This document shows positions 1 through 64,000 of a DNA stretch of 64,000 bases, one piece after another. Source of the stretch: Gammaproteobacteria bacterium. Lineage in GTDB: Bacteria; Pseudomonadota; Gammaproteobacteria; Steroidobacterales; Foliamicaceae. The notes beneath the pieces were generated by a model. The model saw nothing but the letters and a program-made list of their open reading frames with translations. It did no database searches and was not told where the DNA came from. The translations under genes were made by a program, and so were the position numbers. The DNA lies in contig JAPOTY010000021.1 in NCBI GenBank assembly GCA_026708965.1, forward strand, positions 80,182 to 144,181, written 5' to 3'. Position 1 is the stretch's first letter. Every line of letters begins with the position of its first letter.

Positions 1-745
1 AATGCGGACCGTCGAACTCATGCGTGCGATGCGCCACCTGCCATTCGGCATCCGGGGCCGGCCGGTAGTAGGACACCTGGTTCAGCAGCTCGCCTTCCTC
101 CAGCGCCCGACCTTGGCTGTTTGGAGAGCCCACGGCAAAGCGCACCTGGCCGTCCCGATCGGTCATCCAGCCCTGGATGTAGCCCGGGTTGGTTTCCACC
201 CGGGTCATCTTGCCGTCGTAGATATTCAGGCGGAACACGTCCGGATGGGTCTTGTTGCGTTCGTTGTTGACCACCAGGATATGGTCGTGGTCGTGGGGCA
301 GCCGGTCGAGCAGCCGGGTGTAGGTGGGATAGAACAAGATGCCCCTGTCGCCCTTGAACAGCTCGCGCTGCTGGGTCCCGTCGCGATTAACGGCGAACAG
401 CGAGTACGATTCATTGCCGCCGGTATCCATGCCGAAAATCAGCCGCTCGTCGTTGGCCCAGAAGAAAAAGGCGATATCCCTCTGGCTTGATTGCCGCCCG
501 CTGCTTTTGAGGTTGGTCAGGCGCGCGGCCTTGCGGTCCTCAAGCCGCATGGAAAAAAGGTTGCGGCTGCCTTCGTATGGCCCGATGGCCCCCAGCCACT
601 CGCCGTTCGGCGAAAGCCGCAGCGCGGCGAAATCCGAATTCTTGAAGAAATCGCTAACCGAATACTGCTTGACCATGTCCGCATGGGTTGGGGGAATAAG
701 CAGCATGGCTGCGAGAGCCAAGCCGCAACGGCTCAGTCGCTTCAT
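1..745 (-). CDS. S9-family serine peptidase (prolyl oligopeptidase / dipeptidyl aminopeptidase type), N-terminal part only; gene continues beyond left edge
   Basis: Not in the ORF track because it runs off the window. My own reverse translation from ATG at 745 (ggagg SD upstream) reads MKRLSRCGLALAAMLLIPPTHA...LSPNGEWL...FFWANDERLIF...AVNRDGT... with no stop down to position 1. It shows a signal peptide plus a beta-propeller-like N-terminal region typical of S9 peptidases. The plus-strand ORFs listed here are antisense artefacts. Confidence 0.55.
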   Translation of the reverse strand, partial: MKRLSRCGLALAAMLLIPPTHADMVKQYSVSDFFKNSDFAALRLSPNGEWLGAIGPYEGSRNLFSMRLEDRKAARLTNLKSSGRQSSQRDIAFFFWANDERLIFGMDTGGNESYSLFAVNRDGTQQRELFKGDRGILFYPTYTRLLDRLPHDHDHILVVNNERNKTHPDVFRLNIYDGKMTRVETNPGYIQGWMTDRDGQVRFAVGSPNSQGRALEEGELLNQVSYYRPAPDAEWQVAHRTHEFDGPH

Positions 746-913
746 AAACACCTCCGGCTTGTTGGTATTGGCGGCTCGTTCCGCCGCTCCTCGTTTTGTT
801 CCGATTCTAACGGAAGTGAAGGGCAAAACAGCGGCGCTATCCAGCCTCGCTATTTTGACCGTTGCAAGAGCGCGCCGACGCTGCGCTGAGATCGGCGAGA
901 TGCCCGCCCTTTG

Positions 914-1231
914 CTAGGGGCTAAATTTCAGAGCGGCTGATTGCTCGGGCGAAATGCACTCGAAATTCTTGAAGTGCCAACCCTTTTCCTCGGTCCAAAC
1001 GGGAAGCACGGGATCCGCTCGCCAATTGATGTAGGTCATCTTCTCGTCCGGAGTACCGCCGCATTCCTCGTACACTTCCAGCATGGCCTTATAAAGCGGG
1101 GACTCGCGGCTGATTCCCTGCACATGCACTCCACCGTCTTCGGTTAGCACCAGCCTTGTGCCCGACACACACCCCGCCAAGGAAAGAGCCGCCGCCAGAC
1201 CCGCAATAGCCAAATGGGGAAGATTAGGCAT
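914..1231 (-). CDS. small lipoprotein, unknown function
   Basis: 105-aa ORF. The N-terminus MPNLPHLAIAGLAAALSLAGC is a signal peptide ending in lipobox L-A-G-C. No family recognised. Confidence 0.6.
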   Translation of the reverse strand: MPNLPHLAIAGLAAALSLAGCVSGTRLVLTEDGGVHVQGISRESPLYKAMLEVYEECGGTPDEKMTYINWRADPVLPVWTEEKGWHFKNFECISPEQSAALKFSP

Positions 1232-1248
1232 ATCAGTGCAGTGCCGGA

Positions 1249-4002
1249 TCAGAAGAAGTGCCTGTAGCTCACGTACGGAACGCGACCGTCCAAGCTGTAG
1301 AGGTCATAAACAGCAGCTCTCGGAGAGGCGAAGCTGTCCAGCTCGGGATCCTCGTCGGTCACGTTCAGCACGCCTAAGGAGATCTCGCCGTCCCACGGAG
1401 TCCTCCAAAGGTAGGTCAGGTCGTATTCCGTATGCGACGGGGCCTCAAAGAATCTTTCCCCTTCGGCATTGGAGCGAACATAGCCCGCGATATGGCGCGC
1501 ATACACCGAAACCGTGTGGTCGGTGTATCTCCAGCGCGCCAGCCCGGTGGCCTGGTACTTGGGCCTTGCGCTGCCGCCCACGCCCTCGCCGAGGGAGGAA
1601 CTCCAGTCCGTGGCCGTGCGCGACAGGCTTCGGTAACGGAGCAGCCGGACGCCAAAAATACTGAACGTGAAATCGCCCGCCGTCGCTGTTTCCAGTTCGT
1701 ATTCCAAATCCACATCCACCCCGCTGATTTCCTGCCGGAAAGTATTGCCCCAGCCAGCTTCGGCTTCGTACAGCGCCCCCGTGGCCGGATCGCGCTTCAG
1801 CAGATTGCCCGGCGAGCATTCGATGATTTCCGCAGGCAGGCCGGTATCGATCGTGTTCTCCACGCGACCGGTGTTCAGGCACTGGCCTTCCAATTCGGAC
1901 TCGATCAGTCCCTGCAATGTGGCCAGGCCGATGCCGTCTTTCAGATCAATGCTCCAGTAATCCACTCGCACGGAAACGGGCTCCCAATCGACCACGAAGC
2001 CTAGGTTGTAGCTGTCGGACAACTCGGGCGCCAGAAGCGGATTGCCGCCGGTGAACGTGGGGTACTGCTCCTCCACGCAGTCGTCGGGGGCAATGCCGAC
2101 GGCCGCGCAGGCCACCAGGTCGGTTCCGCCCTCGGCGCTGAACGACCGCGCGCCATACAGATTATTCAGATTCCCGGCTCTAAAGCCTTCGCCCCATGAG
2201 GCGCGAAGCAGCAGCCAGTCGGTGGGCTGGTAGCGGGCCGAGAAATACAGGCTGCTCTCATCGCCAGCGGAATCGTCGTAGGAGTCCCACCGGGCCGCCG
2301 CGCTCACCTCCAAGTCGCTGAGGACCGGAACCAGCACTTCGGCGAATCCCGCCTTGATGCTCCGCTCGCCCTCTCCGCTATTGCCGGCGCTGCCGATCAG
2401 GTCGCCGCCGGCGCTCAAGGGATCGTAGATATCGTAGAACTCCTCGTCCGAGTACTCGAACCCCGCCGCCCATCCGACCGGTCCGGCGGGAGCATCGAAC
2501 ATTTCAAAGCTCACCGTGCCGCTATAGGTTCGGGCATCGGCGCGGCTGTCGCGGTTTCCGTTGGCCGTGATGGCATCGTAAGCATCCGCATTCCCCGGGT
2601 TTAGCGGATCAAACGGATTGTAAAGGCCCATGGATACGTATTGCGAGGCGGTAAATGACTTGGCGTAGCAGCAACTATCCTCCTTGAAGTCATAGCGGAC
2701 ATGCTGGGCCACCAGCTCGTAATCGAACATCCCCACCGTGCCGTAGGCCAGCAGGCTGTTGGTGAAGAACGACTCGGTGGCTTGGAAGTCCCGGTTGCCC
2801 AGGCCAACGAACCGGTGGCCTAGGAGGTAGGGCAGTTCATCGGCATAGGGGATGTCGTAATTGAATCCCTGCTTGAGCCCTTCGGCTGCCGCCGCCGGGA
2901 TCTGGAAAAAACCCAACGCCGGCGCGTAGCGGCCGTGGCTGTCGGCGCTGCTATAGATCGACTGGAAGCGGAGAGCGTGGTCCGGGCTCAGTTCATAGTC
3001 CGCGTGGAGGAACGTGCTGGCGCGTTTCAAGTCGGAGGTCTCCCAAGCCAAGGCGGCGTAATCGAAACCGCAGCGCTCCTGCCCGTTGCGGGCGATGTAA
3101 GGGCCGGCCAGCAGGCGCTCGCCGGTATCGGGATCAACCACGTCGGCGCAGTTCGAGGGCGCCTTGTAGAGCGGGAAAATAGTGTTTCCCCAAGAGCTGA
3201 TATTGTCGGTGTTCTCCCACGCGTACCAAGTGGCCGCAAAAGGGGCATCCGGGTAATCGGCCGGCCCGGCGTCGTAGCCTAGATCGCCCTGCGAATAGAA
3301 CCGGTCCGACGAGGCGATATGCGTCTTGTTGCGGAAGTCCGCCGAAAACAGGAACCTGCCGCGACTGGTGCTGCCGCCAATGGTCAGGCCCCCGGAGTCG
3401 GCATCCGCGCCCTCGCGGGTGGGTCGCTGAAGCGACGCGAAGGCTTCCATGCCGTCGTAATCCTTGCGCAGGATGATGTTGATCACGCCGGCAATGGCAT
3501 CGGAGCCGTAAATGGCGGAGGCGCTGTCGGTCAGAATTTCGATTCGATCAACCGCGGCCAGCGGAAGGATATTGAGGTTAATGGCCTGGTTGGCTGTCAC
3601 CGGCGAACGCGGCAAGCGACGACCGTCGAGCAGCACTAGGCTGCGGGTCGAGCCGATGCCGTGCAAGTCGATGGTCGCTTGCCCCACAAAGGAGTTGCCC
3701 GAAACCTCGCGCGAGGAACCGAAGGTGTTGACAGGGCTGTTGCGCAGCACATCCGCCACCGAGTCCTGCCCGCTTAGCTCGATTTCCTCGCGGGTGATGA
3801 CCACCACAGGGCGCGCTTCCTCCACGTCGATGCGCTTGATGCGCGATCCGGTAACGACCTGTTGGCCAAGTTCCACGGCATCCTCTTCGTCGCCCCCCCC
3901 CTCTTGCGCCATACCCATGGGCGCAACGGCCAGTGCCGAAAGCGCACCGGTATAGAGGACCGAACGCACTGCCCAGTCAAGGGCATTATTCTCACGATTC
4001 AT
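1249..4002 (-). CDS. TonB-dependent outer-membrane receptor
   Basis: 934-aa ORF. Plug-domain-like N-terminus (VVTGSRIKR, DSVADVLRNSPV), a long beta-barrel region, and C-terminal aromatic ...SYRHFF. Start moved to Met18 (ATG at 4002), which has a gggga SD and yields signal peptide ...ALAVAPMGMA. Confidence 0.9.
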   Translation of the reverse strand: MNRENNALDWAVRSVLYTGALSALAVAPMGMAQEGGGDEEDAVELGQQVVTGSRIKRIDVEEARPVVVITREEIELSGQDSVADVLRNSPVNTFGSSREVSGNSFVGQATIDLHGIGSTRSLVLLDGRRLPRSPVTANQAINLNILPLAAVDRIEILTDSASAIYGSDAIAGVINIILRKDYDGMEAFASLQRPTREGADADSGGLTIGGSTSRGRFLFSADFRNKTHIASSDRFYSQGDLGYDAGPADYPDAPFAATWYAWENTDNISSWGNTIFPLYKAPSNCADVVDPDTGERLLAGPYIARNGQERCGFDYAALAWETSDLKRASTFLHADYELSPDHALRFQSIYSSADSHGRYAPALGFFQIPAAAAEGLKQGFNYDIPYADELPYLLGHRFVGLGNRDFQATESFFTNSLLAYGTVGMFDYELVAQHVRYDFKEDSCCYAKSFTASQYVSMGLYNPFDPLNPGNADAYDAITANGNRDSRADARTYSGTVSFEMFDAPAGPVGWAAGFEYSDEEFYDIYDPLSAGGDLIGSAGNSGEGERSIKAGFAEVLVPVLSDLEVSAAARWDSYDDSAGDESSLYFSARYQPTDWLLLRASWGEGFRAGNLNNLYGARSFSAEGGTDLVACAAVGIAPDDCVEEQYPTFTGGNPLLAPELSDSYNLGFVVDWEPVSVRVDYWSIDLKDGIGLATLQGLIESELEGQCLNTGRVENTIDTGLPAEIIECSPGNLLKRDPATGALYEAEAGWGNTFRQEISGVDVDLEYELETATAGDFTFSIFGVRLLRYRSLSRTATDWSSSLGEGVGGSARPKYQATGLARWRYTDHTVSVYARHIAGYVRSNAEGERFFEAPSHTEYDLTYLWRTPWDGEISLGVLNVTDEDPELDSFASPRAAVYDLYSLDGRVPYVSYRHFF

Positions 4003-4172
4003 CTGCTCCCCCAATATATTTTGGTATTGTGATGGCAGGCTGCCAAATCCCAAGCATTGCCAACCCGAAACGGGTCTTTATGAGGGTAATAGGCAAGCGC
4101 AGCGGACGGAAGATTCTACCAGATGTTCCGCAGCCCGTGCGCGCCTGAGTTATAATAGAGCAGGTCGTCTGC

Positions 4173-4664
4173 CTAATCTGACGCGGTTAGTCCGAATTTC
4201 TCCAGAAGCGCATCGCGCAACTCAACCATCAAGACATTCTTGACTTGGCTAACATCAAGTCCGTGCTGATAGGCTGATTCCTTCCATAGACTCAGATCGT
4301 CTGCCGTTGGTTTATGGCGGTTGAATACATAATTGAAAGAAAAGTCTTGGATATCAAAAGGCTTTTTACCCTCCGCTTCGCCCGCTAATACATCGGCATG
4401 TTTCTTTGCCCATTCTTTGGCCGAAATTTCACGGGAAACTTCACGACCGAGATCGGTCAGTTGGGTGGGACTTCCAGCACCGACCGTACCGCCAGCAATC
4501 AAGCGGAAGATGGAATCCAGCTTCCCACGAACTTCCGTTATGAATTCCTTGAAAGTTTCGCGGTCAGCATTGACCCTGCCAACCCAAATGAAAATAGTCC
4601 CGAGCGCCGAAATCGCAGCGATGAAGGCGACGATGATAAGCGGACTGTCCAGCCATTCCTGCAT
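4173..4664 (-). CDS. hypothetical membrane-anchored protein
   Basis: 163-aa ORF. One N-terminal TM helix (PLIIVAFIAAISALGTIFIWV) followed by a charged soluble domain. GC visibly lower than flanks. No family recognised. Confidence 0.6.
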   Translation of the reverse strand: MQEWLDSPLIIVAFIAAISALGTIFIWVGRVNADRETFKEFITEVRGKLDSIFRLIAGGTVGAGSPTQLTDLGREVSREISAKEWAKKHADVLAGEAEGKKPFDIQDFSFNYVFNRHKPTADDLSLWKESAYQHGLDVSQVKNVLMVELRDALLEKFGLTASD

Positions 4665-4758
4665 GTCAGTTCCCTTCTTACACTAACAATCCAAATGACC
4701 AAAGGGCCGGGTAGTTTCCTGCGCCCGTCTGGTTCCACAGCATAACAGACCATGCCAC

Positions 4759-4884
4759 CTATCGCACCAAGCGGTAGATCCCCGCCCGGTCCGAGATGGC
4801 AAAATCCACCGCCTCGCTGCCTTCCACAAAAGCCCGAACCTCTTCCAGGCTCCGAACCCGTTCGGTCTGTAACGTCACAATCAT
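4759..4884 (-). pseudogene. 41-codon relic resembling the N-terminus of a DDE integrase/transposase
   Basis: Own translation: ggagg SD then ATG at 4884, giving MIVTLQTERVRSLEEVRAFVEGSEAVDFAISDRAGIYRLVR-stop. The pattern sLEEVRAFveGs..VdF recalls the extreme N-terminus of a family of large DDE-type integrase-core transposases. The rest of the gene is absent. Confidence 0.35.
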
Positions 4885-5011
4885 CCTCCGATGATCCCAA
4901 CGCACGCCTACAGGCTCATCTCTCGTTGGATTTACACCTCCCGTTCAGGCTCATGCCTCATTGGACAAGGCTGCACACACACTGTGCGGCAAAGTTGCGT
5001 TATACTTTGCG

Positions 5012-5047
5012 AGCCGCCAGCACCCCCGCGCTGGCGGCTTTTTATTT
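5012..5047 (+). terminator. Rho-independent terminator-like hairpin (10-bp GC stem, 8-nt loop, TTTTTATTT tail)
   Basis: agccgccagc-acccccgc-gctggcggct followed by ttttatttc. The U-tract lies only on the plus strand, yet no plus-strand gene is evident upstream. Confidence 0.45.
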
Positions 5048-5096
5048 CTGCGCCAACGCCCTTTGCGGGAACACCGATCAAGAGGCGCCGGAATGG

Positions 5097-5558
5097 TCAG
5101 TCGGTAACGGCGCGCACGTTGATTTCCACCAGCAGGCCCGGGTAGGCGAGCGCCGACACGCCAATCACCATCGAGGCGGGCTTGTGCCCGGCGGGGAAGA
5201 AGTTGCGCACGTCCTCATAGGCCGGAGCGGGATCGATATTTTCCAGGTCCACGATATAAATCTGGATTTCGACAATATCCTCGCGGCGGGCATCGGCTGC
5301 CTTGAGCGCGCGGTCGATATTGGCCCAGGCAAGGCGTGACTGTTCGGCTAGGCTTTCGGGGAAACTGCTATCCGGGCGGATGCCGGCCTTTCCGCCCAGG
5401 TAGATGAATCGCCCCGGGTTCTTTGCGATCACCACCTGGGAGTAGCCGTCGGGCTGCGAGAGCCCCTCGGGGTTGAAGCGTTCGATTTCGGTGGCGTTCG
5501 CTGCCGGGAGGGCGAACACCAGCCCGGCTAGGGGCAGGGCTTTGCTGTTGAAGGGCAT
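5097..5558 (-). CDS. RidA/YjgF/TdcF-family protein with predicted signal peptide
   Basis: ORF 5097..5708. Start moved to Met51 (ATG 5558, aggag SD), giving MPFNSKALPLAGLVFALPAANA. The body (YSQVV..G.FIYLGG...IVEIQIYIVD...PASMVIGVSALA.PGLLVEI) is typical of the RidA fold. Confidence 0.8.
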   Translation of the reverse strand: MPFNSKALPLAGLVFALPAANATEIERFNPEGLSQPDGYSQVVIAKNPGRFIYLGGKAGIRPDSSFPESLAEQSRLAWANIDRALKAADARREDIVEIQIYIVDLENIDPAPAYEDVRNFFPAGHKPASMVIGVSALAYPGLLVEINVRAVTD

Positions 5559-5701
5559 GGCCTGTTCTCCTTTCTGTTTGTGGCGCAGCGCACCCAGTGT
5601 CCGCGCAGGGCTATTTTCAACGATCGGCGCCCTATCCTTTAGGCGACCCCTGCGGCCGCCCCGCAGGAATATAATTTTGCGATTCTCCAACGTTCCCTCG
5701 C

Positions 5702-6526
5702 ATGACACTCGCTTTTACAAAAATGCAGGCCGCCGGCAACGACTTCATGGTTGTGGTTGGCCGCTCGCTGCCGGCGCCGGAACGAGGGCGGGTTCGCGCC
5801 TGGGCCGACCGGCGCCGGGGCGTGGGCTTCGACCAGTTGCTTTGGGTGGAGGAGCCTGAGGGCGGCAGCGGCATGGTCCGCTACCGTGTTTTCAACGCCG
5901 ATGGGGGCGAAGCGGAACAATGCGGAAACGGCGCCCTGTGCATCGCGGCCCTAGTGGCGAAACGTCGGCCTAATGGCGGGAGCATTGTTCTCGAGTCCCC
6001 CGGCGGCCAGGTGGAAGCGCGGGTGATGGCGGGCAACGCCGTGCGCTGTTCGCTGGGGCGGCCGCAATGGCATCCGGAAAAAGTGCCCTTCCTGGCGAAT
6101 GGCCAGCCGCCGCCCTATCGGCTAAGGGCGGCAGGCGGGAGCTGGGAGTTCGATGCGCTTTCGCTGGGCAATCCCCATGCCGTGCTCAACGTGCCCGATG
6201 CGGCGGCGGCGGATGTGGCCGGGGTGGGCGCGGCCCTATCCGCGCACCAGCGCTTTCCGCAGGGCTGCAATGTGGGCTTCGCCGAGGCGCTGGACGGGCA
6301 AAGCCTTAAGCTCAGGGTCTATGAGCGCGGCGCGGGCGAAACGCCGGCCTGCGGCACCGGGGCCTGCGCCGCGGCGGTGGCCGGAATACGCCAAGGCCGG
6401 GTTCGCTCGCCCGTGCAGGTGCATATGGCGGGCGGGCGGCTGAGCGTGGAATGGCTTGGAGGCGAGGCGGCGGTATGGCTTGGCGGGCATATCGACAGCG
6501 TGTTTGAAGGCAGCGTGCGCTTGTGA
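5702..6526 (+). CDS. dapF: diaminopimelate epimerase
   Basis: 274 aa. FTKMQAAGNDFMVV at the N-terminus, a first Cys region (EQCGNGALC), and a second catalytic Cys region GETPACGTGACAA. dapF-DUF484-xerC synteny. Confidence 0.92.
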   Translation: MTLAFTKMQAAGNDFMVVVGRSLPAPERGRVRAWADRRRGVGFDQLLWVEEPEGGSGMVRYRVFNADGGEAEQCGNGALCIAALVAKRRPNGGSIVLESPGGQVEARVMAGNAVRCSLGRPQWHPEKVPFLANGQPPPYRLRAAGGSWEFDALSLGNPHAVLNVPDAAAADVAGVGAALSAHQRFPQGCNVGFAEALDGQSLKLRVYERGAGETPACGTGACAAAVAGIRQGRVRSPVQVHMAGGRLSVEWLGGEAAVWLGGHIDSVFEGSVRL

Positions 6527-7230
6527 GCAAGCTTGGCAACGCTTCAACGCCGGGGCTTAGGCCGGACGAGGTGGCGGCGTACCTGCGCGAGAACCCGGAT
6601 TTCTTCGATCTTCACGCGGACCTGCTGCTGGAGTTGCGGGTTCCGCATGGCGAGGGCGAGGGCGCTGTATCGCTGGTGGAGCGACAGCTTGAACTGCTCC
6701 GGCGCCGCAATGAGGAGCTGCGCCGGACGCTGGAGGAATACATCGAAAACGCCCGCTCCAGCGATATGCTGGCGAGCCAGCTCAACCAGCTGGTCACGAA
6801 GCTCTTGTCCTGCTCCGGCCCGGACGAAAGGCTGCGTTCGCTGCCGGGGCAACTCAAGGAGATTTTTTCACTGGATTTTGTGCATCTGCTTTTGTTCGAC
6901 GCGTCGCCGGAAAGATGCGCGGGCATAGCGGACCTGTCCGCCACGCCGAGGCAGGACGTGATGGCGGAGGGCTTGAGCGGAGTGCTCAAGGCCAATGCGC
7001 CGAGATGCGGGCAGTACAGCGATCAGCAGCGCCGGTTCCTGTTTGGCGATGCGGCCCCGCAAGTGGGGTCGGTGGCCTTGGCGCCTTTGGGCGGGCGCGG
7101 CAAGCTGGGGCTGCTGGCGCTCGGCAGCCGCGACCCCAATCACTACCACCGCGCCAAGAGCACCGAGTTCCTCGGCCGCGTGAGCGCCGTGGTTTCGGTG
7201 GCCATTTCGCCGAATTCCGGGCCTTTCTGA
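6523..7230 (+). CDS. DUF484-family protein (YigA-like)
   Basis: 235 aa. GTG start overlaps the dapF stop (GTGA). Sits between dapF and xerC as yigA does in enterobacteria. Coiled-coil N-terminal half. Confidence 0.7.
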   Translation: MSKLGNASTPGLRPDEVAAYLRENPDFFDLHADLLLELRVPHGEGEGAVSLVERQLELLRRRNEELRRTLEEYIENARSSDMLASQLNQLVTKLLSCSGPDERLRSLPGQLKEIFSLDFVHLLLFDASPERCAGIADLSATPRQDVMAEGLSGVLKANAPRCGQYSDQQRRFLFGDAAPQVGSVALAPLGGRGKLGLLALGSRDPNHYHRAKSTEFLGRVSAVVSVAISPNSGPF

Positions 7231-8138
7231 TGCAGGCCGAATCCGAACGGCAGGTGAGCGCGTTTTTGCATCATATCCGCGTTGAGCGAGGGCTTTCCCG
7301 CCACACGGTGGCCGCCTACCGCCGCGATCTGAGCGCGCTTAAGGACTATTGCGCCGAGCGCGAGTTGTCCTCGTGGACGGCGCTGGCCGCCAGCGACCTG
7401 CGGCGCTTCGCGGTGGGAGCGCATCGCAGCGGTTTGGCGCCTCGCACCGTGCAACGGCGCCTTGCCGGCGCCCGCAGTTTTTTTGATTTTCTCGAACGGG
7501 AAGGCCAGTTGGCCGCCAATCCGGCGCGCGGAGTCCGGGCGCCGCGCCCGCCGCGCGACCTGCCGCGCACGCTGGACCTCGATCAGGTTTCGCGCCTGCT
7601 GGATATTCCCGATGGCGATGCCGCCGCCTGCCGCGACCGCGCCATTCTGGAGCTGATGTATTCCTCGGGCCTGCGCCTGGCGGAACTGACCGATCTGGAT
7701 GTGGGCGGGATCGATTTGCGCCAGGGATTGATGCGGGTGACCGGCAAGGGGCGGAAAACGCGCATCCTTCCGGTGGGAGCCAAGGCCGTGGAGGCCTTGC
7801 GCCGCTGGCTTCGCAGGCGCGCCGAACTCGCTTCCCCGGAATCGGCGGCGCTCTTCGTTGGAACCCGGGGGCGCAGGATCGCCGCCAGCACCGTGCAGGC
7901 GAGAACCGCCTACTGGGCGCGCCGCGCCGGGCTTCCGGGGCATGTGCATCCGCATATGCTGCGGCACAGCTTTGCCACGCATATGCTGGAGTCCTCCGGC
8001 GATTTGCGCGCCGTGCAGGAATTGCTGGGCCATGCCGACATATCCACCACCCAGGTTTACACCCACTTGAACTTTCAGCACTTGGCGAGGGTGTACGATC
8101 GCGCCCACCCCCGCGCCCGCCGCAAACAGGATCATTGA
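7230..8138 (+). CDS. xerC: tyrosine recombinase XerC
   Basis: ORF 6915..8138 trimmed to ATG 7230 (TGATG overlap with the upstream stop), 302 aa. Motifs [49 protein letters not shown]. Confidence 0.9.
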
Positions 8139-8716
8139 ACGCCGTGACCCCGCAACAAAGCGCTCCTTCCGCCCCTCCCAGGGTCCGTTCCACCACCATT
8201 CTTTGCGTGCGCATCGGAAACGCGGTGGCCATCGGCGGCGACGGGCAGGTGAGCCTGGGCGACACGGTGCTGAAGGGCAATGCGCGCAAAATCCGGCGGC
8301 TGGCGGGCGGCAAGGTGCTGGCCGGTTTCGCGGGCGGCACGGCCGATGCCTTTACGCTGTTCGAGCTGTTCGAGAACAAGCTCGACCAGTACGGCAACCT
8401 GACCCGCGCCGCAGTGGAGCTGGCGAAGGATTGGCGCAGCGACCGGCGCCTGCGCCGCCTTGAGGCCATGCTTGGCGTGGCCGACAAGGCCAAGACGCTG
8501 CTGGTGTCGGGTTCCGGCGATGTGGTGGAGCCGGAAGACGGCGTGCTGGCGCTGGGCTCAGGCGGCGGCTACGCCCGCGCCGCCGCTCGGGCGCTGCTGG
8601 CGGAGAGCAAGCTGGGCGCGGCGGACGTGGTGCGCCGGTCGCTGGAGATCGCAGCGGAAATCTGCGTGTACACCAATGCCGAAATCGTGATTGACTCGCT
8701 GGAGAGCGGCAGCTAA
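8135..8716 (+). CDS. hslV: ATP-dependent protease subunit HslV
   Basis: [30 protein letters not shown]...GSGG. The catalytic Thr is preceded by about 19 codons from the TTG at 8135, so the true start or propeptide is uncertain. Confidence 0.88.
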
Positions 8717-8719
8717 GCC

Positions 8720-10045
8720 ATGACGCAGATGACACCCCGGGAAATCGTCGAGGAGCTCGACAAACACGTGATCGGCCAGAACGCCGCCAAGCGCGCGGTG
8801 GCCATTGCCCTGCGCAACCGCTGGCGGCGGATGCAACTCGACGAGGATCTGCGCCTCGAAATCACCCCCAAGAATATCCTGATGATGGGCCCCACCGGGG
8901 TGGGCAAGACGGAAATCGCCCGGCGGCTGGCAAGGCTGGCGAATGCTCCCTTCATCAAGGTGGAGGCCACCAAGTTCACCGAGGTGGGCTACGTGGGCCG
9001 CGAGGTGGACAGCATCGTGCGCGATCTCACCGACACGGCGGTCAAGATGGTGCGGGAAGCGGAAATGGACCGCGTGAGGCACCGCGCCAGGGAGAGCGCC
9101 GAGCGCAAGGTGATGGAGGCGCTCACCCGCCGCGCGGCGGCGGCGGGTCCGGGCGCGGGTCCGCCTTGGAACATGGACCAGCGCGCCATGAAGGCGGCGC
9201 TGCGGCGCGGCGACCTCGATGGCGAGGAGCTGGAAATGGAGTTGCAGGTGGCGCCGGTGGGGGTTGAGATCATGGCGCCGCCCGGCATGGAGGAAATGAC
9301 CAGCCAGTTGCAGAGCATGTTTCAGTCGCTGGGCAACCAGCGCACCCGAGCGCGCAAACTCAAGGTGAAGGACGCGATGCGGATTCTCACCGAGGAGGCG
9401 GGCGCCTCCATGCTGGACCAGGAGGAACTGAAATCGCAGGCGCTGGAGGCGGTGGAGCAGAACGGCATCGTGTTCATCGACGAAATCGACAAGGTGTGCC
9501 GGCGCGCCGAGGCGATGGGCGCGGACGTGTCGCGCGAGGGCGTTCAGCGCGACCTTCTGCCGCTGGTGGAAGGGTGCGCCGTCACCACTAAGCACGGCGT
9601 GGTGCGAACCGACCATATCCTGTTTATCGCATCCGGCGCCTTCCAGTCGGTCAAGCCCTCGGACCTGATCCCGGAGCTGCAGGGCCGCTTCCCCATCCGG
9701 GTGGAGCTGGGCGCGCTGGGCATCGGGGAGTTCGAGCGCATCCTCACCGAGCCGGACGCGTCGCTCACGGAGCAGTACGCGGCGCTGCTGGGCACCGAGA
9801 GCGTGGCGTTGCAGTTCCAGGCCGATGCGGTGCGCCGCATTGCCGAGATCGCCTGCTCGGTCAACGAAACCACCGAAAATATCGGCGCGCGCCGATTGCA
9901 GACCGTGCTGGAGCGCCTGTTGGAGTCGATTTCGTTCGACGCGGCCGACCGGGGCGGCCAGGACCTCAAAGTGGATGCGGCGTATGTTGAGGAGCATCTG
10001 GGGGCGTTGGCGGAGGACGAGGATTTTCGCCGCTACATCCTTTAG
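8720..10045 (+). CDS. hslU: ATP-dependent protease ATPase subunit HslU
   Basis: 441 aa. [31 protein letters not shown], Walker A GPTGVGKT, Walker [10 protein letters not shown]. Confidence 0.95.
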
Positions 10046-10049
10046 CGGC

Positions 10050-10820
10050 ATGGGCCAGCCGCCGCCTGAGCCAGGTTTTCCGGGCGCCGAGAGCTTCGGC
10101 TTCAGCCGGGTCGCGCCGCGCGAGAAGACGCGCCGCGTGCGCGGCGTGTTCGATTCCGTGGCCGGCCGCTACGATCTGATGAACGATTTGATGTCGCTGG
10201 GCGCGCATCGTCTCTGGAAAAAATTCGCGCTGGCCCGAACCGGGCTGCGTCCGGGCGGAACGGCGCTGGACGTGGCGGGCGGCACGGGCGATCTGGCGAT
10301 CGGAATGAGCCGCCAGGTGGGGGGCCGCGGGCGGGTGCTGTTGTCCGACATCAATCCGTCCATGCTGCGCCTGGGGCGCAGGCGCTTGATCGATGCGGGC
10401 TGCCACGCCAATAGCAGGGCGGTATGCGCCGATGCCACGGCTCTTCCGGTGGCGCCGGCCACGTTCGATTGCGTCAGCATCGGTTTCGGGCTGCGCAACG
10501 TGACCGGCAAGCCGCAGGCGCTCAAGAGCATGGCGCGCGCGATCAAGCCGGGCGGCAGGCTGCTGGTTTTGGAATTCTCGCGTCCGGCGGCGGATATCCT
10601 CAAGTCCGCCTACGACTGGTATTCGTTTTCCGTGATTCCGGCGCTGGGAAGGAGGGTGGCGGGCGACGCGGACAGCTACCGCTACCTTGTGGAGTCGATC
10701 CGCGTCCACCCCGGGCAGGAGGCGCTGGCCGCGATGATGCGCGAGGCCGGATTCGAGGATGTGCGCTGGCACAATCTCTCGGGCGGCATCGTGGCCCTGC
10801 ATATCGGCTTTCGGTATTAG
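10050..10820 (+). CDS. ubiE: demethylmenaquinone/ubiquinone C-methyltransferase UbiE
   Basis: ORF 9825..10820 trimmed to Met76 (ATG 10050). VFDSVAGRYDLMNDLMSLGAHRLWK, SAM motif LDVAGGTGD. Confidence 0.9.
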   Translation: MGQPPPEPGFPGAESFGFSRVAPREKTRRVRGVFDSVAGRYDLMNDLMSLGAHRLWKKFALARTGLRPGGTALDVAGGTGDLAIGMSRQVGGRGRVLLSDINPSMLRLGRRRLIDAGCHANSRAVCADATALPVAPATFDCVSIGFGLRNVTGKPQALKSMARAIKPGGRLLVLEFSRPAADILKSAYDWYSFSVIPALGRRVAGDADSYRYLVESIRVHPGQEALAAMMREAGFEDVRWHNLSGGIVALHIGFRY

Positions 10821-10857
10821 GGCGCGGCGGGCCACGGCGCAGCGAGGTTGTCGCACG

Positions 10858-11451
10858 ATGCTTGAGCAACTGGCGAATTCCGCTGCGGCGGTTCTGAACC
10901 GCAACCTTGCCGCTTCGCTCACCGCGCGGCGCGCCGCCGAAAGGCTGGAAGGCGTGTCCATGGACGTGGGCTTGGCGGGCGCCCGTGCTGTTTTGCGAAT
11001 GTCGGTGCGGGACGGGCGGCTCGGCGTTGGCAGCCCGGACGGCCAGCCCGCCAAAGTAAGCCTTAGCGGCGATTTGCCGCGGCTGGTTGCGCTTTTGGGC
11101 GGCGACCACGCCAGCCCGGGGCTGGAGCTGAGGGGCGACCCCGCGCTGGCCGAAGCGTTTGCGCGGCTGCTGAAGCACTGCCGCCCGGATCCCGAGGAGG
11201 AGTTGGCCCGCTTCACCGGCGAGGTATTCGCCCGCCAGGCCGGCGACGCTGCCCGCGCAGCGGCCCAGTGGGCCGGGGAAGGCGCTGTTTCGCTGCGGCG
11301 AAGCCTGCGGGATTTCGTGCAGGAGGAGGCCCGGCTGGCCCCCACCCGCGTGGAGTTCGAGGCCTTTGCCGAGCAGGTGGAGGCGCTGCGCGACACGGTG
11401 GGCCGGCTTGAGGGACGCGCGCGGATATTGCGCGCCGACCCGGAAGCATAG
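10858..11451 (+). CDS. ubiJ: SCP2-domain ubiquinone biosynthesis accessory factor UbiJ
   Basis: ORF 10759..11451 trimmed to Met34. Position between ubiE and ubiB. SCP2-like N-terminal half and an Ala/Arg-rich helical C-terminus. Confidence 0.7.
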   Translation: MLEQLANSAAAVLNRNLAASLTARRAAERLEGVSMDVGLAGARAVLRMSVRDGRLGVGSPDGQPAKVSLSGDLPRLVALLGGDHASPGLELRGDPALAEAFARLLKHCRPDPEEELARFTGEVFARQAGDAARAAAQWAGEGAVSLRRSLRDFVQEEARLAPTRVEFEAFAEQVEALRDTVGRLEGRARILRADPEA

Positions 11452-11480
11452 GCCGGGAACGGCTCGCTTCGGGCAAGCGC

Positions 11481-13073
11481 ATGCGCGTTTTTATGCGAAT
11501 TTTCGGCATCTTCCGCCTGCTGGCCCGCTATGGTTTGCTGCACGAGGCCGGACTGGCCCGGCCGCTGAGGATTCCGGCTTGGATGCTGCTGGCCGGCCGG
11601 CGGCGCAAGGGCGCTTCGCGGGGCGTTCGCCTGCGCGAGGCATTGCAGGAGCTAGGGCCGATCTTCGTGAAGTTCGGCCAGAATATCTCCACGCGGCCCG
11701 ACCTGCTTCCTGCCGATATTGCCGCCGAGCTGGCGCGGCTGCAGGACGACGTGCCGCCGTTTTCGGCGGATACGGCGCGCCGCCGCCTGAGCCGGTTTTA
11801 CGGCCGCCCGGTGGAGGAGGTGTTTGCATCATTCGAGCCCGAAGCGCTGGCGGCGGCTTCCGTCGCCCAGGTTCATGCCGCTCGCCTGCCCGGCGGCGAG
11901 GAGGTGGTGGTCAAGCTGCTGCGGCCCGGGGTGCGGGAGCGGATCGAAAAGGATGTGAAGCTGCTCTACGGATTGGCGCGGCTGGCGACCCGGCTATGGC
12001 CCGCCACCCGCCGCCTGCGCTTGGTGGAAGTGGTTAACGAGTACCGGCGAACGCTCAAATACGAAATGGATCTGATGCGCGAGGGCGCCAACGCGGCGCG
12101 CCTGAAGCGCAGTTTCGCGGATTCGGACATCATCCACGTTCCCGCCGTGCATTGGGACTACTGCCGTCCCGAAGTGCTGGTGATGGAGCGGATTCGCGGC
12201 GTGCCCATCCGCGAGGTGCAGGCGATGAAGGATGCCGGCGTGGATATTCCCGAACTGGCGGCGCGGGGCGTGAGGATTTTCTTCACCCAGGTGTTCCGCG
12301 ACAGCTTCTTTCATGCCGACATGCATCCCGGCAACGTGTTTGTGGATATTTCGGACCCGGCCAACCCGCGCTACGCGGCGGTGGATTTCGGCATCGTGGG
12401 CATTCTCGACGAGCGCGACCACCATTACCTGGGGCAAACGCTGCTGGCCTTCTTCGAGCAGGACTACGCCCGTCTAGCCCGTTTGCATCTGTACTGGGGC
12501 TGGGTGGCGCCGGATACGCGCGCGGAGGATCTTGAGGCGGCGTTCCGGGTGATCGGCGAGCCGATTTTCGCCAAGCCCTTGAGCGAGTGCAGTTTCGGCC
12601 GGGTGCTGGGCCGCATCTTCGCCACCGCCCAGGAATTCGATATGCAGTTGCAGCCGCAAATGCTGCTGCTGCACAAAACGCTGCTCAATATCGAGGGCCT
12701 GGGAAGGGAGCTATACCCTCAACTCGATCTTTGGGAAACCGGCTATCCGCTGCTCAAGCAATGGATGCGCCGCCGCGCCGCGCCTCGGCGCTTGCTCAAG
12801 GAGCTCAGGCGCGACCTGCCGGAACTGCGCTACGCCTTGCAGCGCCTGCCCCGCGTCGCCCACCGCCTGCTGGATAAAGCGGAAGGAAGGCAAGCCCGCG
12901 CCGAACACCGCGGGCTGCGAGCGCGCCGAAACCTCTGGCGCCAGCTAACCGGCGGCGCTCTGCTGATTGCCGGCGCGCTGCTGCTCGGCCTGCGCGCCGA
13001 GCCCGCTTGGCTCACTTGGCTCTCAGGCGCCGTCGGCGCTGTTCTGCTGCTCGCCTCCCGCCCCCGCCGCTAG
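11481..13073 (+). CDS. ubiB: ubiquinone biosynthesis regulatory kinase-like protein UbiB (ABC1 family)
   Basis: 530 aa. FVKFGQNISTRPDLLP, AAASVAQVHAARL.GGEEVVVKLLRPG, HADMHPGNVFV, and two C-terminal TM helices. Confidence 0.92.
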   Translation: MRVFMRIFGIFRLLARYGLLHEAGLARPLRIPAWMLLAGRRRKGASRGVRLREALQELGPIFVKFGQNISTRPDLLPADIAAELARLQDDVPPFSADTARRRLSRFYGRPVEEVFASFEPEALAAASVAQVHAARLPGGEEVVVKLLRPGVRERIEKDVKLLYGLARLATRLWPATRRLRLVEVVNEYRRTLKYEMDLMREGANAARLKRSFADSDIIHVPAVHWDYCRPEVLVMERIRGVPIREVQAMKDAGVDIPELAARGVRIFFTQVFRDSFFHADMHPGNVFVDISDPANPRYAAVDFGIVGILDERDHHYLGQTLLAFFEQDYARLARLHLYWGWVAPDTRAEDLEAAFRVIGEPIFAKPLSECSFGRVLGRIFATAQEFDMQLQPQMLLLHKTLLNIEGLGRELYPQLDLWETGYPLLKQWMRRRAAPRRLLKELRRDLPELRYALQRLPRVAHRLLDKAEGRQARAEHRGLRARRNLWRQLTGGALLIAGALLLGLRAEPAWLTWLSGAVGAVLLLASRPRR

Positions 13074-13075
13074 CG

Positions 13076-14590
13076 ATGCCCGAACCTGCTCCGCGCTGCG
13101 AACGCCGAAGTCGGCGCCTGCGGCTTGCGGTCGGACTGTTCATCAGCTTAGCCGTTTGCGGACCGCTGGGCTCCGAGGATGAGCCGGACGACGAGCCGCC
13201 GGCGATCGATATCGCGGAAACGCGGGCTGAAGGGCCGTTTGTAGGTATGGAGCTGCGGGAGACGGGGGTTCTCGCTTGGGAGGCGGAGTCGGTCGAGGTG
13301 CCCCGGTCGAAGCGATCGTCGGCTCGCTCGGAACTGACCCCGGCAGAGGTGATCGATCACCCGGATTGCGGCATGCGGATTGGCGCGGGGGCCGCCTTCG
13401 GCTTGGCGATGGTCGTTGTGCCTGATGCCATCGGCGCGCGGTTCTCGGTGCTGAACGAAGACGGCGCGGTGCAATCCGGCGATCTGCCTTTTGCGCCCTA
13501 TTGCTACATGATGGGGAAGCGGTCGGACGGCTCGATCGTGGCGGGCTTCGGTCGCTTGGCGCCCGAGCATGGCGTCAACCAAGGCCGTGAAAACCCCGGC
13601 CCGTTGCGAATCTATCTGGATGGCCAGCTGATCGACGCGCGCGAAGGCATCCGGGATTTCGGCGTGGCCAACGACGGTTCCTCGTATTGGCTGGTCGAGC
13701 CGCTGGGGGAGGGAAGCTCGCGCTTGGCAGTCCGCAATCTGGACGAGGGAACGGAAAGGCACCACGACCTAGGCGACAAGCACGAGCTGCACGGCTTCGA
13801 CATGCTCTACGGCACGTCGTACACGCCGAACGGCAACGAATTGCACGTGGCGCCAGTGAATGACAATGAGTCGGGCGAGGGTGTGCATTATTTCTTCCCT
13901 GTGAGCGGCGGCGGCCAAGCGCGGAAATTGAGGGTGGAGGGAATAGATCCTTGGGACAGAGCCTATATTGTTTCGTCCACGGAAGGGTATTTCTTCTTCA
14001 CGGGCGATGAGTCCGAACCGGGCTTCCGGGTGGAAAAACGCCGGTTCGATTGGGCCACGGGGGAAATCTCCGCGGTATGGGGGCTGGAGGGCGCCAGCGG
14101 GGTCACGCCTTCCCCGATCCAAGCCACCCCGGACGGGGCGTGGCTGTTATTTGAAACCCACCCGGCGCATTCCCGCCCAGGCGACCGTTCCTCGCCAAGA
14201 AGCGATTGGGCGCTGTATGTGCTTGATGCATCCACAGGAGAGCCGGCATTCGCGCTTCCCACAGTGGATGAGCAAGCGCAGTTGGCGCGCCTTCAAAGCG
14301 TGCTTGGGTCTGGCGCGGATATTGAAGACATGGGCTATTTCAATCGTGCGCGCATCGATAGCGGACTCAACCAGTTGATTATCGACCGCCGATTTGAAAC
14401 GGACGGGGAGCCGGATTACGACCGGCGGGCGCTCGACGTGTACGACTTGGACACGATCGCCGTCCATGCCCAGCCCGACTTTCGGTTGCCGTCCAACCGC
14501 TGGATATTGAATCCTTGCGCTTCGGCAGCCTATCCCGGCCAGCTGCTGGCGCTCGAAAACGGCAGGCTGGCCTACGCTCCTGCGCGCTAA
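13076..14590 (+). CDS. hypothetical lipoprotein (beta-rich, possibly propeller-like)
   Basis: ORF 13007..14590 trimmed to Met24. RRSRRLRLAVGLFISLAVC is an n-region plus lipobox. Repeated D-G-S/W-containing segments. No family recognised. The first roughly 16 codons are antisense to a trpA-derived repeat (see findings). Confidence 0.7.
   Translation: MPEPAPRCERRSRRLRLAVGLFISLAVCGPLGSEDEPDDEPPAIDIAETRAEGPFVGMELRETGVLAWEAESVEVPRSKRSSARSELTPAEVIDHPDCGMRIGAGAAFGLAMVVVPDAIGARFSVLNEDGAVQSGDLPFAPYCYMMGKRSDGSIVAGFGRLAPEHGVNQGRENPGPLRIYLDGQLIDAREGIRDFGVANDGSSYWLVEPLGEGSSRLAVRNLDEGTERHHDLGDKHELHGFDMLYGTSYTPNGNELHVAPVNDNESGEGVHYFFPVSGGGQARKLRVEGIDPWDRAYIVSSTEGYFFFTGDESEPGFRVEKRRFDWATGEISAVWGLEGASGVTPSPIQATPDGAWLLFETHPAHSRPGDRSSPRSDWALYVLDASTGEPAFALPTVDEQAQLARLQSVLGSGADIEDMGYFNRARIDSGLNQLIIDRRFETDGEPDYDRRALDVYDLDTIAVHAQPDFRLPSNRWILNPCASAAYPGQLLALENGRLAYAPAR
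13084..13123. repeat. direct repeat copy A (relic of trpA 3' coding sequence)
   Basis: acctgctccgcgctgcgaacgccgaagtcggcgcctgcgg matches 14723..14762 at 35 of 40 positions in the same orientation. Confidence 0.85.
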
Positions 14591-14613
14591 CGTTTGGGGA
14601 ACGTTCAGCCGGA

Positions 14614-15384
14614 TCAGTCGCGCAATTGGCGGAGGAAAGCGCCTGCGTCTTCGCCGCGCTCTAGGCAGTCCACGACCGCCGAGCCGACTATCACGCCGTC
14701 GGCCACGCCGCTTAAGGCGCGCACTTGCTGCGCGCTGCGAACGCCGAAGCCGGCGCATACGGGCAGGCCGGAATACTCGCTGACCTTTTGCATGTAGCCG
14801 GTCATTTCCGCCGACACCTCGCGTTCTCCGCCGGTCACGCCGGTGGCGGTGACGGCGTACACGAATCCGCCGCTGGCTTGGCACAGCGCGCGCAAACGGT
14901 CGTCGGGCGTGGCCGGCGTCACCATTTGCACCAGCGCCGCGCCGTGCTTCTGCAAAGGGGCGCGCGCCGCCGCGCATTCCTCCCAAGGCAGATCCGGCAC
15001 GATCAGGCCCGCCACGCCGCATTCGCCGCAGCGCGTCGCCAGCGATTCGAGCCCGTAGGCCAGCAGCGGGTTGTAGTAGCTCATCAGCACCAGCGGCACG
15101 CCCGGATCGCCATGCGCCTGAAGCTCGTCGAGTATCCAGTTCAACGAAACCCTGTTCGCCAGCGCCGTTTCGCTGGCCCGCTGTATCGTCACGCCGTCGG
15201 CCATCGGATCGGAGAACGGCACGCCGATCTCCACCGCGTCGCCCGCCGCCGCCAGCATGTCCAGAATCGCGTGGAAGTCCTCCCGCCTCGGGTGCCCGGC
15301 CGTGAAGAACGGCAACAGCGCCGGCTGCCGCGCGTTCAGGATGGCGCTGCGAAGCCGCTCCGCGCCGGTGCTCGATTTGCTCAC
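14614..15384 (-). CDS. trpA: tryptophan synthase alpha chain
   Basis: ORF 14614..15489. FFTAGHP, EIGVPFSDPMADGVTIQ, LMSYYNP, GFVY.V...GVTG, CAGFGV. Start placed at GTG 15384 (VSKSSTGAERLRSAI...), giving a typical 256 aa. The upstream 35 codons look like a relic rather than TrpA. Confidence 0.88.
   Translation of the reverse strand: MSKSSTGAERLRSAILNARQPALLPFFTAGHPRREDFHAILDMLAAAGDAVEIGVPFSDPMADGVTIQRASETALANRVSLNWILDELQAHGDPGVPLVLMSYYNPLLAYGLESLATRCGECGVAGLIVPDLPWEECAAARAPLQKHGAALVQMVTPATPDDRLRALCQASGGFVYAVTATGVTGGEREVSAEMTGYMQKVSEYSGLPVCAGFGVRSAQQVRALSGVADGVIVGSAVVDCLERGEDAGAFLRQLRD
14723..14762. repeat. direct repeat copy B (inside intact trpA, codons for CAGFGVRSAQQV)
   Basis: acttgctgcgcgctgcgaacgccgaagccggcgcatacgg. 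This is the partner of 13084..13123. Confidence 0.85.
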
Positions 15385-15688
15385 AAGCGTACATTGTGGA
15401 GCAGCACCGCCGCATCTGGCAATGCCAAGGATACGCCCCAAGGCATCGGCGCGCCTCTGGCCCGCGCCTGCAAGCGGCGTTTCGCCCACCTCCGGCGCCC
15501 GCTGGTTCTTATCTCCCGCTATCTCTAATCCTTGATAGTAGGATTTCCTTCATATGGGTGAAAAGTTGATCAAAGGCGTTATCAGGGCCGCTTTTTGACC
15601 TCGGCCTACGATTGGCCCGACCGAGTTAGTTGCTATTTATTTCTATATTAGCTAAATTGTCAACTGATGGAGAAGGGAGAATAAAATA

Positions 15689-16768
15689 ATGATAGGACAG
15701 AGGCTTAGGATATCAAGGCTGGCTTCCGGGCTTTCTCTTCGTGGTTTGGAAGCCAAGATTGACAACCGTGTTACGGCTCAGGCGATCAGCAAGTACGAGC
15801 GCAACGAGTCAATGCCGAGTTCGGGTGTGCTCATTGCGCTCGCCGATGCGCTGGATGTGGCCGTGGATTATCTGGCTGGCGATGCGAGCATGGTTCTGGA
15901 AGCCGTGGATTTCCGCAAGAAAAGGTTTACGGGTAGGCGTGAACAAGCGCGCATCGAAGCCAGTGTGCTGCATCTGCTTGAGCGCTACCTCACGGTCGAG
16001 GAGATTCTGGGCCTGCCAAGCGTTGCCTGGGACAAGCCGAGGGAGGCGCCCTGGCCCGTGGTGCGCGATTTGTCTGAGGCGGAGCAAGGCGCGCTTGGAC
16101 TTCGCATTCACTGGGGGCTTGGCCTCGATCCTATTCCAAACTTGGTCGAACCTCTGGAAGAAAGGGGGATCAAGGTATTGGCAATGGACCTTCCCGCTAT
16201 CGACGGCCTGACCGCGCGCGTACGCCGGGACAAGGGGAAGCCCGCCTCTGTAATTGTCGTAAACCAAGGAGATTGGGGCGAGCGCCAGAGATTTACGGCG
16301 GCGCACGAGCTAGGCCACATGGTTCTGGATGTTGCTCCCAAGCTGAACAATGAAAAGGCCGCGCACCGCTTTGCCGGCGCCTTCCTCATGTCGGCGGAAA
16401 CGCTGCGCGCCGCAATCGGCAAGCACCGCAAGTCCATGGGCTGGGGCGAGCTGTTCGAGTTGAAACGGGTGTTCGGCGTTAGCGTGCAGGCGCTCACGTA
16501 TCGCTGCAAGGACCTCGGCATTTTCAGCAACCGCTTGTTCCGGTCGCTGTTCGACGAGTTTGCCCGCCGCGGCTGGCGCCGCCCGCCGTACGAGGAGCCT
16601 TATGCAATGCAAGGCGAAAAGCCCGGACGGTTCGAGCGGCTGTGCTACCGCGCCTTGGTGGAGGGGGCGGTGTCCGATGCCAAAGCCGCCGAGCTGCTCG
16701 GCATTTCGGTTCGCGAGTTGAACCAGCGCGTGGAGGAGCCCCCTCGTTTCGAGCCGCTAGCCGCCTGA
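15689..16768 (+). CDS. XRE-family HTH fused to ImmA/IrrE (M78) zinc metallopeptidase domain
   Basis: 359 aa. N-terminal HTH (LSLRGLEAKI..RVTAQAISKYERNESMPS), HEXXH site AAHELGHMV. AT-rich upstream region with agggaga SD. Confidence 0.85.
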   Translation: MIGQRLRISRLASGLSLRGLEAKIDNRVTAQAISKYERNESMPSSGVLIALADALDVAVDYLAGDASMVLEAVDFRKKRFTGRREQARIEASVLHLLERYLTVEEILGLPSVAWDKPREAPWPVVRDLSEAEQGALGLRIHWGLGLDPIPNLVEPLEERGIKVLAMDLPAIDGLTARVRRDKGKPASVIVVNQGDWGERQRFTAAHELGHMVLDVAPKLNNEKAAHRFAGAFLMSAETLRAAIGKHRKSMGWGELFELKRVFGVSVQALTYRCKDLGIFSNRLFRSLFDEFARRGWRRPPYEEPYAMQGEKPGRFERLCYRALVEGAVSDAKAAELLGISVRELNQRVEEPPRFEPLAA

Positions 16769-16774
16769 CCACGG

Positions 16775-16984
16775 ATGCCGGGCGACGGAGAAATGCGTGA
16801 GCTGGCCCGATCAGAAGCAGTTGCCTGCCATGGCGTTCTATGGCTGATTGACAAAATGTTCGAGCATGGCCTCGTATCTGCCGCCCAGCTCTGTTTCTCC
16901 ATCCAAGCAATTGCGTCACATCCCCGCTGCCGGTTGCCGAAGAATGAAGTCAGAAAAAGGATTCGGCTCTACTGTGGCGGCTGA
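16775..16984 (+). CDS. 69-aa ORF, possibly the C-terminal remnant of a PIN-like (DUF3368-type) protein
   Basis: Lies in the same reading frame as the upstream gene, 2 codons after its TGA. The segment ACHGVLWLIDKMFEHGLVSAAQL...RLPKNEV resembles the C-terminal helix pattern of DUF3368/PIN proteins. The N-terminal catalytic half is absent. Confidence 0.35.
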   Translation: MPGDGEMRELARSEAVACHGVLWLIDKMFEHGLVSAAQLCFSIQAIASHPRCRLPKNEVRKRIRLYCGG

Positions 16985-17069
16985 AAGAACCCGTGCATGA
17001 ATTTGAACAATTGCGATAGGCAAGCTAGAGCTGCACTTGAGGCGCTGGAGTATTCCTGCCCTCTTTCCG

Positions 17070-17103
17070 AGGCCCGTGCGCGAGCACGGGCCTTCGTGTA
17101 TTT
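17070..17103 (+). terminator. Rho-independent terminator-like hairpin
   Basis: aggcccgtgc-GCGA-gcacgggcct is a 10-bp stem with a tetraloop, followed by tcgtgtattt. Confidence 0.5.
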
Positions 17104-17263
17104 AGGAACTTGGTGGTGAGATTGCTTACCTTGACGAGTTCGGACATGTTGGCCCGTATGCTTCCCGAAACGACCCGAGGCATAACGCCAGTCCGGTATA
17201 TTGCTTACCGGGTCGCCCGCGCCGTCGTTTGAGTAAAATCGCGCAAGGACTCGGCGCACGACC

Positions 17264-17488
17264 ATGAGCAACGCTCACCACCTTGGCCTATCGATCCCGT
17301 CGGCGGCTTGGCTGCGCCCTCCGCCCAAGGCGGATGATGCCGCCTTGCATGAAATTCTGGTCGCATTCAATCCAATGATCCTGTGGGAAAGCGAACCAAG
17401 CGCGGCCCTCTTTCTACAAGAACATCCCCAAAAACGACATCGAAATCGAGAAATAGCCACCGAGCATTGCATAATTGACGGACTATGA
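17264..17488 (+). CDS. 74-aa hypothetical ORF, possibly a frameshifted piece of a decayed DUF3800-like gene
   Basis: ATG with no convincing SD. Its stop overlaps the next start (ATGA). See the finding on 17106..17488. Confidence 0.3.
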   Translation: MSNAHHLGLSIPSAAWLRPPPKADDAALHEILVAFNPMILWESEPSAALFLQEHPQKRHRNREIATEHCIIDGL

Positions 17489-17862
17489 AATTCCGCGAGC
17501 AATTGCCGGAAAATTGTCCGCCAGATTCGGCAGTGGAAATTCGAGAGACAATATACGTGTTCCGACTCGTCAGATCGCTGCCGCCTACTGAGTCGGATTT
17601 TCAGTCTCAACGGGCCGAAAATCTGGACCGCTCATTTTCAGGAGTAAGTGAATGCCAAGCCTTCGGCCTATCCGTTTTTCTGCTGCGCAGCGATGCAGAG
17701 AAGAAGCTAAAGTTGCCCAAAATGCGCGGGCGGAAGGTCTGTCGAGTGATGTTGGTTGCCGGAGCAGGCTATATCGATAAGACTGGTCGAGCATCGCATC
17801 ACACATGGTGGCCGCTCGCGAAATACGACATATTGGCCCAATGCAATTGGGAAGCGATATGA
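17485..17862 (+). CDS. hypothetical protein (125 aa), family unknown
   Basis: MKFREQLPENCPPDSAVE...DFQSQRAE...SECQAFGLSVF...GRASHHTWWPLAKYDIL. Overlaps both neighbours by ATGA. No catalytic motif recognised. Confidence 0.65.
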   Translation: MKFREQLPENCPPDSAVEIRETIYVFRLVRSLPPTESDFQSQRAENLDRSFSGVSECQAFGLSVFLLRSDAEKKLKLPKMRGRKVCRVMLVAGAGYIDKTGRASHHTWWPLAKYDILAQCNWEAI

Positions 17863-19001
17863 AGCCCATTCGCTGCACAACCATGCTGGATTACTGCGAC
17901 GGCCCGCTGCTTTTCGAGGCGCGGGATCGCATCGGCGGGCACTATCTGGCAATGACCGTGGAGACAAGCGGAGGAGAGGACGAGTATGCGGTCGTGGGCG
18001 TGGAGCCGGAGCGGCTGCGCCAATTTCGCACGGGGTTGGTGGATTTGAGGCTTCTGTTTGAAGAAGCTGGGGAGCATGAGTGGTTCTTGGCCAAAGCGAC
18101 GGCTTTAGATGAGCCGCTGAATTTGCGCCCGCAGACAAGTGCTTTGTCGCGTAGCGGGCTTTTGCCTGAAGAGGGGTTTGTTCTCCCGTATATGCCGACC
18201 GGCGCATTTGTGCTCAAGGAAGCGAAGGCGCGCAATAATCTCATGCTTGAACTGGTAGTGGAGCCGCCGGAGTCAGCGACTGGCCACCGTGTTCGTGTGG
18301 ACACTTATGCGGGTTTGCTCAATCAAGTGCAAACAATGATGAAGCATGCCTATAGATCGGTGCTAAAAGAGCTTCCCTCTAGCTACCAGCCATCGATCCG
18401 ACCATCGGAAGCGGTGCTGATGGATGTAGTTGTGCCTGCCGCCGCCGGTTCCATGCGTGTGGTTCTCGAAGCCGCTCATCCGCCTGACCTTCTGGGCGGG
18501 AGCGAGGTTGCACTGGCACTGCACCGAGTGGACACGTTTTTTGAGAATGCTGCCAACCCCGACTTAGCGCTCGAGACGGCGAAGCATCATCGGGGGCATC
18601 TCGCCGGAGCTTACTTGCGGCTTCTGAGGTTCTTGGAACATCGGGAGACAGGTCTCAGCTATTCTTGGGCCGAGCCCGCTTCCGAGCAGGCGAATAGCAG
18701 AGCGGTATCGGCATCGGAAGCTGTGGCGCTTGCGCAGGCGCTTGCTAAGGTTACAAGCCTAGGAACCGAGGAGGTTGCATTCGCGGGGGAATTCATGAAA
18801 GTCAACCGTGACACCAGAGCATGGGGATTGGATACAGGGACACGTATCGAGACAGGCAAAGTCATTGACGATGGCCCGAGCCTCAATGGGCTTACGGTAG
18901 GCAGCCGGTACAAGTTCTTCTGCGTGGAAAAAATCGAAGCTGTCGAAGGCACGGGAAGGGAAACTCGGTGCCTTTATTTGCAAAAGTTTGAACGCGAATA
19001 G
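17859..19001 (+). CDS. hypothetical protein (380 aa), family unknown
   Basis: ORF 17805..19001 trimmed to Met19 (ATG 17859, gggaag SD, ATGA overlap with the upstream stop). No Walker, nuclease, HEPN, PIN, TIR or SIR2 motif seen. Confidence 0.7.
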   Translation: MKPIRCTTMLDYCDGPLLFEARDRIGGHYLAMTVETSGGEDEYAVVGVEPERLRQFRTGLVDLRLLFEEAGEHEWFLAKATALDEPLNLRPQTSALSRSGLLPEEGFVLPYMPTGAFVLKEAKARNNLMLELVVEPPESATGHRVRVDTYAGLLNQVQTMMKHAYRSVLKELPSSYQPSIRPSEAVLMDVVVPAAAGSMRVVLEAAHPPDLLGGSEVALALHRVDTFFENAANPDLALETAKHHRGHLAGAYLRLLRFLEHRETGLSYSWAEPASEQANSRAVSASEAVALAQALAKVTSLGTEEVAFAGEFMKVNRDTRAWGLDTGTRIETGKVIDDGPSLNGLTVGSRYKFFCVEKIEAVEGTGRETRCLYLQKFERE

Positions 19002-19173
19002 ATTGTCCGGCCTTTCATAATGGACGGATGATGGCGGTACAAGGGAATCCCGCATAAAACGGCTCGGATCGCAAGGGAACGGCTAGTGTCTATGCTGGCT
19101 GTGCGAGATAGCAAGATATCATTGTGTCTTACCCGGGCCGTCTCCGATCACAGCACCAATACGGACCGGTAGT

Positions 19174-20266
19174 GTCAATAATCTTTCGCACTTTCGCTTT
19201 AGCGGTGGTCCCGGTCCCTCCTTCAGGCTGCTGCGCAGGCGGCTTCCTTGTCCATCTCCGCGAGCAACCCGACATTCATGTATTTCCGCAATCCCCACTG
19301 GGTGGCCGACACGTGCCTTAGCCTTGCGGCGACGAGCATCAGCGCCGATTGGCCGTCCGGGAAGGCGCCGACCACTTTGGTTCGCCGGCGCGCCTCGCGC
19401 AGCAAGCGTTCCATCGGATTATTGGTCTTCAGCTTGATCCAGTGCTGCGAGGGGAACGAGCAGTAGGCCAGCGTCTCCTCGATCGCGTTTTCCACGAGCT
19501 CCGCCGCCGCGGCCAGCTTCATCGCCTTAAGCTTCCCGATCACGTCCCGGGCTTTGACCAGCGCGGCCGAACGGCTCTCCCGGGCGTGGATCGCCTTGGG
19601 CATGGCGGCCGCCTGGCGCACTTTCCTGCGCGGCACATGAGAGAACACGTTGCGGTGGAAATGCGCCACGCAGCGCTGCCAGCCGGCCTTGTCCTCCTTG
19701 CAGCCTTCGGCAACGCCCAGGACACGGCGGTGGCCCTGCGCGTCAACCCCGATCGCCGCCAGGACCGGGACGTTCTTGATCTCCCCGCCCCAGCTGCGCT
19801 TGAGCGCCAACCCGTCCAGATAAACATACGCGCACTCGCCTGGTTGCGCCAGCGCTCGATGTGCCCGTACATCTTGCGGTTGAGGTTGGACGCCGTGCCG
19901 GAAGACACCCGTGTGCCCCATGGGGCTTCGGCGGCGTCCTCCACCCGACGAACCGACACGCCCGCCAAGTACATCTGAACGATCGCCTCCTCGACCGGGA
20001 TGTCCCGGCGCCGATAGCGCTCGATGACCGCCGTCTCGAACGTCCGGCTACGCAGCTTCGGCACCTTCAACTCGTACTTCCCCGGCCTGCGTACGCAGCT
20101 TGCGCGAGCAGTGCCCCGCACGCGTGTCGATCCGAATCACCTTGCCCAATGCCTTCGTGCTATCTTGCTCCATGGTGGTCTCCTCATGGTCCGGTGGTTG
20201 TCGTCAAACAACCTTTCTGCCAGACCGAGACCACCGCCTCTGAAAAATGTGCGAAAAATAATTTAC
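19174..20266 (-). mobile_element. IS256-family insertion sequence remnant (about 1.09 kb) with recognisable terminal inverted repeats
   Basis: Ends gtcaataatctttcgcac...gcggtggtcccggtc (19174 onward) and the reverse complement of 20266 backward, gtaaattatttttcgcac...gcggtggtctcggtc, align as imperfect TIRs. No target-site duplication seen. Confidence 0.6.
19223..20173 (-). pseudogene. IS256-family (mutator-type) transposase, disrupted
   Basis: Two overlapping frames. 19540..20121 reads ELKVPKLR...MYLAGVSVRRVED. 19223..19921 reads YVYLDGLALK...LAAIGVDAQGHRRVLG...WQRCVAHFHRN...NNPMERLLREARRRTKVVGAFP. There is at least one frameshift near 19860-19920. The roughly 40 aa normally between KAGW and QRC are missing, and the N-terminus is shortened. 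Confidence 0.8.
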
Positions 20267-20631
20267 GTTATCCATGTTTCGGTGGGCATAGGTGGCCCTG
20301 GCGCTTTATGCGTTTCCTCTTTTACGCTGAAAGCTTCCCACTCGCCGTTACTCTCTCGCCTATAGATAGTGTCCCAAAACCAAGGGCCAGAATGATGCTT
20401 CGTGGGGTCATGTTGGAACGGGGGCACGATGGTTTGTATTGATTGGACTTCCGGGGCGATCCGCTCGAAGAGTTTGGTGCATCCTGTCATGTCGCAATAG
20501 CCCCTATTCCAGATCAGACCGGTTTGGTGCTCGAATGAGTAGCACAGTGCGGAGACAAAGCAATGAAGGTCGGGGTGTGGTTTTTTGTTTATCACGGTCT
20601 CTCGCCAAGTCTTATGAGCAGGCCCAAACAA
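20263..20631 (-). CDS. hypothetical 122-aa ORF (doubtful)
   Basis: TTG start only, with the first ATG at codon 48. Low GC. Lies between the hsdS stop and the IS remnant. No family recognised. Confidence 0.3.
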   Translation of the reverse strand: MFGPAHKTWRETVINKKPHPDLHCFVSALCYSFEHQTGLIWNRGYCDMTGCTKLFERIAPEVQSIQTIVPPFQHDPTKHHSGPWFWDTIYRRESNGEWEAFSVKEETHKAPGPPMPTETWIT

Positions 20632-20679
20632 CAGTATAAGCCTAGAGAAATTGTTCTGGGTACTGCTTAAGTTCTTGCT

Positions 20680-22257
20680 CTATAGGGCTGTAAGTAACGC
20701 TGACGCAAGAAAGCTAGCACGGCTGGAATTGATGGTTATGAGGCCAGATTCGATTTCGTCGCACAACGCCATCAATCCATCAACTTTGGTGACAATGCGG
20801 TGTTGCTCGGTGAGCGGTGGTATGGATATGCGTTCATTGTAGACATCCGATCGGCTAAGCCCAGGTTTCACGCCCTTGGCCAAGTAGTCCAAATTGAGCG
20901 CAGACAGAGATATATAGAGAAAACGAAGGCTCAAAAAATCTGGTACTTCTATGTAGTACGCGACATCAGTAGTCCATGACGGGCCGTTGCATATGTTGAG
21001 CGCCCCGGCTGATCCCTTGCGGCCCACAATAACGCATGACTGCTTTGTCAGTGGTTCGGTGGTATAGCCGACAATTCCATTGGAGCCGTAAACAGGTACC
21101 GGGCCGTCTCGTTTGCGTTGATTTGCTGTCAGTCCCTTGCCGTACCGGAAGTCAAGAATCTCGCCCAAGTTGCGGCTGCACCAGTTGACTGGGCGACTAA
21201 AGTCGCCGCCTTCGCCCTGCAAATTTGATCTGGGAAGACTTGCTGGCTTTTCACGATCCGGTCTCTGCGCCACAAGCTTGCCGCGGACGGCTAGGTTGAG
21301 GATGGTTTGGCGGAGATTTTTGATCTGGTCGGCGCGAGTTGTTAGGGCGGGCAGGGATTCGATGGCGAAGCGGGCGTGGGAGCGGAAAGTTGCTATGTTC
21401 GCGTTGGGTTCGCTCAGGCGGGCGAGGGTGGTTTTGGTCAGTTGGGCACGGGCTTCTTTGCGCTCCATGCGACCTTCTTCCAATCGGTCGCAGAGCGCCA
21501 TCAGTTCATCAACTTTGGCGGCGATTCGCTGCTGTTCGGCTAGCGGAGGCAAGGCAACTGGGATTTGGTCCATCCTGTATTTTGGCAAACCACCACGACC
21601 GGCACCGGTTTGCTCGTCAAGGATGAATGCTTGGAAGTACGGGGACAGGATCACATAGTGCAGGAACTTGCACAGTCCATTGATAGCAATACGGATTATC
21701 GAGACATGCTGGCTAATGTTTGCTTGGCCCAAGCTGTCTGGAACCAAACAGCAGCGGCCAATAGACCCGCCCGTGATATTCAGTAGGAGGTCTGATGATC
21801 TAACGGCTGTTCCAGACATCCGTTTGTGAGTTGCTGGATCAATATAAGCAACGTCGGTCAACCGTAATCCATCGTTGTGAATATTCTGGGAGCGCAGGAA
21901 CACTATTCCGTTGTCCGTGTACGCTTTCTTGCCGCCCCTCGGTGTGCTTCCCGAGCCTGTCTTGGAACAAATTTCACCTATCGTCGTTTTTGCCCAGCTC
22001 GCAGGGAGTTTGAACGGAAGTTGGTGCGCCGAATCAGAGTGTGTGCTGGAAGCTCTCGATACTCTTCCTTTGCCCTTCAGCCCAGCCCTCTTCGTGGCAA
22101 TCCGCTCAAGCAGTGTCCATCCTGGTTCGTCGTTTGGGTCCTGCTTCACCAGTCGTCCCCTGATAGCGAGATCAAGCATGAGACGGCGCAGGCGGTGAAC
22201 GCCATCAGGCGAGTCGGATAGATGGTCAAAATGAGCGAGCAGACGTTCCGCGTTCAT
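20680..22257 (-). CDS. hsdS: Type I restriction-modification specificity subunit HsdS
   Basis: 525 aa. Two variable target-recognition regions are separated and followed by conserved helices LPPLAEQQRIAAKVDELMALCDRLE and IPPLTEQHRIVTKVDGLMALCDEIE. Confidence 0.92.
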   Translation of the reverse strand: MNAERLLAHFDHLSDSPDGVHRLRRLMLDLAIRGRLVKQDPNDEPGWTLLERIATKRAGLKGKGRVSRASSTHSDSAHQLPFKLPASWAKTTIGEICSKTGSGSTPRGGKKAYTDNGIVFLRSQNIHNDGLRLTDVAYIDPATHKRMSGTAVRSSDLLLNITGGSIGRCCLVPDSLGQANISQHVSIIRIAINGLCKFLHYVILSPYFQAFILDEQTGAGRGGLPKYRMDQIPVALPPLAEQQRIAAKVDELMALCDRLEEGRMERKEARAQLTKTTLARLSEPNANIATFRSHARFAIESLPALTTRADQIKNLRQTILNLAVRGKLVAQRPDREKPASLPRSNLQGEGGDFSRPVNWCSRNLGEILDFRYGKGLTANQRKRDGPVPVYGSNGIVGYTTEPLTKQSCVIVGRKGSAGALNICNGPSWTTDVAYYIEVPDFLSLRFLYISLSALNLDYLAKGVKPGLSRSDVYNERISIPPLTEQHRIVTKVDGLMALCDEIESGLITINSSRASFLASALLTAL

Positions 22258-22610
22258 TCCTCCGGCGGTCCCAACTCCGAAAGTAGCATACGCACGATTG
22301 AGCCCAGTTCCGGAAGCTTATTCTGGGCGAAAAGCCAAACACGTTCAGATTCGACTACAGCGTAGCCATGGATGAGTAGGTTGCGGAAATCGACAGCCTT
22401 GCGCCACCGCGGTATCCGTTCGGCGATTTCGGGGCTGATTTGATGCAGGCGGTTCAGAGCCTCGCCAATGATTTCGAATTTGCGCTCGACGGCCGCTTGT
22501 GTTTGATCATCGCGGCTGTAGGCATGGCTGTTCATGCCCGCAATGTAGCGGCTGATGTCAGCCGCCGCCGATTCGATATCCGATAGTAGGGCGCGGGGGT
22601 CAGGCCGCAT
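22254..22610 (-). CDS. hepT: HEPN-domain (DUF86) toxin HepT
   Basis: 118 aa. RX4HXY motif RNLLIHGY. Overlaps the hsdS start by 4 nt and the mntA stop by 11 nt. Confidence 0.85.
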   Translation of the reverse strand: MRPDPRALLSDIESAAADISRYIAGMNSHAYSRDDQTQAAVERKFEIIGEALNRLHQISPEIAERIPRWRKAVDFRNLLIHGYAVVESERVWLFAQNKLPELGSIVRMLLSELGPPEE

Positions 22611-22911
22611 AGATGAGCTGGCGCGACTTGTTTATAGCCGCTTGCAAGTACGGATTTCTTACCGCACCCGATTCGACCAGATCGACCGGGCGACCCAATG
22701 TCTGGCGCAATGCTTCGGCGAAGTCGAAGTATTGTTCGAGCGGGGCTTGTCCATTGATGCGCCTGAACTTCACTAGGAAATCAGCATCGCTGTTTTCCGG
22801 GTCGAAATCTGCGGCACGCGCTGCCGAGCCGAAAATCTCGAGCCGCGCCACATCGTGGCTCCGGCACAGTTCAGCCAGTTTTTCGCGCTTTTCAGCGATT
22901 TCAGGATGCAT
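22600..22911 (-). CDS. mntA: minimal nucleotidyltransferase antitoxin MntA
   Basis: ORF 22600..22944 trimmed to Met12. Motifs RLEIFGSAAR and SDADFLV (GS...DxD). Confidence 0.85.
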   Translation of the reverse strand: MHPEIAEKREKLAELCRSHDVARLEIFGSAARAADFDPENSDADFLVKFRRINGQAPLEQYFDFAEALRQTLGRPVDLVESGAVRNPYLQAAINKSRQLIYAA

Positions 22912-22953
22912 CACTGATCCTCCTGCTACGGACGAAACGACCAATCCCGGCTA

Positions 22954-24405
22954 TTATCGTAGCAGCGCCTCCGCTAGGGCGTTCTTCAGCTGGTCGCGCA
23001 CGGCGCGCACTTCGGACTCGGCGCGGTTCAGTTCCGCCAGCAGTTTTTCGGGGTTGCCGACGTACTCCGCCTCCGTGTGCGGATTCTTGATGTCGAGGTT
23101 GTAGCCGCGTTTCCGCACGGCCTCGGCGCTCACCTTCCAGGCGCGCTCGCCTTCCTCGCGGCTTGCGCGCTCCGCGCCGCCCCACCAAGCCGCGCAATCC
23201 GCCAAGTGCTCCAAGCGGATGGGGCGGGTTTTCGAGTAGTGCTTCTGCCCCTCGGGCACCCGGTGCTCCCAGAACCACACTTCCCTGGTCGGCTCGCCTT
23301 TCTCGAAGAACAGCAGGTTGGTGCCGATGGAGGCGTAGGGCTTGAAGACGGAATTGGGCAGGCGCACGATGGTGTGCAGGTTGCATTCCTGCATCAGGCT
23401 TTCCTTCAGCCGCGCCTTCACGTCTTCGCCGAACAGCGAGCCGTCCGGCAGCACCACGGCGGCGCGCCCGCCGGCTTTAAGCAGCCGGATAATCAGGGCG
23501 AGGAACAGGTCCGCTGTTTCGCGGGTGCGGAAACGCTGCGGGAAGTTGGATTCGATGCCGTCCTCCTCCTTGCCGCCGAAAGGCGGATTGGTGAGCACGA
23601 TATCGACCCGCTCGCTCCTGCCCCAGGAGGTGTAGGGGCGCGCCAGCGTGTTGTCGTGGCGCAGGAACGACGGAGCCTCCACGTTGTGCAGCAGCATGTT
23701 GGTAACGGCCAGCATGTGCGGAAGCGGCTTCTTCTCCACCGCCCGCAGCGATGCCTGCATGGCGGCCTCGTCCTCGGGGCGCTTCACGTAGCGCTCGCGC
23801 ATGTGGCGCATGGCGCAGGTGAGGAAGCCGCCGGTGCCGCAGGCCGGGTCGAGCAGGGTTTCGCCGGGCTTGGGATCGATCATTTGCGTCATAAACGAGG
23901 TGACGGCGCGCGGCGTGTAGTACTCGCCGGCGTTGCCGGCCGATTGCAGGTCGTTCAAGACTTGCTCGTAGATATCGCCGAAGTGCTGGCGCTCGGCCAG
24001 GTTGTTGAAGTCGATGCCGTTGATCTTGTTGACCACCTGCCGCATCAGCTGGCCGGACTTCATGTAGTTGTAGGCATCCTCGAACACGTCACGCACCACG
24101 TTGGCGCGCGCGCCGGCGGCGGGCGGGAGCTTCTTGAGCGCCGGGAAGAGGTCGCCGTTGACGAAGCTCAGCAATGCCTCGCCGGTCATGCCTTCCGGGT
24201 TGGCGGCCCAATGGCGCCATTGCAGGCGCGCCGGGACGGGCGAGCGGTAGCCGTCCTTGAGCAGCTCGAGCTCCTGATCCTGGTCGTCGATGATCTTGAG
24301 GAAGAACATCCAGCACAACTGGCTGATGCGCTGCGCGTCGCCATCCACGCCCACATCCTTGCGCATGATGTCCTGAATGGACTTGACCAGCGCGCTAACG
24401 GCCAT
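22954..24405 (-). CDS. hsdM: Type I restriction-modification methyltransferase HsdM (N6-adenine)
   Basis: 483 aa. GEYYTPR, motif I DPACGTGGFL, motif IV NPPFG. Confidence 0.95.
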   Translation of the reverse strand: MAVSALVKSIQDIMRKDVGVDGDAQRISQLCWMFFLKIIDDQDQELELLKDGYRSPVPARLQWRHWAANPEGMTGEALLSFVNGDLFPALKKLPPAAGARANVVRDVFEDAYNYMKSGQLMRQVVNKINGIDFNNLAERQHFGDIYEQVLNDLQSAGNAGEYYTPRAVTSFMTQMIDPKPGETLLDPACGTGGFLTCAMRHMRERYVKRPEDEAAMQASLRAVEKKPLPHMLAVTNMLLHNVEAPSFLRHDNTLARPYTSWGRSERVDIVLTNPPFGGKEEDGIESNFPQRFRTRETADLFLALIIRLLKAGGRAAVVLPDGSLFGEDVKARLKESLMQECNLHTIVRLPNSVFKPYASIGTNLLFFEKGEPTREVWFWEHRVPEGQKHYSKTRPIRLEHLADCAAWWGGAERASREEGERAWKVSAEAVRKRGYNLDIKNPHTEAEYVGNPEKLLAELNRAESEVRAVRDQLKNALAEALLR

Positions 24406-24408
24406 TGG

Positions 24409-26874
24409 CTAGGCGGATTCCCGGTAGAGCGCGGACTGAAGGTCGTGGACGGCGCGCTCGAAGCCGCTCCTGCCGCCGAAGGCGCGCACCAGCTCCACCG
24501 GCGTGCCCAGCCGGTCGATGGGCGGGATTCTGAGCACGTTGGCATCGTCGAGATTGAACACGCCCTCGTCGGCGTACTTGTCGAGCAGCGCGGCGAGCAC
24601 GGCGCGGGCTTTCTCCCCGTGCTTTGCGAAAACGTTGCGCTTTTTCACGTTCTCGGCCCGCTCGCGGCGGGTGAGCGGCTTGGCGTCGAAGGCCACATGG
24701 CAAATAAGATCGAAGGGATCGAGTTTTCGGCCCAGTTCCTCCACCAGCACGTTCAGTTGCAGCCCTTCGGTCTCCATCTCGTCGATGATCGCCTGCTTGC
24801 GCTCGGCCGCGTTCCAGCGCCTCAGGAAATCGTCGAGGCTGGCGAAGCGGCGGCGCAGCGCCTTGCGGGTGAAGTCGCGCAGCGATTCGGTGACGAGCTT
24901 GCCATGCTCGTCGAGATATTCCACCCGCTCGGCGACGATCCTGGCGCTAATGCCATCCACGTAGATCTTTTTGATCGCCCCGCCGCCGCCGGGCTGCTCC
25001 GTGAGGAGGCCGGCCGCCGTCTCGTCGCCGCTGTCGATGCCGCCCCGCGAATCATCCCCGCTGGCCGCCGGCTCCTCGGTGTCGGGCGGATCCATGGGGT
25101 CGCCTTCCTTCGGCTCGTAGATCTGCGCCGGCTCGCCGTCGAACTCGGGATCGGCGAAATGGCTGGTTGCGCCGCGAAAGTCGATGAGCGTGAAATAGAG
25201 CTTGCCGGTATCCTCATGCACCCGGCTGCCGCGGCCCACGATTTGCTTGAATTCGGTCATCGAGCCGACATTGCGGTCCAGCACGATCAGCCGGCAGGTT
25301 TGCACGTCCACGCCGGTGGAAAGCAGGCGCGAAGTGGTGACCAGCACGGGGTATTTCGACTCCGGGTCGATAAAGCTGTCGAGCTGGGCCTGCCCCTCGG
25401 CGTCGCCGCCGGTAATTCGCATCACGTAGCGCGGGTTCCGGCCAACGAGGTCGGCGTTCTCGTTGATCAAAGCCTGTCGCATCCGCGCGGCATGCTCTTG
25501 ATCGACGCAGAAGACGATGGCCTTCTGGAACCGGTCGCCGCTTTCCTTGAGGAAGGCGGTGATTTTCTCCGCAACGATTTTGGTGCGCCCGTCGATCACC
25601 AGCGCCCGGTCGAAATCCTTAAAGTTGTAGATGCGGTCCTCCACCTCCTCGCCCTCGCGGTCCAGCTGGCCGCGCTCCGGTCGGTAGCCCTCCACGTCGC
25701 GGTCGATATGCGCCTTGATGACCTTGTAGGGCGCGAGGAAGCCGTCGCTAATGCCTTGCTTGAGCGAATAGGAGAAGACCGGCTCGCCGAAATAGGCGAT
25801 ATTGGACACGTATTGCGTTTCCTTCGGCGTGGCGGTGAGGCCGATTTGGGTGGCGGCGGAGAAGTATTCGAGAATTTCGCGCCAAGCGGAATCGTCCGCC
25901 GCGCTGCCCCGGTGGCACTCGTCGATCACGATCAGGTCGAAGAAGCCCGGCGAGAGCTCGCGGTAGATTTTCTGGGATTCCTCCGGCCCGGTAATGGCTT
26001 GGTAGAGGCCGAGATAGATTTCGTAGGCGGTATCGATGCGGCGGGCGCCGCTGCCGCGCCGCATGGCGTGGGGCATGTCGATCAAACGGGCGCCGCCGTC
26101 GCGCCGGATGGTATTGGAGCGCGTGGACAGCTTGGCCATCGCGCCGCCGAACGGGCGAAAATCGTTCACGATCGTTTGGTCCACCAGCACGTTGCGGTCG
26201 GCGAGGAACAGGATGCGCTTCTTGCGGCCCGCCTTCCAAAGCCGCCAGATAATCTGGAAGGCGGTGTAGGTTTTGCCCGTTCCGGTGGCCATCACCAGCA
26301 GGATGCGGCTCCGGCCCTTGGCGATGGCTTCGACGGCGGCGTTGATCGCGCTGGCTTGGTAATAGCGCGGCGTTTTGCCGCCGCTGTCGGCGTGGTAGTC
26401 CTGAAGAAAAACGCTCTCGGCCTCCGGCTCCAAGCCTTTCCATTGCCGGTAGCGCGCCCAAAGCGCTGCGGGAGAGGGAAACGCGTCAAGCGGCAGATCG
26501 GCCTCGCGCGGCGCGCTGGCGCCGGTGCGGTCGTGCAACACGAAAGCGTCTCCGTTGGAGGAGAATGCGAACGGGACGCCCAGCGCCTCGGCGTAGTCCA
26601 GCGCCTGCTGCATGCCGTCGCCAACCCCGTGCGAGTTGTCCTTCGCCTCGATCACCGTGATGGGAATATTCGGCTTGCAGTAGAGGATGTAGTCGGCGCG
26701 CTTCGCCTTGCCGCGAGCCACCAGCTTGCCCCGCACGATGACGCGGCCCTTGGTGAACGTCACCTCTTCGCGAATCTGCGCCATTTCGTCCCACCCGGCT
26801 TGGCGCAGGGCGGGCGTGATGAACTTGGTGCAAATATCGCGTTCGGAAAGGCCGCGCTTGTCGATCACGGCCAA
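24409..26874 (-). CDS. hsdR: Type I restriction enzyme endonuclease/translocase subunit HsdR
   Basis: 821 aa, TTG start. N-terminus ...ERDICTKFITPAL..AGW, helicase motifs MATGTGKT and VIDECHRGS. Confidence 0.93.
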   Translation of the reverse strand: MAVIDKRGLSERDICTKFITPALRQAGWDEMAQIREEVTFTKGRVIVRGKLVARGKAKRADYILYCKPNIPITVIEAKDNSHGVGDGMQQALDYAEALGVPFAFSSNGDAFVLHDRTGASAPREADLPLDAFPSPAALWARYRQWKGLEPEAESVFLQDYHADSGGKTPRYYQASAINAAVEAIAKGRSRILLVMATGTGKTYTAFQIIWRLWKAGRKKRILFLADRNVLVDQTIVNDFRPFGGAMAKLSTRSNTIRRDGGARLIDMPHAMRRGSGARRIDTAYEIYLGLYQAITGPEESQKIYRELSPGFFDLIVIDECHRGSAADDSAWREILEYFSAATQIGLTATPKETQYVSNIAYFGEPVFSYSLKQGISDGFLAPYKVIKAHIDRDVEGYRPERGQLDREGEEVEDRIYNFKDFDRALVIDGRTKIVAEKITAFLKESGDRFQKAIVFCVDQEHAARMRQALINENADLVGRNPRYVMRITGGDAEGQAQLDSFIDPESKYPVLVTTSRLLSTGVDVQTCRLIVLDRNVGSMTEFKQIVGRGSRVHEDTGKLYFTLIDFRGATSHFADPEFDGEPAQIYEPKEGDPMDPPDTEEPAASGDDSRGGIDSGDETAAGLLTEQPGGGGAIKKIYVDGISARIVAERVEYLDEHGKLVTESLRDFTRKALRRRFASLDDFLRRWNAAERKQAIIDEMETEGLQLNVLVEELGRKLDPFDLICHVAFDAKPLTRRERAENVKKRNVFAKHGEKARAVLAALLDKYADEGVFNLDDANVLRIPPIDRLGTPVELVRAFGGRSGFERAVHDLQSALYRESA

Positions 26875-26980
26875 TTCCCCGGTCTCGCGCTCAGGGCCAT
26901 AAGGTGTTGCGTATTCTTGTTGTCCCCCGGCAGGCAGCTTACCAGAGCTATTTTGCGGCGGCGGCAGGCTAGAGCGGCGC

Positions 26981-28207
26981 TTAGGTGAGGTGGCGGGTGA
27001 GGGTGGGCATGTCCTTGTCGCCGCGGCCGGATAGGCCGATAAGGATGCGTTTGCCGGGGTTTTGGCGCGCCCATTGGCGGGCGGCGAATAGGGCGTGGGC
27101 GGGCTCCAGCGCCGGCAGGATGCCTTCTAAGCGGCAGCATTCCGCCAGCGCTTCGAGGGCCTGATCGTCGCTGGCTGAGAGGTATTCGACCCGGCCTATC
27201 GCCTGCAATAGCGCGTGCTCCGGCCCCACGCCCGGATAATCGAGGCCGGCGGAAATCGAGGCGGTCTCCACGATTTGGCCGTCGTCGTCGTAGAGCAGCA
27301 TCGAGTAGCTGCCGTGCAGCACCCCCGGCTTGCCGGCGCCCAGCGATGCCGCGTTCTGGCCCTCGCCCGGTCCCGTGCCGCCGGCCTCCACGCCGAAAAT
27401 AGCCACCGCTTCGTCGCCTAAAAAGGCGTGGAACAGGCCGATGGCGTTCGACCCGCCGCCCACGCAGGCGAAAACGGCATCCGGCAGCCCGCCGGCGGCC
27501 TCGGCGAACTGTTCGCGCGCCTCTTCGCCGATCACCTTCTGCAACTCCCGGACCAGCCAGGGATAGGGATGCGGGCCCACCGCCGACCCCAGCAGGTAGT
27601 AAACGCCTTCCGGATCCGAAACCCAGGCGCGGAAGGCTTCGTCGGTGGCCGCGCGGAGGGTGCGGTCGCCCTTATCGACAGCCACGACCTCGGCCCCGAG
27701 CTGGCGCATGCGCTGCACGTTCGGCGCCTGCCGCTCCATATCCAGCGCGCCCATGTACACCGTGCAGGGCAAGCCTGCGCGGGCGCAGGCCGCCGCCGAG
27801 GCCACCCCGTGCTGTCCGGCGCCGGTTTCCGCCACCACGCGGCTCGCGCCCAAGCGCAGCGCCAAGTGCGCCTGGCCCAGCGCGTTATTGATCTTGTGGG
27901 CGCCGGTATGGGCCAGATCCTCGCGCTTGATCCATACCTCGGCGCCCCAGGCCCGCTCCAGGCCGAGCGCGCTGGTGAGCGGCGTGGGGCGTCCGATCCA
28001 TGCCCGCCGTTCCTCGTTCAGCGCGCGGCAAGCATCGTTGTTGGCAAAGAATTCCCGCGCCTTGCGTTCCAGCCGCGACAGCGCCGGCATCAGCGTTTCG
28101 GGGGCGAAGCGGCCGCCGAAGGGGCCGAAGCGGCCATCGCCGTCCGGCAAATCGCCGTTCAGCAGCGCGGCCAGCAGCGCGCGGGCTTCGGATTCGGGCA
28201 TGTTCAT
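26981..28207 (-). CDS. trpB: tryptophan synthase beta chain
   Basis: 408 aa. DLAHTGAHKINN (PLP lysine), GGGSNAIG, GLDYPGVGPEH. Confidence 0.95.
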   Translation of the reverse strand: MNMPESEARALLAALLNGDLPDGDGRFGPFGGRFAPETLMPALSRLERKAREFFANNDACRALNEERRAWIGRPTPLTSALGLERAWGAEVWIKREDLAHTGAHKINNALGQAHLALRLGASRVVAETGAGQHGVASAAACARAGLPCTVYMGALDMERQAPNVQRMRQLGAEVVAVDKGDRTLRAATDEAFRAWVSDPEGVYYLLGSAVGPHPYPWLVRELQKVIGEEAREQFAEAAGGLPDAVFACVGGGSNAIGLFHAFLGDEAVAIFGVEAGGTGPGEGQNAASLGAGKPGVLHGSYSMLLYDDDGQIVETASISAGLDYPGVGPEHALLQAIGRVEYLSASDDQALEALAECCRLEGILPALEPAHALFAARQWARQNPGKRILIGLSGRGDKDMPTLTRHLT

Positions 28208-28812
28208 CGCTGCATGGCCGCTTGGCGGGCCGCCCGCACGAATTCGCTCATGGCCGCCGCGTCCTTAACGCCGGGCGCGCTTTCGACGCCCGAGGCCACA
28301 TCCACGCCCCATGGCCGCACCTGGCGCACGGCTTCAGCAACGTTGTCGGGACCCAAGCCACCCGCCAGCACCATCTCGTTGCGCCGCGCAAGCCGGGCGG
28401 CGCGCTTCCAGTCGGGCCGCTGCCCGATGCCGCTGCGGGCGCCTTCAAACAGGCAGCGCGTTGCTGCGGGAACCGATTCGGGATTGAACTGTTCATGGTC
28501 TCTGTACACGGGCAACGTCCGCAGCGCCGAGGGGAGCGATAGCCGCGCCAAGCTATCGGCATCGGCTTGAAGGCAATCCGGCTTGAATTCGGCCAAAACC
28601 TGCTCCCACTCCTTCTGGACGGGGCGCAGCATAACCGCAACGCGCAGAATCCGCTGCGGCGCCGCGCCCGCAAGCTGGGCCGCCTGCTCCGGCATCAGGC
28701 ACCGCGGCGAGGGCGGAAAGAAGTTGAAGCCGATGGCGTCGGCCCCCGCCGATACGGCGGCCTCAACGGCCTTAACGGTTTTAACGCCGCAGATCTTCAC
28801 GAACAGGCTCAT
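28204..28812 (-). CDS. trpF: phosphoribosylanthranilate isomerase
   Basis: ORF 28204..29052 trimmed to Met81 (MSLFVKICGV...). ATGA overlaps with the trpC stop and the trpB start. Confidence 0.85.
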   Translation of the reverse strand: MSLFVKICGVKTVKAVEAAVSAGADAIGFNFFPPSPRCLMPEQAAQLAGAAPQRILRVAVMLRPVQKEWEQVLAEFKPDCLQADADSLARLSLPSALRTLPVYRDHEQFNPESVPAATRCLFEGARSGIGQRPDWKRAARLARRNEMVLAGGLGPDNVAEAVRQVRPWGVDVASGVESAPGVKDAAAMSEFVRAARQAAMQR

Positions 28813-29639
28813 TGTGAAACACGCGCTTTTCGCCCCGCGCGCAGCATCCGGCCGACCAGGCCGCGAGGATCGGGCGAGCGCATCAGCGCGGTGCCTACGA
28901 GCGCGCCATTCCAGCCGCCGGCGGCCAGTTCCGCGGCATCCTCGGCCCGCTTGATGCCGCTTTCGGCGAATATCGCATGCGCGCCGGATTCGCGGGGGCG
29001 GAAGCGCTTGAAACGCCCGGCATCCACTTCGAGCGTTTGCAGGTCGCGGCAATTGAGGCCCAGCAGCGCCTGTTGGCGCCGCGCCCCGGAGCGTTCGGCT
29101 ATTCGCCGCGCCCGTTGCAGCTGAGGGCCGTCGAAGGCCTCCAGCAGCGCGAATAGGCCGCAGCCCAGGGCCGTGGCCAGCATCGCTTCGGTATTGTCGT
29201 CATCGGTCATGCCCACGATCAGCAGCACGCCCGCCGCGCCGTGCTGCCGGGCCTCCAGCACCTGGTAGGGATCGACCAGAAAATCCTTGCGCATGACCGG
29301 CGTTCTCGGCGCCGCTTGCGCCACTTGCCGCAGCAGCCCTAGGGAGCCGCCGAACCGCCCGGGCTCGGTCAATACCGATAGCGCCATCGCGCCGCCCGCC
29401 ACATAGTCCGCCGCCAGTCCTGCCGGGTCGAAGGCGCGGTCCGCTAAATTGCCCTCGCTGGGCGAAGCGGGCTTGATCTCCGCGATCAGGTCGAAGCCTG
29501 CGGGCGACAGCGCCAGCGGCGGCGCGGGCGGCAAGGCATCCACGCGCCGTTTGAGTTGCGCCGCGCTTAAGTCTTGCTGAGCCTTGCGGGCGCGCTCGCG
29601 GCTTGCCTCGGCCATGCGTTCGAGAAAACCTCTGTTCAT
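28809..29639 (-). CDS. trpC: indole-3-glycerol phosphate synthase
   Basis: 276 aa. IAEIKPASPSEG, VLTEP..FGGS, KDFLVDPYQV.EAR..GA..VLLI. Confidence 0.92.
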   Translation of the reverse strand: MNRGFLERMAEASRERARKAQQDLSAAQLKRRVDALPPAPPLALSPAGFDLIAEIKPASPSEGNLADRAFDPAGLAADYVAGGAMALSVLTEPGRFGGSLGLLRQVAQAAPRTPVMRKDFLVDPYQVLEARQHGAAGVLLIVGMTDDDNTEAMLATALGCGLFALLEAFDGPQLQRARRIAERSGARRQQALLGLNCRDLQTLEVDAGRFKRFRPRESGAHAIFAESGIKRAEDAAELAAGGWNGALVGTALMRSPDPRGLVGRMLRAGRKARVSQ

Positions 29640-29670
29640 GCCGCCGCCATGCGCTCCCGGGATTCGCTGC

Positions 29671-30690
29671 TCAGCCGACTCTTAGGCGGTCGAGCAGGCG
29701 TCCGGCCCGTCCTTCCCGCAAAGCCTCTCGGGCGGCTTGCAGTCCCTCGGCCAAGTCAGCCGTCCGGCCCGTCAGTTCCAGCACCAGGCCGGCCTGCAAG
29801 GCCAGCGCGTCGTTCAGCGCCGCGGCGCCCTGGCCGCGCAACGCGGACTCCAGGATTCGGGCGTTGTAGTCGCGCTCGCCGCCGGCCAGCGCTTCCGGCG
29901 CGCATCGCGGAATGCCCGCGTCAGCCGGATCGCGCGTGGTTGAATCGACCCGCCCGGGGCGCACGTCGAAGAGCAGGTAGCGTCCCGCCGGGGTCGGCTC
30001 GTCCCAGCCCGGTTCGCCATGCACCACGAAGCAGCGCTCGATATCCAGCCCGCTTAGCGTGTCGGCAATCAGCCGTGCCGCCTCCTCGCTGAACGCGCCC
30101 ACCAGCATGAACGGCGGTTGCGCCGGGTTGGCCAGCGGCCCCAGCAGATTGAACACGGTGGGAACGCCCAAGGCGGCGCGAACCGGCGCCACCGACTTCA
30201 TGGCCGGATGGAAATACGGGGCGAACATGAAGGCGAAGCCGTGCTGGCGCAGCGCGGCGCTCACCTCGCGGGACCGCTCGTGCAAGGGCACGCCCAGCGC
30301 TTCCAGCACGTCGGCGCTGCCGGTTTTGCTCGATACGGCGCGATTGCCGTGCTTGGCGATGCGCACGCCGCAGGCCGCCGCCAGGAGTCCGGCGCCGGTC
30401 GATAGGTTGAGGCTGCCGGAGCCGTCGCCTCCCGTTCCCACCACGTCCGCCACCGGACCGCCGGTCGGAAGCCCGGGGCGAATCGCCAGCGCCCGCATGG
30501 CCCGCGCGAAACCGCGCAGCTCGGCGGCGTTTTCGCCCTTCAGCCGCAGGGCCGCCAGCAGCGCGCCCGCCAGCGCTTCGGGCGCCTTGCCGGCCGCCAG
30601 TTCGCGCATGGCGGCTTCCGCCTCGCCCTCCTCAAGCGAGCCGCCCAGCAGCAGGTGCCGCAGCATCCTGCGGAGCGGGTCAGAGCTCAT
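29671..30690 (-). CDS. trpD: anthranilate phosphoribosyltransferase
   Basis: 339 aa. VGTGGDGSGSLN.STG, KHGNRAVSSK.GSADVLEALG. Confidence 0.93.
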   Translation of the reverse strand: MSSDPLRRMLRHLLLGGSLEEGEAEAAMRELAAGKAPEALAGALLAALRLKGENAAELRGFARAMRALAIRPGLPTGGPVADVVGTGGDGSGSLNLSTGAGLLAAACGVRIAKHGNRAVSSKTGSADVLEALGVPLHERSREVSAALRQHGFAFMFAPYFHPAMKSVAPVRAALGVPTVFNLLGPLANPAQPPFMLVGAFSEEAARLIADTLSGLDIERCFVVHGEPGWDEPTPAGRYLLFDVRPGRVDSTTRDPADAGIPRCAPEALAGGERDYNARILESALRGQGAAALNDALALQAGLVLELTGRTADLAEGLQAAREALREGRAGRLLDRLRVG

Positions 30691-32482
30691 ACATCATCGG
30701 CAGCAGCAGCGAGAAGCCGAGCCACATGATGAGCGTGAGCGGCGCGCCGATCCGCAGGAAGTCCAAGCGCCGATAGCCGCCCGCGCTCATAATCAACAGA
30801 TTCGTCTGGTAGCCGATCGGAGTGAGGAAACTCATGTTGGCGCCGAAGATCACCGCTAGGATGAACGGCTCCACCGGGGCGCCAAGGCCGGCGGCGAAGG
30901 CGGCGGCGATGGGGGTGCCGATAATCGCGGCGGCGTTGTTGGACACCACGTTGGTGAGAATCGCCATCATCAGCATTAGCGCGCTGAGCAGCAAGGGCAC
31001 CGGCAGATTGCCGGACAGCGCCACGAACACCGCCGCCAGCCAGTCGGCGGCGCCGGTTTTGAGCAGGGCGTCGCCGAGGCCTAGGCTGGCCACGATGATG
31101 ATGGTGAGCGGCACATTGAAGGCATCGCGCACGTTTCGCCAGCTCAGGCACTTGGCCGCGATCATCGCGCCCACGCCCATCACGGACGTGAGCACGATCG
31201 GCATCCAGCCCAGCGCCGCCGGGATGATGGCCGCGGCCATGATGCCCACCGCGGCCCGCGCCCGGCCCGCCCGCGGCAGTTCCATGACGCGCCCTAGCAC
31301 CAGCACCGACGATTCGGTGGTCAGGCGCCGGATATCGGCCCGCGCGGCTTGCGCCAGCAGCACGTCGCCGGTGCTCAGGCGGGTGTTGAGCAGGTCGTCG
31401 CTGGGCGCTTCGCGGTCGCCCGCCCGGTACATGGCCAGCGGCGACAGGCCGTAAATCTCGTCCAGGTGCGCCTCGCTGAGGCTGCGGTTGTCCAGCGGCG
31501 ATCCGGGCGTGACCACCAGCTCGGCCACCTGCTGCGGCTCGTTGGAATACTTGAGTTCGCCGCCCGGCAGCGACGCGCCCAGCAGCTGCTCGTACTGATG
31601 AAGCCGCTCCAGGGTGTCGCGCACGAACAGACGGTCGCCCGCCCGGATGCGAATCATCGGAAGCCGCGACACGATCAGATCGTTGTCCCGCAAAACTCGG
31701 GTCACTTCGATGGCGTTGCCGGTGCGGGCGCGGATTTCCGCCAGCGTCTTGCCGTCGGCGAATCCCCCGGCGCGGATGCGAAGCGTGCTCGCGTACACCC
31801 GGTGGGCGGTTTGCAGCGGCAGCGTGCGCTCCGGCATCAGCTTGGGAGCAAGCCACCATAAAAACAGGATGCCCACGCCGCCCACCAGCAGCACCGGGAT
31901 GCTGAACGAGAACATGCCGAACGGCTCCAAGCCTAAATCCTCCGCGATGCCTGCCACCAGCAGGTTGGTCGATGTGCCGATCACGGTGGACATGCCGCCG
32001 ATCAGGGTGGCGAATCCCATCGGCAGTAGAATCGACGAGGGCGCTTGGTGGGCATGCAGCGCCGCCGCCGTGAGAACCGGCAGCAGCATCACCACCACCG
32101 GCGTATTGTTGACGAAGGCGCTGAAGGCCGCCGATCCCACCAGCGTCAGCAGGGCGGCAAGCAGGGGGATGCGGGTCCAAAGCCGGGTGAAGAACAGCGC
32201 CACCGGGCGCAGCGCGCCGGTGGTTTCAAGGCCCTTGCCCATCACCAGAAGCGCCGTGATGGTGACCAGCGCCTCATGGCCCAGGTTGCGGAAAAAATCG
32301 GTTGACTCGATCACCCGCTCGCCGCCGCGTTCGAGCGGCCATAGCTCGAAGCCCACGAGCAGCAGCAGCAGCACGCCCATGCCGGCGGTTTCCAGCGGAA
32401 TCCGGTCGCGGGTGAACAGGTACAGCGCGAACGCGGTGAGCAGCATCACCATCAGAGCGTGTGCGCCCGGAAATTCCGGCAA
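30680..32482 (-). CDS. SLC13/DASS-family permease with two central TrkA-C domains
   Basis: 600 aa. Hydrophobic N- and C-terminal transporter halves flank two RCK-C-like segments (...GKTLAEIRARTGNAIEVTRVLR... and ...NRSLSEAHLDEIYGLSPLAMYR...). Confidence 0.85.
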   Translation of the reverse strand: MPEFPGAHALMVMLLTAFALYLFTRDRIPLETAGMGVLLLLLVGFELWPLERGGERVIESTDFFRNLGHEALVTITALLVMGKGLETTGALRPVALFFTRLWTRIPLLAALLTLVGSAAFSAFVNNTPVVVMLLPVLTAAALHAHQAPSSILLPMGFATLIGGMSTVIGTSTNLLVAGIAEDLGLEPFGMFSFSIPVLLVGGVGILFLWWLAPKLMPERTLPLQTAHRVYASTLRIRAGGFADGKTLAEIRARTGNAIEVTRVLRDNDLIVSRLPMIRIRAGDRLFVRDTLERLHQYEQLLGASLPGGELKYSNEPQQVAELVVTPGSPLDNRSLSEAHLDEIYGLSPLAMYRAGDREAPSDDLLNTRLSTGDVLLAQAARADIRRLTTESSVLVLGRVMELPRAGRARAAVGIMAAAIIPAALGWMPIVLTSVMGVGAMIAAKCLSWRNVRDAFNVPLTIIIVASLGLGDALLKTGAADWLAAVFVALSGNLPVPLLLSALMLMMAILTNVVSNNAAAIIGTPIAAAFAAGLGAPVEPFILAVIFGANMSFLTPIGYQTNLLIMSAGGYRRLDFLRIGAPLTLIMWLGFSLLLPMMYEL

Positions 32483-32560
32483 GGTTTACCCCTTGGGGCC
32501 ATGCGGCCCGATGCAAAACGCTATGGTAGCAGTCTAGGTGTTGCTAACCCGCATATGAAG

Positions 32561-32660
32561 CCTGTCCCCGCCCCCTCTTTAAGGAGTATCGGAGGCAGGA
32601 TGCCGGAGCAAGCCCCATGGACGGGTTCATGCGTCTCCTTAAAGAGGGGGCGGGGACAGG
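32561..32660. repeat. 100-bp palindromic intergenic element (perfect 26-bp arms)
   Basis: cctgtccccgccccctctttaaggag (32561-32586) is the exact reverse complement of 32635-32660. The core is homologous, in opposite orientation, to the elements at 41438-41664. Confidence 0.9.
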
Positions 32661-32734
32661 CGAGGGCTAATCAGAATCCTGCGCGGCCTCCACGCCCTTT
32701 GATGCAAATATGATGCAGGCCGATTGCGCGCTTT

Positions 32735-34063
32735 TTAGTGCTCCGAAGGGCTGCGGAGCAGCGCCCAGGTGCGCCGCAGCAGCATCTCGTAATCGGCGCG
32801 GTCCAGCGTCTGGCGCACTTGGCTGCCGTGCATGGTGATATTGTCGGCAACGCGGATGACCGGCAACAGGTTGAGCCACGCCCGCGCGGGGATTGGAGTG
32901 GCGGTTCGCGGCAGCACGCAATAGGGCGAGAGCGCCAGGAGTTGCCGATGGCGCGGGCTGCGTTGGGCAATGATTTGCTGGGCTCGCTCCGCGCCGTAGC
33001 GTGGGACTAGCGCTTGCACCAGCTGCTCCGCATCCAGCGCGGGATACGGCCCGCGTTCGCGGGCCAAGCGCATGGATTCGCGCAGAAGCTGGCGCTTGAA
33101 CAGGCGCAGCCAGCGCTCGATGGTCGCCACCGTGGATTGTTTCTGCGGGTCCATGCCATGCCTGAGCGCCAGTTCCCCGATGCCCGTCACGTGGGCGGCC
33201 AGGCGGCGGTTGGCGCGGGCATCGGCTTGCAGGTTGCCGGAAGGCCAGGACACCGAATCAATCAGGTTATCGGCCAGCCGCGCGCCCACGCGCACCATTT
33301 TTCTCAGGTGGCCCACGCCCCGTTCGATCTGCTCCGCCGGAATCGTGCTCAAATCGAACTGCATGCCCAGCCAGGCGGTATCCGCCGGCGCTTCGAAAAG
33401 GCTTAGAGGCATCACGGTGTCCGCTGCCTCCCTGCCCACCAGGTCGGTGAGCGGCGGCTTTTCGCCACGCAGAACCAAGTCGGTCCTGTCAAATTTGTGG
33501 CTGGCATCCACCAGCTCGGCCCAGCGCGTCGGCGAGTCGAAACTCTGCGGTCCAACACGCACCGCCGCAGCGGCGCCCGCCAGCCGTCCGCTGCCCATGG
33601 CTTCAAGCAATGCGCTGCATCCGGGATGCTCCGACTTGAGCGACAGGGCGATATAGGGCGGCGCGTGGCCGGCTTTGCGAATCTGTTGCCATTCGGCGGT
33701 GAGGGCCGTGAGCCATGCGCTGAAAAGTCGCGGAGAAATAGCAGACAAATCCACGCCCAGCGCCGCTTCCTGCTGCTTGTGCCGGGCCACTCGCTCGCCA
33801 AATTCGCGCAGCGTCGGGCTGGATCGATCAGGCCTTTCGTCTCCCGGCGCTTGAAGGGCGAAGGCGCATTGCCCGGCGATGGCGTGCCGGTCCGTCCCTG
33901 TGCGCCCGTCATCAAACGCCAGCGGCCCTATCGTTTGTCCGCTGAGCAGCCGCTCAAAATAGCCGCGCCAGCGCTCCGGCTGCGCTTCCCGGCGCACCGC
34001 GATATCCGCCAGCGCGCGGGAAAGCGCGGCTCGCTCGCCGACGCTGGCAGTGGGCGGATCCAT
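32735..34063 (-). CDS. hypothetical protein with distant resemblance to the C-terminal barrel of ribonucleotide reductase
   Basis: 442 aa. The segment NRRLAAHVTGIGELALRHGMDP...ARERGPYPAL...RHRQLLALSPYCVL resembles the NRRIGLG.TG..D.L..LG...A.E.G.FP...RN..L.aiAPT region of class I/II RNRs. The canonical active-site context was not recognised. Confidence 0.6.
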   Translation of the reverse strand: MDPPTASVGERAALSRALADIAVRREAQPERWRGYFERLLSGQTIGPLAFDDGRTGTDRHAIAGQCAFALQAPGDERPDRSSPTLREFGERVARHKQQEAALGVDLSAISPRLFSAWLTALTAEWQQIRKAGHAPPYIALSLKSEHPGCSALLEAMGSGRLAGAAAAVRVGPQSFDSPTRWAELVDASHKFDRTDLVLRGEKPPLTDLVGREAADTVMPLSLFEAPADTAWLGMQFDLSTIPAEQIERGVGHLRKMVRVGARLADNLIDSVSWPSGNLQADARANRRLAAHVTGIGELALRHGMDPQKQSTVATIERWLRLFKRQLLRESMRLARERGPYPALDAEQLVQALVPRYGAERAQQIIAQRSPRHRQLLALSPYCVLPRTATPIPARAWLNLLPVIRVADNITMHGSQVRQTLDRADYEMLLRRTWALLRSPSEH

Positions 34064-34134
34064 GCCCTGAATCCTGCGCGCCGCGCGCCCGCCGCGGCAA
34101 GCCGGAAATTGTCGCTGTTCGGCGCCATTTGCGC

Positions 34135-35355
34135 CTACCGGGCCGGCAGCAGGTCCTTGAGGGGAACGGACGTGTCGGCGAGCAAGGCGGGATCCGGCGC
34201 GAGCTGCGCCGCGATCATTTTTTTTCCGGCCATGAATTCCCTGGGGCTGGACACGGCTTCGACCGCGCTCAGCCGGCCCCTGCGCAGCCTAAAGGCCGCA
34301 AAGGCGCCGGCGCCGGGGTCGCCCCGCAGCACCGTTTCGTCGTTCGGCGCCGCCACGCCCGCGATTTGCAGTTTGATCCGGTACTGATCGGACCAGAACC
34401 AAGGAGTGCTCGAATAAGCCTTGGGGCTGCCAAGGATCACCGAGGCAGCCACTTGGCCGTGGTCCACGGCGTTCTGGACGGATTCCAAGCGAATCGCCGT
34501 TCCCAGCAGCGTATTGACGGCGCGCGCGCAATCGCCGGCCGCCAGGACGGACTCATCGCTGGTGCGGCAATGCTCGTCGGCGCAGATCCCGTCGTCTTCT
34601 TTTAGGCCGCATTCCCGCGCCAGCGAGGAGGCGGGCAGCACGCCTATCCCCACCACCACCGCATCGGCCTCCACGCTTCCGCCATCGGTTTCGACGCCTT
34701 CCACGCGGCCGTTGCCGATCAAAGCGCTTACCTTGGCTTGCGTGCGGATGCGAACGCCGGATTCCCGGTGCTTTTCAGTCAGCCAGTCGGCCACCTGGGC
34801 GCTGACCACCCGGCTCATCACACGGGGCAGCGCTTCCAGCATGGTCACGTCCGCGCCCAATTCCCTGGCCGTGGCCGCCACCTCCAGGCCGATGTAGCCG
34901 CCGCCCACGATCACGATCCGCCGCTTTGGGCGCAGCGCTTCGCGCAGGCGGTCGGCGTTGGCGAGGGAGTGCAGGTAATGAACGCCGGGCAGATCCGCGC
35001 CCGCCACGCCGAGGCGCCGCAGGCGGCTGCCGGTGGCCAGCGCCAGCCAGTCGTAGCGAAGCGCCTCGCCCGAGTCCAGCGTCGCCCGCTTGCCTTGCCG
35101 GTCGATGCCCACGACGCGGCGGCCGAGCCGCAATTCGACGCCCTTGGATTCAAAATACTCGGCCTTGCGCAGCAGCAGCCGCTGCCGTTCGAGCTTTCCT
35201 GCCAAGTATTGCTTGGACAGCGGCGGGCGCTGGTAGGGCGCCATATCCTCTTCGCTGACCAGCGTAATGGGCCCTTCATGCCCGCCCTGGCGCAACGAAA
35301 CCACGAGCTGCGCCGCAGCCTGGCCGCCGCCCGCGATCACAACGGATCCGCTCAT
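34135..35355 (-). CDS. FAD/NAD(P)-dependent oxidoreductase (ferredoxin/rubredoxin reductase type)
   Basis: ORF 34135..35382 trimmed to Met10. Dinucleotide motifs VVIAGGGQAA and IVIVGGGYIGLE. C-terminal reductase dimerisation-like region. Confidence 0.85.
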   Translation of the reverse strand: MSGSVVIAGGGQAAAQLVVSLRQGGHEGPITLVSEEDMAPYQRPPLSKQYLAGKLERQRLLLRKAEYFESKGVELRLGRRVVGIDRQGKRATLDSGEALRYDWLALATGSRLRRLGVAGADLPGVHYLHSLANADRLREALRPKRRIVIVGGGYIGLEVAATARELGADVTMLEALPRVMSRVVSAQVADWLTEKHRESGVRIRTQAKVSALIGNGRVEGVETDGGSVEADAVVVGIGVLPASSLARECGLKEDDGICADEHCRTSDESVLAAGDCARAVNTLLGTAIRLESVQNAVDHGQVAASVILGSPKAYSSTPWFWSDQYRIKLQIAGVAAPNDETVLRGDPGAGAFAAFRLRRGRLSAVEAVSSPREFMAGKKMIAAQLAPDPALLADTSVPLKDLLPAR

Positions 35356-35382
35356 CGCAGCGTGCCCGCCCAAGCTAGGCAA

Positions 35383-37740
35383 TTACCCGGAAGCGGCCGG
35401 CTGAAGCGGCCAGAATATCGGCAGCATCAGCATCACCACAACGAAAACGAGCAGGGTCAGCGGCGCGCCGGCGCGGATGTAGTCGGCAAAGCGGTAATTG
35501 CCCGGCCCCATAATCAGAATATTAGCGGGGTGCGAAATGGGACTGGTGAAACTGGCCGATGCCGCCATGGCCATGGCCATCATCGCCGTGGTGGGGGCGA
35601 TGCCCAACGAGGCGCTGGCCGAGAGAACCACCGGAGACATCAGCACCACCAGCGCGGCGGTGGGAACGATCATGGTGGCCAAAGCCGTCACCAGGTAGAG
35701 GCCGCCGATCACGTACCAAGGCCCTAGGTTGCCGAGAAGATCGACCGCCGTGCTGGCCAGAAGCCGCGCCGCGCCGGTGTTGTCCAGCGCAGTGCCCAGC
35801 GGCAGCATGCCGGCGATCAGAAATACCGCCCGCCAGTCGATGGCCCGGTAGGCATCCTCCATGCTCAGGCAGCGGATGAGCACCATCAGGGTGGCCCCGA
35901 TCAGGGCGGCGATGGAAATCGGCAGCCAGCCGGAAAGCACCGCGCCGATCACGCCGATCATCACCAGGCCGGCATAGCGCTTGCGCGGCCGCCGGGGAAC
36001 GAAGGGCGTGACCTCGATGAACGAGGGATCGTTGGCCAGCCGGCGGAGATTATTGCGCGGCCCCACCAGCAGCAAGGCGTCGCCGAAATTGAGCCGCTCG
36101 GTTTGCAGGTCGGTATGCAGCGTTTCCCCCGCTCGCCGGATGGCGATCAGCTCCAGGCCGTACTGGTCGCTGAAGCCAATCTCCCCGGCGGTGCGGCCGG
36201 CCAGCCGGGACAGGGGGGCGAGCGTGACTTCCTCGGTGGCCAGCCGCTCGGTCGCAAAGAGATTGAGGGACGGCGTCATTTCCTCTTCGATCCGCAGTTC
36301 CTGCACCGCCCGCAATGTTTCAAGGTCTTCGCTGCGCGATTGCAGCAGCAGGCGGTCGTCCTCCCGGAATACTTCGTCGGCGTCGGGTATGAAGCGCACC
36401 TCCTCGCCGCGGCTGATGGCCAGCAGCCGGAACTCGAGCGCTTCCGCCAGCCGCGTGCGGGCGAAGGCAGCCCCCACCAGCGGCGAACCCGCCGGCACGC
36501 GCAGGCTGATCACGCGTTCCTCCGGCCGGTAGAGTGCTTCCACGGTGTTCTCGTCGAGCTCCACCACTTCGTCGAACGCTTCCAGTCGGCGAGCGAGGTC
36601 GGCGGTATCCGTCAGGCCCTGCAGCAGCAGGTAGTCGCCGGCCCGCAGCGGATAACGGCTCAAGCCGGACCGCTGCACCCTGCCCCCGCGCCGCGCCGCG
36701 ATCACCAGCCCGCGCGTCCTGATTTGCAGTTCCTGCCGGTTGACAGGAGCGTTGATGAGCGGCGATCCATGGGCGACACGCGCCTCCACCATGCGCAGAT
36801 GCTCGGTCTTGGGCAGCGTGGCCGCAATCGCTTCGCCGGTGTCGATCACCGCCTGCCAGGCGCGCAATTCCTCGATATGGTCGCGCCTGCCCTGCACCAG
36901 CAGGCGGTCGCCTCCTTTGAGAACGGTCTGCCGCGAGGGCAGCCGAATAATGCGCCGCCCACGCTCGATCGCGAAGATCACCAGCCCCAGCGTGGCGATG
37001 CGGCTGTCGGCCAGGGTCCGTCCCGCCAGCCCGGAGCCGCGGTCCAAGGACACCGTGAACATCAGGTCGCTGAGGCCGTAGCGGGCCCGCAGGTTGCGCT
37101 GGCTGGGGGGGCGGCTGAATTCGCCCGCTTCGCGCGTGGGCAGCAGCCGCCGTCCGAACAGCACCAGGAACAGCACGCCGGCGGTTAGCGCGGCGCCTCC
37201 CACTGGCAGAAAGTCGAACAAAGAGAAACGATGCGTTCCCTGCTCCGCCAAGGCGGCCGATACCAGCAGATTGGGCGGCGTGCCGATCTGGGTGGTGAGC
37301 CCGCCGAGAAGGCAGCCGAAGGACAAGGGCATGAGCAGCCGCGAAGGCGGCACGCGGGCCTGCCGCGCCAGCCCCATCACCACGGGCAGCATCAGCACGG
37401 CCACGCCGATATTGTTCATGAAGGCGGACAGCCCGCCCGAGGCGAGCATGATCACGGCCACCAGCGCGGCCTCGTTGCGGCCGGACAGGCGCAGCACGTT
37501 GCGCCCGATCAGGTCGCCCACGCCGGTTCTGAGCAATCCTTCACTGATGATGAACATGGCCCAGAGCGTGATCACGGCCTCGTTGCTGAAGCCGGCCACC
37601 GCCTCGGAGGGCGTGACCAGCCCGGTGACGGCGAGCGCGCCCACCACCAGCAAGGCGACGATATCCATGCGCAGCGCCTCGGTCACGAAAAGGACCAAGG
37701 CGATCACAAGGAGCGGGATGACCAGGGCGATATCAAACAT
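35383..37740 (-). CDS. SLC13-family permease with four TrkA-C (RCK-C) domains
   Basis: 785 aa. Transporter halves flank four recognisable RCK-C repeats, each of the form ...G..L....i......v.aI.R.g..........L..GD.LLv.G. Confidence 0.85.
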   Translation of the reverse strand: MFDIALVIPLLVIALVLFVTEALRMDIVALLVVGALAVTGLVTPSEAVAGFSNEAVITLWAMFIISEGLLRTGVGDLIGRNVLRLSGRNEAALVAVIMLASGGLSAFMNNIGVAVLMLPVVMGLARQARVPPSRLLMPLSFGCLLGGLTTQIGTPPNLLVSAALAEQGTHRFSLFDFLPVGGAALTAGVLFLVLFGRRLLPTREAGEFSRPPSQRNLRARYGLSDLMFTVSLDRGSGLAGRTLADSRIATLGLVIFAIERGRRIIRLPSRQTVLKGGDRLLVQGRRDHIEELRAWQAVIDTGEAIAATLPKTEHLRMVEARVAHGSPLINAPVNRQELQIRTRGLVIAARRGGRVQRSGLSRYPLRAGDYLLLQGLTDTADLARRLEAFDEVVELDENTVEALYRPEERVISLRVPAGSPLVGAAFARTRLAEALEFRLLAISRGEEVRFIPDADEVFREDDRLLLQSRSEDLETLRAVQELRIEEEMTPSLNLFATERLATEEVTLAPLSRLAGRTAGEIGFSDQYGLELIAIRRAGETLHTDLQTERLNFGDALLLVGPRNNLRRLANDPSFIEVTPFVPRRPRKRYAGLVMIGVIGAVLSGWLPISIAALIGATLMVLIRCLSMEDAYRAIDWRAVFLIAGMLPLGTALDNTGAARLLASTAVDLLGNLGPWYVIGGLYLVTALATMIVPTAALVVLMSPVVLSASASLGIAPTTAMMAMAMAASASFTSPISHPANILIMGPGNYRFADYIRAGAPLTLLVFVVVMLMLPIFWPLQPAASG

Positions 37741-37751
37741 CAGCGCGTACC

Positions 37752-40700
37752 TTACGACGCATCCGCGCTCACGCCGTAACCCCCGCCCCCGGGCGTTTCG
37801 AGCACCAGCAGATCGCCGGCCTCGACCCGCGCGCGGTCGCAGGCGCCCAGCGAAGTGACGCGGCCGTTGCCGCGCACCACGCTGGCCTTGCCCGCAGCGC
37901 CGTCCGCGCCGCCTTTCAGTCCGAAGGGAACGGTGCGTCTGCGATTGGCCAGCAGCGCCAGCTCCATCGGCTCGAGAAACTCGATGCGGCGCACCGCCCC
38001 GTCGCCGCCCCGGTGCCGGCCCTTGCCCCCGCTGCCGGCGCGGCGGCGGAATTCGCGCAGCAGCACCGGGTAGCGCAATTCCAGCACCTCGGGATCGGTC
38101 AGCCGCGAGTTGGTCATGTGGGTATGCACCGCCGCCGCGCCGTCGAAATCAGGACCGGCGCCGCTGCCTCCGCCCACCGTCTCATAGTATTGATGCCGAT
38201 CGTTGCCGAAGGTCACGTTGTTCATGGTTCCCTGGGACGCCGCCATGACGCCCAGCGCGCCGCACAGCGTATCCACCACGCACTGCGAGGTCTCGACATT
38301 GCCGGCAACCACCGCCGCAGGATGGCGCGGGTTCAGCAGACAGCCTTCGGGAAGTATCAGGCGCAGCGGCTTCATGCAGCCCGAGTTCATCGGTATGCCG
38401 TCGCCCGCCAGCGCCCGGAACACGTAGAGCACGCAGGCGCGCGTCACCGGCGAGGGCGCATTGAAATTGCCCGGGGACTGGCCGCTGGAGGCGCTGAAGT
38501 CGATAACGGCCTCGCGCTCCTTGGAATGGATGCGTATCGAGACCGATATCCGCTCGGCCCCATCCATCTCGCAAGTGAACGCGCTGTCCTGCAGCCGGTC
38601 GATAACTCGCCGGACCGCTTCTTCCGCATGATTCCGCACATGCAACATATAGGCGCGCACTGCGCTGAGACCGTAGTGCTTCACCAGCGCCTCGATTTCC
38701 GCAGCCCCCCTGGCGTTGGCGGCCAGCTGCGCCTTGAGGTCCGCCAGGTTGCGGGGCGGATTGCGGGCCGGCCACGGCCCCGCTCCGAGCGCGGCGAGAA
38801 GCTGCCGCTCCCTGAGGCGCCCGCGGGAAACCAGCAGAAAACCGTCGAACAGCACGCCCTCTTCCTCGATGCGGCGGCTGTCCGGCGGCATTGAGCCTGG
38901 CGTGGTCCCGCCGATATCGGCATGGTGCGCGCGCGAAGCCACGAAAAACTGCGCCGGGCCGGCATCGCCGAGAAATACGGGCGACACCACGGTGAGGTCG
39001 GGAAGATGCGTGCCGCCGTTGTAGGGCGCGTTGACGAGGTAGGCTTCGCCGCGCCGCGGGCCGCGCTTTCGCGCTTTAAGGACCGCTTTCACGCTGGCGT
39101 CCATGGACCCAAGATGCACGGGCATGTGCGGCGCGTTGGCCACCAGTTCGCCGCGCGAATCGAACAGCGCGCAGGAAAAATCCAGCCGCTCCTTGATATT
39201 GACCGAGTGCGCGGTGTTCCGCAGCACCGCGCCCATTTGTTCGGCGATATGCATGAAGCGGTTATTGAACACTTCCAGCAGCACGGGGTCTGGACGCCTG
39301 TGATTGGCGATGGCTGGCCGCCGCCGCCCGCGCCGGGTAAGCGCCAGATGCCCCGTTTCCCGCGCCGCGGCCTGCCATTGCGGGGGCACCACCGTCGTTG
39401 CGTGGTCTTCGGCGATGATGGCGGGGCCCTCGATCGACGCGCCAGGCGCAATATCCTCGCGACGGTAAACGGGCGTGGCGCGGCGCTTGCCGTCGAACAC
39501 GGCCCGCGTTTCAAACAAGGGCGAAGGGTTTTGGGTTTCGGCCGGCCCGGCATGGCTCTCGAAGCGGTATTCCTCGCCGGTCTCGCCCGCTGCCTGAACG
39601 CGGATCGCCTCAACCACCAGTGGTTCGCCGGGGGCCTCAATGCCGAATCGCGCCCGATGGGCCTCGGCGAACCGCCTGCATATGGCTTGCCGGTTCGATT
39701 GCCGCATGCAGAAGGGAATGGACAGCGTGTTGTCCGATCCCATGACGCGAATTTCGGCAACCCGTTCGAAAGATAGCCGGACGGCCGGAATATCCGCGCT
39801 GAGCAGTTCGGCGCGGCAGGTTTCGTCCAGACTCGCGAACCGCGCCTTCAGATGGCTGATCAGTTCCGCGTCCAGCACCTTCTCCACCGCCTCCTGGCGG
39901 TAGGCGCGCAGAGGCGCCAGCCCCAGCCCCAGCGCCGACAGCACGCCGGCCAGCGGGTGGAGCAGCACCGTTTCCATTCCGAGTTCCTCGGCGAGCGCGC
40001 AGGCGTGCTGGCCGCCGGCGCCGCCGAAGCAGCAGAGCGCGAACTCGGCCGGGTTTTCGCCTCTTTGCACCGAAATCCTCTCGATGGCGGCGGCCATCTG
40101 GTTGACAATGACGCGCAGAAACCCTTCGGCGACCTGCTCGGCGCTCATGGCCGCGCCGCCGTCCGCCTGGACCTCCCGCGCCAGCCGCGTGAAACCCGCG
40201 CGCGCCGCCTCCATGTCCAGCCCCTGCTGCCCGCCCGGTCCGAACACCTGCGGAAACAGATCCTGGTGGATGCGGCCCAGCAGCAGGTTGGCGTCGGTTA
40301 CGGTCAGCGGACCGCCATTGCGGTAGCAGGCCGGTCCCGGGTTAGCGCCGGCCGATGCCGGCCCGGCAACGAATCGGCCGGAGCGAAGCTCGAGGATGGA
40401 GCCGCCGCCGGCGGCCACCGTGTGCATCTTGAGCATCGGCGAGCGGATCCTCACGCCGGCAATCTCGTTGTGAGTCGCATATTCGTAGTTGCCGGCATAG
40501 AGGGCCACGTCGGTGGACGTGCCGCCCATGTCGAAGCAAATCAGTTTCTCGAAGCCCGCCTGGCGGGCAGTGCGCGCGGCGCCCACCACGCCGGCCGCAG
40601 GGCCCGAGAGCACGGCGTCCTTGCCGCGGAACCGGGCGGCGTTCACCAGCCCGCCATTGCTCTGCATGAAGGCGAGGCGGCGCGGCGCGATTTCCCGCTC

Positions 40701-41378
40701 GCGCAAACCTTGGCGCAGGTTTTCGATATGGCGGCGCAATACGCCCGAGAGATAGGCATCCGCCAGCGTGGTATCACCGCGGCCGATCAGCTTGATAAGG
40801 GGCGACACCTCGTGTGAGAGCGATACTTGATCGAAGCCCGCCTCCGCCGCCAGCCTGCCCGCCAGCTTCTCGTGCTCCGGGTTGCGCCAGGCGTGCATGA
40901 AGCACACGGCCACCGCCGTAAGGCCCTTTGCCCGCGCCGCTCCAAGCTCCTGTGCCAGCGCGCCGATATCCAGCGGCGTCAACTCTTCGCCGGCGGCATC
41001 GATTCGCCCCTCCGCTTCCAGCACTTCCGCATACAGGGGGGCCGGCCGGCTGATCCGGAGACTGAAGAGGTCTGGTCGGTTCTGGTAGCCGATCAGCAGC
41101 GCGTCGGCGTAGCCCCGGGTAACGACCAGCAGAACCCGGTCTCCGCGGCGTTCGAGCAAGGCGTTGGTGGCCACTGTCGTGCCCATTTTCAGGTCTTGCA
41201 CGGCGGCGGAATCTTCGTTGCCGGCCAGCAGCGATCCGATGGCATGCACCGCTGCGTCCGAATAGCGCGCCGGGTTTTCGGACAGCAGCTTGCGAACCTC
41301 CAGCCCTCCTTGGGGATTGCGGGCCACCACGTCGGTGAACGTGCCGCCGCGATCGATCCAGAACCGCCATCCGGGCAT
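37752..41378 (-). CDS. fused hydantoinase A/B family enzyme (5-oxoprolinase-like, ATP-hydrolysing)
   Basis: ORF 37752..41483 trimmed to Met36 ([18 protein letters not shown]). The upstream 35 codons are read-through of the repeat element. About 1208 aa, typical of a fused HyuA-HyuB. Confidence 0.9.
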
Positions 41379-41437
41379 ATTTCGGATTGTACGTCCCGCG
41401 CCGCTCTCTGGATGATGCGGGCTCCGTGCTTCCTCCG

Positions 41438-41664
41438 CCTTTTCCCCGCCCCTTGCCCGCAGGAGACGCATGAACCCATCCATGGGGCTTGGCGGCGGCT
41501 ATCCTGCCGCCGACACTCCTCCGGGCAAGGGGCGGGGAAAAGGCTCACGCCGGCGTTGGCGCAGGAGGCGCATGAACCCATCCATGGGGCTTGGCGGCGG
41601 CTATCCTGCCGCCGACACTCCTGCGGGCAAGGGGCGGGGAAAAGGCTCGCGCCGGCGTTGGCGG
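41438..41664. repeat. two tandem copies (102-bp period) of the palindromic intergenic element
   Basis: Left arm ccttttccccgccccttgcccgcaggag (41438-41465). Right arms at 41516-41543 (1 mismatch) and 41618-41645 (perfect complement). Core catgaacccatccatggggcttggcggcggctatcctgccgccgacact repeats at 41469 and 41571. Confidence 0.9.
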
Positions 41665-41746
41665 CGGGGCTGGCCTTCGCGCACCTTTTGTAATAGGCGG
41701 GCTATAGTTGGGCGCTTCCAAAGTGTTTTGGTTGGCCGGATAGCGA

Positions 41747-43159
41747 ATGAACAGCAGCACAACCGTTATCGTTACCTTGATTGCCTACAACCTGATCCTG
41801 CTGGGGATGGGCTTGTGGGCGCGCCGCCGCACACGCGATCAGGGCGATTTCCTGCTCGGCGGGCGGCGCATCGGCGCTTGGCTGACATCGTTGAGCGCTT
41901 CGGCCAGCACCACCTCGGCCTGGACGCTGCTGGGCATAAGCGGCTTTGCCTATGCGCTGGGCCCGCCGGGATTGTGGCTGGCCCTTGGCGCCGTGTTCGG
42001 CTATGTGCTCAGCTGGTGCTGGGTGGCGCCGCGCCTCAACAGGGCGGCCGAGCGAACGGGCGCGCTCACGCTCACGGAGTTGCTGCTGGGCGGCGACGAT
42101 ACCTGGGCGCGGCTGGCTCGCCGCGCGGCCTCGATCATTATTCTGATCTGTTTCACCTTCTACGTGGCCTCGCAATTCCAGGCCGCCGCCAACGCCTTCG
42201 GGGAATCGCTGGGCATTTCGGCGCAGTCCGGCATCCTGCTGGGGGCCGGGGTCATACTGACCTATACCTTGCTGGGCGGCTTTTTGGCGGTGAGCCTCAC
42301 CGACAGCCTTCAGGGTTTGCTGATGCTGCTGGCGTCGCTGCTGCTGGCCGGCACGATGATGTTCGCGGTCATTGTGATTTCCGGCACCAACAATATGTTC
42401 AGCGTGATCGGCGAACCCTTCAGCCTGGCGCCGCCGCAGACCGGGCTCGCGGCGGCGGGGTTTCTTATCGGCTCCTTGTGCGTGGGCCTCGGGCAGCCGG
42501 GCCAGCCGCATGTGGCCAATCGCTTCATGGCGGCGCGCGATCAACGCGCCGTGCGCCGGGGCCGGATCATTGCGCTGGCTTGGGTGGTGCTGGTTTTCGC
42601 GGGGATGGCCGTGCTGGGCATGGCCGGCCGGGTGCTGTACTCCGATATTGCCAATCCCGAGAACCTGTTCTTCGTCGCCACCGAACGCCTGCTGCCGCCG
42701 GTGCTGTCCGGGATCGTGATCGCGGCGGTGCTCAGCGCCATCATGTCCACCGCCGACAGCCAGCTTCTTACCGGGGCGGCGGCGGTTTCGCGCGACTGGA
42801 GCCTTGAGCGGGCGCGCAAGGCGGCGGGCCTTAAGACCACTTACGCCGCGGTGATCGCGATAACGGCCGGCGCTGCTCTGATCGCACTGTTCGCGCCGCA
42901 GTCCGTGTTCCTGAGGGTGCTGTTCGCCTGGCACGCGCTGGGCGCGTCCTTTGCCCCGCTGGTTTATATGGCGGTGCTGGGCCGGCAGGTGAAATCCGCC
43001 TATGCGCTGGCCGTTCTGGTGCTGGGGTTCATGCTCACCGTGATTCTGCACTGGCAGCCTGACACTCCCGGCGACTGGGCCGAGCGCCTTGTGCCGATCA
43101 TGGTGACTCTGGCCATTGCCATTGCCGGTTCGCGCCGCATGGCCAACGCCCGTGAGTAG
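41747..43159 (+). CDS. sodium:solute symporter (SSF family, PutP-like)
   Basis: 470 aa, polytopic. N-terminus ...DFLLGGRRIGAWLTSLSASASTTSAWTLLG typical of SSF. Confidence 0.85.
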   Translation: MNSSTTVIVTLIAYNLILLGMGLWARRRTRDQGDFLLGGRRIGAWLTSLSASASTTSAWTLLGISGFAYALGPPGLWLALGAVFGYVLSWCWVAPRLNRAAERTGALTLTELLLGGDDTWARLARRAASIIILICFTFYVASQFQAAANAFGESLGISAQSGILLGAGVILTYTLLGGFLAVSLTDSLQGLLMLLASLLLAGTMMFAVIVISGTNNMFSVIGEPFSLAPPQTGLAAAGFLIGSLCVGLGQPGQPHVANRFMAARDQRAVRRGRIIALAWVVLVFAGMAVLGMAGRVLYSDIANPENLFFVATERLLPPVLSGIVIAAVLSAIMSTADSQLLTGAAAVSRDWSLERARKAAGLKTTYAAVIAITAGAALIALFAPQSVFLRVLFAWHALGASFAPLVYMAVLGRQVKSAYALAVLVLGFMLTVILHWQPDTPGDWAERLVPIMVTLAIAIAGSRRMANARE

Positions 43160-44555
43160 CGAAGCAACCGTTATCGCCACGCTGATCGCCTACAAGGCGG
43201 TTCTGCTGGCGATAGGGATTTGGGCATACCGGCGCGCCCAGGACCAAAGCGACTATTTTCTGGGCGGCCGGCGCATCGGCGCCTGGGTCACATCAATCAG
43301 TTCCTCGGCCAGCGCGGCATCGGCCTGGACGCTGCTGGGCGTGAGCGGTTTCGCGTTTCTTGAGGGGCCGCCCGCCGTGTGGTTGTGCGGCGGCGTGATC
43401 CTAGGCTACATCATCAATTGGTTCTGGATGGCGCCGCGGCTGCGGGAAATGGCCGAAAACAGCGGCGCGCTCACCCTCACCGAATTGCTTCTGGGCCAGG
43501 GCGACGACTTCCTGCGGCGCGTTTCGCGCAAGGTGGCCTCGCTGATTATTCTCGTGTCCTTCGTGTTCTATGTGGCCGCCCAGTTCCAGGCCGCCGGCAA
43601 CGCTTTCAGCCAGGCGCTGGGGCTGGATTCGGATATCAGCATTGCTCTAGGTGCCGCGGTCATTCTCGGCTACACCCTTTTGGGCGGCTTTCTCGCGGTG
43701 AGCGTGACCGACACGCTTCAGGGCCTGCTCATGGCGCTGGTGGCGGCAGTGCTTCCGCTGGCCGCGGTGCTCGCGTTGGGGCAGTTGGAGGAACCGGCCG
43801 CCGCGCTGGCTGCGTCCGACGGGGCTTTCCGCCTCACGCCTGCCAGCGGCGGCCTCGCGGCGCTGGGCTTTGTGGCGGGCTGCCTGTCCGTGGGCCTGGC
43901 CCAGCCCGGCCAGCCGCATGTGGTGAACCGCTACATGGCTGCCCGCGACGAACGCGCCATCCGCCACGGCCGCATCATCGCGATGGTCTGGATCGTGCTG
44001 GTGCTGTCCGGCATGACCGCGCTGGGTTTGGCCGGGCGGGTTCTGTTTGCCGATCTGGGCAATGCCGAAAACGTATTGTTCGCGACAGCCGAGGGGCTGC
44101 TGCCGCCGGTGCTGGCGGGCCTGGTGATTGCCGCCGTGCTCAGCGCCATCATGTCCACCGCCGACAGCCAGCTTCTGGCCGGCGCCGCGGCCGCATCGCG
44201 CGACTGGCGGCTGGAGCTTGAGCGGCGCAGTAAGGGGCTGAAGCATACCTACTTGGTGGTGGCAGGCATCACCGCTGCCGCCACGCTGATTGCGCTGTAC
44301 GCGCCTGATGCGATCTTTTCGCGCGTGCTGTTCGCCTGGCACGCGCTGGGCGCATCGTTTGCGCCGCTGGTGGTGATGGCCGTTCTGCGGCGGCCGGTGC
44401 GGCCCGCCGCCGCTCTGGCGGTGCTGCTTTGCGGCTTTGTCCTCACGGTGCTGCTGAACTGGCAGGAGAACACCCCGGGGGACTGGGCCGAGCGCCTGCT
44501 GCCGCTGATGCTCACCATGCTCATCGCCGCCTACGGCTCGCGCCGCCCCCGCTGA
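43152..44555 (+). CDS. sodium:solute symporter (SSF family), tandem paralogue
   Basis: ORF 43116..44555 trimmed to GTG 43152 (8-nt overlap with the upstream gene). Collinear similarity to the 41747 product along its whole length. Confidence 0.82.
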   Translation: MSSEATVIATLIAYKAVLLAIGIWAYRRAQDQSDYFLGGRRIGAWVTSISSSASAASAWTLLGVSGFAFLEGPPAVWLCGGVILGYIINWFWMAPRLREMAENSGALTLTELLLGQGDDFLRRVSRKVASLIILVSFVFYVAAQFQAAGNAFSQALGLDSDISIALGAAVILGYTLLGGFLAVSVTDTLQGLLMALVAAVLPLAAVLALGQLEEPAAALAASDGAFRLTPASGGLAALGFVAGCLSVGLAQPGQPHVVNRYMAARDERAIRHGRIIAMVWIVLVLSGMTALGLAGRVLFADLGNAENVLFATAEGLLPPVLAGLVIAAVLSAIMSTADSQLLAGAAAASRDWRLELERRSKGLKHTYLVVAGITAAATLIALYAPDAIFSRVLFAWHALGASFAPLVVMAVLRRPVRPAAALAVLLCGFVLTVLLNWQENTPGDWAERLLPLMLTMLIAAYGSRRPR

Positions 44556-44652
44556 TGCGCCCCATTAGCACACCTTTGGAGGCGCTTCGGGTCGCCCGCT
44601 GCTTGCGCAACTCGGCATGGCCAGTCGGCTACGGCTAAAATCTTGATGCGCT

Positions 44653-44729
44653 TCCTTGGCAGCTCAAGAGGGCAAAGCAGTTGGTTGTTAACCAATTGGT
44701 CGCTGGTTCGAGTCTGGCCCGGGGAGCCA
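44653..44729 (+). tRNA. tRNA-Asn (anticodon GTT), atypical
   Basis: Hand-folded cloverleaf. Acceptor tccttgg/ccgggga (two G-U pairs), anticodon arm gttgg-ttGTTaa-ccaat, T arm gctgg-ttcgagt-ctggc (two G-U pairs), encoded CCA. Position 8 is C rather than U and the D stem is weak. Confidence 0.6.
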
Positions 44730-44779
44730 AACCCGCCGCGCTATAGCCAATCCAGCTATGAGGCAAAGAGGTAACGCAT

Positions 44780-44992
44780 ATGGCGACAAGCGAGATTATT
44801 TTCGAGGTCACCGAGTCGATGGAAGGCGGGTACGAAGCGCGTGCCTTGGGGCACAGCATCTTCACCCAAGGCGAGGACTGGCCCGAGTTGAAGGCCATGG
44901 CGCTCGATGCCGTCCGTTGCCACTTCGATGAAGCGGACGCGCCGAGGGTCATCCGGTTGCACCTTGTGAGAGAGGATGCCATCGCCGTATGA
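44780..44992 (+). CDS. hicB: HicB-like antitoxin (short, UPF0150-type fold only)
   Basis: 70 aa. EIIFEVTESMEGGYEARALGHSIFTQGEDWPEL. ATGA overlap with the downstream hicA. Confidence 0.65.
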   Translation: MATSEIIFEVTESMEGGYEARALGHSIFTQGEDWPELKAMALDAVRCHFDEADAPRVIRLHLVREDAIAV

Positions 44993-45240
44993 AGATTCCG
45001 CGCGACCTCTCCGGCGAGAAGGTCGCAAGGTTGCTCGCTCGGCACTATGGGTATCGTGTTTCTCGAACAAAGGGAAGCCATATGACTGTCACGCGCATGA
45101 ACGCGGACGCGAAGCGGCACAGCGTGACAGTGCCAAGGCACCGGGATTTGCATATTGGCACCTTGGACGGAATCGTGTCCGATGTCGCGAATTTCCTAGA
45201 TCGGCCAAAGCGCGAGGTTCGTGAAAGGCTTTTTGGGTGA
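44989..45240 (+). CDS. hicA: HicA-family mRNA interferase toxin
   Basis: 83 aa. ...GYRVSRTKGSHMTV.....RHSVTVPRHRDLHIGTLDGIV matches the YcfA/HicA pattern (GSH...tvP.H..l..gtl..I). Confidence 0.75.
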   Translation: MKIPRDLSGEKVARLLARHYGYRVSRTKGSHMTVTRMNADAKRHSVTVPRHRDLHIGTLDGIVSDVANFLDRPKREVRERLFG

Positions 45241-45459
45241 CTCGATAGCTGTGAGTCCCAAACCATATCTGCTGTCCCGCACACTTCAATAGGGAAGGTG
45301 AGATAATGCGCTTATCGAATTCGTGAGTCGGCTTCTGAATCCACTCAGGCGAACTTCGAGTTTATTGTTCGGGCGCAACGTTGGCCGCAAAAGAGACAGT
45401 GGACGGCACTCGCACAATTGGAGCGGAGAGGGAAGGCTATTGGCATCGGAGGCTGGTTT

Positions 45460-46608
45460 ATGACGACAAATGATGATCTATCTGTTCTTAACGAGAAGCC
45501 CTTTTCGACAGCAGTAGAGAAATTCGAGAAACTTCTGATTCAAACCGACCGTGCATTCTTGATAGGTGCTGGCTGTAGCAAGTGCGCGGGATTGCCCCTA
45601 ACCCACAGACTTACGGAAATCTCTACTGAGAGCGACAAATTAGACAAGTCTAGCAAGGAAATCCTTTCAGATATCAAGGGACTTTTCGGTAACGGGAAGG
45701 ATGCCCAAATTGAGGACTTTCTGAGCGAGTTAGTGGATATGCTTGCAATTGCAGAACGTAGAGTTGAACGAGAAGCCTCGCAAAAAAAGGTGCTAATAGG
45801 CGGGAAGCTGTACTCGGCAAAGCAATTGCGCACTGCCGCTCATCAAATCAAACAAAGCATTTCTAAGGCCTTCGAGGGAGACGTCGGTGTCAAAACCCAT
45901 CGAGCGTTCGTTCGTGCGGTGCATCGACCTGTCCGCGTAGGTAAAGCTGTTCCGAGGCCCATTGTGGATTACCTCGTGCTTAACTACGACAAGCTCATTG
46001 AAGATGCTTTAGGGCTGGAGCGCATTCCTTATTCGGACGGCATTGATGGTGGCGTAACCGGTTGGTGGAGCCCAGACACGTTTGATCGCGACAATTTGGA
46101 GGCACGTGTTTTTAAGCTTCACGGCTCAGTGGATTGGTATGAAGCAGCCAAAGATTCATGCCCTAGACGAATTGCGCCAAACCTCAAACTTGAAGAAATG
46201 CAGGATAAGAGAATTTTGATCTGGCCAGCCTCCACAAAGTATCGAGAAGCGCAATTGGATCCTTTTGCTCAATTGGCAGAACGAGCACGTCGCGTAATAC
46301 GTCCTTCTCCTGGATCACAGCGCGTTCTTGTGATATGCGGGTACTCCTTCCGCGACGCGCACATAAACATCGAAATTGACAAAGCACTCCGCGATTCTGT
46401 AGGAAACTTGACTGTGATCGTGTTCAGTAGCGAGGACGAACCTGTTGGCCAGTTGAAAGGTTGGAATGAGGCTGTCGAAATTCGGGACCAAGTGCTTATA
46501 TTCGCAAAACGCGGATTCTTTCATGGGGATGAGTCAAATTGCTCGGCTCAAGACCTGCCTTGGTGGAAATTTGAAAACTTCGTGCGTTTGCTTGGGGGCG
46601 AGCGATGA
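45460..46608 (+). CDS. SIR2-family NADase-like protein (SIR2-HerA defence system component)
   Basis: ORF 45418..46608 trimmed to Met15 (ggagg SD). FLIGAGCSKCAGLP, LNYDKLIE, FKLHGSVDW. ATGA overlap with the downstream HerA-like ATPase. Confidence 0.8.
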   Translation: MTTNDDLSVLNEKPFSTAVEKFEKLLIQTDRAFLIGAGCSKCAGLPLTHRLTEISTESDKLDKSSKEILSDIKGLFGNGKDAQIEDFLSELVDMLAIAERRVEREASQKKVLIGGKLYSAKQLRTAAHQIKQSISKAFEGDVGVKTHRAFVRAVHRPVRVGKAVPRPIVDYLVLNYDKLIEDALGLERIPYSDGIDGGVTGWWSPDTFDRDNLEARVFKLHGSVDWYEAAKDSCPRRIAPNLKLEEMQDKRILIWPASTKYREAQLDPFAQLAERARRVIRPSPGSQRVLVICGYSFRDAHINIEIDKALRDSVGNLTVIVFSSEDEPVGQLKGWNEAVEIRDQVLIFAKRGFFHGDESNCSAQDLPWWKFENFVRLLGGER

Positions 46609-48365
46609 ATTCACAACACCGTAATGCTGGCGATCCAATCCAAAACTTGGCCATAGGCAAGATAATTGAGGTGGACGGTTCCCGGATTGTCGCCGAACTG
46701 GATCCGGGGCTGACAGAACTGTCTCGTGTCTATGCAGGAGAGATGTATCCGATCGGGCAATTTGGATCCATCGTGCGAATTCATTTCGGTCGCAGGCTGA
46801 TCTACGCGCTAGTGGGACGTCTCCGAATGAAGGCGGAGTACGAGGCGGAGCGTGGGGCAATGCCCCGAGCTACATCAGACGAGAGAATTGTTGAAGCCGA
46901 CTTGTTTGGGGAGGGCGAGTGGACACACGACGATTCGGGCAAAAGGAATCTGCATTTCGAGCGTGGAATCGCGACGTATCCCTTGCCTCAGCAGACGGTA
47001 TATCTCACGCCGAAAGAGGAACTGCGGTCCATATACGGCCATTTCAAGGGATCGGTGATCCAGATTGGGGAACATGTGGGGATGGGGGGTGCACCTTGCT
47101 TGGCGGATCTAAATGAGCTGCTTGGAAAGCATACGGCCATACTGGGTTCCACTGGTGCTGGAAAATCAGCTGCGGTCGCAGCAATTGTGCATAGTTTGGT
47201 AGATCGCGGTAAGGACGAGACCTATGAGGAATGGAAACCACAGGTCGTCATCTTGGATCCGCACAATGAGTATGGCACCGCCTTCGAGGGACACAAGAGA
47301 CTTTCGACAGATGAAGGGACTCTATCGCTGCCTTACTGGCTTCTGGATCTTGATGAAACGATTGGACTGCTGATCGGAAAGACTGAATATGCGGCGACAT
47401 CGCAAGCCAATATAGTCAAGAATGCTTTACTGAAGGCCCGTTCCGACGCTGCGGGAAACGAACTCGGACTTGACCCCAATAAATTAACAGTGGATTCGCC
47501 AGTCCCCTATGTCCTTGGTAACCCGACCGGGCTGGACGAGTTTGGAAAAAAAGTAAATGGGGAAAATTACGATGTTGGCCTTGTCGGTGCCATCAACGCA
47601 CAGCGCCCGAATAATAAAAATAAGAAGGATCATGAAGACTGTAACAAGGTCCTCAGAAAACTCGATTCATTGCTCAAGGATGACCGACTGTCTTTTATGA
47701 TGGAGGGGTGGGAAGGTGGTGACGATCCAATGCCATCGGTATTAGCTCAGATTCTGGGCGATGACCACTTAGTGAGAATTGTTGATTTGTCCGGTGTGCC
47801 GAACGAAGTGGCCGGAACCGCTAGCGCGGTCATCGCCCGGACATTGTTCTCTATGAAGATTTGGCAAAGTGTGAAGGAGCGTGAGGCGAGTCCCATGTTG
47901 CTCGTGTGCGAAGAGGCGCACCGGTATGTGCCCAATAGTGGTGAAGCCCAATACGAGGCAGCGCAAAGTGCAATTAAGCGAATTGCCAAAGAGGGGCGGA
48001 AGTACGGAATCGGACTTTTTCTTGTTTCACAGCGCCCAAGCGAAGTGGAGGCGACCGTGCTTTCGCAGTGCAATTCTTGGATTGTCCTGCGAATTACTAA
48101 CGAGGCGGATCGGGCGCATGTTCGTGGGGTTCTTCCCGATTCGATGGAGGGATTGACCAAAATGCTGTCCGGCCTTCGGCGACAGGAGGCGATCTTCGTT
48201 GGACAAGCGGCAATGCTCCCGTCCCGAATCATGATTCGAGCTCTTGATGATGACCAGCTTCCCAGATCAAGCGACATTGACTTCGATAAGGGCTGGCAAA
48301 CTCAGGGGATGTCGGAGGAAGCGCTTAAGATGGTGTCTGATCGCTGGAGGTGTCAGAAGCGCTAA
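46605..48365 (+). CDS. herA: HerA/FtsK-like ATPase (SIR2-HerA defence system component)
   Basis: 586 aa. Walker A ILGSTGAGKSAAV, Walker B MLLVCEEAHRYVP, LFLVSQRPSEV. Confidence 0.85.
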   Translation: MNSQHRNAGDPIQNLAIGKIIEVDGSRIVAELDPGLTELSRVYAGEMYPIGQFGSIVRIHFGRRLIYALVGRLRMKAEYEAERGAMPRATSDERIVEADLFGEGEWTHDDSGKRNLHFERGIATYPLPQQTVYLTPKEELRSIYGHFKGSVIQIGEHVGMGGAPCLADLNELLGKHTAILGSTGAGKSAAVAAIVHSLVDRGKDETYEEWKPQVVILDPHNEYGTAFEGHKRLSTDEGTLSLPYWLLDLDETIGLLIGKTEYAATSQANIVKNALLKARSDAAGNELGLDPNKLTVDSPVPYVLGNPTGLDEFGKKVNGENYDVGLVGAINAQRPNNKNKKDHEDCNKVLRKLDSLLKDDRLSFMMEGWEGGDDPMPSVLAQILGDDHLVRIVDLSGVPNEVAGTASAVIARTLFSMKIWQSVKEREASPMLLVCEEAHRYVPNSGEAQYEAAQSAIKRIAKEGRKYGIGLFLVSQRPSEVEATVLSQCNSWIVLRITNEADRAHVRGVLPDSMEGLTKMLSGLRRQEAIFVGQAAMLPSRIMIRALDDDQLPRSSDIDFDKGWQTQGMSEEALKMVSDRWRCQKR

Positions 48366-48370
48366 GCTTC

Positions 48371-49231
48371 ATGTTTTCCGAGATTCTCGTTGAAATCACG
48401 CGCCTGTTTCCGCATAATGAGGTAGTCGAGCAATGGCTGATCGGCATTCGCTGGCCGGAAGGGATTTCCTGCCCGCATTGCGGGTCCGAAAATGTGCAGG
48501 AGAAAGCGAAGCATCCCACCATGCCGCACCGGTGCAGGTCCTGCCGGAAATTCTTTTCCGTGTGCACGGGCACCGTCATGCAGGCTTCCAACCTGGATTA
48601 TCAGTTTTGGGTCATCGTCATCTACCTGTTCTGCACTTTCCTCAAGAGCGTGTCCGGCATGAAGCTGTACCGCGATCTCGACATAACGCAGAAGTCCGCT
48701 TGGCACTTGGCGCACCGGCTCCGCAAGGCGTTCGCCCATGAGCCAAGCCTCTATTCCGGCCCGGTGGAAGTCGATGAGACCTACATAGGCGGCAGGAACA
48801 GGCACGCCCATAAGCGCCAGGAGCGGACGCAAGGCGGTTCAGGCGAGGTGATAGTCGCCGCCGCGAAGGACCGCGCCACGCAGCAAATTAGCGCCGCCAT
48901 TTTGCCGAACATCGAGGCCGGGACGCTTAACGGCTTCGTTGCCGGGCGCGCCAAGCATGACGCGACGATCTACACGGACGACCACCCCTCCTGCCGCAAG
49001 CTCCCCTACCGGCACGAGGCCGTCAAGCACTCCGTGAGCGAATACGTGCCCGGGCAGGCCCTCGTGAACGGCATCGAATCGTTCTGGGCCTTGCTCAAGC
49101 GTGGCTACCACGGCACCTTCCACCATTTCAGCCACAAGCACTTGAAGCGGTACGTGTGCGAGTTCGCCGCCCGCTACAACATCCGCGAGCTAGACACGCT
49201 TATGCAGATGCCTTCGTCGTCTGTAGCATGA
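48371..49231 (+). mobile_element. IS1595-family (ISXO2-like) transposase gene; no terminal repeats identified
   Basis: N-terminal zinc ribbon RWPEGISCPHCGS...HRCRSCRKFFS, DDE region VEVDETYIGG...IYTDDH..Y. GC visibly higher than the flanking SIR2/HerA and Dcm genes. Confidence 0.8.
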
Positions 49232-49247
49232 CCGTCAAAAGGCTGAA

Positions 49248-50204
49248 GTGCAAAAACCTGATCGCGTGAGGTTGGCCTCGTTCTTTGCCGGGATCGGAGG
49301 CTTCGATCTTGGTTTTGAGCGCGCTGGCGCCGAGGTTGTTTTTCAGTGCGAAATCAGCGCACATTGCCAGCACATTTTACGCAGGCATTGGCCTGACATC
49401 GCAATGCATGGCGACATAAGGACGCTCCATGAAACAAGCATCCCTGAATCAGATGTATGGTCGGCAGGATTTCCATGCCAGGACCTCTCTCTGGCCCGAA
49501 TGGGGCCGCGCTCTGGGCTTCGAGGGAACCAATCTGGGCTCTTTTTTGAGTTTGTGCGGCTCGTTCGAGCGCGTCGTCCAGCAACAATTGTGCTCGAAAA
49601 CGTGCATGGCCTTCTCTCTAGCCACGGAGGACGAGACTTCGCCATCGTACTCAAGGCGCTGGATGAACTCGGGTATGGTGTCGCATGGCGTGTGTTTAAC
49701 AGCAAAGACTTTGGAATCCCCCAGCAACGCCGCCGCGTCTTCATTGTTGCCATGCATAGAGACCGAGGAAATCCCGGAGAAATACTTTTTGAGCCGGAAT
49801 GCGGCAATTGGCATTATAAGAAGGGTCGACCAAATGAAAAGAAACCTCCCTCCCTCTTTCAGAAAATCATTGGAAATCCTGTCAGGGGGCCGCTCGTAAA
49901 AAGCATTGCCCACTGCATCTATGCGGAGTCTGCGCGGCATACAGGAACTGACTGGTCGCGCAATTATGTTTGGTACCCCGATGGCCGTGTGCGCCGTTTC
50001 ACGCCATTGGAAGTTGAGCGGGCACAAGGATTCCCTGATGGCTGGACCGACCTTCAGGGTCGCGCTGGCGTTGTTTCCGCTAGGGTGGATAGTTTGCGCT
50101 ACCACGCGGTCGGAAACTCCGTCACTCCTGCTGTCGCGGAATGGCTTGCTCGCCGAATGATGGGCTTTCTTAGATCGCAGGACATTGAGCGCGTCGCCGC
50201 ATGA
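49248..50204 (+). CDS. DNA (cytosine-5)-methyltransferase
   Basis: 318 aa, GTG start. Motif I FAGIGGF, motif IV GFPCQDLS, ENV, QQRRRVFIV, motif X GNSVTPAV. Confidence 0.92.
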   Translation: MQKPDRVRLASFFAGIGGFDLGFERAGAEVVFQCEISAHCQHILRRHWPDIAMHGDIRTLHETSIPESDVWSAGFPCQDLSLARMGPRSGLRGNQSGLFFEFVRLVRARRPATIVLENVHGLLSSHGGRDFAIVLKALDELGYGVAWRVFNSKDFGIPQQRRRVFIVAMHRDRGNPGEILFEPECGNWHYKKGRPNEKKPPSLFQKIIGNPVRGPLVKSIAHCIYAESARHTGTDWSRNYVWYPDGRVRRFTPLEVERAQGFPDGWTDLQGRAGVVSARVDSLRYHAVGNSVTPAVAEWLARRMMGFLRSQDIERVAA

Positions 50205-51211
50205 CTGTCTCAGTTCGGTGGCGACCGTCCGGCGGCAGGGGCGAATTCGAGTTTGTGCCTGCACATTCCCTAGAAGACCGGGATATAAGCGTTGATTTCG
50301 GGGCATTGAACATCCTTATGAAGGCGGAGGTGCTCGGAAGGCATCTGCAAGGAAAACCCAGGCTCAGAAAGCACGAAAGAAACAACCGGTCCAAACTTCA
50401 CCTTCCACAGCTCGTAATGGCCGTATCGGGTCTCCCTGAGCCAGCTAGGGAAGACAAGGGAGATGACATTCAATTCCCCTTGGAAAACGGCCAATTCGTC
50501 ATGGACAGCATGGATTTCGAAGTCATCGAGGATGATGGCATGTCCGTGGTTCTAGCACCTTTGTGTGTGTCAATCCTTCGGAGCGACACAGAAATCAACT
50601 TGCAAGACCGGCTTCGCGGAATTTCTGAAGACTGGAAGCAAGTGGATCAGATTCGGGAGCATGGCGGCAAGCTCGCCGCCTGCATCCTTGCACATAAGAA
50701 GCAAGTCGAGCAGGGAGTAAATTCCCGCTCGATCAGGCGGGCCGCTGACAATTTGATTGGAGAAAAAACGAACCTTTTTGGCCACACTAATGCCGGGTCG
50801 GCAAGCTCGCTCATTGAGACTGGATCAAGGCCGGAAGTGGATATTGAGGCGATAGCCGGACGGGAGGGAAGGTTGTTGGCCCGCCTTCATGTTTACCGCG
50901 AGCGGGACAAGGCCTTCTCAAAAAGAGTGCGCGATTACTATTTGTCGAAAGGCAATGGGAAAATCGAATGCAATGCTTGCAGAGAGTTCCCTGTGAATAT
51001 ATACGGTCCTTTGGGGCACTCCGCGATAGAGGTGCATCACAAGATACCGATAGAGGAGTTGCAGCCGGACACAGTTACAACCCTAGCCGAAATGGCGGTC
51101 TTGTGCGCTAACTGCCATCGCGTGGTTCACTCAAAGCGCCCTTGTCTTTCAGTTGAAGATGTTGGCGGTTTGGTAGCTTCGCAACGAACGCAAGGAGGAA
51201 TGAGCCTGTGA
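50201..51211 (+). CDS. HNH endonuclease with uncharacterised about 230-aa N-terminal domain (probable restriction partner of the adjacent methyltransferase)
   Basis: 336 aa. ATGA overlap with the methyltransferase stop. C-terminal HNH CNAC...IEVHHKIPI...LCANCHRVVH. Confidence 0.8.
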   Translation: MTVSVRWRPSGGRGEFEFVPAHSLEDRDISVDFGALNILMKAEVLGRHLQGKPRLRKHERNNRSKLHLPQLVMAVSGLPEPAREDKGDDIQFPLENGQFVMDSMDFEVIEDDGMSVVLAPLCVSILRSDTEINLQDRLRGISEDWKQVDQIREHGGKLAACILAHKKQVEQGVNSRSIRRAADNLIGEKTNLFGHTNAGSASSLIETGSRPEVDIEAIAGREGRLLARLHVYRERDKAFSKRVRDYYLSKGNGKIECNACREFPVNIYGPLGHSAIEVHHKIPIEELQPDTVTTLAEMAVLCANCHRVVHSKRPCLSVEDVGGLVASQRTQGGMSL

Positions 51212-51387
51212 CCAAGAAACCCAAGCCCCTAGTCCTCAAGCCTAAGACCTATCAGCCGAGCAAGGCGGAGCTTGAGGAGGAGATCAGCCTGCTGATCCCC
51301 GGCAAGGATGTTCACGAGCGCGCCCGCAACCTCGCCCGCGCTGTCCTGCAACCCGTGGAAATCAAGGCCAGCGAGTTCGCCAAGTAG
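51208..51387 (+). CDS. 59-aa Lys/Glu-rich hypothetical ORF (doubtful)
   Basis: Own translation from a GTG overlapping the HNH stop (GTGA): VTKKPKPLVLKPKTYQPSKAELEEEISLLIPGKDVHERARNLARAVLQPVEIKASEFAK. Below the ORF-track size cutoff. Confidence 0.3.
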   Translation: MTKKPKPLVLKPKTYQPSKAELEEEISLLIPGKDVHERARNLARAVLQPVEIKASEFAK

Positions 51388-51576
51388 CTTCAAGCCCCGA
51401 TCTACTGGTTACTATCCGATATAACTCCCAAATTTTTCGCATATATGGTCCACTTTCCCGTCGGTGGCGCGTTGGCGGGGCACCAGCCCTAGCCAGGCCG
51501 GCAGCTCCCGCTGACGCGAGCACGCTGTGTTGCGGTAGAATGGTGGGCCGTTCGGCGATCCGCCGGGGAGCAGCAC

Positions 51577-51813
51577 ATGTCACGCGTATGCCAGATTACC
51601 GGGAAGCGGCCCATGTCGGGCAACACCGTTTCGAAAGCGCATAACAAGCGGCGGCGGCGCTTTCTGCCCAATTTGCACATCCGTCGCTTTTGGGTCGAAA
51701 GCGAGAAGCGCCACGTGAAGCTGAGGGTTTCGCGCAAGGGCCTGAAAATTATTGATCGGGACGGCATCGACCGCGTGCTGGCCGACCTTCGCGCGGCGGG
51801 AGAGCGCGTTTAG
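51577..51813 (+). CDS. rpmB: 50S ribosomal protein L28
   Basis: 78 aa, [32 protein letters not shown]. Confidence 0.95.
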
Positions 51814-51830
51814 GGACGGAGAACAGGGCA

Positions 51831-51986
51831 ATGAGACAAAAAATCAGACTGATATCCAGCGCCGGCACCGGCCATTTCTACACCACCACCAAGAATGCCA
51901 AAACCCATCCCGAGAAGATGGAAGTCAGGAAGTACGATCCCCGCGCCCGCAAGCACGTGACCTACAAGGAAGGCAAGATCAAGTAG
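51831..51986 (+). CDS. rpmG: 50S ribosomal protein L33
   Basis: Own translation (below the ORF-track cutoff): [51 protein letters not shown]. Confidence 0.93.
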
Positions 51987-52027
51987 GCTGGATAGCGCCG
52001 GGTCGGGCCACGCCAGGCGCCGCGGCC

Positions 52028-52726
52028 CTACAGCGCCCCTAGCCGGGCCAATGAGGTGCAGCCATCGTGTCCCACGATGAAATGATCCAGCACCCGCACA
52101 TCGATCAGATCCAGGGCCTTGCGGATGCGCTGGGTAATCAGGTGGTCGGCCTGGCTGGGCTCGGCCACCCCCGAGGGATGGTTATGGGCCAGGATCACGG
52201 CGGCCGCGTTCCTTTCCATCGACCGCCGGACGATCTCGCGCGGATACACCATGGCGCTGTCGAGGGTGCCGTGAAATACTTCCTCGAAGGCCAGCACCCG
52301 GTTGCGGCAATCCAGAAACAGGCAGCAGAAGGTTTCGTAGCGCCGGTCGCGCAACCGCGCCAGAAGGAAACGCTCGCTGTCCGCCGAATTATGCAGCCGC
52401 CGCCCGGTCGTGATTTTCTCCTTAAGCGCCCTTGTGCAGCACTCGCGGGCGGCCGCCAGCAGGGCCGTCTTCGCTGCGCCGATTCCCCGCACCTTGGCCA
52501 GTTCGCGCGGGGTGGCGGCCAGCACGCGGCTGAGGCTGCCGAAACGCAGCAACAGCTCCTGCGCCAGCTCCAGCGCCGACATGCCGCCGCTGCCCGACCC
52601 GATCAGAATGCAGAGCAGGTCGGCATCCGAAAGGTTGTCCGCGCCGTTCGTCAACAGTCGCTCCCTAGGGCGCTGGCTGCTGGGCCATTGGCTAATCCTT
52701 GAACCGCCCATGCGGCCAGTTTGCAT
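52028..52726 (-). CDS. radC: RadC-family JAMM-motif protein
   Basis: ORF 52028..52822. QRPRERLL..GA..LSDADLLCILIGSG, JAMM motif ILAHNHPSG. Start uncertain (Met33 at 52726 or Met38 at 52711). Confidence 0.85.
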   Translation of the reverse strand: MQTGRMGGSRISQWPSSQRPRERLLTNGADNLSDADLLCILIGSGSGGMSALELAQELLLRFGSLSRVLAATPRELAKVRGIGAAKTALLAAARECCTRALKEKITTGRRLHNSADSERFLLARLRDRRYETFCCLFLDCRNRVLAFEEVFHGTLDSAMVYPREIVRRSMERNAAAVILAHNHPSGVAEPSQADHLITQRIRKALDLIDVRVLDHFIVGHDGCTSLARLGAL

Positions 52727-52820
52727 CCGCTGGAGCGCGCCGCAAAGATCGAATGACGGCGTGTTTGCATAGATTTGGCTTTTTATCCGGCCGTTTTCGC
52801 GGGGATAATGGGCCGCAACC

Positions 52821-54056
52821 ATGAACAGCCTAGCGAAAAAACGGATACTGCTTTGCGTGAGCGGCAGCGTGGCGGCCTATCGCGCCCCGGAGCTGGCGCG
52901 GCGTTTGGGCGAGCAGGGGGCGGAGGTTCGGGCCATTCTGACCGAAGGCGCCACGAAGCTGATTTCGCCGCTGCTGATGCAGGCCGTCACCGGCGCGTCG
53001 GCCCGCACCGCGCTATGGGACGAAGCGGCCGAGGCCGCGATGGGCCATATCGAACTGGCGCGCTGGGCCGACTGCATCGTGATCGCGCCGGCCACGGCCA
53101 ACACGATTGCCCGGCTTGCGCGCGGCGAGGCTTGCGACCTGGTGAGCACGGTATGCCTGGCGGCCGATGCTCCGCTGCTGGTGGCGCCGGCGATGAACCG
53201 CAACATGTGGAGCCATCCGGCCACGCAGGAGAACTGCGCGATCCTGCGCCGCCGCGGCGTGAGCTTGGTTGGCCCCGACCACGGCGGGCAGGCCTGCGGC
53301 GATGTAGGCGAAGGGCGCATGAGCGACGTGTCCGAAATCGCCGCTGCGGCGGCGGAGGCCGCCGACCGCTCCTTGCGGCTGGCGGGGCAGCGGGTGCTGA
53401 TTACGGCGGGCCCCACGCGCGAGCCCATCGACCCGGTGCGCTACCTTTCCAACCACAGCAGCGGCGCCATGGGCTTTGCGCTGGCCGCCGCCGCCGCGCG
53501 GGCTGGCGCCGCAGTCGATCTGGTGGCCGGCCCCACAGCAGCGGTGACGCCGCCCAAGGTGGATCGCTTCGATGTGGTGACCGCCGAGGATATGCTGGCG
53601 GAAGTGATGCGCCGCGTGCCGGATTGCAGCATCTTTATTGCCTGCGCGGCCGTTGCCGACTATGCGCCGGCCCGCTACAGCCAAAGCAAGCAAAAGCGGT
53701 CGGATTCCGCCGTACGTCTGGATCTCAGGCCCTCCCCCGATATCCTCGCCAGCGTCGCGAAGCGGCCAAACCCGCCTTTTCTCGTGGGTTTCGCCGCCGA
53801 GACCGAGGATGTTCAAGGCCGCGCCCGCAGCAAGCTCGATTCCAAGGGAGTGGACATGGTGGTGGGCAACCAGGTTGGCGGCGGGCGCGGTTTCGGCGAT
53901 GTGGAAACATCGGCCTGGGTCGTTTGGAAAGGCGGCGGCAAACGCATCGGTCAATGCGCCAAGCCGGAACTGGCCCGGCAACTGGTGGATCTGATCGCAC
54001 AGCGCATGGGCTTGGGCAAAGTGGCGCTGCTGAGAACCGGAAGCCAGGCGCGGTGA
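52821..54056 (+). CDS. coaBC: bifunctional phosphopantothenoylcysteine decarboxylase / phosphopantothenate-cysteine ligase
   Basis: 411 aa. ILLCVSGSVAAYRAPEL, IAPATANTIARLA.G, PAMN..MW, ITAGPT.EPIDPVR.LSN.SSG. Confidence 0.93.
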   Translation: MNSLAKKRILLCVSGSVAAYRAPELARRLGEQGAEVRAILTEGATKLISPLLMQAVTGASARTALWDEAAEAAMGHIELARWADCIVIAPATANTIARLARGEACDLVSTVCLAADAPLLVAPAMNRNMWSHPATQENCAILRRRGVSLVGPDHGGQACGDVGEGRMSDVSEIAAAAAEAADRSLRLAGQRVLITAGPTREPIDPVRYLSNHSSGAMGFALAAAAARAGAAVDLVAGPTAAVTPPKVDRFDVVTAEDMLAEVMRRVPDCSIFIACAAVADYAPARYSQSKQKRSDSAVRLDLRPSPDILASVAKRPNPPFLVGFAAETEDVQGRARSKLDSKGVDMVVGNQVGGGRGFGDVETSAWVVWKGGGKRIGQCAKPELARQLVDLIAQRMGLGKVALLRTGSQAR

Positions 54057-54086
54057 CCCGGGGGGCATGCAGGCATTGCGCGGGCG

Positions 54087-54593
54087 ATGCCGGGTGGCTG
54101 TGCTGCGCGCAGGGAGTTCGGCGCGGTGAATGAGTCGGCGAAGCAGTCCGGTTATCCGATACAAATACGCATTCTCAACGAGAAGGCCCGCCCGCCCCGC
54201 TACGAGACGCAGGGATCCGCAGGCATGGACCTGCGCGCTTGCCTGGATGCTCCGCTCACGCTGGAGCCCGGCGAAACCCGGCTGATCCACACCGGCATCG
54301 CGCTGCATATCGCCGACCCCGAGGTGGCTGCGGTGATCCTGCCGCGCTCCGGCCTCGGCCACAAGCACGGCGTGGTGCTGGGAAATCTGGTGGGGCTGAT
54401 CGATTCCGACTATCAGGGCGAAATCATGATGTCCTGCTGGAACCGGGGCGATACCCCTTTCGTGATCGAAGACGGCATGCGCGTGGCCCAGCTGGTGCTG
54501 CTGCCGATCAAACATGCCCGTTTTGAGGTGGTTGAGACGTTCGCCGCTTCGCGCCGCGGCGCCGGCGGCTTCGGCCACACCGGCAGCGCCTGA
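54087..54593 (+). CDS. dut: dUTP diphosphatase
   Basis: [45 protein letters not shown]. The start may instead be GTG at 54126, giving 155 aa. Confidence 0.9.
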
Positions 54594-54680
54594 CCTATTG
54601 GGATTTTTTCGCAGCCGCAGCCTCGAAGCGCCGTCGTTGGTTGGCTGCGGGAGCTGGAAGCCCTCGTTCCAAGGGTGGAA

Positions 54681-55334
54681 TCACAAGGCGCCGTATTTCT
54701 TGCGGTAGTCTTCCACCCGCTTGATCGTTTCTCTGTCCTGGCCGGCGGTGTGCGCCGCCTTCAGCAGGATGTCCAGTCCAAAAACGCGGCGCACGGCTAT
54801 GCCGTGGTCGTCGTTGAGGGCCTGCGCCGCGCTGCATTCGCGCAGGCCGCGTTCCTGCCGGTCCAGAAGCACCAGCAGCCCCGCCACTTCGGCGCCCTCG
54901 CCCTGAATCAGATCGATGGCTTCGCGCGCCGAGGTTCCGGCGCTTAGCACGTCGTCCACGATCAGCACTCGGCCCTCTAGCTTGGCGCCCGCCACCGCGC
55001 CGCCTTCGCCGTGCGCCTTGGCCTCCTTGCGGTTGTAGGCGAACTTCAGATCGAGGTTGTGGCCCTGCTGCAGCGCAGCAGCGGTGAGCGCCGCCAAGGG
55101 GATGCCTTTGTAGGCCGCGCCGAACAGCATGTCGAATCCAAGTCCCGAGGCGACTGCCTCATCCGATAGGGCTTGCCCCGCCGCCCATGCTCCGCGTCCG
55201 CTCGACAGCTTTGCGGAGTTGAAGAAGTAGGGGGTTTCGCGGCCGGCCTTGGTTACGAAGCTGCCGAACAGCAGCGCGCCCGTCTCCAGGGCCAGCCGAA
55301 GCAGATTCTCTTGGCTTGGGCGCAAAACGCTCAC
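54681..55334 (-). CDS. pyrE: orotate phosphoribosyltransferase
   Basis: 217 aa. LLFGSFVTKAGRETPYFFN, PRPP motif VLIVDDVLSAGTS. Confidence 0.93.
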   Translation of the reverse strand: MSVLRPSQENLLRLALETGALLFGSFVTKAGRETPYFFNSAKLSSGRGAWAAGQALSDEAVASGLGFDMLFGAAYKGIPLAALTAAALQQGHNLDLKFAYNRKEAKAHGEGGAVAGAKLEGRVLIVDDVLSAGTSAREAIDLIQGEGAEVAGLLVLLDRQERGLRECSAAQALNDDHGIAVRRVFGLDILLKAAHTAGQDRETIKRVEDYRKKYGAL

Positions 55335-55340
55335 TGCCGG

Positions 55341-56137
<797 letters not shown>

Positions 56138-56141
<4 letters not shown>

Positions 56142-58429
56142 ATATTCGCGTCCTGGCCCTGCATGGCCGCCGCCCGCGCCGCCAGCCGCTCGGCCTGTTC
56201 TTTGCCGGAAAGGTATTGCACGGGCCAGGGTTGGCGCTGGTGGCCGAGCGTGGTGGCTGCGCGCAGGGTCCAGTAGGGATCGCTCAGATGAGGGCGCGCC
56301 AAGGCGCACAGATCGGCGCGCCCGGCGGCCAGGATGCTGTTGACGTGGTCGGTCTCGTAGATATTTCCCACGGCAATGGTCGGCACCCCGGCCTCGTTGC
56401 GGATCCGGTCGGAGAACGGCGTCTGGAACATGCGGCCGTAAACCGGCCGGGCGCGGGTGGAGGTCTGCCCTGCGGACACGTGGATGATATCGGCGCCCGC
56501 GGCCGTCATGGCGCGGGCGATCTCCACCGATTCCTCGCCGCTAACGCCGCTCTTCAGCCAGTCGGTGGCGGAAATCCGCACCGACAGCGGCCGCTCGTCC
56601 GGCCAGATTTCACGCACCGCCTCGAGCACTTCCAGAGGGAAGCGGAGCCGCGCGCTCAGGGATCCTCCGTAGCCGTCGCGCCGCCGGTTGGAAATCGGCG
56701 ATATGAAGGACGACAGCAGGTAGCCGTGGGCGCAATGCAGCTCCAGCCAGTCGAAGCCCGCCTCAAGGCCGAGCCGGGCGGCCTGCCGGAACTGCGCCAC
56801 CACCTCGTCCATGTCGGCGCGCGTCATGGGCCGCGGAACCTGGCCGCCTTGCCGGTAGGGCTTGGCCGAGGGCCCCGTCACCGGCCAGTTGCCGGATTCG
56901 AGCGGCTGGTCCATCCCGTCCCAGGCTAGGCGCGTCGAACCCTTGGGGCCGGAATGGCCAAGCTGCAAAGCCACCCGGGCCTGGCTGTGCCGGTGCATGA
57001 AATCGACGATCCGCCGGTAAGCCTTGGCGTGCTCCGGGCGGTACATGCCGGCGCAGCCCGGCGTGATGCGGCCGCGCGGCGACACGCAGCTCATTTCGGT
57101 GAACACCAGTCCGGCGCCGCCTTGGGCGCGTGATCCGAGATGCACCAGATGGAAATCGCCCACGGTTCCGTCCTCGGCGCTGTACATGTCCATGGGCGCC
57201 ACCACCACGCGGTTGGATAGCTCCACGCCCTTGATTTGATAGGGCACGAACATGGGCGCCACGGCGCGGGCGCTGCCGGTTTCCCGGCGGCTGTACCAGC
57301 GCTCCATCCGCCCAAGCCAGCGGCTGTCGCGCAGCCTCAGGTTCTCATGGCTGACGCGCTGGCTGCGCGTGAGCAGCGAGTAGTTGAACTGTTGCGGCGC
57401 AAAGCGCGCGTAGCGGGGCATGTTCTCGAACCACTCGGTGGAATTGCGCGCCGCCGATTGCAGCTTGATCACCTCCAGCCTCCGGCTGTCCTCATACTCC
57501 TGCAGCGCCTCGTCGGTGGCGCCGCCGCCGTTGAGCGCCTCGGCCAGTTCGATGGCGTCCTCCAGGCCCAGCTTGGTGCCGGAACCGATCGAGAAGTGCG
57601 CCGTATGCGCCGCGTCGCCGGCCAGGATCAGATTGCGGTGGCGCCACTTTCCGCAGTGGATCCGGCGGAAGTTCAGCCAGGCATGGCCGGCGATATGCGT
57701 GGCGTTGCTCATCAGGCTGTGGCCGTGGAGATGGCGGGCGAAGATTCGCTCCAGCGCCCGGCAGCTTTCCTCTTGGCTCATCTCGCCGAAACCCAGCCGC
57801 GCCCAGGTGTCCGGCCCGCACTCGGGGATGAAGCTCGAAAAGCCGTCCTCAAAGCGGTAGGCATGGGCCCATATCCACCCTTCATCCAGTTTTCTGAAAA
57901 TAAAGTTGAACGCCTCGAATTGACGGCGCGTGCCGAGCCACTGGAAGAAATTGGGACGCGGCTGGATTTCCACCTCGAAGCGCGGCGCATAGGCGTTGCG
58001 GAAGCGGCTGTTGACGCCGTCGGCGGCGATCACCAGATCGAACTCCCGATAAAGGTCCAGATCCGGCTCGGCTTCGGTCTCGAATCGGAGTCTCGCGCCC
58101 AGTTCCGCCGCCCGCCGCTGCAGGATGCGCAGCAGCCGCGTACGGCCGATTCCGCAAAAGCCATGGCCGCTGGAAGTCACCTTGCGGCCGCGGAAATGCA
58201 CCTCGATATCGTCCCAGTGGGTGAAGCGTCCGCGGATCTCGTCGGCGGTTTTCGGATCGTTTTCGGCCAGGTTCTCCAGCGTGGCATCGGAAAAGACCAC
58301 GCCCCAGCCGAAGGTATCGCAGGGCCGGTTGCGTTCAAGAACGGTAACGCGGTGGCTCGATGAGCGCCGCAGCATCGAAATGGCCAAGTACAGCCCGGTA
58401 GGCCCGCCGCCCGCAATCAATATTCGCAT
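56138..58429 (-). CDS. fused FAD-dependent aromatic hydroxylase + Old-Yellow-Enzyme-type NADH:flavin oxidoreductase (salicylyl-CoA 5-hydroxylase-like)
   Basis: 763 aa. N-terminus [13 protein letters not shown]...[14 protein letters not shown] (flavin monooxygenase). C-terminal half ...NRVVVAPM...[14 protein letters not shown] (OYE TIM barrel). Confidence 0.8.
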
Positions 58430-58512
58430 CCGTCCAGTTTATCCGCTTCGCGGCCTCCAACGAGGCTGGTTCCGGGGCCTTATACTCTTGCTTCCACTTA
58501 AAGCAGCAAGAC

Positions 58513-59967
58513 ATGGGGGGCGAAGTGACGCAACTGAATCGGCGCGAGGCGCTAATGGGGATCGGCGCGGCGGCGGCTGTGCTCGCAGGATGCGGACGGC
58601 GGGCCACCACCGATAGCGACGTGGTTGTGATCGGCGCGGGCCTGTCCGGCTTGCAGGCGGCGCGGCTGATGGAGTCCGAGGGCCTGCGGGTTACGGTTCT
58701 GGAATCGCGCAACCGGGTGGGCGGACGGGTGCTTTCCTACCGGCATATTCCCGGATCGCCCGAGGCGGGGGGCACGAGTTTTTCGGCCGGTTACGCGCGC
58801 ATGATGCAGGTGTCGCAGGAGCTTGGGGTAGGGCTGGTGAACCTGGATCCGATCCGGGAATTCTTTGCCCAGCGCACGCTGGCGCTGGGCGGGCAGATTA
58901 TTTCGGCGGCCGAATGGCCGGAGCATGCGCTCAATGTGATGCCGGAGAATGAGCGCCAGACGATGCCTTGGGGTTATTTGTCCACGAAGATGTACATGAA
59001 TAACCCCTATCCCACGCCGTCGGATTGGCTGTCGCCGGACTACGCGCACTTGGACGTGTCCATGCGCGAATATCTGACCGGCGAGGGCGTGACCGATGCG
59101 GTGATTGATCTTTGCTACGACATCAACCCCGGCTGGGGCAACAACGCCGACGAAGTGTCCGCCGCCATGGTGCTGTTCGCCATGCGGTTTGCCGCGGCGC
59201 AGCGGGGGTTCACCGGCCCGGACGGCGGCACGGCGTACACCGCGGAGAACGGCAACCAGTCGATCCCGGAGGCCATGGCCGAGTCCCTGAACTCCGAGGT
59301 CCAGCTCGACAGGCGGGTAACCGGGATCAGCGACACGGGCTCGGGCGTTGAAGTGGCATGCGAGGATGGCAGCCTGCATCGCGCGACCCGCGTTGTATGC
59401 TCGCTGCCATGCTCCCTGGTGCGGAATCTGGCCATCGAGCCCGCCCTTGATAGCATGCAGGCCGAAGCGGTGAACAGCGTCGATTCGCAAATTCTTAATC
59501 AGTTGCATCTGATTGCGAAGCGGCCGTTTTGGGAGGACGACGGGATGGCGCCGAGCATGTGGACGGATTCGCTGGCCGGCATGGTTCTCGCCGAGCATAA
59601 GGGCGGCCGGCCCGAGGAAGTGACCAGCCTCACGTCCTGGACGCGGGGGGCGCCCGCCGTGGAAATGGATAAGCTGCCCAACGACGAGGCTGCGGCCCGC
59701 ATCGTGGCGGATATCGAGCGCCTGCGGCCTGCGGCCAAGGGCCAGCTTGAAGTGGGCGCCTACCACTCTTGGTATAACGACCCGCATGCGGCGGGCGACT
59801 GGGCGGTATGGCAGCCCGGCCAGGTCACGAAATATGCCGCGCATGTGGGCCGGCAACACGGGCGGGTGCATTTCTGCGGCGAGCATACGGCCAAAGCCAA
59901 CCGCGGCATGGAAGGCGCGCTGGAGTCGGGCGACCGCGTGGCTTTTGAAGTGCTCGACCTGATCTGA
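58513..59967 (+). CDS. flavin-containing amine oxidase family protein with Tat-type signal and lipobox
   Basis: 484 aa. NRREALMGIGAAAAVLAGC, then VVVIGAGLSGLQAA..L...G..VTVLESRNRVGGR. Confidence 0.85.
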   Translation: MGGEVTQLNRREALMGIGAAAAVLAGCGRRATTDSDVVVIGAGLSGLQAARLMESEGLRVTVLESRNRVGGRVLSYRHIPGSPEAGGTSFSAGYARMMQVSQELGVGLVNLDPIREFFAQRTLALGGQIISAAEWPEHALNVMPENERQTMPWGYLSTKMYMNNPYPTPSDWLSPDYAHLDVSMREYLTGEGVTDAVIDLCYDINPGWGNNADEVSAAMVLFAMRFAAAQRGFTGPDGGTAYTAENGNQSIPEAMAESLNSEVQLDRRVTGISDTGSGVEVACEDGSLHRATRVVCSLPCSLVRNLAIEPALDSMQAEAVNSVDSQILNQLHLIAKRPFWEDDGMAPSMWTDSLAGMVLAEHKGGRPEEVTSLTSWTRGAPAVEMDKLPNDEAAARIVADIERLRPAAKGQLEVGAYHSWYNDPHAAGDWAVWQPGQVTKYAAHVGRQHGRVHFCGEHTAKANRGMEGALESGDRVAFEVLDLI

Positions 59968-59980
59968 CCGCCCGCGCCAG

Positions 59981-61252
59981 ATGGAGATTCCGCCTGAACA
60001 TCCCTCCGGCTTCCGGGTCGCTCCGTTTGCCGCGCTGCGCCCTGCCGATGGGATGGCAGCGGAAACGATCGCCCCGCCGTACGATGTGGTGAGCGCCGAC
60101 GAGGCGCGGGCGCGCGTTGCTGGCCGTCCGCACGATTTTCTGCGCGTGTCGCTGCCGGAAGCCGCCATGCCGCCGGAGGCCGAGCCGTCCGCACAGGAGC
60201 GCCACTCCGCCGCCCGCCGTTCGCTGGACGGCATGCGCGCTCGGGGCGTGCTCGCCCGCGACGCGCGGTCGGCCTATTACGTGTACCGGGTGGCCAGCGG
60301 ATCGCACGCGCAAACCGGCATCGTGCTGCTGGTGTCGGTGGATTGCTACCGCGCCGGAACGCTGCGCCGCCATGAGCTCACCCGCCCGGATAAGGAAACC
60401 GGCCGCGCCCTGCTGATCCAGGCGCTTCAAGCGCAGACCGGCCTGGTGATGCTGGCGCATCGCCGGCATTCCGATCTGGCGGCCGTGATCGAAGAGGCCG
60501 CTCAGGGCTCGCCGGATTGCCGGGCGAGCCTCAGCCAGGACGGCGCCGTGACCGAGCACAGCATCTGGCCGGTGCGGGATGCGGCAGCCATGGCGCGAAT
60601 CACCCAGGCTGTTGCGGAGCTGGGGGAGCTTTTCATCGCCGACGGGCATCACCGCGTGGCCGCAGGCAACCGGGCCGCGGAGGCTTTTTCGGACCGCCCG
60701 CAGGCGCAGTGGCTGCTGGGCGCCACGTTCCCCGCCGAGGAGTTGCGGATACTCGACTACAACCGCGTGGTTTCCGGCCTCAACGGCCACAGCCCCCAAA
60801 CCTTTCTGGCAGCGCTGAACAAGAGCTTCGAGGTTGCGCCCTCATCCGGCCCGGCCCGGCCCGGGCGCGCCGGGGAGTACGGCTTGTACTTGAGCGGCGG
60901 CTGGCACCGCGCCCGCCTGCGTTCCGGTCTGGCGCCGAGCGGCGATCCGGTGGGCAGCCTTGATGTCAGCCTGCTGGGGGAGCATCTGCTGGCGCCCATC
61001 CTGGGCATCGAGGATTCGCGAACCGATCCGCGCATCGACTTCGTGGGCGGCGCGCGCGGCCTTGAGGCGCTGGAGCGCCGCGTCGATAGCGGCGCCGCGT
61101 CGGTTGCGATCGCGCTTTACCCCACGCCGATGGAAGCGCTGATGGACGTGGCCGGCGCGGGTGAGATCATGCCGCCCAAATCGACCTGGTTCGAGCCCAA
61201 GCTCGCCGACGGGCTGCTGGCCTATAGTTGGGCCGAAGACGCAACGCCCTGA
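59981..61252 (+). CDS. DUF1015-domain protein
   Basis: 423 aa. FRVAPFAALRP....IAPPYDVVS..EAR, IADGHHR. Confidence 0.75.
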   Translation: MEIPPEHPSGFRVAPFAALRPADGMAAETIAPPYDVVSADEARARVAGRPHDFLRVSLPEAAMPPEAEPSAQERHSAARRSLDGMRARGVLARDARSAYYVYRVASGSHAQTGIVLLVSVDCYRAGTLRRHELTRPDKETGRALLIQALQAQTGLVMLAHRRHSDLAAVIEEAAQGSPDCRASLSQDGAVTEHSIWPVRDAAAMARITQAVAELGELFIADGHHRVAAGNRAAEAFSDRPQAQWLLGATFPAEELRILDYNRVVSGLNGHSPQTFLAALNKSFEVAPSSGPARPGRAGEYGLYLSGGWHRARLRSGLAPSGDPVGSLDVSLLGEHLLAPILGIEDSRTDPRIDFVGGARGLEALERRVDSGAASVAIALYPTPMEALMDVAGAGEIMPPKSTWFEPKLADGLLAYSWAEDATP

Positions 61253-61303
61253 GGCGCAGCGCCGGATTCACATATCAACAACGAATTGACGCAGGAGACC
61301 TGT

Positions 61304-61507
61304 ATGTCCGATGAAGACGCCATCCTGGCGAAAGCCAACGAGATCGACGACGAGGTGCAATTCGCACCCGATGCCGTGCCTTTTATCTCTCAAATTCCCG
61401 GCTTTGTTCGCGGCGTGGCGCTCAAGGCCATGATCGCCAAGGCCAAGGAAAAGGGCGTCACTTTAGTGGACGGCGCCTTCATGGACGAGAACAACCCGAT
61501 GAAATAG
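61304..61507 (+). CDS. small PCP-reductase-domain-like protein
   Basis: ORF 61286..61507 trimmed to Met7 (aggag SD). ...APDAVPFISQIPGFVRGVALKAMIAKAKEKGVTLVD resembles the C-terminal domain pattern (iP.FvR......ie..A...G...v) of the protochlorophyllide reductase 57-kDa subunit. Confidence 0.55.
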   Translation: MSDEDAILAKANEIDDEVQFAPDAVPFISQIPGFVRGVALKAMIAKAKEKGVTLVDGAFMDENNPMK

Positions 61508-61637
61508 CCCGCCATCGTCTCCGCGCTTGGTTATTAGGCAAACAAGGGCGCTTGGTAGTTATAACGTTGCCCTCGCGCGGCGGCTACCCGCCGCTTTCAA
61601 CCCGCCTTGGAGCGATAATGCAAGGAGAGGATAGGAA

Positions 61638-62621
61638 ATGAAAGGGAATTCAATCAGTTCATTGGAGATTTGCGCCGGTGCCGGCGGGCAGGCGCTAGGC
61701 TTGGAGCAGGCAGGCTTCGATCACGTTGCGCTCGTTGAGATCGACAGGCACTGCTGCAATACGCTTCGCTTCAATAGGCCCGGATGGCGCGTATTCGAAA
61801 GTGATATCCACGACTTCGCCGCCCGCGCAGCGGGCGCGTTCAAGGGCGTTGAGTTATTGGCCGGGGGGCTTCCTTGTCCTCCATTCTCGTTGGCGGGCAA
61901 GCAACTTGGGGATCAGGACGAGCGCAATCTGTTCCCCGTTGCGCTCGATTTGGTGGATATTATCCGGCCCCGCGCAGTCATGATCGAGAATGTGCGGGGT
62001 TTTTTGGCAACCGTCTTCGAAGATTTCCGCCATGAAATTAAGGCCCGCTTCGAGAAAATGGGCTACCGGGCAGATTGGCGCCTGCTGAACGCATCGGATT
62101 TCGGCGTGCCGCAACTGCGTCCTAGGGTGGTGATTGTGGCGCTGCGAAAGGACATAGCCCCGAGCTTCTCCTGGCCGGTCAAGAATGGCGCCAAACCCCA
62201 AACTGTTGGCGAGGCGCTTTATGACCTCATCGCTGCGAACGGCTGGAAGCGAGCAGGCGCTTGGAAGAATGGCGCCAATGCTATCGCTCCCACTATTGTT
62301 GGCGGCTCCTTGAAGCATGGCGGCCCCGATTTGGGCCCCACGCGAGCCCGCAAGGCTTGGGCGACGCTGGGGGTCGATGGCCTGGGCATCGCCAACGCTC
62401 CCCCCGAGTGTGATTTTGAGGGAATGCCCAGGCTCACCGTTCCCATGGTGGCGCGCCTTCAAGGCTTTCCCGACGATTGGCAGTTCTCCGGACGCAAAAC
62501 CCCCGCTTACCGGCAAGTGGGCAATGCTTTTCCTCCGCCGGTCGCGCGCGCCGTCGGCGAGCGTCTCCACGCCTGCCTGTCCGTGAGCCATTCAATCGGC
62601 ATTTCCAAGTGCGCCGTATGA
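61638..62621 (+). CDS. DNA (cytosine-5)-methyltransferase (M.NgoMIV-like)
   Basis: 327 aa. Motif I CAGAGGQALG, motif IV variant GLPCPPFS, ENVRGF, PQLRPRVVIVAL, motif X GNAFPPPVA. Confidence 0.9.
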   Translation: MKGNSISSLEICAGAGGQALGLEQAGFDHVALVEIDRHCCNTLRFNRPGWRVFESDIHDFAARAAGAFKGVELLAGGLPCPPFSLAGKQLGDQDERNLFPVALDLVDIIRPRAVMIENVRGFLATVFEDFRHEIKARFEKMGYRADWRLLNASDFGVPQLRPRVVIVALRKDIAPSFSWPVKNGAKPQTVGEALYDLIAANGWKRAGAWKNGANAIAPTIVGGSLKHGGPDLGPTRARKAWATLGVDGLGIANAPPECDFEGMPRLTVPMVARLQGFPDDWQFSGRKTPAYRQVGNAFPPPVARAVGERLHACLSVSHSIGISKCAV

Positions 62622-63475
62622 CGGGCGAAGTTTTCTTCGCCGAGGCCCGGCGGCGCTTCCATACAGCGCTTCGCGTGTCCGTGCTGCGCTCTGAAAGGGG
62701 CATCCCAAGCAACGCCGACCGGCATAGCAGGGCGAGCAGGAATATTGCCTCGGGCATTCTTGAGCGTCTCGGCGCCGCTGATGGCGGAGAGCGCTTGGCC
62801 GGACAGGAAGCAGGCAGCAAGTTTGAGGAAATCTGCAAGGAATACTTGGAAGAGGTTTTCCCAAAACTTTCACACTTGCGCCCCGGCCAATGGGAAGTTA
62901 GCAAAGGCGTGGGGGGCCGCGCTGCGATCGCTCAATTCGACCAATATGAGCATTTGGCTGCCCTTGACGCGGCATCGAGGGAGAATCCCGCATTGGCCGC
63001 CGCCTTGGGCAGCGATTACCTTATCAAGCCCGACGTGGTTATTCTTCGTCATCCTGAGGCGGACGCGAACATCAACTTGCGTGGCGCACTGGTGGACCAA
63101 ACCCAAGCGCTTTTCACGCCCATGAGGCGGAACAACAGCCAAAGCCCTATTCTCCACGCCAGTGTCCCGTGCAAATGGACGCTGCGGAGCGACCGAGCCC
63201 AGAATGCCCGGTCCGAGGCTTTGAACTTGGTTCGGAACCGCAAGGGGCGATTGCCTCACGTGGTGGTTGTGACTGGCGAACCCATGCCCAGCAGAATCGC
63301 CTCGATTGCGCTTGGAACGGGCGATATTGACTGCGTTTACCACTTTGCTTTGGATGAGCTTATTGCATCTATAGTTGACCTTGGGCTGGAGGATGCCAAG
63401 GATTCGCTGGACACCATGATTCAAGGAAAGAGGCTTCGCGATATTTCCGATCTGCCGCTTGACCTTGCGGTATAG
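62618..63475 (+). CDS. Type II restriction endonuclease, NgoMIV/Cfr10I family
   Basis: ORF 62477..63475 trimmed to Met48 (ATGA overlap with the methyltransferase stop), 285 aa. LGSDYLIKPDVVI and SVPCKWTLRSDRAQNARSE match the PD...(S/C)xK signature region I recall for NgoMIV. Confidence 0.75.
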   Translation: MTGEVFFAEARRRFHTALRVSVLRSERGIPSNADRHSRASRNIASGILERLGAADGGERLAGQEAGSKFEEICKEYLEEVFPKLSHLRPGQWEVSKGVGGRAAIAQFDQYEHLAALDAASRENPALAAALGSDYLIKPDVVILRHPEADANINLRGALVDQTQALFTPMRRNNSQSPILHASVPCKWTLRSDRAQNARSEALNLVRNRKGRLPHVVVVTGEPMPSRIASIALGTGDIDCVYHFALDELIASIVDLGLEDAKDSLDTMIQGKRLRDISDLPLDLAV

Positions 63476-63601
63476 GTTTGAGGTCGATCGTGGTTCCAGC
63501 ATAGGCCAACAGCTATCTGATGCCGTTCCGCCCAGGCGGCGGGAAGATAGGCAGGAGCGCCATCCAGACCATGTGGCGCTGCGTTGCGTGGTGATGATGG
63601 A

Positions 63602-63934
63602 TTATTGCGTTTGCGCGCCTTGATTGCTCGTTGTCGCAACAGCCGCTGCTTCGGCGCGCAGCCTGAGGCCCAAGGCTCCGAAAACGCGGAGCACCGTGTC
63701 CAGCGTGGGGTTGCGCTCCCCCGAAAGCGCCTTGTAAAGGCTTTCGCGGGACAGTCCGGCTTCCCCTGCCACTTGCGACATGCCCTTGGCTCGTGCCACG
63801 TCGCCTAAGGCCTTGGCGATAAACGCGGCATCGCCGTCCGCCTCTTCGATAGCCACTTCCAAATAGGTCGCGATTTCCTCCGGCGTGCGAAGATGTTCGG
63901 CGACATCGTAGGTCGAAGTCATTGTCTTGGTCAT
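63602..63934 (-). CDS. higA: addiction-module antidote protein (HigA family, HTH)
   Basis: 110 aa. YDVAEHLRTPEEIATYLEVAIEEADGD...IAKALGDVARAKGMSQVAGEAGLSRESLYKALSGERNPTLDTVLRV..ALGLRL. Confidence 0.85.
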   Translation of the reverse strand: MTKTMTSTYDVAEHLRTPEEIATYLEVAIEEADGDAAFIAKALGDVARAKGMSQVAGEAGLSRESLYKALSGERNPTLDTVLRVFGALGLRLRAEAAAVATTSNQGAQTQ

Positions 63935-63943
63935 GTTGTCCGC

Positions 63944-64000
63944 CTATAAGTTTCTGGCCAAGCGCAAGGCATATTTGATGTCCTGCTCCTGCGTTTGCTT
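63944..64000 (-). CDS. addiction-module killer protein (RelE/HigB-type), C-terminal 18 codons only; gene starts beyond right edge
   Basis: Own translation ...KQTQEQDIKYALRLARNL-stop, 9 nt upstream of the higA start. It matches the typical ...GGdKstQ..DI..A..la end of this toxin family. Confidence 0.6.
   Translation of the reverse strand, partial: KQTQEQDIKYALRLARNL

Follow-up and report, generated by a model that had tools for sequence, protein, structure and literature searches.

We propose that the interval between trpB and trpA, two conserved core genes, forms a recombination-tolerant hotspot in a gammaproteobacterial lineage close to Ca. Foliamicus, and we consider this scenario as a whole to be probable. 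In the window (the entire stretch of 64,000 nucleotides analyzed), the interval is occupied by an ~11.5-kb block made up largely of phage-defense genes; it contains a type I restriction-modification (R-M) system, an mntA-hepT pair, a DUF6575 gene, an XRE-M78 regulator, and the decayed remains of an IS256 transposase gene. Since trpB and trpA were already separated in this lineage and, as promoter-motif conservation suggests, independently expressed, the locus is an ordinary hotspot of gene exchange rather than an operon that has been broken apart. The clade sample comprises ~20 contigs, mostly metagenome-assembled and from a few species.

The accessory island

The two core anchors and the features between them are as follows.

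26981-28207, minus strand: trpB, 408 aa, left core anchor of the hotspot (Pfam PALP)
26955-26973: left core/island junction; core homology to locus L091 reaches 26973
26869-26954, minus strand: upstream region travelling with the R-M module, alignable between the window, L091, and L092 (a paralogous locus)
24409-26868, minus strand: hsdR, 819 aa (Pfam HSDR_N, ResIII, Helicase_C, EcoEI_R_C)
22954-24405, minus strand: hsdM, 483 aa (Pfam HsdM_N and N6_Mtase, E = 1e-69)
22600-22911, minus strand: mntA (Pfam Polbeta/NTP_transf_2)
22254-22610, minus strand: hepT (Pfam HepT-like)
20680-22257, minus strand: hsdS, 525 aa, two target-recognition domains (Pfam Methylase_S, two stretches)
19223-20121, minus strand: IS256-family transposase pseudogene, frameshifted, N-terminus truncated (Pfam Transposase_mut; six-frame view)
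17859-19001, plus strand: DUF6575-family gene, 380 aa (Pfam DUF6575, barely over the cut-off)
17264-17862, plus strand: small ORFs o17264 and o17485
17069-17094, plus strand: terminator-like hairpin (sequence prediction)
16775-16984, plus strand: orf69, deleted in L091
15689-16768, plus strand: XRE-HTH and M78/ImmA peptidase gene, 359 aa, RmrA-like (Pfam HTH_3 and Peptidase_M78)
15423-15688: island-side intergenic DNA from the XRE-M78 gene to the putative trpA promoter, AT-rich at 15530-15688
14614-15384, minus strand: trpA, 256 aa, GTG start, right core anchor (Pfam Trp_syntA, E = 7e-72)

The initial annotation had described the interval as accessory DNA, and comparison bears this out: sister species lack the island, and homology to L086 and L087 ends at 26996 and resumes near 15422. 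Pfam also supports the gene content listed there (R-M system, mntA-hepT, IS256 remnant, XRE-peptidase gene). The same arrangement is found at 99–100% identity on independent contigs of several samples (L081, L082, L175, L176, L177) and is therefore no artifact. R-M module homology begins at 26955 against L091 and at 26948 against L092, the final ~5 codons of trpB differ among clade members, and the right edge of the island lies at 15423. The reported low GC content holds for the interval overall (0.595 over 15423-26980 versus 0.68–0.72 in the trp genes) but is uneven, as GC3 is 0.58–0.63 in mntA, hepT, hsdS, and the DUF6575 gene and a host-like 0.85–0.89 in hsdR and hsdM.

The type I R-M system of the window appears intact, with the mntA-hepT toxin-antitoxin pair between hsdM and hsdS. 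The hsdR reading frame appears intact and, by homology, belongs to the EcoAI/FtnUII (type IB) family; HsdR homologues 77–85% identical occur in many phyla, and some carry the NCBI name EcoAI/FtnUII. HepT has an Rx4H motif (RNLLIH) and MntA a GS...DAD motif. Some relatives are less complete: hsdR has an internal deletion in L083 (490 bp) and in L175, mntA is truncated and hepT missing in L083, and hepT is missing in L091. The hsdS gene contains an 88-nt internal repeat (D1) and matches the L083 allele over its central 279 nt only, so that the recognition domains have been swapped.

The IS256 remnant consists of Transposase_mut matches on two ORFs in different frames (profile positions 72–155 and 247–371 of 379), with no second copy within the window. 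The DUF6575 ORF is, by its conservation, a real gene: the family has a uniform length of ~380 aa across many phyla, and comparison with L091 gives 23 synonymous and 14 non-synonymous codon changes. Its protein model (pLDDT 84) matches solved OB-fold structures only weakly (E 3e-3, ~75–90 aligned columns). The plus-strand stretch 16775-17862 is probably made up of gene fragments or non-coding DNA. A family search of its ORFs found no match other than a weak one of o17485 to PD-T4-10_A, and comparison with L091 gave no sign of purifying selection in them, o17264 having indels.

The XRE-M78 gene, divergent from trpA, is the most stable of the island genes. It also occurs in L083, L091/L094, and L175-177, with an M78-only form in L178, and its product matches 14 PADLOC RmrA models (best E = 3e-49). 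Island cargo matches defense or toxin-antitoxin families (Pfam, PADLOC) and may have defense activity.

A decayed classical mobile element that arrived by site-specific integration, be it an IS256 composite transposon, a piece of an ICE or prophage, or an integrase-borne genomic island, is an unlikely origin of the island. The transposase pseudogene and the GC content below that of the core are consistent with such an origin, as are the frequency of XRE-M78 genes in mobile elements (ImmA/ImmR) and the P4 cII-like gene and reverse transcriptase of L178. However, neither the scanned ORFs of the window island nor the called genes of the variant loci include an integrase or recombinase, and no tRNA or flanking direct or inverted repeats were found at the island. 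The IS is present as a single copy, the GC3 of hsdR and hsdM is that of the host, and variants differ segment by segment, with numerous breakpoints inside the island, rather than as a unit.

Separation and expression of the trp genes

Four further features bear on the trp genes.

29671-30666, minus strand: trpD (Pfam Glycos_transf_3; gene call on identical contig L081)
28809-29639, minus strand: trpC (Pfam IGPS; gene call on identical contig L081)
28204-28812, minus strand: trpF (Pfam PRAI; gene call on identical contig L081)
15393-15422, minus strand: trpA promoter-like element TTGCCA-N18-CACAAT (consensus scan)

Coordinates, ATGA overlaps, and Pfam identities agree with the earlier description of a minus-strand trpD-trpC-trpF-trpB run that ends at 26981 (trpB stop codon 26981-26983), with trpA 11.6 kb further on. 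The overlaps are at trpC/trpF and trpF/trpB, and also at hepT/hsdS. TrpB is 86–88% identical to TrpB of L001-3. The trpA reading frame appears intact, and its GTG start is invariant in the clade (the listed ORF of L001 opens at the same GTG). The PFSDPMADG stretch of TrpA, which we take to bear the catalytic Glu/Asp, corresponds in alignment to PFSDPLADG in 5ey5, its best match among solved structures.

As had been stated, trpB and trpA are normally adjacent: the gap is below 200 nt in 60 of the 68 loci outside the clade that have both genes, and mostly below 150 nt in more distant relatives. Gaps of 1.2–4.8 kb occur in sampled loci L035, L039, L058, L054, L080, and L073. The initial annotation went on to claim that island insertion had split a coupled trpB/trpA pair, and proposed a comparison with island-free relatives. 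This comparison found the separation there too. Seven island-free relatives (L001-3, L086, L087, L088, L090), with TrpA 76–85% identical to that of the window, have a trpB-trpA gap of 0.5–2.5 kb in which a conserved lipoprotein gene (122 aa) lies on the opposite strand. The island is therefore younger than the split.

The claim that trpA must use a promoter from within the island or from its border is likewise not supported. All 19 clade loci keep the hexamers of the promoter-like element, a spacer length of 17–19 nt, and a distance of 7–8 nt to the GTG (8 nt in the window), while the sequence of the spacer and of all DNA further upstream varies, with eight different upstream neighbors. The consensus scan alone performs at chance level (3 sites versus 3.4 expected); conservation across the clade suggests that the element has promoter activity. 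Because the -10 hexamer ends 7–8 nt before the GTG and there is no Shine-Dalgarno sequence, the trpA mRNA may be leaderless. The element lies outside the island, and trpA thus would not need an island promoter.

At the other end of the island, the close spacing of trpB and hsdR stands, with a corrected value. Instead of 107 nt, hsdR would start 106 nt past the trpB stop (TTG at 26874) or 112 nt past it (GTG at 26868, just after GGGGA). The spacer has no predicted terminator. Positions 26869-26954 are likely the R-M system's own control region or 5′ UTR: ~80 nt of this upstream region are kept in two further contexts that lack a co-directional upstream gene, and neither a consensus promoter nor a terminator was detected in it. 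Read-through from trpB into hsdR is possible, though not required, as the module brings its own conserved 80-nt upstream region.

These data make it very unlikely that trpB and trpA were a coupled pair until one island insertion separated them and left trpA on an island or edge promoter and the R-M system on trp read-through. Such a model would fit the absence of the island from sister species, its placement exactly between the two genes, their adjacency in most bacteria, and the lack of a predicted trpB-hsdR terminator. It is already contradicted on the split, by the opposite-strand gene in seven island-free clade members, and on the promoter, by an element outside the island that these relatives share; moreover, the R-M upstream region persists where no co-directional gene precedes it.

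Turnover of the cargo

We identified at least eight occupancy states of the trpB-trpA gap over the ~20 contigs. Variant cargo includes OLD nuclease, HipA, PIN and BrnT toxins, reverse transcriptase, and sugar-uptake genes. Non-defense cargo was also found: a glycoside hydrolase, a transporter, and a TonB-dependent receptor in L089, and a Calx-beta giant protein in L091/L093. The window and L083 are 98.5–99.3% identical apart from 17141-22764 and the hsdR deletion. L093 and L094 have identical TrpA and unlike islands, and L094 carries insertions of 856 nt (a PIN pair) at window position ~15551 and 660 nt (BrnTA) at 15423-15462. Between the window and L091, island segments (93.8–95% identity) and core (92.3%) are about equally diverged.

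A second variable slot lies between trpA and ubiB.

13076-14590, plus strand: lineage-specific gene, absent from L086-L090 and L001-3

Its protein has a signal peptide with an LAVC lipobox and is predicted to be a lipoprotein with a beta-propeller fold (model pLDDT 81, matching propellers); no match was found in Pfam, PADLOC, or NCBIfam.

It is highly improbable that selection keeps defense genes in the trp cluster to make immunity or toxin-antitoxin activity follow the transcription of tryptophan-biosynthesis genes: hsdR is co-directional and close to trpB with no predicted terminator, and the island persists in lineages with TrpA 94–100% identical, but L091/L094 have 5.3 kb of opposite-strand genes between trpB and hsdR, L093 has no R-M system within 10 kb upstream of trpA, hsdR is internally deleted in L083 and L175, and the heterogeneous cargo is consistent with neutral hotspot turnover.

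Under the preferred hotspot scenario, the clade ancestor would already have had trpA uncoupled from trpB, with its own promoter and the small opposite-strand lipoprotein gene in between. By parsimony, this lipoprotein state would be ancestral and later lost, accessory DNA having taken the gene's place in the lineage whose TrpA shares at least 94% identity with that of the window. The oldest island parts would be the type I R-M module next to trpB and the RmrA-like XRE-M78 gene next to trpA. Middle and edges would then have turned over repeatedly, through HsdS recognition-domain swapping, gain and loss of MntA-HepT, insertion and decay of IS256, exchange of the DUF6575 block for an OLD nuclease, and nested insertion of toxin-antitoxin modules. 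The most likely route of acquisition and exchange is homologous recombination, by way of the core genes on either side and of shared segments of the island, with no dedicated integrase; an earlier integrase could since have been lost. The trp genes would remain functional throughout, because trpA retains its ancestral promoter just outside the island.

Comparison with known systems

RosmerTA pairs the RmrT toxin with RmrA, an HTH-ImmA/M78 antitoxin (PMC10440598). The XRE-M78 protein matches RmrA, and its adjoining partner region changes between strains, as expected of a partner-swapping family. Unlike in RosmerTA, no ORF beside the gene matches an RmrT model, and those directly downstream resemble gene fragments; an orphan role, as regulator or antitoxin, is possible for the gene.

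The R-M module resembles EcoAI/FtnUII (type IB) systems with MntA-HepT (MNT-HEPN) in its full hsdR, hsdM, and hsdS domain sets and its GS..DxD (MntA) and Rx4H (HepT) motifs. As in type I systems generally, hsdS alleles differ in their recognition domains. Here, by contrast, the R-M system is known from sequence and the embedded pair is dispensable.

Genes of unknown function between trpB and trpA have been described in some Flavobacterium and Burkholderia species and on a Sargasso Sea contig (PMC2395257, after Xie et al., 2003). In the cases as outlined there, unrelated genes likewise interrupt two seemingly intact trp genes. Those inserts are given as function-unknown genes, whereas here a polymorphic multi-gene island replaced a clade-wide lipoprotein-gene insert.

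Core defense hotspots such as cDHS1 and cDHS2 in Pseudomonas aeruginosa (PMC10250203) offer a close parallel, as do integration hotspots in the E. coli pan-genome (PMC10121019). Unlike these, the trpB-trpA locus is flanked by the two subunit genes of one enzyme, is small (0.5 to ~20 kb), includes states without a known defense gene, and is described from ~20 metagenome-derived contigs of an uncultured lineage rather than thousands of isolates. For core defense hotspots without a single mobilizing element, transfer via conserved-flank recombination has been proposed (PMC10250203), and the same route is proposed here. Like them, the locus holds variable immune and accessory genes between core genes, varies greatly in size among close relatives, has GC content below that of the core, and has no single mobilizing element evident. 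It thus provides a new example of a defense hotspot flanked by core genes.

The trp genes and the trpB-trpA gap

The trp cluster of the window consists of trpDCFB only; trpE and trpG lie outside it, and an 11.6-kb gap separates trpB from trpA. Pfam scans bore out every gene named in the initial annotation, and the ATGA overlaps of trpC/trpF and trpF/trpB that it described are present in the sequence.

Trp genes of the window (Pfam assignments)
29671-30666, minus strand, trpD
28809-29639, minus strand, trpC
28204-28812, minus strand, trpF
26981-28207, minus strand, trpB
14614-15384, minus strand, trpA

TrpA can be aligned with solved TrpA structures from end to end. It retains the PFSDPMADG motif, the stretch that we take to carry the catalytic Glu and Asp. 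A CitMHS/TrkA_C transporter gene is located directly upstream of trpD and ends 13 nt before it (window 30666-30680, 32452). The same arrangement, island included, was found at 99-100% identity on contigs from several independent samples (L081, L082, L175, L176 and L177). The agreement of these contigs rules out an assembly chimera, and the arrangement is thus not an assembly artefact.

Relatives were collected by a TrpA scan with one genome per species, followed by protein look-ups. The scan placed the window organism among Gammaproteobacteria, beside ‘Candidatus Foliamicus’, with TrpA proteins from three genomes (L001-L003) 76-78% identical. Protein look-ups added five nearer relatives (L086-L090, TrpA 82-85%), and the 90% cluster of the window TrpA contains L083, L091/L094, L093 and L175-L178. 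A TrpA scan of metagenome contigs gave nothing nearer (best identity 58%), and a literature search for ‘Foliamicus’ matched no paper.

Outside this clade, the loci mostly follow the textbook picture: the trpB-trpA gap is shorter than 200 nt in 60 of the 68 loci that have both genes. Among the exceptions, gaps of 1.2-4.8 kb occur in Desulfuromonadales, Bacteroidota and one Beijerinckiaceae locus. Some Flavobacterium and Burkholderia species are likewise on record as having genes inserted into the trpB-trpA junction (PMC2395257).

Within the clade loci examined, trpB and trpA are never adjacent, and in neither the window nor the relatives compared does trpA start near or overlap the trpB stop, as it would in a translationally coupled pair. 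In six island-free genomes (L001-3, L086, L087 and L090) the gap measures 518-747 nt and contains a conserved gene on the opposite strand. Its 122-aa product starts with a signal peptide, includes a lipobox cysteine and a segment rich in glycine, and has sub-threshold Pfam Gly-zipper matches. The 2.5-kb gap of L088 contains the same gene and a 574-aa ORF. Neither the lipoprotein gene nor the spacer DNA of these relatives is present anywhere in the window. The initial annotation proposed that the island had split a coupled trpB-trpA pair. We looked for the same separation in relatives that lack the island and found it, with an opposite-strand gene already in place; trpA was thus uncoupled from trpB before any island. 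The initial annotation had itself listed such a result as one that would refute its proposal.

Window repeats at 41451-41519, 41561-41632 and 32583-32645 are 73-91% similar to an element located ~40-120 nt past the trpB stop, before the lipoprotein gene, in two relatives (near L002 9297-9376 and L003 9299-9366). These may represent a clade-wide REP- or MITE-like repeat.

The trpA promoter-like element and the island edges

All 19 clade loci carry the same arrangement upstream of an invariant GTG: TTGC[C/G][A/G], 17-19 nt, xAxAAT, 7-8 nt, GTG. As a bare consensus match, this site is not significant (3 sites found, 3.4 expected). The case for a promoter rests on the conservation pattern, in which hexamers and spacings are kept among the 19 loci while the spacer sequence and the surroundings vary. 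The sequences upstream of the -35 hexamer are unrelated among occupancy states and include the lipoprotein gene, a TonB-receptor gene, an XRE-M78 gene, BrnT and the 574-aa ORF. The element lies outside the island and is common to island-free relatives, so trpA need not depend on a promoter within the island or at its edge, contrary to what had been supposed. Comparison of these loci indicates that trpA retains its own ancestral putative promoter.

With the -10 hexamer ending 7-8 nt ahead of the GTG, transcription would begin at or beside the start codon, which suggests that the trpA mRNA is leaderless. No Shine-Dalgarno-like purine run precedes the trpA GTG. An Rfam scan identified tRNA-Asn as the sole RNA element; neither a trp leader nor a T-box was found in the vicinity of trpA or trpD.

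Homology to island-free sisters ends at 26996, short of the trpB stop by five variable codons, and restarts near 15422. The right edge coincides with the -35 hexamer of the promoter-like element (15422). At the other end, a closer relative (L091, 92% identical in the trp genes) shares core homology with the window to 26973, 8 nt beyond the trpB stop, and homology in the restriction-modification (R-M) module starts at 26955; between these two points L091 carries 5.3 kb of other genes. The alignments place the island at about 15423-26972.

The lower GC reported for the interval is seen in the GC profile (0.595 over 15423-26980 versus 0.68-0.72 in the trp genes) but is uneven among genes: GC3 is host-like in hsdR and hsdM (0.85-0.89) and 0.58-0.63 in mntA, hepT, hsdS and a DUF6575 gene. 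Where the window and L091 have island segments in common, their identity is 93.8-95%, versus 92.3% for the adjoining core. Since the shared segments are as similar as the core, the island is older than the split of the two lineages, and its interior has been turned over since then.

We detected no integrase or recombinase domain in any scanned island ORF; the nearby Phage_integrase gene is xerC-like and belongs to a dapF-DUF484-xerC-hslVU core block. A search for att-like direct repeats at the island ends gave only short, chance-level matches, and the sole tRNA of the window is located away from the island, at 44653. The island contains only one insertion sequence, which is decayed:

19223-20121, minus strand, IS256-type Transposase_mut gene in two frame-shifted fragments (Pfam)

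With no integrase, tRNA or flanking repeats and a single decayed IS, no one mobile-element family explains the locus.

Occupants of the gap and of neighbouring slots

All loci that reach both flanks have the gap bordered by trpDCFB at one end and by trpA-ubiB at the other. Both flanks are covered by the window, L081, L001-3 and L086-L090, and jointly by L091 and L094, which are from one contig. L083, L093 and L175-178 reach the trpA side only and L082 the trpB side only. We identified at least eight occupancy states, including differences among close relatives.

Occupancy states of the trpB-trpA gap
S0: lipoprotein gene alone (L001-3, L086, L087, L090)
S1: lipoprotein gene and 574-aa ORF (L088)
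S2: trehalase-like glycoside hydrolase, SSF transporter and TonB-dependent receptor, 5.7 kb (L089)
S3: window type (window, L081, L082, L175-177; hsdR internally deleted in L175)
S4: hsdR deletion, truncated mntA, no hepT, new HsdS recognition domains (L083)
S5: Calx-beta giant protein, hsdR-hsdM-mntA without hepT/hsdS, HipA and HTH partner, ~20.4 kb (L091/L094)
S6: AAA_15/AAA_21 ATPase, HTH and DUF6932, PIN pair, BrnA (L093)
S7: RVT_1 reverse transcriptase, RES toxin, P4 cII-like gene, M78-only peptidase (L178, TrpA 96%)

L083 is 98.5-99.3% identical to the window outside the variable core and encodes an OLD-family nuclease (PADLOC Old, E = 5e-54) and a DUF3800 fragment in place of window 17141-22764. 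The L091/L094 island also includes unknown genes, a DUF6575 gene and an XRE-M78 gene; between the last of these and the trpA promoter-like element, BrnTA and a PIN toxin-antitoxin pair have been inserted. L093 and L094 encode an identical TrpA protein next to different islands. In L178, the 543-aa reverse transcriptase (1686-3317) adjoins the RES toxin and the P4 cII-like gene. Defence and toxin-antitoxin cargo across the loci comprises type I R-M, MntA-HepT, RmrA-like, OLD nuclease, HipA, PIN, BrnT, RES and reverse transcriptase genes; cargo is non-defence or of unknown function in L088, L089 and parts of L091 and L093.

The window island encodes a type I R-M system interleaved with a second gene pair.

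R-M module of the window (Pfam assignments)
24409-26868, minus strand, hsdR
22954-24405, minus strand, hsdM
22600-22911, minus strand, mntA
22254-22610, minus strand, hepT
20680-22257, minus strand, hsdS

The predicted nuclease and SF2 motor protein HsdR, the predicted N6-adenine methyltransferase HsdM and HsdS, with its two recognition domains, have full Pfam sets and uninterrupted ORFs, and the window R-M genes are apparently intact; L083 and L175 have an internal hsdR deletion that the window lacks. The mntA and hepT genes overlap by 11 nt. Their translations contain GSAARAADFDPENSDAD (GSx10DxD; GS..DAD) in MntA and RNLLIH (Rx4-6H) in HepT, and by motif and Pfam they are a predicted minimal nucleotidyltransferase and HEPN toxin-antitoxin pair.

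HsdR falls into the EcoAI/FtnUII (type IB) family, which is widely exchanged; several phyla have homologues at 77-85% identity. In a sister genome, a paralogous EcoAI-family type I R-M system occupies an unrelated locus (L092 10001-15597, on the same 2.6-Mb contig as L086). It has 85% nucleotide identity to the window hsdR-hsdM and neighbours BrnTA and ParDE pairs and transposases. EcoAI-family R-M thus moves between loci in the clade. Conservation at L092 also extends to the ~80 nt that precede hsdR (26869-26954), which therefore belong to the module.

The initial annotation further suggested read-through from the trp operon into the R-M genes. Between the trpB stop and hsdR we found neither a terminator-like hairpin nor any stable structure, so such read-through may occur. 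It is neither conserved nor required, since the R-M module has its own conserved upstream region, opposite-strand genes precede it in L091 and L092, and no R-M was seen in L093 within 10 kb upstream of trpA.

The plus-strand part of the island includes the following genes:

15689-16768, plus strand, XRE-HTH and Peptidase_M78 gene (Pfam HTH_3 and Peptidase_M78)
17264-17862, plus strand, small ORFs (sequence)
17859-19001, plus strand, DUF6575 gene (Pfam)

The XRE-M78 protein has a full-length PADLOC match to RmrA (E = 3e-49), the RosmerTA antitoxin that partners highly variable toxins (PMC10440598). The window gene resembles RosmerTA in being an RmrA-type HTH and ImmA/M78 antitoxin gene but differs in having no recognisable RmrT partner: PADLOC gave no RmrT match among 17264-17488, 17485-17862 and the DUF6575 gene. 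Because we recognised no RmrT-like partner and the downstream ORFs lack purifying selection or are deleted in L091, we do not class it as a complete RosmerTA system.

The small ORFs (orf69 at 16775-16984, 17264-17488 and 17485-17862) are without purifying selection or deleted in L091. Neither orf69 nor the 17485-17862 ORF has a Pfam match. The two remaining small ORFs, 17264-17488 and the ‘orphan’ ORF at 20263-20631, have Pfam matches below threshold only and none in PADLOC or NCBIfam. We treat the small ORFs as probable fragments or non-coding DNA. Orf69 had seemed to resemble the C-terminal end of a PIN-like DUF3368 protein, an idea that was dropped for want of a Pfam match. A strong terminator-like hairpin (17069-17094, plus strand; 11-bp stem, 8 GC pairs) is located ~300 nt past the XRE-M78 gene and ~50 nt before 17141, where window-L083 homology breaks off.

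Purifying selection acts on the DUF6575 gene, whose codon changes relative to L091 are 23 synonymous and 14 non-synonymous. The DUF6575 family is widespread, with proteins uniformly ~380 aa long. Compared with solved structures, the predicted model of the window protein (pLDDT 84) has OB-fold matches that are weak at best (E about 3e-3), and we therefore give it no function.

The trpA-ubiB slot is also variable, being empty in sister species and occupied in the window lineage by the following lineage-specific gene:

13076-14590, plus strand, 502-aa gene with signal peptide, LAVC lipobox and predicted beta-propeller fold

The family of the product is small and uncharacterised (183 representatives at E <= 1e-3). 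The product has no match in PADLOC or NCBIfam and is predicted to be a generic beta-propeller lipoprotein, with no obvious defence role. The slot contains this same gene and an M23 peptidase gene in L093 and an EcoRV-like type II R-M in L089. As its content differs among relatives too, trpA has variable slots on both sides.

A second low-GC defence island (44653-51211, GC 0.51-0.58) directly follows tRNA-Asn (44653-44729):

45418-46608, SIR2_2 protein
46605-48365, HerA/DUF87 ATPase
48350-49231, IS1595 transposase
49248-50204, C5 DNA methylase
50201-51211, HNH protein

The locus as an accessory hotspot

The locus is best described as a core-gene-flanked accessory and defence hotspot, rather than a single insertion, in a trpB-trpA gap that the clade already had. 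The arrangement reported in the initial annotation stands and its interpretation holds in part; its appealing story of an island that broke the operon and left trpA in need of an island promoter is corrected.

A broader scenario would have the clade make TrpA from its own leaderless GTG transcript rather than by coupling to trpB. This uncoupling would have created a transcriptionally insulated gap between two genes that a symbiont must keep, and so a stable anchor for the exchange of defence cargo by homologous recombination, with the window R-M also fed by trp read-through. We consider this full chain improbable.

That trpA may be expressed uncoupled from trpB and from a leaderless mRNA is the most interesting loose end at the locus. 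With a conserved promoter-like element and neither leader nor Shine-Dalgarno sequence, how are stoichiometric subunits balanced without translational coupling?

Our analysis adds a hotspot with precisely mapped edges, found in uncultured Gammaproteobacteria of a lineage close to Ca. Foliamicus. It provides a landmark for new defence genes in these genomes, such as the DUF6575 family and the unknowns of L091 and L093. The locus is of the same kind as hotspots described in P. aeruginosa and E. coli (PMC10250203, PMC10121019), and the trpB-trpA hotspot is thus a new example of a known phenomenon.

Follow-up and report, generated by a model that had tools for sequence, protein, structure and literature searches.

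The window, by which we mean the entire 64,000-nucleotide stretch analyzed here, contains two overlapping genes on the forward strand. Gene A (positions 17485..17862) encodes a small, PD-T4-10A-like protein of 125 amino acids, and gene B (17859..19001) encodes a DUF6575-domain protein of 380 amino acids; both open reading frames (ORFs) were read from the sequence. As stated in the preliminary description of this DNA, the stop codon of A and the start codon of B overlap in an ATGA tetranucleotide (17859-17862), and a GGGAAG Shine-Dalgarno motif is indeed found at 17849-17854, 4 nt 5' of the ATG of B. Together, these elements (17849..17862, forward strand), which can be read directly from the sequence, provide for translational coupling of A and B. 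In the ORF listing, B can also be called as a longer in-frame ORF starting at 17805; however, all B homologs begin at the residue that matches the ATG at 17859 (MK.I....L.Y.DGP in the alignment). The GC content of the pair is 0.55-0.57 (about 0.56) compared to 0.65-0.70 in the flanking backbone, in agreement with the lower GC content that had been noted before. A and B are real, intact overlapping genes. Rfam, tRNA and repeat scans near the pair yielded nothing relevant. A terminator scan detected a GC-rich, terminator-like hairpin with an 11-bp stem (17069..17094, forward strand), a putative left end of the unit in which A and B are transcribed; the region as a whole contains no more sites of this kind than expected from shuffled sequences.

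The coordinates of the surrounding genes bear out the arrangement that had been proposed, with a regulator-like gene to the left of the pair and a transposase remnant followed by a restriction locus to the right. On the left, a gene with XRE and Peptidase_M78 profile matches (15689..16768) is followed downstream by a 69-aa ORF (16775..16984) and a 74-aa ORF (17264..17488, forward strand), the latter overlapping the start of A by ATGA, as had also been observed. On the right, there is no third gene after B in the window; an IS256-type transposase remnant comes next (19223..20121; Transposase_mut in the sister contig L002) and separates the pair from a type I R-M operon with MntA/HepT (20680 to 26874, reverse strand; ORFs and domain calls), with the hsdS gene of which the pair is convergent. 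The 74-aa ORF is probably no component of the system: no counterpart was identified by tblastn in 80 genome loci, family profile searches gave no match above the threshold, and its occurrence is limited to four near-identical contigs (L001-L004) from the same organism. Given this lack of conservation across the 80 loci, we rejected it as a third component. The product of 15689..16768 matches RmrA in PADLOC (E 3.4e-49). The 69-aa ORF has no Pfam or PADLOC match, so no RmrT partner was found, and its interpretation as a DUF4411 remnant is not supported. Only 2 of the 80 loci have an RmrA-like gene along with the pair, and we accordingly rejected the XRE-M78 gene as the regulator of the pair; with the 69-aa ORF matchless as well, the pair does not qualify as a part of RosmerTA.

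In about 74 of the 80 genome loci tested for co-occurrence, from at least 8 phyla, A immediately precedes B, and the 4-nt overlap of the A stop with the B start recurs in 70 of 73 genome loci, which represent many phyla. In a metagenome sample seeded with A, a DUF6575 gene is present in all 51 loci with room downstream. Remote pairs with approximately 34% identity in A, from Oscillatoria, Bacillus and Rhodococcus plasmids, show the same layout; remote pairs were found on only three plasmids. Searches of phage genomes with A and of IMG/VR with the B family produced no match, and none of the 80 loci belongs to a phage. Both proteins have hundreds of full-length homologs (427 sequence search matches for A and 292 for B), and 1948 clusters (50% identity) match the A profile. 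B seems intact in three loci from which A is missing or has been deleted (L007, L042 and L073), and also in four others where A carries a frameshift. Orphan counts are uninformative as to which partner is the toxin, since loss or truncation hits both sides. No informative fusions of A were found, as the longer proteins that contain A seem to result from mis-called starts or from frameshifts that join A to B.

When the neighborhoods of the homologs were tested for defense genes, they turned out to be enriched for type I R-M and others. Type I R-M genes are present within 10 kb in 42 of the 80 loci, and the neighborhoods that were inspected in detail include genes for a TIR protein, GmrSD, Bub and AbiE as well as Druantia-like genes.

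A matches the PADLOC profile PD-T4-10_A over nearly its full length (E 3.6e-6, 24.7 bits; residues 9-119 against profile positions 23-140 of 148), and this profile is matched by all 54 A homologs tested, with the best E-value of 2e-9. In NCBIfam and PHROGs, no match to A was found, and none of the 54 homologs has a match in Pfam. The residues C11, P12, P13, R27, D38, F39, S41, E56, C57, G61, S63, H105, T107, W108 and W109 are invariant in the A family, and many residues of the landmarks previously singled out by eye (LPENCPP, DFQSQRAE, SECQAFGLSVF and SHHTWWP) are invariant or nearly so in the family alignment.

The earlier statement that neither protein contains a motif that can be placed no longer holds for B. 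The N-terminal module of about 100 residues that had been noticed in B is the Pfam domain DUF6575 (PF20215; B residues 10-109, positions 17886..18185, forward strand), which is detected just above the cut-off in B itself (E 2.4e-6, 27.6 bits vs 26.6) and in 60 of 60 B homologs (best E 2.5e-9). Similarly, the C-terminal beta-like module corresponds to an OB fold (residues ~304-380, positions 18768..18998, forward strand). In a Foldseek search of the PDB with the full-length B model (pLDDT 82), the OB fold dominates the matches, which include RPA14, Ten1, RMI2, SSB, the LysRS anticodon-binding domain and CspA, with probabilities of about 1.0, E-values from 2e-3 (best 2.3e-3) to 0.1, and 75-100 aligned columns; the modeled C-terminus of B thus adopts an OB fold. 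Foldseek, PDB sequence search and Pfam searches of the homologs revealed no catalytic domain in B, and there was no match to B in NCBIfam or PHROGs. The PDB sequence searches gave only artifactual matches to designed repeat proteins and identified no solved relative.

The B protein of the window does not match PADLOC PD-T4-10_B even at E <= 1, and the system would therefore be missed by PADLOC in this window. Among the B homologs, 33 of 60 match this profile weakly (best E 6.9e-5), and the B partner of the remote Rhodococcus pair matches it at 6.6e-6 via its N-terminal DUF6575 region. A second PADLOC model, PDC-M63B, is matched by B of the window at E 0.0052 (residues 196-317 against profile positions 128-247 of 309) and by 42 of the 60 homologs (best E 3.3e-6). 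The middle and C-terminal part of B thus aligns to PDC-M63B, but alignments to this 309-position profile never cover the DUF6575 region, and A matches no PDC-M63A model; we do not classify the pair as PDC-M63.

PD-T4-10 was discovered in E. coli ECOR65 (Vassallo et al. 2022), where it is a toxin-antitoxin pair that provides abortive-infection defense against T-even phages and worked when cloned alone: B is toxic and A neutralizes it, A cannot be deleted, and deletion of B abolishes the defense against T4 (PMC9519451). We compared the window pair with PD-T4-10 via the PADLOC profiles, gene order, sizes and ORF overlap; a blastn search with a remote locus, seeking the E. coli PD-T4-10 sequences, found nothing. 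Both loci consist of two overlapping ORFs on the same strand, a small one followed by one of about 350-380 aa, with a total length of 1517 bp here vs 1604 bp in ECOR65; A covers PD-T4-10_A nearly completely, relatives of B match PD-T4-10_B via DUF6575, and neither system contains a recognizable catalytic domain. The differences are that the sequences are very divergent, with only 24.7 bits for A and no match for B of the window, and that the host here is a high-GC gammaproteobacterial MAG. Homology, strict synteny, translational coupling, domain layout and a defense-island context are all observed for A and B, and the pair is, on balance, probably an intact, divergent two-gene toxin-antitoxin-like abortive-infection system of the PD-T4-10 family. 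The suggestion that a small and a large overlapping gene in an island form a toxin-antitoxin or abortive-infection module agrees with both the PD-T4-10 profiles and the synteny. In contrast, the claim that the system is undescribed has to be abandoned: the pair is best regarded as a divergent member of a described, experimentally validated family.

By analogy with the E. coli homolog, for which they were demonstrated, toxicity of B, neutralization by A and abortive-infection protection can be predicted for the window pair. Under the resulting model, a single transcript would yield A and B by translational coupling, and A would bind the N-terminal DUF6575 domain of B, presumably by docking, and keep B harmless. 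Phage infection would upset the balance between A and B, either because A is lost, inhibited or titrated or through a ligand that binds the C-terminal alpha/beta and OB-fold part of B; B would then be freed and the infected cell would stop growing. We infer that the C-terminal part of B is an effector or a sensor, and B most likely would act by binding nucleic acids through the OB-fold region.

Several observations sit uneasily with this assignment of roles. Sequence conservation is higher in A than in B (58.9% vs 51.6% identity, with A higher in 66 of 70 pairs), and the invariant polar residues of A are an enzyme-like set, which one would not normally expect of an antitoxin that simply binds its toxin. 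The seemingly intact B in loci where A is missing or frameshifted would be surprising if B without A were invariably lethal. Furthermore, a remote prophage branch of the family consists of an A-like gene, a short DUF6575 gene and a SecB-like gene that overlaps the DUF6575 gene and matches PD-T4-9_C (CmdC); this is the order of toxin, antitoxin and chaperone, in which A would be the toxin. It is conceivable, albeit unlikely, that the roles are reversed or enzymatic, so that A would be a minimal ADP-ribosyltransferase (ART)-like enzyme, either the actual effector, with DUF6575 of B restraining it, or a type VII-like antitoxin that covalently modifies B, with the variable C-terminal part of B serving as the phage sensor. 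With the AlphaFold model of A (pLDDT 93), the recurring named top Foldseek matches in two independent structure libraries (PDB and BFVD) are members of the ART superfamily, including cholera toxin A1, LT-IIb, IcmQ, C2-I, PARP14, ParT, DarT and viral PARP/WWE proteins, and the invariant residues R27 (first strand) and S63 (second strand) place the [FY]-R and G-x-S motifs where ARTs have them. However, none of these matches is significant (E 0.1-8, every fold match being above 0.1, with TM 0.3-0.46), a Pfam match is absent, and the C-terminal strand that carries the catalytic Glu of the R-S-E or H-Y-E triad in ARTs has no conserved Glu in A, with H105-H106-T107 (SHHTWW) there instead. Thus, A may have an ART-like fold, as weakly suggested by the model, but the E. 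coli PD-T4-10 assignment, with B toxic and A neutralizing, argues against a role reversal.

The pair resembles CmdTAC (PD-T4-9) in that the remote branch of its family includes the CmdC-like third gene and in that its first gene, like that of CmdT, is small and may encode an ART-like protein. The window, however, contains no chaperone gene, A has no PD-T4-9_A match, and the roles in PD-T4-10 are opposite, the first gene being the antitoxin. The window pair is thus not a toxin-antitoxin-chaperone system, the SecB-like gene being confined to the remote prophage branch.

A broader proposal is that A and DUF6575 form a portable two-part switch, in which an ART-like A would control, and possibly modify, a DUF6575-tagged effector or sensor, the cassette typically being integrated in type I R-M operons, where it would provide a back-up defense against phages that get past restriction; we consider this proposal rather improbable. 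The gene order hsdM-hsdS-(cargo)-A-B-hsdR, on one strand, is recurrent among the relatives; in 24 of 71 loci, the start of hsdR lies within 700 bp downstream of B, the distance being only 1-25 bp in L089, L022, L055 and L068. The anticodon nuclease PrrC of the E. coli prr locus occupies the slot between hsdS and hsdR, the very slot of many of these cassettes. This likeness, together with the proximity of type I R-M genes in half of the homologous loci, raises the prospect that the pair is a guard of type I R-M that, like PrrC, would stay silent under the intact R-M complex and be activated once the R-M enzyme is inactivated by an anti-restriction protein of a phage. We regard such a role as quite doubtful. 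In about half of the loci, L090 and L091 among them, the surroundings lack R-M genes, and many unrelated defense genes lodge in type I R-M operons, so that co-location need not mean functional coupling. Unlike the PrrC gene in EcoprrI, the window pair is outside the R-M operon, convergent with hsdS and split off by the IS256 remnant, and hence is not an R-M-embedded cassette; neither A nor B has sequence or fold similarity to PrrC, on which a review is available (PMC3874165), and the E. coli PD-T4-10 is active when cloned alone (PMC9519451). Finally, an ordinary addiction module that stabilizes the island, or another non-defense role without anti-phage function in this organism, is very improbable: L090 and L091 are indeed surrounded by housekeeping genes with only other toxin-antitoxin pairs close by, and the related PADLOC candidate PDC-M63AB showed no defense phenotype in the single test reported, in its native host E. 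coli NILS69 (10.1101/2024.12.20.629700), but the strong association with R-M and other defense genes and the defense of the characterized homolog against T-even phages (PMC9519451) argue to the contrary.

The pair is likely the fourth defense-related module in an 11.5-kb island inserted between trpB and trpA. The PD-T4-10 defense system has been validated experimentally and so far has been discussed only for E. coli. The comparative data yield hypotheses on its function, namely that A docks on DUF6575, that A is ART-like, that B contains an OB fold and that the cassette is embedded between hsdS and hsdR. The PD-T4-10-type family is very large, spans many phyla and is largely invisible to the current detection models.

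The two coupled genes of the window, A (17485..17862, plus strand, 125 aa) and B (17859, an ATG, to 19001, plus strand, 380 aa), both read from the sequence, belong to a described family and do not form the undescribed system for which the preliminary description had taken them. The PADLOC profile PD-T4-10_A matches A across nearly its full length (E 3.6e-6) and is matched by 54/54 A homologues tested (best 2e-9). Pfam DUF6575 lies at residues 10-109 of B, with a score just over the gathering cut-off, and is present in 60/60 B homologues tested, of which 33 match PD-T4-10_B (best 6.9e-5) and 42 match PDC-M63B, from a PADLOC candidate system (best 3.3e-6); against these two models, B of the window gives a weak match to PDC-M63B only. 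PD-T4-10 was obtained by functional selection from Escherichia coli ECOR65 as two overlapping ORFs without predicted function, in which B is toxic and neutralised by A; A was not deletable, and deletion of B led to loss of abortive-infection protection against T4 (PMC9519451). Given these profile matches and the described E. coli system, which spans 1604 bp compared to 1517 bp for the pair in the window, A-B is a divergent member of the PD-T4-10 family. In a 2024 survey, PD-T4-10 was still entered as being of unknown function.

The ATGA overlap of the two genes is borne out, with GGGAAG four bases 5' of the B start, as is a GC content (0.55-0.57) below that of the backbone (0.65-0.70). A longer in-frame B start at 17805 was rejected because every homologue begins at the position equivalent to 17859. 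The 74-aa ORF said to overlap the start of A is genuine as an ORF, but 80 genome loci of other organisms show no counterpart 5' of A. The gammaproteobacterial MAG GCA_026709685.1 matches the window.

The pair is widespread and its layout is conserved. At 90% identity, there are at least 427 clusters of A homologues, constant in length, and at least 292 of B homologues; a profile search of 1.8 billion representatives yielded 1948 clusters for A at E <= 1e-3. The co-occurrence of the two genes, raised as a question in the preliminary description, is evident: A lies directly 5' of B in about 74 of 80 genome loci seeded on B, which span Verrucomicrobiota, Spirochaetia, Acidobacteriota, Nitrospirales, Latescibacterota, Binatia, Gammaproteobacteria, Planctomycetota and others, and a 4-nt stop/start overlap is found in 70/73 loci. 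Remote pairs with the same layout (A about 34% identical) reside on plasmids of Oscillatoria, Bacillus mycoides and Rhodococcus. Starting from A, 80 metagenome loci were collected; a DUF6575 gene lies downstream of A in every one of the 51 that extend far enough, and B is full-length in 42 of these. A is the better-conserved partner, with a mean identity of 58.9% against 51.6% for B, and exceeds B in 66/70 pairs.

On balance, we lean towards a PD-T4-10-type, toxin-antitoxin-like abortive-infection module in which A would neutralise B by way of the DUF6575 domain, and the C-terminal alpha/beta and OB region of B would be the toxic or sensing part. In the model of B (pLDDT 82), the N-terminal DUF6575 domain is rich in beta structure, an alpha/beta part follows in the middle, and the C-terminus forms an OB fold that matches RPA14, Ten1, RMI2, SSB, CspA and the anticodon-binding domain of LysRS (probability ~1.0); no catalytic domain was recognised in B. 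DUF6575 has the character of a portable module, invariably accompanied by A: directly 3' of A, it occurs on a 1260-aa helicase (L138, like other L-numbers a locus collected as a relative), joined to an ORF6N domain in a likely chimera (L171), and in a B shortened by an IS605 insertion (L166). The simplest reading of this constant companionship would be that A binds DUF6575. The fusions fit control by A of a DUF6575-tagged effector, in agreement with the E. coli result.

In the main alternative, which we consider unlikely, A would be an ADP-ribosyltransferase (ART)-like enzyme, acting as either effector or enzymatic antitoxin. The model of A (pLDDT 93) has no significant structural neighbours in PDB or BFVD; the recurrent named top matches in both are ART-fold proteins (E 0.1-8, TM 0.3-0.46), including cholera toxin A1, LT-IIb, IcmQ, C2-I, PARP14, ParT, DarT and viral PARPs. 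Invariant R27 on the first strand and S63 on the second occupy positions used by R-S-E ARTs, whereas the strand expected to hold the catalytic Glu reads SHHTWW. ART membership is a lead and not demonstrated. The stronger conservation of A, with an enzyme-like motif set (CPP, [FY]R, DFxS, EC, GxS and HxWW persist in remote members), fits a model with A as the enzyme or effector, as does the toxin-antitoxin-chaperone gene order of a three-gene variant on prophage-like IMG/VR contigs (L094, 3199-4663; L095, L096, L098, L101). There, the first gene encodes a clear A homologue of 131-144 aa (hhalign probability 99.2%), the second a short protein (179-187 aa) resembling DUF6575, and the third, which overlaps the second at its 3' end, a 170-aa SecB-like chaperone (Pfam SecB 8e-8; PD-T4-9_C/CmdC 5e-4). 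This arrangement resembles a toxin-antitoxin-chaperone form of the PD-T4-10 family, of which we found no description in the searched literature. The family of B has no member in IMG/VR, and A no match in phage genomes.

Full-length-looking B genes occur where A is internally deleted, with only MNYREPLPEDCPPD... left (L007, ~9900-11134), or absent (L042, L073), which would be surprising were B lethal on its own. Several metagenome loci combine a truncated B with an intact A. These orphan patterns, found on both sides, decide neither effector assignment. Frameshifts of A in L026, L029, L065 and L081 may be long-read assembly errors.

The relatives do lie near defence genes, as the preliminary description had proposed to check. 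Type I restriction-modification (R-M) genes occur within 10 kb in 42/80 genome loci (25/51 with full flanks); a same-strand hsdR starts within 700 bp past B in 24/71 informative loci, and hsdS ends within 600 bp ahead of A in 17/65. In L089, the order is hsdM-PDDEXK-hsdS-TIR-A-B-hsdR, with 1 bp from B to hsdR. Elsewhere, the pair has as neighbours M78/DUF4411 and GmrSD together with a ubiquitin-like system of the Bub kind; a Druantia-like helicase with DruA; or AbiEii. Two loci lie amid housekeeping genes, with only small toxin-antitoxin genes close by. In L088 (Candidatus Foliamicus, 6843-21143), two other defence elements flank the pair: a Bub-type system (Multi_ubiq, ThiF/E1, BubE) and a type I R-M operon also carrying GmrSD, FRG and M78+DUF4411 genes. 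A role for the pair as a PrrC-like back-up to type I R-M seems quite improbable; this reading overlaps the favoured abortive-infection module without excluding it. In the window, the pair adjoins a type I R-M operon and lies outside it.

The neighbours of the pair are as first described. The low-GC defence island of about 11.5 kb interrupts the tryptophan synthase genes (region 14614-28207), which are usually adjacent and translationally coupled; it is flanked by trpA (14614..15489, minus) and trpB (26981..28207, minus; TrpB confirmed, E 1e-139). It holds an XRE+Peptidase_M78 gene (15689..16768), A-B, an IS256-type remnant (19223..20121, minus; Transposase_mut in sister contig L002) and the R-M operon (20680..26874, minus; hsdR-hsdM-mntA-hepT-hsdS). 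The XRE-M78 protein matches the RosmerTA antitoxin model RmrA (3.4e-49), and the single ORF 3' of it (16775..16984, 69 aa) has no family match and no resemblance to DUF4411; the gene is either an orphan antitoxin/regulator or one whose toxin partner has decayed. The IS256-family transposase, between A-B and hsdS, is split into two ORFs (232 and 193 aa) and is therefore a frameshifted remnant. HepT/MntA (HEPN toxin/nucleotidyltransferase antitoxin; 22254-22944, minus), inserted between hsdM and hsdS, is a further case of cargo within an R-M operon. Immediately left of trpA is a 527-aa ORF (13007-14590, plus), for whose counterpart in the near-identical contig L001 (5592..7106, 504 aa) no Pfam assignment is recorded.

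PD-T4-10 has already been described, and the comparative data supply testable leads on its mechanism.
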